Source: Nostoc punctiforme PCC 73102 (GTDB lineage Bacteria; Cyanobacteriota; Cyanobacteriia; Cyanobacteriales; Nostocaceae). From it: DNA of 32,000 bases. Positions 1 to 32,000 of this stretch are shown piece after piece (within the stretch, counting starts at the first letter, position 1; the number at the start of each line of letters is the position of its first letter). Under the pieces are notes generated by a model. It was not told the origin of the DNA and did not search any database. It saw only the letters and a program-made list of their open reading frames with translations. The position numbers were made by a program, and so were the translations under genes. The stretch covers positions 5,340,001 through 5,372,000 of the forward strand of contig NC_010628.1 of NCBI RefSeq assembly GCF_000020025.1, given 5' to 3'.

Positions 1-2
1 TC

Positions 3-122
3 AACGCAGTGCGTAAAGATGAAGATTGGCAAAGCATTGCCAGAACTCCCCTATTAGTCGTTGTTGCTGTTACTATTGCTGATGTACTCACACGCTTTGT
101 AATTGGCGATAGCAGTAAATAA
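3..122 (+). CDS. 3' end of a membrane protein gene (partial, runs off the window); possibly the pilin/VirB2-position gene
   Basis: The frame is open from the window edge to TAA at 120-122. It translates to NAVRKDEDWQSIARTPLLVVVAVTIADVLTRFVIGDSSK*, which contains one hydrophobic helix. It lies directly upstream of the VirB3-like/VirB4-like pair, where virB2/trbC sits in virB/trb operons. The function is a positional inference only. Confidence 0.35.
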   Translation, partial: NAVRKDEDWQSIARTPLLVVVAVTIADVLTRFVIGDSSK

Positions 123-136
123 TTCAGATATTTCAA

Positions 137-514
137 ATGTCTCAAGAGCGGGAACAAGAATTTCGTCCAGTTAATCAGGTTCTGGGAAGCCAACCTTCTC
201 TAGGGCCCATCCCTGCCGATCAAATTCTTCCTTGGACGGTGATTGCCTTAGCCTCCTACTTTATTATCAATGGAATTTTTGGGGGTCTTTTCCAAGAAGA
301 ATTTCAAAAATGGTTGTGGACAGTACTAATGACTGGTTGGGGAATAGGAACCTGGTGGATTTTAACTGGTGGTAGGAGTTGGAGTTTTTTAAGTAAATTT
401 ATTGGCGTTCCCGCTTGGACAAGAGGCTTTGCTCGTTATCAAAGCTTACTGGAAGTTAACCATGAAGCAAAAAATCGGAAAACAAAGCGTCGGCATCGCC
501 GGAAACGAAAGTAG
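137..514 (+). CDS. small two-TM inner-membrane protein, VirB3/TrbD-like by size, topology and position
   Basis: This is a 125-aa ORF with two hydrophobic helices (ILPWTVIALASYFIINGIFGGLF and WLWTVLMTGWGIGTWWILTG). It lies immediately 5' of, and overlaps, the VirB4-like ATPase gene. The C-terminal tail is polybasic (NRKTKRRHRRKRK). No sequence-level family match could be verified by eye. Confidence 0.55.
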   Translation: MSQEREQEFRPVNQVLGSQPSLGPIPADQILPWTVIALASYFIINGIFGGLFQEEFQKWLWTVLMTGWGIGTWWILTGGRSWSFLSKFIGVPAWTRGFARYQSLLEVNHEAKNRKTKRRHRRKRK

Positions 515-3209
515 ATTAACACCATTTGAAGATGCCTTACACTTGGCGACAATGTTACGTGTCGCTATGAATGGACGCGATATTGGTGCATACCTTTTGA
601 CAAAAGGCACTCAAAAAGATCGGTTTTGCTTTGTTTTTGGTTTTGACTGTAAGGGAATTCATACTACCTTAAGACCCGAACAAATCGATACACTTTTTAA
701 TAACATTGAAGCTGGATTAAAAGATATCCCTAGCGGTGAAAGAATGACACTGCACTTGGGATCTTTTAGCTCCGACAAAGAGCGCCAAAAAGAATTAGCA
801 TCACTAATCAAAAATGCGCCATCACGAGATATCAAATACTTGTTGATGGCAGAAAGAGCCAGAGTCAAAGAACTGACTGTTTCTGGTGTTCGCAAGCCAA
901 AATTTTTGCGGATTTATGTCACCTACACCATTGAATCTAACTCACAACATGCAGATGATTGGATAGAGAAGCTTTTAGTCAAAGCTGAATCATGGTGGTT
1001 GAAATTCAAAGGTGAACTCTCAGAAGTAGAAAATCAGCGCATCGAAACCCTAATCACAAATGCTTACAAGCAGGGTTTTCTGCGTTGGGAACAGATTTTA
1101 TCTAATCAAATGGGATTGGATATCAAACCTTTGACAGCAGATGAACTCTGGAAAGAGGTCTGGAAAAGGTTTAATGATACAGAGGCAATAGAGATTCCTC
1201 AGTTGATGACATTAGATGAACAAGGACTGCACGAGCAAGTCAATTCAGATTTAGCTAGTACTAAATTGCTCATAGACAATATCCACGGCACAACTTTGCT
1301 GATGGAGTCTAGCGTACCTTGTGCCGATCGCCGTTGGGTTAATGTTAACAATCGTTATATTGGCGCACTGTCATTTCTCGAAAAACCCGGAGGTTGGCCA
1401 AATAAATCTTCCCAACTGCGATATTTATGGGAATTATTGGCCAGAGAAAGAGTAGCAGATACAGAGATTTTTTGTGAGTTGACTGCCGCAAATCCAGCAA
1501 TGGTAAAAACGACTTTGCAACGAGTGCTGAAGCAGTCAAACATGACGACAATCATGGCTCAAGAAAAAAGTAAAACCATTGATGTTAACGCTCAATTGAA
1601 GCTGAAGAAATCGGTAGCGGCGCAAGAACAATTATTTGAAGGTGCAGTCCCGATTTATACGAGTATTGCTATTTTGGTACACCGTCCAACTGTTGAAAAA
1701 TTAGATGAGGCAATAAGGTATATTGAAAACTGTTTTCAACGTCCAGCAAGGGTAATTAGGGAAACTGAATATGCCTGGAAAATTTGGCTGCAAACTCTAC
1801 CAATAGTTTGGGAAGGTTTATTAGCAACACCTTTTAACCGTCGTCAGCTATATTTAACCAGTGAAGTTCCTGGATTAATGCCTTTAGTTTTAACTAAACG
1901 GGGTGACAAAGAAGGCTTTGAATTGATTGCCGAAGAAGGCGGAACACCGGTACATTTAGATTTGTTTAATCAACACAAAAACTTAGCTTTGTTTGCAACA
2001 ACTCGTGCTGGTAAATCGGTATTAGTATCAGGGATTTTAACTCAAGCTTTGGCGCATGGCATTCCTGTAGTGGCATTAGATTTCCCTAAACCTGATGGCA
2101 CATCAACTTTCACAGACTATACAGAGTTTATGGAGGGGAATGGAGCCTATTTTGATATTTCCAAACAATCGAATAACTTATTTGAACAGCCAGATTTGCG
2201 ATCGCTAGAACCAGAACAACAGCGCGATCGCTTTAACGATTATACTGCCTTCCTAGAATCAGCTTTAATGACAATGGTTTTAGGATCGTCCACTGAAAGT
2301 CAAATTTTATCGCAAACAGTGCGATCGCTACTCAACCTAGCTTTAGAAGCCTTCTTTACAGATGAGGGCATCAAAGAGCGATATCGACAGGCGATGATGG
2401 GAGGATTCGGCACTCTGGCTTGGCAGAAAACCCCTACCTTGAAAGATTTTCTCTATTTCTGCTCGCCAGAATACTTACAGCTAGATTCTTTAAGTGGCAG
2501 AGTTGAAGACGCTCTCAGCCAAATTCAGCTACGCTTGCGGTTTTGGCTCTCTAGCCGTGTGGGACAAGCTATTTCTGCACCATCTAGCTTTCCTACTGAT
2601 GCACAACTGTTAGTTTTTGCTCTGAGAAACTTATCAGATAGTGAAGATGCAGCCGTATTATCATTGAGTGCCTATTCAGCAGCATTACGACGGGCATTAA
2701 GTAGTCCAGCTTCTATATTCTTTATTGACGAGGCACCAATTTTATTTGAATTCGAGCAAATCTCTGACTTAGTTGGCAGAATTTGTGCGAACGGTGCTAA
2801 AGCCGGTATCAGAGTCATCTTATCGGGACAAGATCCTGATACCATTGCCAAATCTAAAGCTGCATCTAAAATTTTGCAAAACTTGACAACACGACTGATT
2901 GGACGGATTCAACCAGTTGCAGTGGATAGTTTTGCAGATATCTTAAAATATCCCCGCAACATTATTTCTCGTAATGCTTCAGAAAGCTTTTTTCCCCGCA
3001 AAGAAGGTGTCTATAGCCAATGGCTATTAGATGATAACGGTATTTATACATTCTGTCGTTATTATCCAGGTTATGAACAATTGGCAGCAGTTGCTAATAA
3101 TCCCTCTGAACAAACTGCCCGGAGTAAAATGATGCAACTCCACAACAATAAATATGAAGCAATTTCTGCCTTTGCACGTCAGTTAGTGGCTACTTTACGT
3201 AGTAGTTAA
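462..3209 (+). CDS. VirB4/TrbE/TraC-family type IV secretion ATPase
   Basis: The long ORF gives 935 aa from TTG 402 or about 915 aa from ATG 462. Walker A is FATTRAGKSVLVSG, with GKS at nt 2010-2018. Walker B is IFFIDEAPILF, with DE at nt 2727-2732, followed by GIRVILSGQDPDTI. The size and the N-terminal non-ATPase domain are typical of VirB4. The start is uncertain: ATG 462 has GGAAG upstream and overlaps the previous ORF by 53 nt, and ATG 552 is the alternative. Confidence 0.85.
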   Translation: MKQKIGKQSVGIAGNESRLTPFEDALHLATMLRVAMNGRDIGAYLLTKGTQKDRFCFVFGFDCKGIHTTLRPEQIDTLFNNIEAGLKDIPSGERMTLHLGSFSSDKERQKELASLIKNAPSRDIKYLLMAERARVKELTVSGVRKPKFLRIYVTYTIESNSQHADDWIEKLLVKAESWWLKFKGELSEVENQRIETLITNAYKQGFLRWEQILSNQMGLDIKPLTADELWKEVWKRFNDTEAIEIPQLMTLDEQGLHEQVNSDLASTKLLIDNIHGTTLLMESSVPCADRRWVNVNNRYIGALSFLEKPGGWPNKSSQLRYLWELLARERVADTEIFCELTAANPAMVKTTLQRVLKQSNMTTIMAQEKSKTIDVNAQLKLKKSVAAQEQLFEGAVPIYTSIAILVHRPTVEKLDEAIRYIENCFQRPARVIRETEYAWKIWLQTLPIVWEGLLATPFNRRQLYLTSEVPGLMPLVLTKRGDKEGFELIAEEGGTPVHLDLFNQHKNLALFATTRAGKSVLVSGILTQALAHGIPVVALDFPKPDGTSTFTDYTEFMEGNGAYFDISKQSNNLFEQPDLRSLEPEQQRDRFNDYTAFLESALMTMVLGSSTESQILSQTVRSLLNLALEAFFTDEGIKERYRQAMMGGFGTLAWQKTPTLKDFLYFCSPEYLQLDSLSGRVEDALSQIQLRLRFWLSSRVGQAISAPSSFPTDAQLLVFALRNLSDSEDAAVLSLSAYSAALRRALSSPASIFFIDEAPILFEFEQISDLVGRICANGAKAGIRVILSGQDPDTIAKSKAASKILQNLTTRLIGRIQPVAVDSFADILKYPRNIISRNASESFFPRKEGVYSQWLLDDNGIYTFCRYYPGYEQLAAVANNPSEQTARSKMMQLHNNKYEAISAFARQLVATLRSS
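2198..2328. repeat. three HIP1 octamers (GCGATCGC) within 131 bp, inside the ATPase gene
   Basis: Exact GCGATCGC occurs at 2198-2205, 2224-2231 and 2321-2328. Further exact copies are at 5565, 8152, 8596, 10833, 27058, 27739 and 30006, among many others across the window. Confidence 0.95.
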
Positions 3210-3453
3210 TCGTGGAGTTGATCGTGAGTAAAGACCTGATTATGGGGCGAACATTTCGGTCGCCCGTAAGTAAAGGCGGACAAGATATTCACCCCAAAGA
3301 TATAGTTCCACATTTAACTTGGTTAGGGCGCTCATAGTGCCCAACCCACAAGAATTTAATTTTGTTTTGTAACTTAGTAATTTCTTTCTTGTAAATCCCT
3401 AAATCATACTTACAGCAAACTTAATTGCGTCTACCTTTTTCAGGTACATAAAT

Positions 3454-4269
3454 ATGAGAAAAACTACCATTTTTACTTTGACATTGCTATCTTTAGCAAT
3501 CCTACCAGCAATGGCACAAATTCAGACGGGCGGATTAGGCCAGGTTTGGACTGATTTTCAATCATATTCCACAGATTTGCAAAACTACCTTCAATATAAT
3601 CTGAGCGACAACTTAAAGCCTGTAGAAGTACAGAGTCAAAATGCTCTGAGTAATGCCAGAGGAGAATTGAATATACCTAACCCTGTTATGGCTGGACAAA
3701 GAGTTCGTGATAATTTGATTCTCTACTCTTCTAATTCTGACTCCAGAGCGAGTCGCTTTGAGAATAATTCAGCAGTGCGGGGAAATTTAGTTAGTAATGA
3801 ACTCAGTCGGGTAATTACCCGTGGAGTAGCGGTAGGGATTCTTGGCGAAAAGGGACAAATTCGGACAAAATCAAAGTTAGAAAATACTGAAGAAAGTCTG
3901 AAAAATATTGCGGGATTTGCCGATACAGCCGAGCAAAAGAGCCAAGATTTGCTAAATAAAATTCCCATTCCCAGTATTGATATATCTAAACTTGATCCAG
4001 CCACTGCGGTTTTAGCACAATTATTAAATGTCAATCAATCACAAACTATAAAAATCCAAGAGGAACAATCGAAAATTGTAGGTGAAACATTTGCTCAGAC
4101 AATACAAATGAATCAGTCTTTGCAGTACTCTAATTTAAACTTGGCAAATATTTCCCAGCAGTCAGAAGAAGCAAATCGCGCTCGGAGAGTAGAAACATCT
4201 ACCGAAGCCGCACGACTTTTGCGGGCGACTTCTCAACTAGATTTGTTTGGCAGAAAGCTTAATAAGTGA
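3454..4269 (+). CDS. secreted protein of unknown function, in the VirB5/TrbJ position
   Basis: The 271-aa ORF has a clear Sec signal peptide (MRKTTIFTLTLLSLAILPAMA/QIQ). The remainder is hydrophilic, rich in N/Q/S/E and probably helical. It lies between the VirB4-like and VirB6-like genes, as trbJ/virB5 does. Assignment is by position and size only. Confidence 0.7.
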   Translation: MRKTTIFTLTLLSLAILPAMAQIQTGGLGQVWTDFQSYSTDLQNYLQYNLSDNLKPVEVQSQNALSNARGELNIPNPVMAGQRVRDNLILYSSNSDSRASRFENNSAVRGNLVSNELSRVITRGVAVGILGEKGQIRTKSKLENTEESLKNIAGFADTAEQKSQDLLNKIPIPSIDISKLDPATAVLAQLLNVNQSQTIKIQEEQSKIVGETFAQTIQMNQSLQYSNLNLANISQQSEEANRARRVETSTEAARLLRATSQLDLFGRKLNK

Positions 4270-4342
4270 AATTTAAAATTGAGAAATCTCAATTCTTCTG
4301 ATTCTAGAAAATACTTTTTTAAAAGACAGTTAGTTAACTAAC

Positions 4343-5392
4343 ATGCAATTTGCTATTCAACAAATTTTTGCCCAAGTAGGCATCGATGAGATTCTCGATA
4401 ATGGTGCCGCAACCTCTCAAAGTATTGCCGAAGGTTGGGACAAACAATGGCTGGATTTATTGCAAAATAACACCAGTAATAACTTGTATGGAGCGCTGAC
4501 AAATCTGGGTATTTTTTTTGCGGTAGGAACCCTGTTGTTTTTCATGATACAATTCCTCAAAGACTTACTATCCTACGAATATACTCGTCCCATATCAGCT
4601 TTAATTTGGCCTTTTATTGTAGTGATCCTCTTAAGTAATTCAGCCAATGGAAGTATTCTTTCTAATCTGACACTAGGAGTGCGGAATTTTCTAAACACTG
4701 TGAATCAGCAAGTAGTGGTATCAGCAGACGCAGACAAAATGTACCAGCAAGCACTGAATATGAGTGTTGCCGAAGAAGTAGCTGGCTCTTTGCTGCGTCC
4801 TTGTCAATCACTGACTGGCGAACAACAAAGTCAATGCTTTGTCAAAGCTGCCGAAAAAGTTAACATTCTTTGGCAAAAATATAGAGATATATATGGAAAT
4901 AAAAATTGGATAATTAGACTACAAACTAAGGTAGATAATATTAGATATGGCACTGGCATTGTATCAGAAACCTCATTTAATTCTTTGTTAGGTTCTACAG
5001 TCCAAACGAGTATCAAAAACTTTTTAGTTTCGTTACAATATGCCTTCCAAAATTTGATAGAAGCTACGATGTTGCTGATAGCATCTTTAGGACCAATAGC
5101 TGTAGGTGGGTCTTTACTACCTGTAGCGGGGAAACCAATCTTCGCATGGCTGACTGGATTTTTATCTATTGGAATCGCCAAGATTTCATTCAATATTATT
5201 GCGGTGCTAACTGCCGCAGTTATTGTCAATGGGCCAGGTCAAGATGCTAATGTTGATCCAGATTTAATGTGGTTCATTATTTTTCTAGGGATTTTAGCAC
5301 CACTTTTATCCTTACTTGTAGCTGCGGCTGGCGGTTTTGCAGTCTTCAGTGCTATCAGCAATACGGCTTCTTTAGTGAAGGAGAGGATATAA
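4343..5392 (+). CDS. polytopic inner-membrane protein, VirB6/TrbL-like topology
   Basis: The 349-aa ORF has about 5 hydrophobic helices. Two are N-terminal (LGIFFAVGTLLFFMIQFL and ISALIWPFIVVILLS). A soluble loop of about 130 aa follows, then three C-terminal helices (MLLIASLGPIAVGG, FAWLTGFLSIGIAKISFNIIAVLTAAVIV and LMWFIIFLGILAPLLSLLVAAAGGFAVF). The position matches trbL/virB6. Confidence 0.7.
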   Translation: MQFAIQQIFAQVGIDEILDNGAATSQSIAEGWDKQWLDLLQNNTSNNLYGALTNLGIFFAVGTLLFFMIQFLKDLLSYEYTRPISALIWPFIVVILLSNSANGSILSNLTLGVRNFLNTVNQQVVVSADADKMYQQALNMSVAEEVAGSLLRPCQSLTGEQQSQCFVKAAEKVNILWQKYRDIYGNKNWIIRLQTKVDNIRYGTGIVSETSFNSLLGSTVQTSIKNFLVSLQYAFQNLIEATMLLIASLGPIAVGGSLLPVAGKPIFAWLTGFLSIGIAKISFNIIAVLTAAVIVNGPGQDANVDPDLMWFIIFLGILAPLLSLLVAAAGGFAVFSAISNTASLVKERI

Positions 5393-5510
5393 GTAACTCA
5401 AAATTTTCAAAGAATAATCTATCTAAGTATTGGCTATTTTCCTGACTGCTGACTATACGCAAATCATCATATATAATAGCTGAAGTTTTTTTGCAGGAGG
5501 AGATAAATAA

Positions 5511-6335
5511 ATGGTGCGTCTACTAGAAAAAAGACAAAGAACGGGAAGTGTTTTGACAATTTTTGCGATCGCGTCCTTCAGTTTACATGTATTAGTTTTA
5601 CTTTTATTCATATTCCAAGGGCTAAATATTCGCCAACTCAGTCTGAGAAAACCTCCCAACTTTGTGCAATTAATAGATGGTAAACCAGTAGGCAATATTG
5701 ATGATTTAGCAAGAGAACCAGAAGCAATTCGCCGATTCATCAGCAAAACGATGATATCAATGTTTACCTGGTCGGGAACCTTACCACCACAAAATATCGA
5801 AGAAGTTGCAAATCCTAAATCAGATTTAGGAATTCTAATTAGAACATCCCAAGGTAGTAGCCAAAAAATTAGTACTAGCACTTGGATAGCAAGTTTTGCC
5901 TTATCAGAAGACTTTCGCAAAGGTTTCTTAAGCACAGTTGCAGAAATGACCCCGCCAGAAGTTTTCTCTGAAAATCCTAACCAAGTGATGACATCACAAT
6001 TAATTATTAAGCGAGTTTATCCCCCAAAACAAATTGCACCAGGTAAGTGGCGAGTGGGGATGGTAGCCGACTTAATTCAAAAAAACCGAGTTGGTGGTGA
6101 AAAACTCGTCACTCCTTTTAACAAAGATTTCCTTGTCCGTGCAGTAGATTATTTTGGTAATCCCCAAGCCGACAATGGTACAGACTTGCAAAAAGCAATT
6201 TATAGTGTCCGCACTGATAAACTAGAAATTTATGAAATTCGTAATTTATGTTTGCTAGATGGGTATAACAACCTTAACGAAGATAATTTAAAGCAATGTG
6301 GGGCTAGACAAACCTCTGATAGCTTTATAAAATAA
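5511..6335 (+). CDS. bitopic membrane protein, VirB8/TrbF-like (paralog 1)
   Basis: The 274-aa ORF has a short basic N-terminus, one TM (VLTIFAIASFSLHVLVLLLFIF) and a soluble domain of about 230 aa. It shares the motifs LHVL.LLL.IF.G, PEAIRRF..TM....TWS, G.W.V.M, FNK..LVRA.D and LEIY with the next ORF. Confidence 0.7.
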   Translation: MVRLLEKRQRTGSVLTIFAIASFSLHVLVLLLFIFQGLNIRQLSLRKPPNFVQLIDGKPVGNIDDLAREPEAIRRFISKTMISMFTWSGTLPPQNIEEVANPKSDLGILIRTSQGSSQKISTSTWIASFALSEDFRKGFLSTVAEMTPPEVFSENPNQVMTSQLIIKRVYPPKQIAPGKWRVGMVADLIQKNRVGGEKLVTPFNKDFLVRAVDYFGNPQADNGTDLQKAIYSVRTDKLEIYEIRNLCLLDGYNNLNEDNLKQCGARQTSDSFIK

Positions 6336-6385
6336 GAGATTTTTAATTCACTGAGTCATAGTTCAATTTATATAATCAATTATTA

Positions 6386-7090
6386 ATGCAAATACTTAAA
6401 CCAGAAAACAAGAGAAATAGCCCACTACCACTGTTGGCAGTAGGAACATTTGGTTTACATGTATTAACCTTGCTTTTACTAATATTTCATGGGTCTATGT
6501 TACAACAGTTAAGTCGGCAACTTTCACCTCAAAGTTTGGTACAGCTTGTTGATGGTCGCACTATAACAGTAGACGCTCAACCAAATTTAGAGCGACAGCC
6601 AGAGGCTATTCGGCGCTTTGTGGGTGAAACGATGAGCTTAATGCTTACCTGGTCACAACAACAGCCACCTACACAAGTCTGGGAAATTACCTCTCAACTT
6701 GTAGCTGATAATTTTAAACAAAAACTTAAGTCAGAAATTACTAATTTAAATCCAGATAGTCAATTTGAAAATGTTAGTAGAGGAACTGAGAATGTATTAG
6801 TCATCCAAAAAATTTCTCAACCGAAAGAAATCAGTAAGGGAAACTGGAAAGTAGAGATGTTTGCCAATCAATTAATTTTTAGCGGTTATGATAGGTTGGG
6901 AAAATCAGTTTCATTTAATAAACAAATTTTAGTTAGAGCAATAGATGAACCAGCAACTTCACTACCAAATGCGCCACTACCGACGCACTTCGCAGCTTAC
7001 CGCCTTGGTGAAGCCAGATTAGAAATTTATAATGTCTGTGAAATCCAAGATAAAAATTGTTCTGGAAATCCCAACCAAGCTTTACCATGA
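6386..7090 (+). CDS. bitopic membrane protein, VirB8/TrbF-like (paralog 2)
   Basis: The 234-aa ORF has the same architecture and motifs as 5511-6335, but lacks an internal segment of about 35 aa. Its TGA stop (7088-7090) overlaps the next gene's ATG (7087-7089) as ATGA. Confidence 0.7.
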   Translation: MQILKPENKRNSPLPLLAVGTFGLHVLTLLLLIFHGSMLQQLSRQLSPQSLVQLVDGRTITVDAQPNLERQPEAIRRFVGETMSLMLTWSQQQPPTQVWEITSQLVADNFKQKLKSEITNLNPDSQFENVSRGTENVLVIQKISQPKEISKGNWKVEMFANQLIFSGYDRLGKSVSFNKQILVRAIDEPATSLPNAPLPTHFAAYRLGEARLEIYNVCEIQDKNCSGNPNQALP

Positions 7091-8688
7091 CTCGATACTC
7101 AACTCCTGCCCAAACGCCTCCTCAAAATGGATTTGCTCTAACCACCGACGATCGCCAACCAGAAGTAGAATCTTTTGATTGGGAATCACGGATCTCAAAG
7201 TTGGTTGGTTTTGAAGAAGAATCTTCTTCTGGCGATCTTCAAGGATCGGAAGACTCTGCAATGCCGCAAGAGTCGCTTTCTCAACCACAAGAAGTTCAGA
7301 CTAAGCCACCCTTATCATCTAATCCCTTTGCAAAATTAGGCTTGGTAGGGGCTGCTACTTTAGCGATCGTTTTGGTGGGTGGTGTGTTTTTGTCCCAGTT
7401 GATGGGTACCAGCAATCAGAAGCCAAAAAATATTGTTTCCCCACCGGTGCGTGAGCAACCAATTAATGAATCGACCTCTCAACAGCTAGCAGTCGAAGTA
7501 GATACTCTGAAAACGAAATTAGCCCTGACTGAACAAGCACAGTTGGTAAGAGCCGCCCAACAACAACTCAGAATTGCCAAATCAACACCTAAAGTAGCCC
7601 TACGAGAACCATCAGTTTCTTCCAGAGGTACACAGAAAGTGATCCCAACACCCCCACCAATAGCTTACGCACCTCGAACAGTGACAGTTGAGCGCATTGT
7701 TAAAGTACCTGCTTCTCAACTGCCATCACCCCAACTACCAGTTGTGAAGCCAAACACTCAACCCGTAGTTAATATTGCTCCACCAGCTCCACCAAACCCA
7801 TTTGAAGAGTGGGCAAAATTATCAAAGTTAGGTAGCTACGGTCAAGTAAATGCCAACGATCAACCTAATAACACGGTAGCTGCTTCTGAACCTCCAAACA
7901 ATCCACAGCCGCAGCAACAGACACAAACCCCCAATCCTGAGCAAACTCCACAACAGCAAACTCCTGCTCCTCTAGTCAGTCAAGCGCAACAGCAGGGACA
8001 GAAATCTGTAGCAGTAGGAAGTAGTGCTAAAGCTGTTTTGGCGACGGCAATATTTGGGGAAACTACCAAGTCAGGCGGCGGTGGTGATACAGGTGAACAG
8101 AAAAACGTATTTGTGATCCGATTAAAAGAACCGCTAAAATCTACCGATGGTGCGATCGCTCTACCTGCAAATACCGAATTTCTAACTGAAATTAGCTCCC
8201 TCTCCGAACAAGGTCTTTTGCAGATGAACGTAGTCAAAGTTGTCTCGCAAAATAACGGCAACCCGATAGAACGAAGCTTACCCAACAATGCAATTATTAT
8301 TCGCGCTAGCCAAGGTAAACCTTTAATCGCAAATAAATTTCCCAGTCAAGGTTCGTCCATAGCATCGATGGATTTAGGACTATTCGTCTTGGGAGGTATT
8401 GGGAAAGCAGCAGAGTTAATAAATCGTAGTGATACTGAACTCCAACCACTTACTTCACAAACTACCGTTGACGGCAACACCAGTAGCAGTACAACTCTTA
8501 CTACTGTCACTAAAAACAGACGCGATATCGCAGCCGGGGTTGTAGAAGGTGGTTTGAACTCTGTAGTCCCCCAAATTGCCCAACGTAATCAACAGGCGAT
8601 CGCCCAAATGTCCCAGCAAACGAATATTTGGTTTTTGCCAGCCGGCACAAATATTGAAATATACGTTAATCAAGTAACTCAGTTTTAA
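7087..8688 (+). CDS. VirB10/TrbI-like protein with a long Pro/Gln-rich spacer
   Basis: ATG 7087 is chosen because of the ATGA coupling; the ORF track starts at 7057. The N-terminus is acidic and cytoplasmic, followed by a single TM (LGLVGAATLAIVLVGGVFLSQLM). An extended P/Q-rich region follows (PTPPPIAYAP...PPAPPNP...PQPQQQTQTPNPEQTPQQQTPAP). The C-terminal domain resembles the TrbI/VirB10 pattern (VGSSAKAVLATAIFGET...IALPANTEFLTEISS..GLLQMNVVKVV). Confidence 0.7.
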   Translation: MTRYSTPAQTPPQNGFALTTDDRQPEVESFDWESRISKLVGFEEESSSGDLQGSEDSAMPQESLSQPQEVQTKPPLSSNPFAKLGLVGAATLAIVLVGGVFLSQLMGTSNQKPKNIVSPPVREQPINESTSQQLAVEVDTLKTKLALTEQAQLVRAAQQQLRIAKSTPKVALREPSVSSRGTQKVIPTPPPIAYAPRTVTVERIVKVPASQLPSPQLPVVKPNTQPVVNIAPPAPPNPFEEWAKLSKLGSYGQVNANDQPNNTVAASEPPNNPQPQQQTQTPNPEQTPQQQTPAPLVSQAQQQGQKSVAVGSSAKAVLATAIFGETTKSGGGGDTGEQKNVFVIRLKEPLKSTDGAIALPANTEFLTEISSLSEQGLLQMNVVKVVSQNNGNPIERSLPNNAIIIRASQGKPLIANKFPSQGSSIASMDLGLFVLGGIGKAAELINRSDTELQPLTSQTTVDGNTSSSTTLTTVTKNRRDIAAGVVEGGLNSVVPQIAQRNQQAIAQMSQQTNIWFLPAGTNIEIYVNQVTQF

Positions 8689-8801
8689 GAGGTAGGATTT
8701 ATACAAATTTTAAATTTGGATTGGGTAAGGTAATTAAGTAATTAGTTTTCTTGCCATCTTCCCTATTTTCACCTATTCAATTAATCTCCTAATTTGCAAC
8801 C

Positions 8802-9374
8802 ATGACAAAGAATACTAACTTGTCAGGAAATAGCTCACGCAATTCTTATTTCCTACCTCTAGCTTCCTTAATTTTCTCGGTTGCTATGTTATTGTTGGTA
8901 GGACGTGCTGGTGCTAATAATGCTGTTCTGCGTTCCATCTTTTCCTGTCAAGCGCAGGGTTTAGGTGGACTAATACCTACAATCAAGATTTGGTATCAAC
9001 AAGGAACAAACTTAAGTTTTATTCCATCTGGAGAAGTAATTAAAAAAGTTTGGTTAAACGATCCATCACAGGTAACTCTAGATTTTGATGGACCTGTATG
9101 TATGCAGTTTGGTCAAGAAGCTAATACTAATACAGGAGATTGTAAAAACTCCGCAGCAAATGTAATTCAACTCAGACGAATTAAAAAGCTAAACATTCCT
9201 GGACTTCCTCCTACTAACAATACACTTTTAACAGTTGTTACCGAAGCGCAAGGTAAAAATAAGTTATATACTTTTCGAGTGATATATGGAACAGATAATC
9301 CTGAATATCACACTTTAGCAATTTTTTCCGATCCTTCTGGTCAAGAAGGAGCTTGTGCGAAAGTTCCACAATAA
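8802..9374 (+). CDS. small exported protein, possibly a single VirB9/TrbG-like N-terminal-type domain
   Basis: The 190-aa ORF has an N-terminal hydrophobic signal or anchor (YFLPLASLIFSVAMLLLVGRAGA). The sequence looks beta-rich. The segment NTLLTVVTEAQGKNKLYTFRVIYG resembles the VirB9/CagX motif tNL.vvTd..r.Y.F.L. It is the last gene of the co-directional block. The family call is tentative. Confidence 0.5.
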   Translation: MTKNTNLSGNSSRNSYFLPLASLIFSVAMLLLVGRAGANNAVLRSIFSCQAQGLGGLIPTIKIWYQQGTNLSFIPSGEVIKKVWLNDPSQVTLDFDGPVCMQFGQEANTNTGDCKNSAANVIQLRRIKKLNIPGLPPTNNTLLTVVTEAQGKNKLYTFRVIYGTDNPEYHTLAIFSDPSGQEGACAKVPQ

Positions 9375-9603
9375 ACTTCAAAACTACCACTCAACAACGA
9401 CTGAAGTTTAGCTTTGACAAAAAGCGCTGATGCTACGGATATCTGCATTGTGGCTTTCTTTCTAAAATCATTGCTTTAATGGGCAACTCTAAAAGAAGAG
9501 AGGCTACAAGGGTTAGGTATATTTTTGTTAGCTTTGTATTCTATACAATTAAGAACCGCTACACACCACCATTAGGTAAAGAATCATGAATGGGCAGGGT
9601 TGT

Positions 9604-9710
9604 ATTTCAATCAATCGAAAAGCGCTATAGCAATCCGATAGCGAAGCGGTAGCGAGTCAGACGCTCCTGCGTCGCTAACGCTGCGCTATCGAGCGTCTTT
9701 GATTTCTAAA
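9604..9710. repeat. imperfect palindromic (hairpin-forming) intergenic element
   Basis: The arm GATAGCGAAGCGGTAGCGA (9637-9655) pairs with TCGCTAACGCTGCGCTATC (9672-9690) with 2 mismatches. The outer arms AATCGAAAAGCGCTATAGC and GAGCGTCTTTGATT extend the stem. Confidence 0.6.
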
Positions 9711-9880
9711 CTTATTTGTGTAGGAGGCAATAGGCAAGAAGGCTCTTTGAGTTGTACTGAATTTTTTTAGAAATCAAATATGAGTCCTATATAACTTAAC
9801 CATATTAGCTTAAGTTAAGTTGGCACAATAAAATCAAACTATGTAAATAAAAATGAACTAGGCTAAAACCCTTATAACTA

Positions 9881-9908
9881 TTGCCTTTTGCCTTTTGCCT
9901 TTTGCCTT
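9881..9908. repeat. heptamer tandem repeat (TTGCCTT) x4
   Basis: There are four exact head-to-tail TTGCCTT units. An inverted relative (GGCAATAGGCAAGAAGGC) lies near 9727. Confidence 0.9.
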
Positions 9909-10047
9909 ATCCCAACGACAATTATTTACGCCCAACTTACTTACTCAGGCATTTTAAGCCGACATCTTTATAATTCTTCAGATAAAAATCAAGCACAAAT
10001 TTAAAATCTGTGTAAATATAAAGAAAAGCTTAAGAGGTTACAGACTC

Positions 10048-10287
10048 ATGGTCACTGCGAAAATGATGCAACAGCTTTGGGCTGTAATCGAGTCTACCCA
10101 GGTCAACACCCTGCTCCATTTTGACGATGCTGCTTTAGTTCAATTACTCCTCCAGCAGTTAAAAGCCAAGCAGGTTATTGATGCTCAGGCAGATAGCAGC
10201 CTCAATACTTATATAAAATCTAAACTGCCTCTCATTCGTGATACGGCTGAAGGTCGGTTATCCTTCGGGCAAGGCGGCAATCATTAG
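10048..10287 (+). CDS. hypothetical small soluble protein
   Basis: A 79-aa ORF with an ATG start and a non-repetitive, helical-looking sequence. No recognisable motifs. Confidence 0.4.
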   Translation: MVTAKMMQQLWAVIESTQVNTLLHFDDAALVQLLLQQLKAKQVIDAQADSSLNTYIKSKLPLIRDTAEGRLSFGQGGNH

Positions 10288-10307
10288 CGCGAGAAATCGA
10301 TTGCTTA

Positions 10308-10607
10308 ATGCCAAGCATACGCTCAGAGTTGAAACAGTTGAATATTATGAATCACTGGCTAGTAATCGCCCTAGTAGCTTATCTAATTGGAGCCGCAATT
10401 GAAGGGGTGAGTACAGCCAGCCAGCTATCTCGTTCAGTACCAGAACTAGCTAAAAGTACACAACAAGCTCACCCTTCAGAGTCTGCCACTGGAACCAATT
10501 CGACTTGGCGAGTTGTGGCCGCTATCGCTTCAGTAAGTATCTGTGGAGCTTTTTTCTGGCCTTGCCGCCTCATCCATCGTTTAATGAAAGGGAACGTTAA
10601 TTCGTAA
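10308..10607 (+). CDS. hypothetical small membrane protein
   Basis: A 99-aa ORF with two hydrophobic helices (WLVIALVAYLIGAAI and VVAAIASVSICGAFFW). The true start may be the internal ATG at 10347 (MNHWLV...). Confidence 0.4.
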   Translation: MPSIRSELKQLNIMNHWLVIALVAYLIGAAIEGVSTASQLSRSVPELAKSTQQAHPSESATGTNSTWRVVAAIASVSICGAFFWPCRLIHRLMKGNVNS

Positions 10608-10660
10608 ATTTAAGCCTGGCTGAAGCTGGGGACAAAATATATCTATTTGCGGTTGGTAAA

Positions 10661-11341
10661 TTATGCAGTTTGTTCTGGTTCTGTCGCTACCTTTTGCCCA
10701 ATTTTTGGCTCGGTACCAGCAAACAGTCGTTCAATATTAGTGCGATGGCGCAAAATTACATATAATCCACCGGCAATCCCAAACAGAATATAGGGTAACG
10801 GTTGATGCAAAATTACCATGAAAATGGAAACAGCGATCGCACCTACAATTGAACTCAAAGAGACAATCCGCGATATCGCCACAACGACGGCAAACACACC
10901 GGCTGTTGCTAAACCTACCTGCCAACTCATGGCCAATAAAATCCCCAAGCTGATAGCAACAGATTTACCACCAGTAAAGCCTAAAAAAATCGATTTACTA
11001 TGTCCCAGAATTGCAGCTAACCCAGCTAAGGTTACTACCCACGGTTGCCACACTTGTGCATCTATCGTTGGGGGAATAAAATTTTGACTAGAGGCAAACT
11101 TGAATAACCAGTAAACTAGAGCGATCGCTAATACTCCCTTTAAGGAATCAAGTACTAAAACGAATGCTCCTGGCCCTTTCCCCAAAGTTCTTAGCACATT
11201 AGTTGCGCCGGTGGAACCTGAACCAACTTCCCGAATATCAATACCTTTTAACTGCTTCACAGCAATATACCCAGTGGGAAAAGAACCCAGCAGGTAGGCT
11301 ATGACCACAATTGCCCCACATCCGGTTAACCAAATAGCCAT
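10661..11341 (-). CDS. plsY: glycerol-3-phosphate acyltransferase PlsY
   Basis: The 226-aa polytopic protein carries PlsY signature motifs: GSFPTGY, GSGSTGATNVLR, LD.LKG, LGH....LGF.GGK and ILRHR.NI.RL. Confidence 0.9.
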   Translation of the reverse strand: MAIWLTGCGAIVVIAYLLGSFPTGYIAVKQLKGIDIREVGSGSTGATNVLRTLGKGPGAFVLVLDSLKGVLAIALVYWLFKFASSQNFIPPTIDAQVWQPWVVTLAGLAAILGHSKSIFLGFTGGKSVAISLGILLAMSWQVGLATAGVFAVVVAISRIVSLSSIVGAIAVSIFMVILHQPLPYILFGIAGGLYVILRHRTNIERLFAGTEPKIGQKVATEPEQTA

Positions 11342-11383
11342 AATAAAATTTAAAATTCACACATTCATAATTCAAAAAACTAT

Positions 11384-11412
11384 GTAGAAACGTTGCATTG
11401 CAACGTCTCTAC
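11384..11412 (-). terminator. GTAGA(A/G)AC...GTCTCTAC hairpin, terminator position
   Basis: GTAGAAACGTTGCA-T-TGCAACGTCTCTAC forms a 14-bp stem with one mismatch. It begins 11 nt downstream of the stop of the 11423-12703 gene on the minus strand. No clear U-tract is present. Confidence 0.5.
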
Positions 11413-11422
11413 TATGGACTAA

Positions 11423-12703
11423 TTAAAAGTCATCATCATAGTTTCTCACGGTTTTGGGGTCAGGAGCAAAGGCTAACCACAGAGGAAATTGCAGCAGTGA
11501 CAAACTGATTTGCTCTTCTGAATCGTCAATGATAATTAAGGGCAGTTGATTGGCTTTCGTCAATCGGTCTGCTTTCTGAGCGAGAGCATCAGAAGCCTCA
11601 AATAATACTACACCCCGGTCTGGGCCAAAATCTGGGCGACCGATTCCCAAACAGTCTTGTAAGCCGCGTCGCCATTCACCTAATCGCTCTGGTGTATTAG
11701 CTAAGACTAAAGTACGAATGCGATCGCCATACAGCTTGTGTAATATCGAAATTGCAGCTGAGGCAATCAGAATATTCTGTAAGCGGCTACCCATTGTCCG
11801 CAAACCACCCCGTCCCCCTTGGGTAAAAAACCAATTCGAGACTCGCTCTGCATGGATTGGTTCAAAGGTTCGGCGTAGTTGCCATGCTGGGCCGTAATAA
11901 TCTGGTTTATTGCGGTATTGGTCAATTAGGCGGCGAATTTGCTTTGTAGTATCTTGAAACTGCTGTTGGGCAAATTGCGGTATTCCAGATTGGGGTTCAA
12001 CAGGTTTAGCTTCTTTTACAGCTGGTTTTTCTCGTTCCACCACACTTGGTGTTAGTTGCAACTGTTCGGCAGCAACGGCTAAATCCTGTAAGCTACCCGT
12101 GAGATAGTCTTTAAAACCCTGCACCCGAATTGCCAAGTCTTGGGATGTACCAGCAAAAGTGGTTCGCATCTCGTTGCGGATACGTTCTTGACGGCGTTCT
12201 AGTTGTTCTACAGAAATTTGTAGGGTTTGTTTGCGTTGTTCTAACTGTACCAACGACTCTTGCACAAGTCGTCCCAGTGAGGTTTGAGTTTCACTCACTT
12301 GTCCTTGAAGGTTTTTGTAAGAAGCTTGCAGCTGAACTATTTCTTCCTTGAGGGCTGCTTCAGCCTTTTGCAACTCTGCTACTCGCTGCTCTGCTTCTGC
12401 ATATAATGAATGATTTTCTGATTCTATTTCTAACCCCAGTGCGGTATTTTCCGGTTCCGACTGCGCTACAAACTCGCCATTTGAATTTTCTGTTAGCTCT
12501 ACTGTAGTATCTACCACTTCTGCATTGGAGATGAGTGGCTCAAAAGTTGCGTAGTTTTCTGATGAGCTAACACCTCCTGTTTCTCCCACTGACTCAACAG
12601 ATGGATTGACTGGATGTTCAACTGCATTGTTTTGCTCTTCTTTTTCTGCCAACCGCTCATCAATTGGTTCTGGGGTTTGAGATGCCTCTGGGTTCATAAA
12701 CAA
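11423..12703 (-). CDS. conserved-looking coiled-coil protein of unknown function
   Basis: The 426-aa ORF has an acidic N-terminus and a long heptad-like region (AELQKAEAALKEEIVQLQASYKNLQGQV...LEQRKQTLQISVEQLERRQERIRNEMR). The C-terminal globular part is YYGPAWQLRRTFEPIHAERVSNWFFTQGGRGG. From memory it may be a cyanobacterial DUF3086-type protein; this is unverified. Confidence 0.75.
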   Translation of the reverse strand: MFMNPEASQTPEPIDERLAEKEEQNNAVEHPVNPSVESVGETGGVSSSENYATFEPLISNAEVVDTTVELTENSNGEFVAQSEPENTALGLEIESENHSLYAEAEQRVAELQKAEAALKEEIVQLQASYKNLQGQVSETQTSLGRLVQESLVQLEQRKQTLQISVEQLERRQERIRNEMRTTFAGTSQDLAIRVQGFKDYLTGSLQDLAVAAEQLQLTPSVVEREKPAVKEAKPVEPQSGIPQFAQQQFQDTTKQIRRLIDQYRNKPDYYGPAWQLRRTFEPIHAERVSNWFFTQGGRGGLRTMGSRLQNILIASAAISILHKLYGDRIRTLVLANTPERLGEWRRGLQDCLGIGRPDFGPDRGVVLFEASDALAQKADRLTKANQLPLIIIDDSEEQISLSLLQFPLWLAFAPDPKTVRNYDDDF

Positions 12704-12834
12704 TAGTGTAATTCCTATGACGCGAATAAATAGCTTTCAGAAATATTACAATTAACTTGCTATAAAAGTCCTGAGTCACAAGGGCTGAGTTATGAGTTGA
12801 GAGCAAAATGACCCAGCACTCGTGGCACTCAGCA

Positions 12835-13251
12835 CTAAATACGCGGACAACGTTGTTCTAAGCAAGTTCTCAACGTGTTGGGGTCAAATAAAATCGGCAA
12901 AAAGTGAATACTTTTAATTTCTTTAAAGTAAAACAAAATGGGAACTCCATTCCAGAAGATCCGCCAGTTTTGCCATTCCTGGTAGGGAAAACGCCGAATC
13001 AATTTTTCACTTCTGTAAATATCTAAGTCGGTGACGGTAAATTGCAACCGCAGCGTTAACGCCTGAAACATGAGAAATAAGCCAAACAGTGTGAAAACAA
13101 AGCCTATCCACGGTTGTACCAACAGTAGTGGAATAGCGGTAATCACCAATACTATAGGTATATTGTAACTAGGCTTGAGTTCCACAGTTGATGTGGAGTT
13201 AGGAGCAAATGAACTGGTCACAGTTTTAAATCCTGCTTTATTAGTAAACAT
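12835..13251 (-). CDS. hypothetical membrane protein
   Basis: The 138-aa ORF has two adjacent TM helices (IPIVLVITAIPLLLVQPWIGFVFTLFGLFLMF) followed by a soluble tail. It lies downstream of the mlaE-like gene on the same strand. Confidence 0.55.
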   Translation of the reverse strand: MFTNKAGFKTVTSSFAPNSTSTVELKPSYNIPIVLVITAIPLLLVQPWIGFVFTLFGLFLMFQALTLRLQFTVTDLDIYRSEKLIRRFPYQEWQNWRIFWNGVPILFYFKEIKSIHFLPILFDPNTLRTCLEQRCPRI

Positions 13252-13274
13252 ATCTCTTATTTTAAGAGTCAGAA

Positions 13275-13302
13275 GTAGAGACTCGATTAATCGCGTCTCT
13301 AC
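13275..13302 (-). terminator. GTAGAGAC...GTCTCTAC hairpin, terminator position
   Basis: GTAGAGACTCGATTAATCGCGTCTCTAC is a 28-nt palindrome with one mismatch. It lies about 57 nt downstream of the mlaE-like stop on the minus strand. It belongs to the same family as the hairpin at 11384-11412. Confidence 0.5.
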
Positions 13303-13358
13303 AGGAGTGATGAGTTAAAACTCCTCACTCCTAACTCCTAAATACTCACTTCTCACTT

Positions 13359-14156
13359 TTATAAGCCTTTCAAAAATGCACTGCCAAGTCCTTGAAACAT
13401 TAACCAAGAAAGAAAGAAGTTGCTAACAAATATAATTAGCAAGGCAGTCACAACAGCAGTTGTGGTTGACTGTCCTACTCCTTTAGCTCCTCCCGTTGTC
13501 GTCAATCCCCAACTGCAACCAATTACGGCGATTAAAATCCCAAAGCAAAACGCCTTAAGCATGGCGCTAATAATATCCCAGATCCCAAGAAAGTTACGGG
13601 CTGAGTCTAGAAATACCGTATCAGAAAGGTTGTAGACATTTGTCGCAATTATGAATCCTCCAAACATCCCTGTGATCAAAGACAGGAGGGTTAAAATTGG
13701 TAGCATTAAACAGCAAGCAATAACGCGGGGAATAACCAGATAATCGATTGGATCTGTTTTTAACATCAACATGGCATCGATTTGTTCTGTTACGCGCATG
13801 GTACCGATTTCGGCTGCAAAGGCAGAACCGACTCGCCCTGCCAAAACCACTGCTGTCAACACGGGAGAGAGTTCTCGTGTCAACGCTATAGAAAGCACCC
13901 CCCCTATAATGTTTCCTGCACCAAAGTTGATAAATTCCCGTGCCACTTGAATGGTAAACACCGCGCCGACGAAAATAGCCGTCAATAGGGCAATAAATAG
14001 GGAATCTGGCCCAACCGCTGCCATTTGTTCTAAGGTGTTGCGCCGATGGATTTTGCCCCTCAATAGGTGAACTAGTACTTGCCCACCCAGAAAAATCGCT
14101 GCCAGCAATCGCTGACTCCATTCTCCTAAACTGGATTTGGATGTAGTCTGGTTCAA
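13359..14156 (-). CDS. mlaE: MlaE/YrbE (TGD1-like) ABC transporter permease
   Basis: The 265-aa polytopic protein has the length and conserved stretches typical of the MlaE family (REL.PVLTAVVLAGRVGSAFAAEIGTMRVTEQIDAM and DPIDYLVIPRVIA). Confidence 0.85.
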   Translation of the reverse strand: MNQTTSKSSLGEWSQRLLAAIFLGGQVLVHLLRGKIHRRNTLEQMAAVGPDSLFIALLTAIFVGAVFTIQVAREFINFGAGNIIGGVLSIALTRELSPVLTAVVLAGRVGSAFAAEIGTMRVTEQIDAMLMLKTDPIDYLVIPRVIACCLMLPILTLLSLITGMFGGFIIATNVYNLSDTVFLDSARNFLGIWDIISAMLKAFCFGILIAVIGCSWGLTTTGGAKGVGQSTTTAVVTALLIIFVSNFFLSWLMFQGLGSAFLKGL

Positions 14157-14204
14157 TGTTCTGTAGCTAACTCGGTAACTGCCTTAAGAATAGCGGAAGT
14201 CGTT

Positions 14205-14325
14205 GGGATAGGGAATGGGGGATTGGGGATTGAAAAGAGGCAGAGGGGCAAGGAGCAGAGGGGAAAGAGGTATATTATTATTTTCCCCCTGCTCCCATGT
14301 CCCCTGTTTCTACTCCCAACGGGGC
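14205..14325. repeat. G-rich heptamer repeat (GGGATTG type) with a complementary C-rich arm
   Basis: GGGATAG GGAATGG GGGATTG GGGATTG is followed by CAGAGGGGCAAGGAGCAGAGGGG, an AT-rich loop, and then CCCCCTGCTCCCATGTCCCCTG. The element lies in the divergent region between mlaE and the 14615 gene. Confidence 0.7.
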
Positions 14326-14614
14326 TGAATATTAACTTAGATTAAAAATGCTCTCAGGAAAGAAAGCTATTATTAAAGGTGCTGCGAACCAATAAATAGG
14401 TGTTAATCTTATTTTAAACCTTTATTTTGCAAGGCTTTTAGAGATTTAAGACATTTTTTATATCCCCAGCACGTGTTGTAACTGGTAGCCATCTCTTTTA
14501 ATGAAAACTTAAGATTTTTGACAGATTGTCTGCTTAGGAGCGATCGCACGTATTGTAGAAAATGACAAACCGCTATCTAGCTATTGTCATCTCTACTCAC
14601 GGAGTTTGTCCTAA

Positions 14615-14911
14615 ATGACTATTTTCATTAACTTTCTCCGCTCCTTAGTACTTACGATCGTATTTAGTTTTGTCGCTCCCATCTTTTTCGTTGGCGGTGG
14701 ACTGCTCCTTTTATCCCTTATCGGTTCCTTTCCGGGTTTACAAGAGTTAACTGAGGCGATCGCCACTGAGATTATGCGTTTTCTTGCCACTTTTGGCAGT
14801 GGCACTCCCCTGCGTGGATTATTTGTAATTAGCTTGACCTGTAGTTTCGTCGGGTCACTGTTTGATACTTATGTTTACTATCGGTATCAAATTTTGCGAA
14901 TAGATTCTTAA
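14615..14911 (+). CDS. hypothetical small membrane protein
   Basis: A 98-aa ORF with 2-3 hydrophobic helices and an ATG start. An antisense ORF of 64 aa overlaps it but is shorter and basic. Confidence 0.5.
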   Translation: MTIFINFLRSLVLTIVFSFVAPIFFVGGGLLLLSLIGSFPGLQELTEAIATEIMRFLATFGSGTPLRGLFVISLTCSFVGSLFDTYVYYRYQILRIDS

Positions 14912-15455
14912 ATGATGTGAATAGTCTTCGTCAGGTCTTCATGGGCTGTACAAGAGAGGAAAAATTGATATTTCTCAAAATGGAAGTAGTACTGGTCTTA
15001 ACCTAAATAAGGATTAGTGTTGACTGAATGAATTTTTATTAATTAAATTGAGTACCGAAATTATTAATTAAATACTTATTATTAATTAGTTATTAGTTAT
15101 TAATTACTGATAACTGTTCCGTATGCCCGACTGTAATAAAGCAAGACTAAAACAGTCAAAAAGCTAGTAAACTAAGGGCTTTAAAACTTGGAATTATGCA
15201 AAATAGCTAAAATAGCCTGTGCTAAACCACCACATTGGACGCTAAACTAGAGTTTGGCATTTTGTGTTGGCTACAATCTTTAAGGAATTTATTAGCATTC
15301 ATCGAGAATATCAAATAAAACTCACTGCAAAATATAAAAACTTCCTTAAAATCTGATAAACATAATGCCTGCTCATGTTTCTTAACAGAGCAAAGAAGGT
15401 CGTCTGACCTCTGGGGATCTTATATTGAGTTTATTACGAGGAATGTTTACAGCTC

Positions 15456-16277
15456 ATGGTTTGGCCGTTTAAGCCCAAGTTTAGAAAACAAATTGCGCGG
15501 ATTGAAATTACTGGTGCGATCGCCGGTGCGACTCGCAAACGCGTCCTAGAAGCATTGAAAACTGTAGAAGAAAAAAAATTTCCGGCATTATTGCTACGTA
15601 TCGATAGCCCTGGCGGTACAGTCGGAGATTCTCAAGAAATTTACAGCGCCCTGAAGCGTTTGCGCGAAAAAATTAAAATCGTCGCTAGCTTTGGCAATAT
15701 TTCGGCTTCTGGAGGAGTCTACATTGGCATGGGAGCAGAACACATCGTATCTAACCCAGGTACAATTACGGGCAGTATTGGTGTGATTTTGCGTGGAAAT
15801 AACTTGGAACGCTTGCTAGAAAAAATCGGTGTTTCCTTCCAGGTAATTAAGTCTGGCCCTTACAAAGACATATTGTCTTTCGATCGGCAGCTGACTCAAC
15901 CAGAAGAAAACATCTTGCAAGAGTTGATTGACACAAGTTATCAGCAGTTTGTCCAAACGGTAGCTGATGGTCGTTCTTTAACAGTAGAAGCTGTAAAAAG
16001 TTTCGCCGATGGTCGGATTTTTACTGGACAGCAAGCTCTAGAGTTGGGTGTTGTAGATCGTCTGGGCACAGAAGAAGATGCCCGTCGCTGGACAGCAGAA
16101 TTAGTCGGACTCGATCCGGAAAAAACTCTCTGCTATACCCTAGAAGAACGTAAACCCTTATTGAGCCGCCTTTTACCAGGAAGTCGTCAGGTTTCATCTG
16201 GAATTCGATCTGGAATTGATTGGCTTGAATTTGAAATGTCTACTAGTGGTTTACCGTTGTGGTTATATCGTCCCTAG
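15456..16277 (+). CDS. sppA: signal peptide peptidase SppA (36K type)
   Basis: The 273-aa ORF carries the ClpP/crotonase-fold S49 motifs: LLLRIDSPGGTV, SASGGVYI, GSIGV and a catalytic-region Lys context (PYKD). Confidence 0.9.
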   Translation: MVWPFKPKFRKQIARIEITGAIAGATRKRVLEALKTVEEKKFPALLLRIDSPGGTVGDSQEIYSALKRLREKIKIVASFGNISASGGVYIGMGAEHIVSNPGTITGSIGVILRGNNLERLLEKIGVSFQVIKSGPYKDILSFDRQLTQPEENILQELIDTSYQQFVQTVADGRSLTVEAVKSFADGRIFTGQQALELGVVDRLGTEEDARRWTAELVGLDPEKTLCYTLEERKPLLSRLLPGSRQVSSGIRSGIDWLEFEMSTSGLPLWLYRP

Positions 16278-16280
16278 CTT

Positions 16281-16356
16281 GAGTTAGGAGTTAGGAGTGA
16301 GAAGTTGAGAGTTTGAACTCCTAACTTCTAACTCCTAACTTCTAACTCCTAACTTT
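16281..16356. repeat. inverted heptamer repeat block (CTCCTAA/CTTCTAA)
   Basis: GAGTTAGGAGTTAGGAGTGAGAAGTTGAGAG is followed by AACTCCTAACTTCTAACTCCTAACTTCTAACTCCTAAC, which can form a hairpin directly after the sppA stop. A related ACTCCTAACTCCTAA occurs at about 13325-13345. Confidence 0.8.
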
Positions 16357-16391
16357 TATGTTTTTAGGAGGATTTTGGCGTGGAGTGGCAA

Positions 16392-16793
16392 ATGCGGGCT
16401 ATTCGTGGAGCAACAACTGCTTCAGAAAATACTGTTGAGGCAATCCGAGAGGTAGTGACAGAACTACTAGATGAATTGGAAAATCGGAATCAATTTCAGC
16501 CGACAGACATGATTAGTGTGACTTTCTCAGTGACACGCGATTTGGATGCGATTTTTCCAGCTGCGATCGCTAGAGCGCGTCCGGGTTGGGATAATGTGGC
16601 TATGTTGGATGTGCAGCAAATGCACGTCGAAGGTAGCTTACAGCGCTGCATTCGGTTCTTAATCCATGCTTATCTCCCAACCTCCGCCTCAATTCATCAT
16701 ATCTATTTACGCAACGCCGCCAGCTTGCGTCCCGACTGGAGTTTGCCTCAGCCTCTACAGGCATCACAGCCAGTACTTAAGTCAAAAGTATAA
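16392..16793 (+). CDS. aroH: chorismate mutase, AroH class
   Basis: MRAIRGATTASENT... matches the AroH N-terminal signature (RGIRGAT). The length (about 133 aa) and the C-terminal LRPD motif also fit. ATG 16392 is preferred over the GTG at 16380 used by the ORF track. Confidence 0.85.
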   Translation: MRAIRGATTASENTVEAIREVVTELLDELENRNQFQPTDMISVTFSVTRDLDAIFPAAIARARPGWDNVAMLDVQQMHVEGSLQRCIRFLIHAYLPTSASIHHIYLRNAASLRPDWSLPQPLQASQPVLKSKV

Positions 16794-16939
16794 TTTTTAT
16801 TTTTAAATAAAATATATGTAGAATAGCTACTACGTGCTAACGTGGCTACTCAACCTACTGTGATTGTTGGGAAAATATTACCAGCTTGGTAGGCGATCGC
16901 ACTCAAAATTAAGATGGTGAGTTGTGAGGATAGTTGGTA

Positions 16940-17464
16940 ATGATTGTCCCATTTTACTTAGGAGAGCAACGAGACTCAGAAGGTCGAACAATTGCGGAAA
17001 TATGGACTTGGGATTTTGAAGAATTGGAGTGCGTTCACGATTATATACAGTGGTTGTTTCCTTTGCCTGAGCGAAGTGCATTTAATCCTGATGCTCCCAT
17101 TCTTGACCAGGAAATAATTGAAGTATTTCAAAGCAACCCATATCTACGTCAAAATTTGCTGCGTTCTTTCACAATTATGCTTCAGTTTTATGGGTTGCAA
17201 CGCTACGAGAGTAATGACGGAAAAGTAATTATCAACCAGTCAGAAGAGTATCAGAACCGTAAAAGCGAATGGGTCTGTATATTCAACCATAATTATCTTC
17301 GGATAACCCGGATTTTAAAGTGCTTGATGACTTTAGGATTAGAGAATGAAGCTCAAGCATTTTATGAATGCTTGCAGCAAATTTACCATGAGGATAGTAA
17401 TCATATTGGTTCTGAAACATTCCAGTATTGGACAATTGCAGTCAAACCGAATCAGGCAATGTGA
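16940..17464 (+). CDS. opioid growth factor receptor (OGFr) conserved-region-like protein
   Basis: The 174-aa ORF contains HDYIQWLFPLPERSAFNPDAP, the hallmark motif of the OGFr N-terminal conserved domain as I recall it. ATG 16940 is preferred over TTG 16934. Confidence 0.65.
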   Translation: MIVPFYLGEQRDSEGRTIAEIWTWDFEELECVHDYIQWLFPLPERSAFNPDAPILDQEIIEVFQSNPYLRQNLLRSFTIMLQFYGLQRYESNDGKVIINQSEEYQNRKSEWVCIFNHNYLRITRILKCLMTLGLENEAQAFYECLQQIYHEDSNHIGSETFQYWTIAVKPNQAM

Positions 17465-17544
17465 TAAGGCACTTCTAAATAAAAAATATCCCATCACTGC
17501 GGGACACTATGCGTAGTTTGCTTCCTTAAAGGGGTACGCTTTTA

Positions 17545-17850
17545 GGGCAGGGGGCAGGGCTTACTTTTCACGGCATCTGGAAAACCTCACTTCTATTTCT
17601 CTCTTCCTTTAAGGAGAGAGACTTTGAAATTTCCCCCTTCCCGCGTCGGCAAGGGGGTTAGAGGTTGTTTGAAAAATAGTTGGCTGTGATTTTAGGCACT
17701 TATTGATCACTCTAAATCTCTCTTTTTAATGGGGATTTAGAGGGATCTAAAACGTTTTGCTACCGAGAAGAGGACTTTTCAAACATCCTCTTAGAAGGTT
17801 AGGTTTTTGGTGGACTTTTCCATATAACGTGAAAAGTCAGGGGGCAGGGA
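17545..17850. repeat. nested imperfect palindrome of about 300 bp (MITE-like or structured RNA candidate)
   Basis: Three nested inverted pairs are present. ACTTTTCACG (about 17563-17572) pairs with CGTGAAAAGT (17828-17837). TTAGAGGTTGTTTGAAAA (17658-17675) pairs with CTTTTCAAACATCCTCTTAG (17775-17794). CTCTAAATC (17710-17718) pairs with GATTTAGAG (17734-17742). G-rich GGGGCAGGG motifs sit at both ends in direct orientation. Confidence 0.6.
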
Positions 17851-18049
17851 GAGAGAAAATTGTTTTGATTCGGTGAAATTGGATAATTTATTTCTGGGAA
17901 TTCCTTAATTCCGTTGGATGCTCAGGGGATTGAGATGGTTGCTTGATACTTGGAGTCTAATATAGTTTGAGCTATTTATTTGTAGACGATCGCGTCTACT
18001 ATTTAATTGAATCATTACTTAAGATTTATTAAAAAATATTAAATATCTT

Positions 18050-19045
18050 ATGTCCAAATTACTTAGATACATTAGCATTTTTCTGATTACAGCCTGTTTA
18101 CTATTTGCTTGTCATTCTTCAGCACCAACTGTATTAAAACACCCTCCATTGAAAGTGATGTTTGGATCTTTTGTAGGCGAGTGTCCAGGCATTATTGCAC
18201 AAAAAAAAGGATTCTTCAAAGCTCAAGGGGTAAATGTAGAACAGATAGATATAAAACTAATTAATAAAGGATATATAAAATTGAAACAAGCAAATTTCAA
18301 TGCGGGAAAATATGATGGTATTTCATTATCTTTAGGAAGTTTTATAATTTTGAGTGCCACAAATCCTGATATACAAAGTGTGCTTATTATAGATGAATCA
18401 ACAGGAGCAGATGTGGTAGTTGCCCAATCACAAATTAAAACCGTTGCTGGCTTGAAAGGGAAAAAGCTGGGTACAAATCTAGGCAGTTTTAGTGAAGTTT
18501 TTGTGACCGAGATGTTGAAAACTGCAAATTTAACCAGCGATGATGTGAACTTGGTTAAATTAGAGGCTTCAGAAATTCCTCAATATCTGAAAAATAATGT
18601 TATCCAAGCCGGACACACTTGGCAACCCCATCTTTATGAAGCTATGAAATTAGGGGGAAATATCTTATTTACCAGCAAACAAACCCCTGGCTTGGTTTTA
18701 GATATGATTGTCTTTCGCGGTGATACAATCCGCGATCGCCCCGAAGATATTCGTGCATTTGTACGAGGATGGCTGCAAGCTGCGAACTACTGGAAAGCAA
18801 ATGTTCAAGAAGGAAACGCTATCATTAGCAAAGCGTTAAAAATTCCTAGCAATACACTCTCTCTGGAAGGAGTAAACCTAACTAATCTAGGTGAAAATAA
18901 AAGATTATTTGAATCTAGCAATCCTAACTCAATCTACAAAACTGCCAAGATATATGCAGACTTTTTCATTCGCTCTGGAAACGTGACACGCATTCCTGAG
19001 CTAAAAAGTTTGTTTAATTCTTCCTTTTTGAATTCTGCCTCCTAG
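18050..19045 (+). CDS. periplasmic solute-binding lipoprotein (NMT1/SsuA/TauA-like ABC substrate-binding fold)
   Basis: The 331-aa ORF has a lipobox-like signal (FLITACLLFAC/HSS). The architecture is typical of type II SBPs (GYDGISL, GADVVVAQ, LKGKKLG and the like). No permease or ATPase gene is adjacent. Confidence 0.7.
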   Translation: MSKLLRYISIFLITACLLFACHSSAPTVLKHPPLKVMFGSFVGECPGIIAQKKGFFKAQGVNVEQIDIKLINKGYIKLKQANFNAGKYDGISLSLGSFIILSATNPDIQSVLIIDESTGADVVVAQSQIKTVAGLKGKKLGTNLGSFSEVFVTEMLKTANLTSDDVNLVKLEASEIPQYLKNNVIQAGHTWQPHLYEAMKLGGNILFTSKQTPGLVLDMIVFRGDTIRDRPEDIRAFVRGWLQAANYWKANVQEGNAIISKALKIPSNTLSLEGVNLTNLGENKRLFESSNPNSIYKTAKIYADFFIRSGNVTRIPELKSLFNSSFLNSAS

Positions 19046-19054
19046 TATAAAGCC

Positions 19055-20848
19055 ATGCAGCAATCTTTTTTGGGCAGTATCCGTACAAGATTGATCGCCT
19101 CGTTTCTCATTGTTGCTTTGATTCCATTACTGTTATTGGCATCTATCAACAAACAAACAACTGAAAAAGCACTAACTGACAACGCTCGACAAGCCCTATC
19201 TGCGGCGGCTAAGGAAACTACTAACAGAATAGATGCTTTTATTGATGGAAATCTCAATGCCGTTCGGGTAGAGGCGATTTTACCAGGTTTAGCACGCTAC
19301 CTCAGCCTAACTCCAAAACAGCGAGATGACAGCCCCGAAATCCAATTAGCAACAGAAACATTAATCCGTCTCAGTCGCAAAGATATGCTGAATATTCTCT
19401 CTTATGCTTTGCTCGACTTAAACGGAAAAAATATATTGGATACACATACATCGAATATTGGCGAAGATGAATCAGTTCAAGATTATTTTAAAAACCCACT
19501 GAAAACTGGGTTTTCTTTTGTTTCTAGTATGAAGCGATCGCCAATAATTTCTGACCTTGTTACCCTGTTTTTTAGCAGTCCGGTTCGCAATGCCAAGGGA
19601 GATATAGTGGGTGTATTACGTGTTTCATACAATGCTACTGTTGTTCAGCAGTTAGTAACTAGAGAAACTGAACGGGCTGGGGCTAAATCATTTGCTATTC
19701 TTTTAGATGAAAATAATATTTATCTGGCACATAGCACTGCCTCAGAACTGCTTTTTAAATCAATTGTGCCTCTGCCTGCCGATGTTGTAACTCAACTGCA
19801 ACAAGAAAGACGTTTACCAAATTATCCTGTCAAAGAATTGGCAACTAATGAGTCAAAACTTAAGCAAGCATTGGATAATAAACAGTCGGATTTAATTACA
19901 TCTTTGTCAGCAACAGGTAATCAGGTTAATCTGATTGCGATCGCGCGTTTAAAATATAAGCCTTGGTCTGTGTTGTTCGCACAGCCCCTTACTGTTGCCC
20001 TAGCACCTGTAGAAAAGCAAATTAGTGACGCAATGTTTTTATTTGCAATTATCGCTTCAGTAGTGACAATCATTGCTTTTGCTATTGGGCAAGTGCTAAC
20101 AAAGCCAATAATTTATCTTACCAATATAGTTTTTCAGTTTACCGCAGGTCACTTAGATATCCGCGCCAAAATTAGCTCAAAAGACGAAATAGGTCAACTA
20201 GCTAAATCGTTTAACAATATGGCACTTCAGTTACAAACATCTCTGGAAACTTTGGAACAACGGGTACAAGAGAGAACAGCAGAGTTAGTAATTGCTAAAG
20301 AAAAAGCAGAAGATGCAAATCATAAACTAGAACAACTGGTAAATCTAGATGGTTTGACTCAGGTGGCTAACCGTCGCTGCTTCGATGGACGACTGCAAGA
20401 AGAATGGAAATGCCTTGCACGAGAACAACGACCTCTGTCATTGATTTTATTGGATGTTGATAAATTCAAACTTTACAACGACTACTATGGACATCTTGGA
20501 GGCGATGATTGTCTAATCACGATCGCGCAAACAATGCAACAGGTGGTTCATCGTCCTGCTGATCTAGTAGCGCGTTACGGAGGAGAAGAATTTTCAGTAC
20601 TCCTCCCCAATACTGACTTACTAGGAGCGATCAAAGTAGCACAAAGTATTCAACAAGCAATTTGCGATCGCGCCATTCCCCATACACAATCTGATATTAA
20701 GGATATTGTCACACTTAGTTTAGGTATTACTTCTGTCATACCAACTTGCGACATTAAGCCAGATACAATCATCGCTTCAGCCGATAAAGCCCTGTACAGT
20801 GCTAAAAAAAAGGGGCGCGATCGCTATTGTACTCATTTAGATATATAA
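19055..20848 (+). CDS. membrane sensor diguanylate cyclase (TM, Cache-like periplasmic domain, TM, HAMP, coiled coil, GGDEF)
   Basis: The 597-aa ORF has TM1 (LIASFLIVALIPLLLLASI), a periplasmic region of about 290 aa and TM2 (MFLFAIIASVVTIIAFAIGQVL). The HAMP domain contains DEIGQLAKSFNNMALQL. The active site GGEEF is at nt 20579-20593, and the I-site RPAD lies 5 aa upstream of it. The gene starts 9 nt after the SBP stop. Confidence 0.9.
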   Translation: MQQSFLGSIRTRLIASFLIVALIPLLLLASINKQTTEKALTDNARQALSAAAKETTNRIDAFIDGNLNAVRVEAILPGLARYLSLTPKQRDDSPEIQLATETLIRLSRKDMLNILSYALLDLNGKNILDTHTSNIGEDESVQDYFKNPLKTGFSFVSSMKRSPIISDLVTLFFSSPVRNAKGDIVGVLRVSYNATVVQQLVTRETERAGAKSFAILLDENNIYLAHSTASELLFKSIVPLPADVVTQLQQERRLPNYPVKELATNESKLKQALDNKQSDLITSLSATGNQVNLIAIARLKYKPWSVLFAQPLTVALAPVEKQISDAMFLFAIIASVVTIIAFAIGQVLTKPIIYLTNIVFQFTAGHLDIRAKISSKDEIGQLAKSFNNMALQLQTSLETLEQRVQERTAELVIAKEKAEDANHKLEQLVNLDGLTQVANRRCFDGRLQEEWKCLAREQRPLSLILLDVDKFKLYNDYYGHLGGDDCLITIAQTMQQVVHRPADLVARYGGEEFSVLLPNTDLLGAIKVAQSIQQAICDRAIPHTQSDIKDIVTLSLGITSVIPTCDIKPDTIIASADKALYSAKKKGRDRYCTHLDI

Positions 20849-20899
20849 CGACGTGTGCGACTTTCTCTCAAACCTAAGCGATCGCTTGATGCAACAACT

Positions 20900-21817
20900 T
20901 TATTCTTTTTGATGATGAAACCGAATTCCTAAAAAGATGTCATAAACAAACTCAAAAAAGTCCTTTTTCTGCAACAATCCTGAAGTTTGATAACATCCTT
21001 TCTCATCTAAGAGCGGCTTCATAACATAGTACGCAGGTTGGTAATTATACCAAGGAATAGAAGGCCACAGATGATGAATTAAGTGGTAATTCTGTCCCAT
21101 AATCAGAATATTGAGAACTTGGTTCGGGTAGACACGAGCATTTTTCCAGCGATCGCGTTCTGCAAAGGGACGATGTGGCAAATAGTCGAAAAATAATCCC
21201 AGTGCTATCCCCACTACAAAAGCTGGTATAAACCAAAAATTGAGAATGTAACCCAAAAAGTGGTATTGCACTGATATATAAACAATTACACCGACAATTA
21301 AGCGGCTGATGAACCATTCCAATAGCTCATATTTGCGCCACAGTCGCCGTTGAAAGAAAAACACCTCGTGGTACAAAAACCTTACTGCAATCAGCCATAA
21401 CGGGCCACCCGTAGAGACATAATGATCTGGGTCGTCTTCGGGATGGTTGACATGGCCATGATGCTGTAAATGCACCCGCGTAAATACTGGAAAAGCAAAA
21501 GCTAGCATCAAGGCACTACCATGCCCTAACATCGCATTCATTACCCGGTTACGATGGGCTGATTGGTGACAAGCGTCGTGAATCACCGTCCCAGCACAAT
21601 GCAAAGCAATAGTGTTAACACTAAAACAAAGCCAGTGCGGCCATTCCCACAGCCAATAACCAAAGTTAGATAACACCAGCATTGCTACAGCTACCAAAAA
21701 CAGCAATAGCGTGGGATTAAAATCACCAGGAGGCGCTAAAAATTCCTTTGGCGGGATTGTCAGTGGCTTTTTTGCCTCCGATGCGATCATCTCTAACATT
21801 GACTCCTTTTTAATCAA
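20900..21817 (-). CDS. crtR: membrane fatty-acid-desaturase-family di-iron hydroxylase, probably beta-carotene hydroxylase CrtR
   Basis: The 305-aa ORF has three His boxes (HDACHQSAH, HLQHHGH and HLIHHLWPSIPWYNY) and four hydrophobic segments. The size and box spacing fit cyanobacterial CrtR rather than acyl-lipid desaturases. The specific name is from memory. Confidence 0.65.
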   Translation of the reverse strand: MIKKESMLEMIASEAKKPLTIPPKEFLAPPGDFNPTLLLFLVAVAMLVLSNFGYWLWEWPHWLCFSVNTIALHCAGTVIHDACHQSAHRNRVMNAMLGHGSALMLAFAFPVFTRVHLQHHGHVNHPEDDPDHYVSTGGPLWLIAVRFLYHEVFFFQRRLWRKYELLEWFISRLIVGVIVYISVQYHFLGYILNFWFIPAFVVGIALGLFFDYLPHRPFAERDRWKNARVYPNQVLNILIMGQNYHLIHHLWPSIPWYNYQPAYYVMKPLLDEKGCYQTSGLLQKKDFFEFVYDIFLGIRFHHQKE

Positions 21818-22169
21818 ACATTACGAATATACGATAAATATTAGGGAAGAATAAAGTTTTGTAACCTTTTGTATAGCAATATTTATCCACAGCTATGCAT
21901 ATCAGTAGATGAATAACGCTATGATTCCAGACAAGAACTAATCTTTACTGATAAGTGGGGTATGGCAATTGGCAAAAAGTTGATGGGATAAACTCTTTCG
22001 TTGGGAGGATGGATACAAGATTGATGTACTATATCTAGTCTATCCCACAGCCCTCACTCTCCCATAAAACCTCTCTAACTGCTTATATCTATTGGTATAG
22101 CAGTGACTGAAAAGGAGATGCAACTTAAGTTACGATGACTTCCCAGATAGCTCCCTCACTTCAGCCCCT

Positions 22170-23939
22170 ATGCAATTAAGAGATTCTCTGCGCCGGACAA
22201 AAATTGTCGCTACTATTGGCCCCGCCACTAGTAGTCCTGAAATGCTCAAGGCGATTATTGAAGCGGGAGCCACGACGCTACGGCTAAACTTCTCCCACGG
22301 AACTCATGCCGACCATCAGCGTAGTATTCGCTTAATTCGGCAAACCGCTTTTGAATTAAATCAACCAGTGGCTATTCTCCAAGACTTGCAGGGCCCAAAA
22401 ATTCGCTTGGGGAAGTTTGACAACGGGTCTATAGTTTTGGCAAAAGGCGATCGCTTCACCTTGACAAACCGTCCGGTGGTAGGTACGCAGGAAATTAGCT
22501 GCGTCACCTACGATTATTTAGCCGAAGAAGTCCCAGTTGGTGCAAAAATCCTCCTCGATGATGGACGAGTAGAAATGGTCGTGGAGGAGATTAACCGAGA
22601 CAAAGGTGATTTGCATTGTCGCATTACCGTGCCTGGTAAACTTTCTAACAACAAAGGTGTAAACTTTCCCGGCGTTTACCTGTCAATTAAGGCAATGACC
22701 GACAAAGACCGAGAGGATCTGATGTTTGGTCTAGATCAAGGTGTAGATTGGGTGGCACTTTCCTTTGTCCGCAATCCGCAGGACATGATCGAAATTAAAG
22801 AACTAATTTCTAGTACAGGCAAGCAAGTGCCAGTGGTTGCCAAAATTGAAAAACATGAAGCCATTGAACAAATGGAGGCAGTTCTGGCTTTGTGTGATGG
22901 CGTGATGGTTGCCAGAGGTGATTTAGGCGTAGAATTGCCCGCAGAAGATGTTCCGGTACTCCAAAAGCGGCTAATTGCTACAGCAAATCGCTTAGGGATT
23001 CCCATCATCACCGCCACCCAAATGTTAGACAGCATGGTGAGCAATCCCCGTCCCACTCGCGCGGAAGTGTCAGATGTGGCAAACGCGATTTTAGATGGCA
23101 CAGACGCGGTGATGCTCTCCAATGAAACCGCCGTCGGTAGCTTCCCTGTAGAAGCAGTAGCGACAATGGCGCGGATTGCCGAGCGGATGGAGCAGGAAGA
23201 AGCCCAACACTTAAACTTGCGTTCCGTGAGAGATTCCCGGCGCTCCATTCCTAATGCGATTAGTCAAGCTGTAGGTCAAATTGCCGAACAACTAGGTGCA
23301 GCTGCAATTATGACCTTAACGCAAACTGGGGCAACTGCTCGCAATGTCTCTAAGTTCCGTCCCAATACACCGATTTTGGCTGTTACCCCCCATGTGAATG
23401 TAGCGCGGCAGCTACAAATGGTGTGGGGAGTAAAACCGCTATTGGTGCTAGGATTACCTTCCACTGGTCAGACCTTCCAAGCTGCGATTAATGTGGCTCA
23501 GGAGTTGAAGTTACTGTCGGAGGGAGATTTAGTAGTAATGACTGCTGGCACACTCCAGGGAATTTCCGGCTCCACAGATTTGATTAAGGTTGAGGTGGTG
23601 ACGGCGGTATTAGGTCACGGAATTGGATTAGGACAAGGTTTAGTGAGTGGTCGCGCACGGGTAGCTAATACTGGCATGGATGTTAGTAACTTTAATCCTG
23701 GAGACATATTAGTTGCACCGCGCACTAGTGCCGATTTTGTCGAGGCTATTCGTAAATCTGCGGGGATTATTACGGAAGAGGAAAGTCTCACAAGTCATGC
23801 TGCCGTTATTGGCTTACGTCTCGGCGTGCCAGTGATTGTTGGCGTGAAGCAGGCAACGCAGGTGATTCGCGATGGAGCGATTATAACGCTGGATCTGCAA
23901 CGGGGTTTGATTTACTCTGGGGCAGTGAGAACGCCTTAG
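22170..23939 (+). CDS. pyk: pyruvate kinase with a C-terminal PEP-utilising-enzyme mobile domain
   Basis: The 589-aa ORF shows TKIVATIGPA, RLNFSHG, MVARGDLGVE and ATQML.SM. The C-terminal extension carries TSHAAVIGLRLGVPVIVG, the phosphohistidine swivel-domain motif. Confidence 0.95.
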   Translation: MQLRDSLRRTKIVATIGPATSSPEMLKAIIEAGATTLRLNFSHGTHADHQRSIRLIRQTAFELNQPVAILQDLQGPKIRLGKFDNGSIVLAKGDRFTLTNRPVVGTQEISCVTYDYLAEEVPVGAKILLDDGRVEMVVEEINRDKGDLHCRITVPGKLSNNKGVNFPGVYLSIKAMTDKDREDLMFGLDQGVDWVALSFVRNPQDMIEIKELISSTGKQVPVVAKIEKHEAIEQMEAVLALCDGVMVARGDLGVELPAEDVPVLQKRLIATANRLGIPIITATQMLDSMVSNPRPTRAEVSDVANAILDGTDAVMLSNETAVGSFPVEAVATMARIAERMEQEEAQHLNLRSVRDSRRSIPNAISQAVGQIAEQLGAAAIMTLTQTGATARNVSKFRPNTPILAVTPHVNVARQLQMVWGVKPLLVLGLPSTGQTFQAAINVAQELKLLSEGDLVVMTAGTLQGISGSTDLIKVEVVTAVLGHGIGLGQGLVSGRARVANTGMDVSNFNPGDILVAPRTSADFVEAIRKSAGIITEEESLTSHAAVIGLRLGVPVIVGVKQATQVIRDGAIITLDLQRGLIYSGAVRTP

Positions 23940-23940
23940 A

Positions 23941-24055
23941 AGTGGGGAATGGGGAAGAAGCAGGGGGGCAGGGAGCAGGGGAGCAGGGGAGGCAAAGGAA
24001 ATTAATAACCAATGCCCAATGCCCAATGCCCCATACCCCATGCCCAATCCCTTTA
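23941..24055. repeat. G-rich block plus heptamer repeat (CAATGCC/CAATCCC), the reverse-complement family of the 14205 repeat
   Basis: GGGGAATGGGGAAGAAGCAGGGGGGCAGGGAGCAGGGGAGCAGGGGAGG is followed by an AT-rich loop and then CAATGCC CAATGCC CAATGCC CCATACC CCATGCC CAATCCC (about 24010-24051). It lies between the convergent pyk and M61 stops, a likely bidirectional terminator region. Confidence 0.75.
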
Positions 24056-25837
24056 TCAAACAGTTGCGATCGCAACCCCAAGCCATCCAGCAAAGTTTTG
24101 TTGCTGTGTAGAGTTAGGACGCTCAACAGGTTTTACCTGATATCGAGTGGGATGTGGTGACGCGAGGGTAATGGAATAAGTACGGAGTTCGTCTTGATGA
24201 AAAACTGTGACTTGGATGGTATCGTTTGCTTGGTAATCTTTCAGGCGATCGCTTAAACTACTCGCCGTTACCTTAATCCCGTCAATTGCTAACAACTCAT
24301 CACCTGCATCAATTCCCCCTATTTGTGCAGGTGAATCAGTTTCCACAAACTTAATCATCTCTCGCCCATTCTCTGTATTTATTCTCACACCCAGGTAAGG
24401 TTCTTCCTGCTGTTCAGCTACCAACTGCAAACCAAAGGGTTCTAGATACTGATTGAAAGGTAAATCATCAGTACTATCAATGTAGCGTTTAAAGAAATCA
24501 GTCAAATCGATTCCGGCGACAGATTCTATAACTTCCTGCAACTGTTCTGGAGTATAGCCAATTTCATCTTTCCCAAATTGCTGCCACATTTTCAGCATTA
24601 CGTCATCGAGGGAGCGCTGATTGTCGTGAGTAGAGCGAATCAGTAAATCCAGCAATAACGATACCATTTCTCCTTTTAAATAGTAAGAAATTTGAGAATT
24701 ACCGCTATTTGCATCGGGGCGATAAAGTTTTATCCAGGCATCAAAACTCGACTCGGAAACGGGTTGTACCTTGCGCCCCGGTGTGGTTTCATATCTGGTA
24801 ATTTCTTTGCTCAAATTATTCAAATACGACTTAATATCATAAATTCCTGCCCGCAAAGGAATTAACAAGTCATAGTAACTAGTAGTACCTTCACAAAACC
24901 ATAATGATGGTGTGTAGTTTTCCTGGTCATAATCAAAAACCTCTAATGCTTTTGGGCGAATTCGTTTGACATTCCACAAGTGAAAGAACTCGTGTGCAAC
25001 TAATTGCATAAAGCGATCGTACTTTTCCTGAGTGCGAAATCCAAAACGTTGGTAAATTAACGAGCAAGAGTCCTTATGCTCCAAACCGCCAAAAGCTTGG
25101 CTAAATAAATGTAGCAGAAACACATATCGTTCATAAGGCAAACCGCCGAACATCTGCGCTTCTACCTGAATAATTTTTTGGATATCAGCAATCATGTGCT
25201 GAACTTGGTAATTACCTTTCCCCCAAATTGCCAGTTCATGGGGTTTTCCCAAGACCTCAAATTTATACAATTGATGGCTACCAATTTCAAAGGGAGTATC
25301 CACCAAAGTATCAAAATCGCTCGCCCAGAAAGTATTTGTTTCCTCACCTACGGGAGGTAGAGCAGTTGTTACCTGCCATTCTGGGTATGGTGGTACGATG
25401 GTAACGCGAATGGGTTGCTTATCCCAGCCTGGTAGCCTAAAAAATAGTGCTGCACCATTGAAATAACCGTGGGTAGCATCCAAGTGATTTGTCCGTACCG
25501 ATAACTCATTGGCAAAAATGCGGTAACGTACAGTTAATTCTGAAACACCTGTTTTGTCTACCTGCCAGTGATTTTTGCTGATTTTTCGCCAAGGTAAAGG
25601 TTTATCCTCTGCAAAAACCACAAAATCTTGTAAGTTCTTGGCATATTCTCGAACTAAGTAGGAACCAGGTGTCCATACCGGCAATTTTAAATCGAGAATT
25701 GGCGAGGTGTAATCGACAATGCGTAAAGTCACCTCAAACAGATGGGTTTCTGGTTGAGACATTGCTACTAAGTAATGAATCGTCGGGCCGGTTTCCTGGA
25801 TATATGCGTTGGGACGAGTTGCTGTTGCTTCAGTCAT
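24056..25837 (-). CDS. M61-family metallopeptidase (glycyl aminopeptidase-like) with a C-terminal PDZ domain
   Basis: The 593-aa ORF has the zinc motif HEFFHLWNVKRIRP with a downstream E (WFCEGTTSYY). The C-terminal region is PDZ-like (GGIDAGDELLAIDGIKV). Confidence 0.85.
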   Translation of the reverse strand: MTEATATRPNAYIQETGPTIHYLVAMSQPETHLFEVTLRIVDYTSPILDLKLPVWTPGSYLVREYAKNLQDFVVFAEDKPLPWRKISKNHWQVDKTGVSELTVRYRIFANELSVRTNHLDATHGYFNGAALFFRLPGWDKQPIRVTIVPPYPEWQVTTALPPVGEETNTFWASDFDTLVDTPFEIGSHQLYKFEVLGKPHELAIWGKGNYQVQHMIADIQKIIQVEAQMFGGLPYERYVFLLHLFSQAFGGLEHKDSCSLIYQRFGFRTQEKYDRFMQLVAHEFFHLWNVKRIRPKALEVFDYDQENYTPSLWFCEGTTSYYDLLIPLRAGIYDIKSYLNNLSKEITRYETTPGRKVQPVSESSFDAWIKLYRPDANSGNSQISYYLKGEMVSLLLDLLIRSTHDNQRSLDDVMLKMWQQFGKDEIGYTPEQLQEVIESVAGIDLTDFFKRYIDSTDDLPFNQYLEPFGLQLVAEQQEEPYLGVRINTENGREMIKFVETDSPAQIGGIDAGDELLAIDGIKVTASSLSDRLKDYQANDTIQVTVFHQDELRTYSITLASPHPTRYQVKPVERPNSTQQQNFAGWLGVAIATV

Positions 25838-25939
25838 CTTGGTGCTGAGTTAATCATCGATAGGTAATTTCTCTCATGATGACAAATTTGCATGTTAAGT
25901 TTCGCGTTTTATTGGGTGCGGTAGTCAAAACCTAGTTGA

Positions 25940-26017
25940 TTTCCCACTTTGCAATCGATCGCCTGCTGCAAAAGCGATCTTTGCAACTTCCAAAATATTT
26001 GTATTAATTTTCACACA
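25940..26017 (-). pseudogene. decayed 5' fragment (upstream region plus the first ~13 codons) of a Ser/Thr kinase paralog
   Basis: 78 nt align without gaps to 30887-30964, the start region of kinase 2, at about 83% identity by eye. The ATG equivalent is mutated (CAT to GAT at 25976-25978). The remnant reads IAFAAGDRLQSGK where the intact gene reads MAWVAGDQLQGGK, and a stop follows within 5 codons. Confidence 0.7.
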
Positions 26018-26145
26018 GTTCAGGTAAGGCTAAGACTCTTTATTAAAGTCAAATTTTTAACGTAGACGCAAAGCGGCTTGCCGCAGGCTACCGCAGACGC
26101 GCAGAGGAAACAGAGAGAAGAAAAAATGCTTAACTCAAGCGTATT

Positions 26146-26418
26146 GGGCGATTGTTTATTGAATTCGGGCAGTCGTTTATTGAATTCGGGCAGTCGTTTA
26201 TTGAATTCGGGCAATCGTTTATTGAATTCGGGCAGTCGTTTATTGAATTCGGGCAATCGTTTATTGAATTCGGGCAATCGTTTATTGAATTCGGGCAATC
26301 GTTTATTGAATTCGGGCAATCGTTTATTGAATTCGGGCAATCGTTTATTGAATTCGGGCAATCGTTTATTGAATTCGGGCAATCGTTTATTGAATTCGGG
26401 CAATCGTTTATTGAATTC
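26146..26418. repeat. 13 x 21-bp perfect-register tandem repeat (GGGCARTCGTTTATTGAATTC)
   Basis: The units start at 26146 and recur every 21 nt up to 26398. The first unit is degenerate (GGGCGATTG...). Position 6 is G,G,A,G and then A in the last eight units. Every unit contains GAATTC. All six frames are open across the array. Confidence 0.95.
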
Positions 26419-26593
26419 GGATAAATCTCAGTAAAACCACGCAATAAATAAAATATTTTTTGTACTAAATATTTTAAACGATACTGAATATTGCGGGTGC
26501 TAATCACCCCGATTTTGTTTATCTTAATGGTGTAAAGACAGGATATAAGTCAGTTTTTATCCTAGTGCATGATAAAAAAAAGGAAGGTTATTT

Positions 26594-26956
26594 ATGTCAC
26601 GTCCAAAACGTGGGTCTAAAGTACTTGATAGGGCACAGCGTCGGATTGCCGCTTTGAAATCGATTAGTTCCACCTTAGATTTAGGCAATGGAGTCACTAT
26701 TGACACTTTTGCCGCCGCCATCAAAAAAACACAGGACAAGTTGGAAGCTTATAACTCCAGCCTCTCCACCGTGGATTTAACTCAGGGAACCTTAGAATTA
26801 GCTGAAAAGTCGCTGATGGAACTAACAGAACATGTCTTAGTCAGCGTAGCTGCAAAGTATGGCAAGAATAGCGATGAGTACAAAATGGCAGGGGGCGTTC
26901 GTCGCAGCGAACGCAAGCGTCCAATGCGGAAGCCTAAGCAAGAGGTTGTTATTTGA
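26594..26956 (+). CDS. hypothetical small basic protein
   Basis: The 120-aa ORF has GGAAGG 8 nt upstream of the ATG. Both termini are strongly basic (MSRPKRGSKVLDRAQRRIAALK and GGVRRSERKRPMRKPKQ) and the core looks helical. A stem-loop follows. The antisense ORFs are shorter. Confidence 0.6.
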   Translation: MSRPKRGSKVLDRAQRRIAALKSISSTLDLGNGVTIDTFAAAIKKTQDKLEAYNSSLSTVDLTQGTLELAEKSLMELTEHVLVSVAAKYGKNSDEYKMAGGVRRSERKRPMRKPKQEVVI

Positions 26957-26987
26957 TAAAGACAATACATTTGGGGTTTTTTGACAC

Positions 26988-27010
26988 TCTCCCGAATTCA
27001 ATTCGGGAGA
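26988..27010 (+). terminator. perfect 10-bp stem / 3-nt loop hairpin after the 26594-26956 gene
   Basis: TCTCCCGAAT-TCA-ATTCGGGAGA begins 32 nt after the stop and is followed by TTCTTGGTT. It contains CCCGAATTCAAT, the reverse complement of the ATTGAATTCGGG core of the upstream 21-bp repeat. Confidence 0.6.
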
Positions 27011-27183
27011 TTCTTGGTTAGGTGGTGAACCAATAGAAAAAAGATAACATTTAAATAGCGATCGCTTGAGTTTTAGACAAATATGGCGTAGACGCATAGC
27101 AGGTTATCGTCAGACATCGCTCGGCGTTGAACCGGAAGCTTAGGTCTTAGGCTGATTGGTATGAGAAAAACCCCCGTTGATTT

Positions 27184-27263
27184 AGAGAACGGTGAGTCGG
27201 TATGTTTTAGATGTCAGTATTGCCATAGATAACCACCTTAAGATCCTTAGTTTATTACAATAA
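27184..27263 (+). pseudogene. remnant of a vapB/vapC junction with the first codons of a PIN toxin gene
   Basis: AGAGAACGGTGAGTCGGTATGTTTTAGATGTCAGTATTGCCATAGA matches 31340-31385 (AGAGAACGGTGAGTCAGTATGTTTTAGATGCTAGCATTGCCATAAA) with about 5 mismatches. The frame from GTG 27192 reads VSRYVLDVSIAID..., against MSQYVLDASIAIK for the intact gene, and stops at 27261-27263 after 23 codons. Confidence 0.7.
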
Positions 27264-27365
27264 TATTTTGCCGCAATGTTTTTGGAAGAATAACACAGTT
27301 CTAAAAGCTTTATAAAACCTTGAATTTGAGAGAAAATTTAAGAATCGTAATCAGAGTAAATTTAA

Positions 27366-27641
27366 ATGCACGTTATTAGTCGCAAAATTCTACGAGAATT
27401 TTGTGAGGCACATGCAGATATAAAGGAAGCACTTTATGATTGGTATAGGATAGCAACTAAAGCTGAATGGAAAAATCTGCTTGAAGTTCAGGCTATTTAT
27501 CCAAAAGCAGAAGCAGTTGGTAACTTCACTGTGTTTAATATTAAAGGAAACAGTTACCGTTTGATTACTGATATTGTTTACGAAACTCAAAGAATCTATA
27601 TTAAATATGTCCTGAATCACGCTGAATATGATAAGGATTAA
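27366..27641 (+). CDS. higB: HigB-family type II toxin (RelE-fold mRNA interferase)
   Basis: The 91-aa sequence MHVISRKILREFCEAHADIKEAL..W......W.N......YP.A..VGNFTVFNIKGNSYRLITDIVYETQRIYIKYVLNHAEYDK is closely collinear with E. coli HigB (MHLITQKALKD...YVFNVGGNELRVV...CYIREVMTHKEYD). Confidence 0.9.
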   Translation: MHVISRKILREFCEAHADIKEALYDWYRIATKAEWKNLLEVQAIYPKAEAVGNFTVFNIKGNSYRLITDIVYETQRIYIKYVLNHAEYDKD

Positions 27642-27648
27642 TGGAAAA

Positions 27649-28044
27649 ATGACCCGTACTTTTAATCCAGAATCTTATGGTAAATTGCTAGCCGAGTATC
27701 AGCCAAAAATCATTACCACGAATGCAGAAAACGAACAAGCGATCGCACTCGCATTAACCTTAGAACATCGTCTTAATCGGACATCAGAAGAAGAGATGCT
27801 GTTACAACTGTTGGTAACATTAATTGAGCAGTTTGAAGAAACCCATTACCCAATTCTCAACGGTACACCCAATTCGATGTTAGTGCATCTGATGGACGCA
27901 CGTGATATGACGACTGAAGCATTAGCAGAGGTACTCGGATCTTTGGAAGTTGCTTTGCAAATTGTGAATGGCGGCACTATTAGTAAAACTCAAGCAGAAG
28001 CGTTGGCGGACTATTTTAATGTAAATGTCAGTTTATTTACCTAG
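27649..28044 (+). CDS. higA: HigA-family antitoxin with a C-terminal HTH
   Basis: The 131-aa protein from ATG 27649 starts 7 nt after the higB stop; the ORF track starts at 27628, overlapping higB. The C-terminus ISKTQAEALADYFNVNVSLF resembles the E. coli HigA HTH tail (LTLEHAKKLATRFGISPALF). Toxin-first gene order is typical of hig loci. Confidence 0.85.
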   Translation: MTRTFNPESYGKLLAEYQPKIITTNAENEQAIALALTLEHRLNRTSEEEMLLQLLVTLIEQFEETHYPILNGTPNSMLVHLMDARDMTTEALAEVLGSLEVALQIVNGGTISKTQAEALADYFNVNVSLFT

Positions 28045-28223
28045 CTTATCTTCCATAACAACGCTCTTAAAACTAGCGCTTGGTATTGAGGCGGAAATTT
28101 AATATTTTGGTATGAGGTTAAAGGTATCTAGACACGCAGGGGCTTGTCCTTTAGACATCGCTTCTTTACTCGATACAACAGCTACAAAATCTTTTGCCAG
28201 TTAGCTTCTAGAGCTTGAGTAAG

Positions 28224-29711
28224 CTATGTACCTGTATTAAAAATCCTATGTCCTAACCATCCCAAACCCAAGCTTAAACTAGAAGTACTAGCTAAAATTA
28301 GAAAAGTATGAAATTTGCTAAAAGATTCTCGTAATTTATCTTCAGCCCTAATCACAGTCACAAGCACAGCAAAAATCATAGCCGAAGCCACAGCCCCAGC
28401 CACAGCCACAGCCCCAGCCCCAGCCACAGCCACAGCCACAACCACAGCCACAACCACAGCCACAGCCACAGCCGCAGCCGCAGCCACAGCCGCAGCCCCA
28501 GCCCCAACCGTAGCCACAGCCGCAGCCACAGCCACAGCCACAGCCACAGCCCCAGCCACAGCCCCAGCCATAGCTCCAGCTCCAGCCACAGCCGAAGCCA
28601 CAGCCGAAGCCACAGCCCAAGCCCCAGCCCAAGCCCAAGTCCCAGCCCAAGCCACGGCCACAGCCCCAGCCACAGCTACAGCCCAAATTATGTACAGAGC
28701 GTTAGACGCGGCTAACAAGTAGCCTATCAATAGGTAGCTTAACAATACACCAATCAACCAGCCCCAAGGAATAACTCTAGGTGATTTAGTAGTTGGTTTA
28801 ACTCGAAGAATTGGCTTTGAGGGTAGCTTGACTTTGGAAGAAACAACTTCTTTTCTATAAACAGGACTAACAGGTAGTAGAGGCTGTTGCTTTTGGTGCT
28901 CTAACATTGCTAACCATACCTGCATTGACTGAGGGCGGTCTTTTGCCTCTAGCGCCATACCCTTAAGAATTGCTTGATTTAATTGATCGCTGATGCTTGG
29001 ATTAATTTGTTTAGGTGGAATTAGGAAAGTATTGTCTAGCTTGCGAGCCAGAGAAGTTGTAGGGCGTTGACCTGTCACCGCATAATAGAGTGTGGCAACC
29101 AGACAGTAAACATCGACCGTTGGATCTCGACTACCTCTGCTCATCTGCTCATAAGGCGCAAATGCCTCATTACCTGCAATACCTTTTGAACTCAAAGTTT
29201 TAGGCACGAGTTCTTTAGCAATGCCAAAGTCAATCAGAACCGCTTTGCCATTACTCCGCAGCATGATATTTCCGGGATGGGCATCTCTGTGTACTAAACC
29301 TGCCTGATGCACCACCACTAAAGCTTCCCCAATCTGGCGGATACAGGGTACAATCTCTGCTTCTGGTAACGCACCTCTACGTTTTACTGCCTCAAACAAA
29401 TTTTCTCCCGGTACAAAATCCATCACTAAGCAGTGGATAGTACCTTCCTTAAACAAGTCAATTACTCCCACAATATGAGGATGAGGGTCTTGAGACAAGC
29501 GTGCTAGTGTTCGCCCTTCTTGAATAAATCGGTCTATATACTTGCCATATTCTGGGTCAGGGCTGAGATATTCATTGGGTGTCTTGATGACAACTGTCCG
29601 GTTTAGCTCAACATGCAATGCCTTATAAGTAATCCCAAATCCCCCCTGTCCAAGGACTTTATCAATTACATATTTGCCACCTTGTAATCGTTGTCCAGTT
29701 GTCCAAGGCAT
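28224..29711 (-). CDS. Hanks-type Ser/Thr protein kinase with a C-terminal hydrophobic (Ala-X)n repeat tract
   Basis: The kinase subdomains are the G-loop LGQGGFGITY, VVIKT, catalytic loop VHRDAHPGNIM (nt 29268-29291), DFG (LIDFGIAKE) and FAPYE. After about 300 aa come a TM helix and then about 102 residues of A/V/G/W-rich repeat. The sequence ends ...MIFAVLVTVIRAEDKLRESFSKF... Confidence 0.85.
   Translation of the reverse strand: MPWTTGQRLQGGKYVIDKVLGQGGFGITYKALHVELNRTVVIKTPNEYLSPDPEYGKYIDRFIQEGRTLARLSQDPHPHIVGVIDLFKEGTIHCLVMDFVPGENLFEAVKRRGALPEAEIVPCIRQIGEALVVVHQAGLVHRDAHPGNIMLRSNGKAVLIDFGIAKELVPKTLSSKGIAGNEAFAPYEQMSRGSRDPTVDVYCLVATLYYAVTGQRPTTSLARKLDNTFLIPPKQINPSISDQLNQAILKGMALEAKDRPQSMQVWLAMLEHQKQQPLLPVSPVYRKEVVSSKVKLPSKPILRVKPTTKSPRVIPWGWLIGVLLSYLLIGYLLAASNALYIIWAVAVAGAVAVAWAGTWAWAGAWAVASAVASAVAGAGAMAGAVAGAVAVAVAVAAAVATVGAGAAAVAAAAAVAVAVVVAVVVAVAVAGAGAVAVAGAVASAMIFAVLVTVIRAEDKLRESFSKFHTFLILASTSSLSLGLGWLGHRIFNTGT
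28381..28686. repeat. 51 consecutive in-register hexanucleotide units (GCCACA and variants)
   Basis: Read by eye, the units are GCCGAA GCCACA GCCCCA GCCACA ... GCTACA GCCCAA, with no indel breaking the 6-nt register. The variants are GCCCCA, GCCGCA, ACCACA, GCCGAA, GCCCAA, GCCATA, GCTCCA, ACCGTA, GTCCCA and GCCACG. On the minus strand the units read as Ala-X dipeptides. Confidence 0.95.
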
Positions 29712-29899
29712 GAAAACCCCTAAATAATTCGTAATACTTCTCTGCGAGAGGCTGCGCCAACGGCTACGCTCAGTACAAGTTCGTAATTAAAACAGTTTAA
29801 AAAAGCTGGATATGGGTGTTTTCTATGACTTAAGTGTATTTCATAAATAATACAGTTTTGCAGAATTTTGCACAACACACAATGAAAGTTGAGCTAAAT

Positions 29900-30925
29900 C
29901 TACGGTGTTTTTGTAGATGATGGACTGGGAAACTTTGACGGTTGATTAGATGGGTTGAAAATAGGAATCCAAGAAGGTATGGCTGCAAGTAAGCTTACAA
30001 AAGCAGCGATCGCAGCTATCACCACTCCCCAAACCTGAATTCTTCGCTCCCAATTTGGGTTAGTGTTAGAGGATACATTTAAGACAGGCTGAGGAGTTTC
30101 CCCTGTTAACCCCAAAGAGTCGAGCCATTCTCGCATTGATTGAGGACGCTGCTTAAAATCTAGCTTCATGCCTGTTAGAATTGCGCGGTTGGTGCGATCG
30201 CTAATCTGAGGATTAAGGTCTTTTGGAGACACTAAATGCTCACCGTTTAGTTTGCGATTTACTGCATCGACAGGTGTTTTCCCCGTCAGAAGTTTATAGA
30301 GCGTAGCTGCCAGTGAATAAATATCGCTATACGCATGAGTTATAGTACCTTTAGCATAAAGTTCAGGGGGTGTAAATCCATCAGACACTTCCTTGGTTCG
30401 CCTTGTGGTTAAGATATAGTCAAAATCTAGAGCTAGACCAAAATCTATTAATACCGCTTCTGACTGCCCCTCTCGGTTCCGCAACAAAATATTTCCTGGA
30501 TGCACATCCCGATGAATCAGTTCATTTTCATGTACAACTATCAGTGCTTCCCCAATTTGCTGAATGTAACGTAGTGCGTCAACTTCCGAAAGTTTTGGTG
30601 GACGGAGGTCAGCCAAACTCACTCCATCCACATACTCCATTACCAGACACGGATAATCTCCTTCCTTAAACGGTGTTCTGAACTGCACAATATGCTGATG
30701 CTGACATCGGGTGAGATTTACCGCCTCCTGCCAAAACATAGTCTCTAACCGAGCGCGTTCGGGCTGGCTAAGGGATTGGAGCAGATTATCATTTAAGGTT
30801 TTAATGACTAAGCGATCGCTATTTCTATTTTTTACCAAATAAGTAATACCAAATCGTCCCCTTCCTAATTCTTTTTCAATAGTATATTTGCCACCTTGCA
30901 ATTGATCACCTGCCACCCAAGCCAT
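29900..30925 (-). CDS. Hanks-type Ser/Thr protein kinase with a single C-terminal TM (paralog of 28224-29711)
   Basis: The start is set at ATG 30925 (MAWVAGDQLQGGKYTIEKELG) by alignment with the paralog's MPWTTGQRLQGGKYVIDKVLG; the ORF track starts at 30961. The motifs are LGRGRFGITY, LVIKT, IHRDVHPGNILL (nt 30491-30514), LIDFGLA and FTPPE. The C-terminal TM is VWGVVIAAIAAFVSLLAAI, followed by a Pro/Ser tail. Confidence 0.85.
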   Translation of the reverse strand: MAWVAGDQLQGGKYTIEKELGRGRFGITYLVKNRNSDRLVIKTLNDNLLQSLSQPERARLETMFWQEAVNLTRCQHQHIVQFRTPFKEGDYPCLVMEYVDGVSLADLRPPKLSEVDALRYIQQIGEALIVVHENELIHRDVHPGNILLRNREGQSEAVLIDFGLALDFDYILTTRRTKEVSDGFTPPELYAKGTITHAYSDIYSLAATLYKLLTGKTPVDAVNRKLNGEHLVSPKDLNPQISDRTNRAILTGMKLDFKQRPQSMREWLDSLGLTGETPQPVLNVSSNTNPNWERRIQVWGVVIAAIAAFVSLLAAIPSWIPIFNPSNQPSKFPSPSSTKTP

Positions 30926-31096
30926 CTTTGCAACTCCCAATATATTTGTATTAATCTTCACATAAGAAAGCCTGGAGAACTGGAACCTAGCTTTACAGAA
31001 ACAGCGCTATGTCTCAGAATAAGACTCTTTGCGTCTACACTTGCTAAACTAATTTTAAATCTTGAATAAAAGCAGAGAAAAAACAACCATAGAATT

Positions 31097-31351
31097 ATGG
31101 CTCAAATCTTAGTTGAAAATTTAGATCCCATTATTCTAGAAAAGCTAGAAACTCTTGCCAAACAACACGGTAGGTCTTTGCAAGAAGAACTAAAGCAGAT
31201 CCTACAACAAGCGGCTGAAAAAGCGACACACTATCACACTGGCGGCGACATGGAAAGAACCAGAGAAGCTGTAGCACGCGCTCAAGTTAGATATACAGGA
31301 AAAATTTTCAGTGACAGTACTGAACTTATCCGCGAGGATAGAGAACGGTGA
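31097..31351 (+). CDS. vapB: ribbon-helix-helix antitoxin (VapB/FitA-like)
   Basis: The 84-aa sequence MAQILVENLDPIILEKLETLAKQHGRSLQEELKQIL shows the typical RHH N-terminus. Its stop overlaps the PIN gene start as GTGA (31348-31351). Confidence 0.8.
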   Translation: MAQILVENLDPIILEKLETLAKQHGRSLQEELKQILQQAAEKATHYHTGGDMERTREAVARAQVRYTGKIFSDSTELIREDRER

Positions 31352-31767
31352 GTCAGTATGTTTTAGATGCTAGCATTGCCATAAAGTGGTTCATCCCTGA
31401 AGTCTACTCTGATGCAGCTAGGCGTTTACTAGCAAGTAATCATACTTTCCTAGTTCCAGATTTTTTCTTCCCAGAAGTGGGAAACGTCTTGTGGAAACAA
31501 GTCCGTCGTGGTGAAGACACTGCTGAAAATGCAAGACAAATATTAGCAGATTTAAATGCAGTTCCTGTAGAGGTGTACTTATCTCAGCTGTTAATGCCAC
31601 TTGCTTTAGATATTGCCCTTCAGAGCGATCGTGCAGTGTATGACAGTTTATACTTAGTCCTTGCTATTACTCAACAATGCCAGATGGTAACAGCAGACGA
31701 AAAATTTTACAACGCACTGAAAACCAGTAGCTACGCAAGTAATCTTTTATGGGTAGAGAATATTTAA
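31348..31767 (+). CDS. vapC: PIN-domain toxin VapC
   Basis: The 139-aa ORF starts at GTG. The N-terminus YVLDASIAIKW carries the first PIN acidic residue. Later conserved D residues occur in YDSLYLVLA and MVTADEKF. Confidence 0.85.
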   Translation: MSQYVLDASIAIKWFIPEVYSDAARRLLASNHTFLVPDFFFPEVGNVLWKQVRRGEDTAENARQILADLNAVPVEVYLSQLLMPLALDIALQSDRAVYDSLYLVLAITQQCQMVTADEKFYNALKTSSYASNLLWVENI

Positions 31768-31851
31768 AAAGCTTTGATGTAGACTACCGCAAGCATCTCT
31801 TCTTCCACTGCTAAACTAAAAAACAACCCTTACTCCTGCAAAGGTAGTCTT

Positions 31852-32000
31852 ATGACCTCTGCAACCGATCCATCCACCGCCCTCACACCGTTCCCAGACC
31901 ATACGCAGCTACCAGAGTCTGATGGTACTTTCGTGAAAAATTTTCAGGAACATCCCCAAAGCATTCTCCTAACGGACTCTATTAAGCCGATATTGCAAAA
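31852..32000 (+). CDS. Uma2-family (DUF820) putative endonuclease, 5' part (runs off the window)
   Basis: ATG 31852 opens MTSATDPSTALTPFPDHTQLPESDGTFVKNFQEHPQSILLTDSIKPILQ.... The LPESDG...NFQEHPQS..L motif is the characteristic N-terminus of the abundant cyanobacterial Uma2 family, as I recall it. Confidence 0.7.
   Translation, partial: MTSATDPSTALTPFPDHTQLPESDGTFVKNFQEHPQSILLTDSIKPILQ

Follow-up and report, generated by a model that had tools for sequence, protein, structure and literature searches.

The window (the whole 32-kb stretch of Nostoc DNA analyzed here) carries nine co-directional open reading frames at positions 1-9374, all on the + strand, the first of which is cut by the window edge. 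A 99%-identical locus (L001) was the source of the complete first gene and of a further 10 kb of upstream sequence. The genes are as follows:

..122, + strand: 3′ end of a pilin-like gene, alr7204 family (complete at L001 9041-9661, 206 aa)
137-514, + strand: small membrane protein at the VirB3 position, alr7205 family, 125 aa
462-3209, + strand: VirB4-family ATPase, MPF_C clade, 915 aa, orthologue of Anabaena PCC 7120 all0469
3454-4269, + strand: hydrophilic secreted protein at the VirB5 position, alr7207 family, 271 aa
4343-5392, + strand: VirB6-like polytopic inner-membrane protein, alr7208 family, 349 aa
5511-6335, + strand: VirB8-like bitopic protein, copy 1, alr7209 family, 274 aa
6386-7090, + strand: VirB8-like bitopic protein, copy 2, 234 aa, paralogue of the 274-aa protein
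7087-8688, + strand: TrbI/VirB10-like protein, alr7210 family, 533 aa
8802-9374, + strand: beta-rich exported protein, alr7211 family, 190 aa, orthologue of all0463

The 3′ end of the 125-aa gene and the start of the ATPase gene overlap by 53 nt, and the ATG at 462 agrees with the 915-aa homologues; the start ATG of the 533-aa gene likewise overlaps the stop of the 234-aa gene. All nine co-directional genes reported in a preliminary description of this DNA were recovered, on the + strand and where it had placed them.

Eight window products matched alr7204-alr7211 of the Nostoc sp. PCC 7120 plasmid pCC7120alpha gene for gene, with the order preserved (blastp, 21-53% identity), the homologues being, in order, alr7204, 7205, 7206, 7207, 7208, 7209 (twice), 7210, and 7211. 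The pCC7120alpha genes alr7204-alr7213 constitute the published MPF_C model (Guglielmini et al. 2013, 2014; PMC4027160), a class defined on the VirB4 protein alr7206 (PMC4027160, PMC8600333). The nine-gene set is a real MPF_C-class type IV secretion apparatus, without the DNA-transfer parts. The MPF_C reading of the preliminary description was upheld by the ATPase and its collinear neighbors, whereas some of its statements had to be revised: the B10-like gene preceding the B9-like one is the normal MPF_C order and no exception, and the accessory proteins, considered too diverged to recognize beside the ATPase, are clearly recognizable against the MPF_C model plasmid. As to the identities it had suggested for them, the VirB8 fold and the TrbI/VirB10 domain were supported, and the VirB9 signal of the 190-aa protein was weak.

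Over its full length, the ATPase shares 53% identity with alr7206, and both motifs announced for it are present and intact, Walker A (ATTRAGKS) at residue 512 and Walker B (IFFIDE) at residue 752. Its NCBIfam matches (TraC-F-type, 9e-13; VirB4_CagE, 8e-12) were both far under the family cut-offs. When a 7-sequence VirB4 profile was compared with it in hhalign, the probability was 96% across 705 columns; for VirD4, the figures were 68% and 424 columns. These comparisons argue for a VirB4-like enzyme and not for a T4CP-, FtsK-, or HerA-like one. A reading without any type IV secretion system (T4SS), in which a HerA/FtsK-type ATPase lies beside unrelated membrane proteins, was the counter-case named in the preliminary description, and it could draw on the sub-threshold AAA_22 and DUF87 (HerA) hits that were all Pfam gave for the ATPase, on the label “Helicase HerA central domain” of homologues in some databases, and on best PDB profile E-values that are short P-loop matches to FtsK, but its probability is practically nil, since the FtsK and HerA matches are confined to some 40 residues around the P-loop, those to VirB4 and TraC are long and collinear, and the identity to the MPF_C VirB4 together with the VirB8 fold and TrbI domain of the neighbors rules it out.

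The 274-, 234-, 533-, and 190-aa proteins each possess a single N-terminal membrane segment. The 274-aa protein shares 33% identity with alr7209 (E 9e-28), and its AlphaFold2 model (mean pLDDT 78.5, periplasmic domain mostly >90) retrieved VirB8-family structures as the best Foldseek matches in the PDB, namely 4lso (E 7.9e-4), TraE, TrwG, CagV, DotI, and 2cc3, with TM-scores of 0.61-0.68 to VirB8-family domains (normalized to target); the model thus predicts a VirB8 fold. The 234-aa protein is 22% identical to alr7209 (E 5e-16), 26% to the copy-1 family, and, by alignment, 33% to the 274-aa protein, in line with the two bitopic paralogues described before. This duplication is confined to the chromosomal lineage and Gloeothece, whereas plasmid loci are single-copy. 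In the 533-aa protein, we found the previously noted combination of a membrane segment (residues 84-102), a Pro/Gln-rich linker, and a C-terminal TrbI domain. The latter matched Pfam PF03743 (residues 318-539 against profile positions 2-184 of 188) with E 1e-5 and 25.9 bits, under the 35-bit cut-off, and the same family is recorded for the Anabaena and Chlorogloeopsis orthologues; the protein is 27% identical to alr7210 (E 4e-23), and VirB10 was its top hhalign template. The 190-aa protein is 46% identical to alr7211 (E 8e-29), and alignment showed that it has invariant Cys residues and lacks the C-terminal helical domain of about 85 aa found in plasmid versions. Its hhalign match to VirB9 was weak (3.6% probability), though collinear across 148 columns and pairing the TNL.VvT..R.Y.F.L block. 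One member of its family matched Pfam DUF4138 (0.037), which we take to be the Bacteroidetes TraN family, related to VirB9. The single-sequence AlphaFold2 model, with a pLDDT of 41, was too poor to use. Judging from these profile signals, the protein probably resembles the VirB9 N-terminal domain.

The remaining assignments, i.e., pilin, VirB3, VirB5, and VirB6, are, like that of VirB9, suggested by position, topology, and weak profile signals below significance. The C-terminal 100 aa of the alr7204-family protein (206 aa) are 47% identical to alr7204 (blastp, E 3e-29). Alignment and hydropathy indicated a long hydrophobic leader, an A-x-A|QFF site, and then about 90 aa with two hydrophobic helices on either side of an invariant RKDEDWQ loop. 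Profile tests for a VirB2/TrbC-type pilin were negative, and it is this architecture, along with the gene position, that makes the protein a candidate pilin of that type. The 125-aa protein is 39% identical to alr7205 (E 1.5e-23), with a median identity of 97% within Nostoc; it had no profile-level match to VirB3, a homologue of which has been reported in MPF_C via HHsearch (Guglielmini 2014; PMC4027160). The 271-aa hydrophilic protein does carry a signal peptide, as expected for the secreted product previously described, and is 21% identical to alr7207 (E 4e-6) and 42% to its Gloeothece homologue, with no profile match to VirB5. No other protein of the cluster evolves as fast (median identity in Nostoc of 68% versus 95% for the ATPase; dN/dS 0.16-0.31). 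Hydropathy of the 349-aa protein (34% identity to alr7208, E 6e-49) bore out five hydrophobic segments with a large loop, located between residues 102 and 237, and its top hhalign template was VirB6, though weakly (4-10% probability, 270 columns).

Searching the 32-kb window with pCC7120alpha proteins (tblastn) revealed no relaxase, coupling protein (T4CP), or integrase, as had been claimed. Similarly, tblastn with T4CP, alr7212, MobV, and DUF3854 was negative for the window and for 80 Nostoc species loci, each covered to 10 kb on both sides of the cluster; these flanks also contained no integrase. By comparison, both alr7212 and a T4CP are present at three of the four plasmid loci examined; for the fourth (L085), the stretch fetched, which extends to the record end, contained no T4CP. 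Outside the window, for which the absence of a lytic transglycosylase had been claimed, Nostoc does have mltA, encoding an MltA lytic transglycosylase, some 2 kb upstream of the cluster; this neighborhood is not conserved in other genera. Because the window begins within the first gene, its upstream side was hidden from the preliminary description, which had suggested that DNA-processing genes might lie there, so that the cluster would belong to an active conjugative element. The probability of this is scarcely above negligible: the upstream 10 kb in L001 is of housekeeping character (MsrA, a DUF202 protein, a 732-aa product of the opposite strand, CemA, MltA, and one small ORF), the 80 loci were negative, and the flanks vary between genera while the cluster is constant. 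DNA-processing genes close by are thus rejected for the 10 kb to each side of the cluster.

The nine-gene set recurs in unchanged order in 75-80 of the 80 Nostoc species loci, the misses being short contigs, as well as in the Anabaena PCC 7120 group and Chlorogloeopsis, which rules out a chance arrangement. In these three groups, the intact cluster sits in three differing housekeeping contexts. The ATPase is 79-98% identical across Nostocales (about 25 genera), and the chromosomal sequences form a monophyletic, short-branched clade congruent with Nostocales taxonomy and nested within long-branched plasmid and metagenome MPF_C lineages. The cluster is vertically inherited through the heterocyst-forming Nostocales, with a sister copy in Gloeothece, and the apparatus shares its stock with conjugative systems on cyanobacterial plasmids. 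The chromosomal lineage lost the T4CP, the relaxase, the alr7212 component, and the alr7211 C-terminal domain, and duplicated the VirB8 gene. Values of dN/dS were 0.06-0.31 over all nine genes (0.06-0.07 for the ATPase), with dS reaching saturation, indicating purifying selection. An integrated conjugative element (ICE) in decay, its mobility genes gone and itself heading for loss, would account for the missing relaxase, T4CP, and integrase, for the low expression in Anabaena (RPKM <7), and for the absence of the cluster from some reduced Nostocales genomes (N. azollae, Cylindrospermopsis, and Raphidiopsis in an older orthologue table). However, the nine frames are intact in nearly all species loci and in distant genera, the Walker motifs are preserved, selection is purifying up to saturated dS, and the cluster borders show no composition anomaly, tRNA, or integrase. 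The chance of such a remnant is therefore very slight, and the conservation data effectively reject it.

The cluster is dispensable for heterocyst formation as such, because it is absent from the three taxa just named according to that table; all0463 appears in one core gene set of heterocyst formers. In one unreplicated RNA-seq series with low counts, all0469 yielded 33/28/194/186 reads and all0468 yielded 9/15/61/60 reads at 0/6/12/21 h, and four of the nine Anabaena genes were flat. The Nostoc cluster yielded neither an NtcA nor a DIF motif. A role tied to nitrogen starvation or to diazotrophic growth is possible.

The rival that survives best is a helper mating apparatus, served in trans by a T4CP and relaxase of resident plasmids or mobilizable elements. 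In Nostocales, it is common to find several large plasmids that encode MPF_C genes, relaxases, and T4CPs; the ATPase matches 137 plasmid records, of which 67 are typed conjugative; many cyanobacterial plasmids are relaxase-only (Popin et al.); and the candidate pilin and full channel set are kept. A T4CP or relaxase beyond the ±10 kb searched, for example on such plasmids, could act in trans. Nevertheless, we regard this as unlikely. The plasmid T4CPs found here adjoin complete MPF_C sets of their own, so a chromosomal duplicate is unneeded, and relaxase-only plasmids lack a T4CP too (Popin et al.). An order-wide identity of 79-98% with taxonomy-congruent branching would be unusual for a conjugation helper. 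Finally, alr7212 and the alr7211 C-terminal domain were lost along with the T4CP, which suggests that a whole functional module disappeared.

We consider it probable instead that selection has preserved this chromosomal MPF_C apparatus, which has neither relaxase nor T4CP, because it plays a part for the host; the idea of a domesticated machine, raised in the preliminary description, is supported by order-wide vertical conservation and purifying selection. We infer that VirB4, docked on a VirB3/6/8 inner-membrane platform, would power the assembly of an envelope-spanning channel of VirB10/VirB9 type, and probably also of a short pilus of the alr7204-family pilin, which would bear the fast-evolving secreted 271-aa protein at the surface. 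Canonical recruitment of relaxase-DNA or cytoplasmic effectors would be impossible without a coupling protein, so a job for the host is most likely, by one of three routes: action as a pilus or in adhesion, uptake of DNA (cf. ComB of Helicobacter pylori), or export of periplasmic cargo (cf. Ptl of Bordetella pertussis). Any one of these functions, taken singly, is a tentative proposal at best, and the three are not confidently ranked; we lean toward pilus-mediated contact or uptake, because the pilin and surface protein were retained while every DNA-export part was lost.

ComB is a chromosomal DNA-uptake T4SS derived from MPF_T that keeps B2-, B3-, B4-, B6-, B8-, B9-, and B10-type parts and lacks VirD4, VirB11, and relaxase, and the Nostoc cluster appears to be a chromosomal derivative with the same parts kept and lost. 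However, it stems from MPF_C and retains a secreted VirB5-position protein, for which ComB has no counterpart gene, and to our knowledge natural transformation in cyanobacteria is tied to type IV pili and not to a T4SS. Ptl, the pertussis-toxin exporter, whose cargo is assembled in the periplasm and then exported, and Brucella VirB work without a coupling protein, as the Nostoc apparatus might; both, however, keep the VirB11 ATPase, which the Nostoc cluster lacks, and the cluster has no candidate cargo gene linked to it. T4SSs without a nearby relaxase (MOBless) were mentioned in passing for cyanobacteria by Guglielmini et al. 2011 (PMC3158045), who speculated on protein secretion or signaling, and the Nostoc locus is one of these cyanobacterial cases among environmental bacteria; the literature searched contained no description of its composition, specific losses, order-wide vertical conservation, or expression, and no experimental work on it or on any MPF_C system. 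Also close is the conjugative MPF_C system of pCC7120alpha, which has the same gene families in the same order (alr7204-7211). The chromosomal copy differs from it in having two VirB8-like genes instead of one, in the shortened alr7211 homologue, and in lacking alr7212, the T4CP alr7213, the MobV relaxase, the DUF3854 protein, and a nearby integrase; it is slowly evolving and vertically inherited, whereas the plasmid systems evolve fast.

All nine open reading frames of the preliminary description were confirmed as a co-directional plus-strand set at 1-9374 of the window, the first of them being cut by the window edge, and of the features reported there, both Walker motifs (A, ATTRAGKS; B, IFFIDE) were found, as were the signal peptide and the membrane topologies. 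One protein of the cluster has 100% identity to a Nostoc punctiforme entry, which places the window in a Nostoc chromosome of that kind. Each product of the window was then compared by BLASTP with the proteins of the pCC7120alpha locus, the plasmid of Nostoc sp. PCC 7120 that serves as the published model of the cyanobacterial mating-pair-formation class (MPF_C).

Genes of the cluster in window coordinates, with the BLASTP match of each product among the pCC7120alpha proteins
3' end at window start, + strand, pilin-like gene (206 aa when complete, in L001, Nostoc sp. UCD121); alr7204, 47% identity, E 3e-29
137-514, + strand, 125-aa protein; alr7205, 39% identity, E 1.5e-23
462-3209, + strand, 915-aa ATPase (the start at 462 agrees with the 915-aa homologues; 53-nt overlap with the preceding gene); alr7206, 53% identity over 913 residues
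3454-4269, + strand, 271-aa protein; alr7207, 21% identity, E 4e-6
4343-5392, + strand, 349-aa protein; alr7208, 34% identity, E 6e-49
5511-6335, + strand, 274-aa protein; alr7209, 33% identity, E 9e-28
6386-7090, + strand, 234-aa protein; alr7209, 22% identity, E 5e-16
7087-8688, + strand, 533-aa protein; alr7210 (TrbI), 27% identity, E 4e-23
8802-9374, + strand, 190-aa protein; alr7211, 46% identity, E 8e-29

The BLASTP series was one-to-one and collinear. It follows that the position of the TrbI-like gene ahead of the small beta-rich one, which the preliminary description had seen correctly but had taken for an exception, is the ordinary MPF_C order; plasmid homologues of the 533-aa protein are annotated TrbI/VirB10. 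Seven of the eight MPF_C accessory families, in CONJScan alr7204, alr7205, alr7207, alr7208, alr7209, alr7210, alr7211 and alr7212, are present and collinear (alr7204, 05, 07, 08, 09, 10 and 11; blastp E 4e-6 to 6e-49), and the eighth, alr7212, was detected by tblastn neither in the window nor in 80 related loci. The class has eight accessory profiles, all class-specific, was defined on VirB4 phylogeny and described on pCC7120alpha, and its authors report no experimental knowledge of it (PMC4027160); within this plasmid, VirB4 is alr7206 and VirD4 is alr7213 (Popin et al.). The cluster thus combines a VirB4 of the cyanobacterial clade with accessory families in a compact locus, as expected of MPF_C. 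Standard profiles recognised little; neither Pfam nor NCBIfam gave a match for the seven products other than the ATPase and the 533-aa protein, and on this basis alone the initial interpretation would be left open. Apparent internal stops in two orthologues proved to be slightly shorter C-termini and not signs of pseudogenes. Rfam, tRNA and promoter/terminator scans of the cluster were at chance level.

On pCC7120alpha, alr7211 is followed by alr7212 (398 aa, no Pfam family), the type IV coupling protein (T4CP) alr7213, a small relaxase-domain protein and a DUF3854 protein, while a MobV relaxase and an integrase are found on the upstream side. In two of the three other plasmid loci (Calothrix and Anabaena cylindrica), alr7212 and a T4CP also come directly after the alr7211 homologue; on the Allocoleopsis plasmid, alr7212 is present, the gene that follows the alr7211 homologue encodes 616 aa and bears only the annotation hypothetical, and tblastn indicated no alr7213 homologue in the stretch read, which stops where the circular record begins (position 1). 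With alr7213 as the tblastn query, no T4CP turned up in the window's 32 kb or, across 80 Nostoc species loci, in the 10 kb flanking either side, while the same search finds the T4CP in the plasmid loci L081, L086 and L087, and no T4CP Pfam domain occurred among the flanking genes. Over the same window and flanks of the 80 loci, tblastn revealed no MobV relaxase, alr7212 or DUF3854 homologue, and Pfam scans of the flanks gave no relaxase or integrase domain, whereas the nine cluster genes were all found by tblastn in 75-80 of the 80 loci. The earlier statement that the 32 kb hold no relaxase, coupling protein or integrase agrees with the tblastn result. The window contains no tRNA and no compositional break; GC content is like that of the flanks. 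All ORFs of the cluster have been assigned, and a second P-loop (VirB11) or a transglycosylase domain (VirB1) occurs in none of them; VirB11 is also absent from the pCC7120alpha locus. The upstream 10 kb was read from L001, a locus of 99% identity, and encodes MsrA, a DUF202 protein, an opposite-strand 732-aa protein, CemA, MltA and a small ORF, and the cluster is followed by two small genus-specific ORFs, PlsY, DUF3086, DUF3119, MlaE and then more housekeeping genes. The cluster shows neither hallmark of a conjugative system, i.e. a T4CP encoded with the MPF genes or a relaxase (in an ICE also an integrase with a tRNA or att border). The main rival explanation, a less probable one, is that it works as a helper apparatus for a plasmid-borne T4CP and relaxase. 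The alternative raised in the preliminary description, an active element with its DNA-processing genes lying upstream, was refuted, as the upstream 10 kb in L001 and in the 80 loci hold no T4CP or relaxase, and no T4CP, relaxase or integrase was found within 10 kb on either side.

Several further features were observed around the cluster. The MltA lytic transglycosylase gene (L001 5766-7040) lies about 2 kb upstream of it, outside the window, co-directional and beside cemA; it is present in 61 of the 80 Nostoc loci, but in the Anabaena 7120 group and in Chlorogloeopsis it is not adjacent to the cluster, and it is probably a housekeeping gene, not a VirB1 analogue.

Other features of the window
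9375-10047, 674-nt non-coding gap 3' of the cluster, with a perfect (TTGCCTT)x4 tandem repeat at 9881-9908; Rfam family, terminator and promoter signals all at chance level
10048-10287 (79 aa) and 10308-10607 (99 aa; two hydrophobic segments), downstream ORFs kept in 69 of 80 Nostoc loci but present in neither the Anabaena nor the Chlorogloeopsis context; no family match
16934-17464, 176-aa protein matching OGFr_N, the N-terminal domain of the opioid growth factor receptor (E 9e-33), a family unusual for a cyanobacterium
22170-23939, pyruvate kinase with a fused PEP-utilising mobile domain; GC content higher than in any other kilobase of the window (0.52 vs ~0.40)
27366-28044, HigB-family toxin gene and an overlapping 138-aa partner without Pfam match, likely a toxin-antitoxin pair
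28224-29711 and 29900-30961, - strand, two adjacent eukaryotic-type Ser/Thr protein kinase genes
31348-31767, separate PIN-domain gene

In the database, the 120 clusters that matched the ATPase best were all 82-96% identical to it, many of them on chromosome-sized contigs, and came from Nostoc, Anabaena, Trichormus, Nodularia, Fischerella, Chlorogloeopsis, Mastigocladus, Scytonema, Tolypothrix, Hassallia, Umezakia, Anabaenopsis and others; the orthologue in PCC 7120 is all0469. Close relatives outside Nostocales were found in Gloeothece PCC 7424 and, on an 880-kb replicon, in Gloeothece PCC 7822. In the latter (locus L082, replicon Cy782201, 8161-16745) the order is permuted, with accessory genes followed by the pilin-like, VirB3-like and VirB4 genes, and no homologue of alr7211 or the 190-aa protein was present in the 30 kb read. 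The nine-gene block is intact in three unrelated housekeeping contexts, namely that of Nostoc, that of the Anabaena 7120 group, where the same nine genes (all0463-all0471 of PCC 7120; locus L083, 9029-18558) lie between a Zip transporter gene and tamB, and that of Chlorogloeopsis fritschii, where they lie between phoX/phoD and lnt-gyrA. In an NJ tree, a simple distance tree without bootstrap, the chromosomal ATPases formed one tight clade with Gloeothece as sister, and its inner structure follows family taxonomy (Fischerella, Nostochopsis and Mastigocladus; Chlorogloeopsis; Scytonema; Tolypothrix, Hassallia and Spirirestis; Nostocaceae), while the plasmid and metagenome MPF_C sequences around it have much longer branches. 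Two entries look like misbinned metagenome contigs: L013 (CAZZZY010000440.1), binned as "uncultured Acetobacteraceae", which carries a 96%-identical Nostoc ATPase, and P0079, labelled "Leptolyngbyaceae", which the tree places within the Anabaena 7120 group. The VirB8-like gene is duplicated in the chromosomal lineage and also in Gloeothece. The chromosomal alr7211-family protein (8802-9374) does not have the C-terminal helical domain of about 85 residues that is present in all four plasmid versions (L081 22176-22916 and L085-L087), with a weak HTH_29 match in one of them, and the loss of this domain goes together with that of alr7212 and the T4CP. For all nine genes, dN/dS was 0.06-0.31 in comparisons with Komarekiella and the Anabaena 7120 group; in view of these values and of the intact reading frames, a decaying ICE remnant was rejected.

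As regards the ATPase itself, NCBIfam gave long collinear matches far below the curated cut-offs (TraC-F-type, 9e-13; VirB4_CagE, 8e-12), and in Pfam only sub-threshold AAA_22 and HerA-domain matches were obtained. The family profile aligned by hhalign with a VirB4 profile at 96% probability over 705 columns, vs 68% and 424 columns for VirD4, the VirB4 reference being built from seven sequences of proteobacterial and Campylobacter operons. A search of PDB sequences with the single ATPase sequence gave no match, whereas with the family the longest match (231 positions, E 2.9e-4) was to the VirB4 C-terminal domain 4ag5, and matches to FtsK, HerA and TrwB were confined to the P-loop. At E<=1e-3, 537 clusters among 1.8 billion representatives matched the ATPase, and in a sample of ten the few that bore an organism name were all cyanobacterial. 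In the NJ tree the MPF_T outgroups are distant from the chromosomal clade, which lies nested within plasmid and metagenome MPF_C sequences. The choice between VirB4/TraC and HerA/FtsK, posed as a check at the outset, is decided for VirB4; a HerA/FtsK system was rejected, its matches covering the P-loop only and those to VirB4/TraC being long and collinear.

Among the accessory proteins, the 274-aa one was tested for VirB8. Sequence-profile tests were negative; its AlphaFold2 model, built from 41 sequences, had a mean pLDDT of 78.5, and most of the periplasmic domain scored higher than 90. Foldseek against the PDB placed VirB8-family periplasmic domains first, with Bartonella VirB8 (4lso) as the best match (E 7.9e-4), followed by IcmL-like, CagV, TraM/DotI, TrwG, TraE and Agrobacterium VirB8 (2cc3); the top matches had a probability of 1.00 and TM-scores, normalised to the target, of 0.61-0.68. 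The VirB8 fold sought by structure prediction was thus recovered for this protein, which like VirB8 is bitopic, with an NTF2-like domain on the periplasmic side. The 533-aa protein matched nearly the whole Pfam profile PF03743 (TrbI; E 1e-5, 25.9 bits vs the 35-bit cut-off), which is also on record for its orthologues, and it carries a VirB10/TrbI C-terminal domain. In hhalign, the 533-, 349- and 190-aa families each had the expected VirB protein as top template, at low probability (VirB10, 10-47%; VirB6, 4-10%; VirB9, 3.6%). The VirB9 alignment of the 190-aa family at that 3.6% is collinear over 148 columns, across the N-terminal hallmark blocks of VirB9, and pairs TLLTVVT..K.YTF.V with TNL.VvT..R.Y.F.L, the blocks that had been noticed by eye. 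One member of this family matched DUF4138 weakly; a PDB profile search with the family returned no VirB9 or other match, the single-sequence AlphaFold2 model of the 190-aa protein reached a pLDDT of 41.5, and a fused profile of the VirB8-like and 190-aa families returned homologues only of the former. In the 206-aa family, a long hydrophobic leader and an A-x-A|QFF site, with cleavage predicted ahead of QFF, precede some 90 residues in which two hydrophobic helices flank an invariant RKDEDWQ loop, a pilin-like architecture suggestive of the VirB2/TrbC type. Position, size and topology fit the VirB2, VirB3, VirB5 and VirB6 candidates, and by position and topology only the 125-aa and 271-aa proteins are putative VirB3 and VirB5. 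No hhalign signal was obtained for VirB2, VirB3 or VirB5, a result that is uninformative as the reference profiles comprise 6-7 sequences without secondary structure and give low probabilities; no family member matched TrbC, VirB3 or CagX in Pfam at E<=10, and the accessory-family profiles found nothing meaningful among all PDB sequences. HHsearch homology of MPF_C proteins to VirB3, VirB6, VirB8, VirB9 and VirB10, and none to VirB2, had been reported by Guglielmini et al. 2014 (PMC4027160). The secreted 271-aa protein is the fastest-evolving of the nine, with a median identity of 68% within Nostoc vs 95% for the ATPase and 85-97% for the rest of the cluster, and a dN/dS of up to 0.31; such rapid change would fit a surface-exposed or interaction-facing part.

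The literature offers some data on the orthologues. Guglielmini et al. 2011 devoted one sentence to cyanobacterial T4SSs without relaxases, speculating on protein secretion or signalling (PMC3158045). The all0464 orthogroup of Larsson et al. 2011 includes Ava_2880, Npun_F4262, N9414_03773, PCC7424_3181 and others; N. azollae, Cylindrospermopsis and Raphidiopsis are not represented in it. In addition, all0463, the orthologue of the 190-aa protein, belongs to the 93-gene core set of heterocyst-forming cyanobacteria (Simm et al. 2015). A FurC box has been predicted upstream of all0465 by other authors. Several TrbI/VirB10-domain genes outside T4SS clusters are known from cyanobacterial chromosomes (all3984, alr7536 and others), and two of these stand-alone TrbI-like genes are, according to Larsson 2011, specific to heterocyst formers, which suggests repeated recruitment of this domain. 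Our literature search found no paper naming all0469, all0466-all0468, asl0470 or all0471 by locus tag, nor were the N. punctiforme and A. variabilis orthologues found so named. Expression data, from a single low-count series, were taken from the supplementary table of Flaherty et al.

Expression of the Anabaena orthologues after 0/6/12/21 h (Flaherty et al.)
all0469 (VirB4), reads 33 / 28 / 194 / 186
all0468, reads 9 / 15 / 61 / 60
all0463, reads 1 / 3 / 8 / 11
all0464, up ~2-fold (12 h and 21 h)
all0466, up 2.8-fold (12 h) and 1.3-fold (21 h)
all0465, all0467, all0470 and all0471, roughly flat

This nitrogen-step-down response in Anabaena is a lead, not proof; neither an NtcA box nor a DIF motif occurs above chance in the Nostoc cluster.

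Taken together, the window carries a chromosomal MPF_C-type T4SS apparatus that is devoid of T4CP and relaxase, under selection and conserved order-wide, so the original interpretation as a domesticated MPF_C machine holds on the grounds of collinear homology, selection and breadth. The class is known, and relaxase-less cyanobacterial T4SSs have already been noted in the literature; a description of this lineage, with its defined losses, VirB8 duplication, vertical inheritance and a nitrogen-step-down response was not found in the literature searched. On a VirB3/6/8 platform, VirB4 would drive assembly of a VirB10/VirB9-type channel without a coupling protein, and probably that of a pilus too. 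Canonical DNA or effector export is unlikely because the coupling protein is absent, and pilus-based contact or uptake is our first guess because the pilin-like and the fast-evolving secreted protein are retained. A wider proposal, which we put forward tentatively and consider rather improbable as a whole, is that heterocyst formers domesticated a conjugation machine whose T4CP and relaxase were lost in or before the Nostocales ancestor, that they have kept it for hundreds of millions of years, and that it is switched on late after nitrogen deprivation for a host function new among T4SSs, e.g. pilus contact/uptake or export across the continuous outer membrane of the filament in diazotrophic growth. 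MPF_C is the one of the eight recognised type IV secretion classes without an experimental system, and its chromosomal lineage is a clean natural experiment, with the same parts minus the DNA-transfer module selected across an order of multicellular bacteria. As the cluster is present in two of the best cyanobacterial genetic models, Anabaena PCC 7120 (all0463-all0471) and Nostoc punctiforme (predicted tags Npun_F4255-F4263, from the orthology of all0464 and Npun_F4262), it is directly testable and hence of above-average interest; functional data from it would be the first on the MPF_C architecture and on the role of a coupling-protein-less T4SS in a free-living phototroph. Known systems of comparable make-up are ComB of H. 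pylori, which serves DNA uptake and resembles the cluster in gene composition, and Ptl, which exports periplasmic cargo and parallels it in composition; if it has a host function, the cyanobacterial cluster would join these two as a new example of a conjugation machine that has been exapted.

Follow-up and report, generated by a model that had tools for sequence, protein, structure and literature searches.

Why does the gene of a bacterial Ser/Thr kinase carry a long hexanucleotide array, and what does the array encode? The question was raised by an initial annotation of a 32,000-nt stretch of Nostoc punctiforme PCC 73102 DNA (contig NC_010628.1, positions 5,340,001 to 5,372,000), which is called the window here and provides the numbering of all coordinates below.

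Kinase 1 and its repeat array

The ORF of kinase 1 (28224–29711, minus strand) encodes 495 amino acids followed by a stop codon, arranged as a Hanks-type kinase, a linker and, at the C-terminus, a membrane module with the tract inside it. The protein kinase domain (residues 14–263; 28923–29672, minus strand) scored 121.9 bits (E = 4.1e-35) against PF00069, well over the Pfam gathering cut-off of 31.7 bits, as expected of a Hanks-type Ser/Thr kinase. The translation contained the motifs GQGGFG, VVIK, HRD and DFG, and the Lys of the catalytic loop was replaced by His (HRDAHPGN). The upstream paralogue, kinase 2 (29900–30961, minus strand; 353 amino acids), scored 123.3 bits against the same profile, and its catalytic loop (HRDVHPGN) likewise has His for Lys. 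Its translation contained a single ordinary transmembrane helix, in agreement with the initial annotation.

The first conserved helix of the module, WGWLIGVLLSYLLIGYLLAA (residues 316–335; 28707–28766, minus strand), is preceded by a linker rich in Lys, Arg and Pro and followed by SNALYIIW; W6, L9, Y21 and L23 were invariant here in alignment A1. The coding array follows at 28383–28682 (minus strand) with 50 GCT-NNG units, which give (Ala-X)50 at residues 344–443. A non-repetitive hydrophobic continuation, AMIFAVLVTVI (residues 444–454; 28350–28382, minus strand), comes next, and residues 311–458 as a whole form a single unbroken hydrophobic stretch. Behind it lies a conserved charged segment, RAEDKLRESFSKFH (residues 455–468; 28308–28349, minus strand), with the family consensus GDKLxKSFSKFH, in which L150 and F154 were invariant and S153 nearly so in alignment A1. 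The last conserved helix, TFLILASTSSLSLGLGWLG (residues 469–487; 28251–28307, minus strand), shows the highest conservation in the module profile. The protein ends in a short tail, HRIFNTGT, with the stop codon (28224–28250, minus strand).

This layout bore out the transmembrane helix that had been annotated ahead of the tract and the hydrophobic segment and tail behind it, and the (Ala-X) translation quoted for the kinase frame was identical to that of 28383–28682. The in-register 6-nt array was also found as described, but its size needed correction, from 51 units and about 102 residues at 28381–28686 to 50 units and 100 residues.

Tandem Repeats Finder reported an array of period 6 at 28386–28683, with 49.7 copies, 81% matches and a score of 323. 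The 50 units comprised GCTGTG (21), GCTGGG (9), GCTGCG (4), GCTTGG (3), GCTTCG (3) and others (10). Hexamer positions 1, 2, 3 and 6 were nearly fixed (49, 47, 49 and 47 of the 50 units, respectively), and differences between units were concentrated at positions 4 and 5. The third codon positions (T and G) were 94–98% conserved. No unit of the window array had A at position 5 (0/50), and the tract had no codon with A in the second position (Glu, Lys, Gln or stop). When the window was scanned for (GCTKKG)x3 with at most one mismatch, all 35 matches fell within the tract, whereas shuffled sequences were expected to give 0.01; the pattern scan found no further copy of the tract elsewhere in the window. 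The GC content of the tract was 0.68, against about 0.40 in the surroundings. The same program also found several heptamer arrays in the window.

The initial annotation had held that all other frames are open across the array and that ORF continuity alone did not prove translation. Only four of the six frames were open, with two stops in plus frame 2 and one in minus frame 1. The doubt on translation was settled by the C-terminal motif, which more than 100 homologues conserve in this frame behind the tract, together with the lack of codons with A in the second position. An assembly artefact, named at the outset as a possible refutation, was contradicted by two lines of data: the exact 495-aa protein is recorded on 47 contigs, one of them of 8,234,322 bp, and two independent Logan contigs matched the DNA of the gene without a difference. 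Judged from these records, the repeat in the window is genuine and translated in the kinase frame.

An unannotated membrane module

A profile made from the C-terminal region retrieved 224 representatives at E <= 1e-3. Among the matches, the module was fused to TIR_2, Peptidase_C14, CHAT and DnaJ domains, and stand-alone module proteins of about 125–190 amino acids were also present. The N-terminal signature, (R)IIPWxWL after a basic linker, reads PRVIPWGWLIGVLLSYLLIGYLLAA in the window; the C-terminal signature at the protein end, KLxxSFSxFHTFLILxxTSxxGLGLGWL, reads DKLRESFSKFHTFLILASTSSLSLGLGWLGHRIF. The GCT-NNG pattern was not limited to kinases, being found also in caspase- and TIR-fused members (two members checked).

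Searches of Pfam, NCBIfam and PDB sequences gave no entry covering the module. For curated sorting signals (PEP-CTERM and similar), NCBIfam matched nothing beyond the kinase domain at E <= 0.01, and a stand-alone member (P0142) had zero NCBIfam matches. A Foldseek search of the PDB with a five-helix model of the module gave nothing better than E = 0.9. Neither the tract nor the module was found described in open-access papers or bioRxiv preprints. The module is a previously undescribed, probable membrane anchor of filamentous cyanobacteria, carried on kinases and on TIR, caspase and CHAT proteins.

The tract alone had no match at E <= 1e-3 in a database of 5.8 billion proteins, a result presumably due to the composition correction of HMMER and silent on tracts in other families. 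In metagenome DNA, (GCTKKG)x6 gave at least 120 matches, which were generic pure microsatellites, and none among the matches listed was followed by the module motif; this pattern is too unspecific for either count to bear on the module.

Turnover of the tract across Nostocales

The tract was present at the same site in more than 100 Nostocales homologues, between the helices 'IIPWGWL...' and 'KLxKSFSKFHTFLILASTSSLGLGLGWL', and the orthologous kinase had an array at this site in every Nostocales genome examined. In several draft assemblies, the contigs are broken at the tract. Codons were surveyed in 29 related species loci with a delimited tract, the window and its own two contigs. The regular-expression anchors failed for about one quarter of the loci and proteins, and all counts are restricted to the sequences that were delimited.

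The Ala codons of the tracts in the 29 species loci were almost all GCT (e.g. 35/35, 34/34 and 54/55), whereas those of the same ORFs outside the tract were mixed. The 1852 pooled tract codons were GCT (38.9%), GTG (20.5%), TGG (9.6%) and GGG (9.3%) for the most part, and 721 Ala codons were GCT against 21 others (97% GCT). The pooled coding strand had A at 214 of 5553 bases. As far as its orthologues tell, the tract is an ancestral, family-wide feature across Nostocales, built of the same GCT-NNG codons.

Neither tract length nor unit order was constant among homologues. The distance between the anchors was even in 22 of the 29 loci and, among proteins with strong alternation, in 43 of 51, and by this measure tract lengths shift mostly by whole hexamers, i.e., in 2-aa steps. 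Nostoc calcicola FACHB-389 and FACHB-3891 had tracts that differed by 90 nt (15 units) between flanks 99.8% (4.2 kb) and 99.7% (2.2 kb) identical; both assemblies are drafts, so that this gap may reflect assembly collapse. Collapse of short-read assemblies could explain part of the length differences between strains. Two proteins (P0086 and P0094) had flanks of 280 aa that were 100% identical and tracts that were just 41% identical. Two related species (loci L005 and L019) had tracts of 64 aa each, with 88% identity. Across these loci, the array changed in length and in unit order much more rapidly than its flanks did, with the tract staying hydrophobic and in frame. Charged residues made up 2.2% of the tracts. 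The hydrophobicity is not absolute, since the tract of Nostoc sp. ATCC 43529 contains long charged (Ala-Glu/Lys/Gln)n runs.

The window allele is long for the family, with 100 repeat residues and about 117 hydrophobic residues, the typical figure being 60–70. The anchor distances in the 51 proteins fell into groups of 48–72, 84–120 and 132–153 aa; this grouping into length classes is suggestive only. The histogram was compatible with tract lengths that are odd multiples of one membrane span, a scheme which the segmentation of the window tract into four helices by AlphaFold does not fit.

The prediction that slippage by whole units would preserve the frame was upheld, because the unit is 6 nt; the tract ORF was intact in all 29 delimited related loci, and the lengths did differ among relatives, as had been supposed. 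Classical phase variation by frameshift was at odds with the same unit size and intact ORFs. The array was far beyond chance expectation and its unit number differed between close strains (in draft assemblies), as in slipped-strand microsatellites. The proposed microsatellite-like expansion proved right in placing an array within the membrane-coding part of a Ser/Thr kinase, but the array is neither recent nor peculiar to this gene. Such a tract, called highly unusual for a bacterial kinase, is so for bacteria in general; within this kinase family it is the rule. Kinase 2 had been used for comparison, as having a single helix at the equivalent position. It preceded kinase 1 in about 35 of the 38 related loci with a kinase match; as a partner conserved in the operon, it differs at the C-terminus and does not represent an ancestral state.

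Predicted structure of the module

More distant members of the module kept the membrane region without the repeat. Three non-repetitive relatives (P0248, P0260 and P0262) had five hydrophobic segments, with loop charges consistent with the positive-inside rule. The AlphaFold model of P0260 consisted of five helices (pLDDT 79.9, pTM 0.70). The model of the window module was helical throughout, with breaks exactly at AGAGAM, VGAGA and GAG; its pTM was low (0.30), and low-complexity sequence is poorly handled by AlphaFold. Between the two conserved helices, the non-repetitive relatives have three helices, where the window has about 117 continuous hydrophobic residues. In the low-pTM window model, the region that runs from the first helix to the charged segment was split into four helices, whereas the five-helix topology needs an odd number.

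From the five-helix relatives, the tract most likely encodes low-complexity transmembrane helices in place of the middle helices of the module.

Interpretation

We favour, at a probability of roughly 70%, the reading that an in-frame (GCT-KKG)n microsatellite encoding (Ala-Val/Trp/Gly)n forms the core of a conserved, unannotated membrane module, is resized by slippage and makes membrane helices. The module starts at the helix 'R-I-I-P-W-G-W-L...' and ends with 'G-D-K-L-x-K-S-F-S-K-F-H' and the helix 'T-F-L-I-L-A-S-T-S-S-L-G-L-G-L-G-W-L'. Replication slippage or unequal recombination from unit to unit would continually homogenise and resize the array, which would account for third codon positions being more conserved than first and second ones. 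Selection would keep just the frame, the hydrophobicity, the Val/Trp/Gly unit mix and an approximate length class.

In the protein, the tract helices would substitute for TM2–TM4 of an ancestral five-helix module, with Gly-rich units making the turns. Ala at alternate positions may provide continuous small-xxx-small packing faces. The module would serve as a membrane anchor for the cytoplasmic kinase, and it probably promotes helix–helix self-association. In paralogous proteins it would anchor TIR, caspase, CHAT or DnaJ domains in place of the kinase.

Fast in-frame change might also be of use in itself, by tuning signalling or by giving module proteins a strain-specific self-association or identity, as a microsatellite counterpart of a DGR. 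The site has stayed repetitive throughout a whole order, although microsatellites normally decay; the tract differs between near-identical strains, and unit variants that change the amino acid far outnumber synonymous ones. The fusion partners of the module are also the set of domains diversified by cyanobacterial DGRs via C-terminal CLec (PMC7517822), and the homologues include kinase paralogues with FGE-sulfatase/CLec-type C-termini (P0080 and P0082). We nevertheless regard adaptive hypervariability as rather unlikely. A low-complexity hydrophobic stretch makes an improbable surface for recognition of a ligand or partner. The window allele was the same on 47 of 47 contigs, in a look-up that returns identical sequences only, and the two related species above share both tract length and most of the tract sequence. 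Slippage with weak selection accounts for the data without any benefit. The stronger proposal, that a dedicated, self-renewing microsatellite makes strain-specific intramembrane variants which set self-association, signalling threshold or kin specificity, in a slippage-based system parallel to DGRs, is unlikely.

The 94–98% conservation of third positions in the window tract and the 97% share of GCT among Ala codons across genera, with the first two positions of the X codon varying freely, could instead point to a constraint on nucleic acid. The G+T-rich, nearly A-free GCT-KKG sequence with its GGGG runs would then act in DNA or RNA, as a recombination hot spot, a non-B structure or a control of translation speed, and the peptide would be a tolerated by-product. 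The identical pattern in module copies joined to unrelated domains is consistent with this. However, concerted evolution by unit slippage yields this pattern as well, codons for charged residues and stop codons are nearly missing from the kinase frame, which shows selection on the protein, and distant members retain the membrane region where the repeat is absent. We give this explanation little credence.

The tract pattern recalls the crystalline blocks of silk fibroin. Strict Ala-X alternation would place Ala on one face of a strand, and Val is beta-branched, so that stacked beta-strands outside the membrane or at its surface might drive an amyloid-like self-assembly. This is very improbable, given that AlphaFold predicted helices only, that the equivalent region of non-repetitive relatives has ordinary hydrophobic helices with short charged loops, and that the tract is directly bordered by two transmembrane helices, with no export signal for 100 hydrophobic residues. 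The chance that the tract reflects an assembly error, a kinase ending before the array or a gene in another frame is negligible: four open frames and the breaks in draft assemblies could suggest it, but the allele shared by 47 contigs (up to 8.23 Mb), the frame running on into the conserved motif of over 100 homologues and the lack of independent support for the plus-strand ORF all oppose it.

The favoured reading defines a widespread, unannotated membrane module of multicellular cyanobacteria that would tether kinases as well as domains of cell-death or defence type (TIR, caspase, CHAT). A microsatellite that lasts across a whole order and yet turns over within species would encode the core of this module. 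The tract is nature's own test of how little information a transmembrane segment needs in its sequence. It is also a clear case of concerted evolution inside a gene, the third position of codons being better conserved than the other two. In practice, it disrupts short-read assemblies and may provide a strain-typing marker for Nostoc; lacking Lys and Arg, it is unlikely to be detected by standard tryptic proteomics. If the variability were adaptive, it would represent a new means by which bacterial signalling proteins become hypervariable.

Comparison with known systems

Cyanobacterial DGRs diversify C-terminal CLec/FGE-sulfatase domains on kinases, orthocaspases, TIR and CHAT proteins (PMC7517822). 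The module proteins resemble these in having the same N-terminal signalling or cell-death domains and a hypervariable C-terminal part, mainly in filamentous cyanobacteria. They differ in that the variable part is low-complexity and hydrophobic, not a folded ligand-binding domain, and no template repeat for the tract was found in the window. Moreover, DGR mutagenesis targets adenines, whereas the tract coding strand is nearly A-free. The tract was rejected as a DGR variable region on the lack of a second copy in the window and the low count of A.

Short tandem repeats are typical of heterocystous cyanobacteria, and the heptamer arrays in this window provide a likeness to STRR. These heptanucleotide repeats are built of 7-nt units and lie mostly between genes (PMC4692102). 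The tract has a period of 6, lies inside an ORF and is linked to one protein module, and was rejected as an STRR.

The (Gly-Ala)n of silk fibroin shares with the tract a strict dipeptide alternation with Ala that comes from repetitive DNA. Silk is a secreted eukaryotic beta-sheet fibre, whereas the tract is Val- and Trp-rich, has transmembrane helices on either side and is itself predicted to fold into helix. A silk-like beta-sheet repeat did not agree with the all-helical AlphaFold prediction.

The tract also resembles WALP-type model transmembrane peptides, (Leu-Ala)n flanked by Trp, in that alternating Ala and hydrophobic residues with scattered Trp fit membrane helices. Ala occurs at i and i+4 throughout the tract, as in small-xxx-small (GxxxG-like) motifs. 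WALP-type peptides are designed, and small-xxx-small motifs are short; we know of no natural WALP-like example of 60–120 residues encoded by a microsatellite.

The tract resembles the in-frame coding SSRs of bacterial surface and membrane proteins, which change in length by slipped-strand mispairing, in having within an ORF a unit that is a multiple of three and a unit number that differs between close strains. In most known cases, coding SSRs either specify hydrophilic spacers exposed at the surface or the repeats of adhesins, or else switch genes on and off by frameshift. In contrast, the product of the window tract is hydrophobic and probably intramembrane, and throughout an entire order, as well as in varied domain fusions, the module tract has stayed repetitive and kept its codons.

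The hexamer array and its reading frame

A period-6 array was detected at 28386–28683 by Tandem Repeats Finder (49.7 copies, 81% matches, score 323). Read on the minus strand, it formed 50 in-register units (28383–28682) encoding 100 residues of an (Ala-X)n tract in the frame of kinase 1. The kinase 1 ORF (28224–29711, minus strand, 495 aa) was the only long ORF containing the array, and its residues 14–263 formed a protein kinase domain (PF00069, 121.9 bits). These results confirmed the in-register hexamer tract inside a Ser/Thr kinase that was described in the initial annotation, including the residues quoted there. Its statement that all other frames are open was not quite correct: plus frame 2 contained two stops, and minus frame 1 contained one.

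Three successive GCTKKG units (up to one mismatch) occurred 35 times in the window, all within the tract, versus 0.01 expected from shuffles. The GC content rose to 0.68 within the tract, compared with about 0.40 in the surroundings.

The possibility of an assembly artefact, raised earlier, was excluded for this strain, because the exact 495-aa protein was recorded on 47 contigs, of which the longest measured 8,234,322 bp, and two independent Logan assemblies carried the gene with DNA identical to that of the window.

Hexamer positions 1, 2, 3 and 6 were nearly invariant (49, 47, 49 and 47 of 50 units). Variation lay mainly at positions 4 and 5, where the second codon has its first two bases. 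Third codon positions were therefore better conserved than first and second positions, the opposite of ordinary coding sequence. Position 4 was G in 41 units, T in 7 and A in 2. Position 5 was T in 26, G in 16 and C in 8, and never A among the 50 units, so that Glu, Lys, Gln and stop codons were missing from the tract. The codons following GCT were GTG (21), GGG (9), GCG (4), TGG (3), TCG (3) and a few others.

The window also contained other repeats. A 21-nt unit (GGGCAATCGTTTATTGAATTC) was repeated 13.1 times with 97% identity at 26146–26420, and the ORFs listed across it in four frames are merely due to the repeat. Three further Nostoc genomes (L011, L165 and L166) carried this array, with differing copy number, at the syntenic site downstream of their kinase pair. 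Short heptanucleotide arrays (9881–9908, 13320–13357, 14205–14232, 16281–16355 and 24004–24048; units TTGCCTT, ACTCCTC, GGGATTG, AACTCCT and CCAATGC) resembled the STRR repeats typical of heterocystous cyanobacteria.

Conservation of the tract in orthologous kinases

A homologue search with kinase 1 gave 706 proteins at E ≤ 1e-20, and the architecture was taken from the best 120. The full-length proteins among these (400–500 aa) were mostly from Nostoc, Tolypothrix, Calothrix, Brasilonema, Trichormus, Dolichospermum and relatives. They shared a kinase domain, a basic Pro-rich linker, a conserved helix ('RIIPWGWLIGVLLSYLLIGYLLAASNAPY'), an Ala-X tract and a conserved end ('GDKLxKSFSKFHTFLILASTSSLGLGLGWLGHRIFNTGS'). 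The tracts were rich in Val, Trp and Gly, ranged from about 10 to about 150 residues, and could not be aligned across species. Since the conserved end lay 3' of the tract in the kinase frame in all these full-length homologues, translation through the tract in this frame was established on evolutionary grounds.

Scanning the C-terminal alignment against one genome per species gave 40 loci, nearly all labelled as heterocyst-forming filamentous cyanobacteria. The exceptions were Plectonema radiosum and metagenome bins labelled Chroococcales, Acetobacteraceae and 'uncultured bacterium'. In several drafts the orthologous gene was split at the tract by contig ends (L012 with L023 in Nostoc sp. LEGE 12450, L032 and L038), showing that the DNA is repetitive in those genomes too. 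Short-read assemblies repeatedly broke at the tract, and incomplete 'kinases' in databases (such as P0022, P0023, P0042 and P0081) terminated inside it.

We conclude with high confidence that the array is a genuine microsatellite in coding DNA, translated and present throughout the family. The initial interpretation was partly supported: it was borne out as to an in-frame microsatellite of varying length, but not as to an expansion peculiar to this gene, since the repeat is a family trait.

Codon uniformity

Codons were counted in 29 related species loci with a delimitable tract. Tract Ala codons were almost all GCT (e.g. 35/35, 34/34, 54/55 and 32/32; 48/53 in the window), and Ala codons outside the tract in the same ORFs were a mixture of GCA, GCT, GCG and GCC. 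The 1852 pooled tract codons comprised 38.9% GCT, 20.5% GTG, 9.6% TGG and 9.3% GGG, with 721 GCT versus 21 other Ala codons, and A made up 214 of 5553 bases. One-step variants of GCT that kept the T and changed the amino acid (GTT 60, ACT 39, GGT 26, CCT 9 and TCT 8) were far more numerous than synonymous ones, although this count is rough, as part of the GTT and GGT may occupy the X position. The DNA pattern of the tract was conserved, although its protein sequence was not.

Selection for an Ala-rich protein cannot make different genera settle on a single synonymous codon. This uniformity is most simply explained by ongoing homogenisation within the array. Unit slippage or unequal recombination would drive this as a form of concerted evolution.

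Length change and turnover

The distance between the anchors, the conserved segments on either side of the tract, was even in 22 of 29 loci and, among proteins whose Ala alternation was strong, in 43 of 51, as expected if length changes mainly by whole hexamers.

Strain comparison also revealed differences in unit number. Between Nostoc calcicola FACHB-389 and FACHB-3891, 4.2 kb of upstream DNA was 99.8% identical and 2.2 kb of downstream DNA 99.7%; the two tracts had common ends and differed by 90 nt (15 units), though both assemblies are drafts and one may be collapsed. Nostoc sp. EkiNYC01, whose flanks were about 97–98% identical in DNA to both strains (98.9% in protein), carried a third, distinct version. 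Two metagenomic Dolichospermum-like alleles (P0086 and P0094) had identical 280-aa flanks and only 41% tract identity. Loci L005 and L019 had tracts of equal length (64 residues) with 88% identity. Turnover of the tract is non-uniform.

The C-terminal module in other proteins

The tract is part of a mobile membrane module. Searching 1.84 billion representative proteins with a profile of the C-terminus gave 224 matches at E ≤ 1e-3, many of the shorter ones probably contig fragments. Apart from kinases, the module was fused to TIR_2 (P0151, P0154 and P0267), Peptidase_C14 caspase (P0153 and P0172), CHAT (P0165 and P0249) and DnaJ (P0238) domains, and also occurred as stand-alone proteins of about 125–190 aa. 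In the DNA retrieved, the codon pattern matched that of the kinases: tract Ala was encoded by GCT in 14/15 cases for a caspase fusion and 25/30 for a TIR fusion, with partner codons mostly ending in G. No Pfam, NCBIfam or PDB sequence covered the module.

At one locus (L043, 2647–4578), a module-ended caspase gene lay directly downstream of a Pepco-domain gene (PF24393), which may point to a system of the conflict or cell-death type. Uma2-family genes (PF05685) adjoined module-bearing genes, whether the kinase pair or a TIR-fused member, at several loci (27–728 in the identical contig L001; 1047–2646 in L165 and L166; 291–848 and 2141–2716 in L044).

Predicted membrane structure

Three distant, non-repetitive stand-alone members (P0248, P0260 and P0262) had five hydrophobic segments. 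A basic N-terminus was followed by two helices separated by a short Pro turn, a positive loop, a third helix, an acidic loop, a fourth helix, a basic 'GDRLxxxFxRF' and the last helix. This layout is consistent with the positive-inside rule and would place both the N-terminus and the GDKL segment in the cytoplasm. AlphaFold modelled P0260 as five helices (pLDDT 79.9, pTM 0.70), and Foldseek of the five-helix model against the PDB found no structural relative.

In the Nostocales kinases the Ala-X tract sat where helices 2–4 stand in these relatives, and its usual length of 60–70 residues matched the requirement of three minimal spans. In kinase 1 the hydrophobic stretch was unbroken over residues 311–458. 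AlphaFold modelled this stretch as all helix with pLDDT 74 but a pTM of only 0.30, and the helix breaks fell exactly at three Gly-rich spots (AGAGAM, VGAGA and GAG). From the five-helix relatives, the continuous hydrophobic stretch and the all-helix model, we infer with moderate confidence that the tract encodes low-complexity transmembrane helices in place of the central ones of an anchor module with five helices. Ala-Gly units would form the turns between them. With Ala at every second residue, small-xxx-small faces would run without a break, and the helices could more readily pack tightly or self-associate. The model cut the kinase 1 tract into four helices, which would not keep the topology of the five-helix relatives. 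Anchor distances apparently grouped at 48–72, 84–120 and 132–153 aa, among 51 proteins only.

Charged residues made up 2.2% of the tracts. The sole clearly polar tract seen was that of Nostoc sp. ATCC 43529 (L036), in which 139 residues included long (Ala-Glu), (Ala-Lys) and (Ala-Gln) runs, encoded by GCT-GAG/AAG/CAG, between hydrophobic runs. Position 5 can thus acquire an A, and such units can expand; that the other tracts almost lack it therefore reflects protein-level selection.

Kinase 2 and neighbouring genes

Kinase 2, the paralogue directly upstream (29900–30961, minus strand, 353 aa), accompanied kinase 1 at about 35 of the 38 loci giving a kinase match, and tandem two-kinase proteins of 718–739 aa with the same terminal module (P0013, P0016, P0038, P0044 and P0047) look like fusions of the gene pair. 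Kinase 2 thus represents a conserved partner of kinase 1 within the operon, not its pre-expansion state.

In both kinases His replaced the catalytic-loop Lys of HRDxKxxN (HRDAHPGN, 29220–29243, in kinase 1; HRDVHPGN, about 30430–30460, in kinase 2; minus strand). This replacement was common to many homologues; the second domain of the fused proteins was canonical (HRDVKPAN). The close kinase paralogues P0080, P0082 and P0083 ended in FGE-sulfatase/CLec-type or GUN4 domains.

Two toxin-antitoxin-like pairs flanked the operon (27366–28044 and 31097–31767): a HigB_toxin family ORF overlapping a 138-aa partner, and a FitA-like RHH ORF overlapping a PIN-domain ORF (Pfam labels from the identical contig L001). 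The HigB gene was syntenic in other Nostoc genomes.

Comparison with known systems

The searchable literature yielded no account of either the tract or the module, and a 2007 survey of cyanobacterial Ser/Thr kinases did not include the module among the accessory domains listed (PMC2176072). A published survey shows that the CLec domains targeted by diversity-generating retroelements in cyanobacteria are joined to Ser/Thr kinase, orthocaspase, TIR and CHAT domains (PMC7517822). This is the same N-terminal set as in the module fusions, and the parallel is suggestive. The mechanism for the tract is different, as the window held no template copy of it and its coding strand is nearly free of A.

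Slippage is well known in bacteria to change the length of coding tandem repeats while keeping the frame. The present tract is unusual in that its product is hydrophobic and probably intramembrane, that it has kept to a single site and a single codon pattern throughout an order, and that it travels with a module joined to several signalling and cell-death domains.
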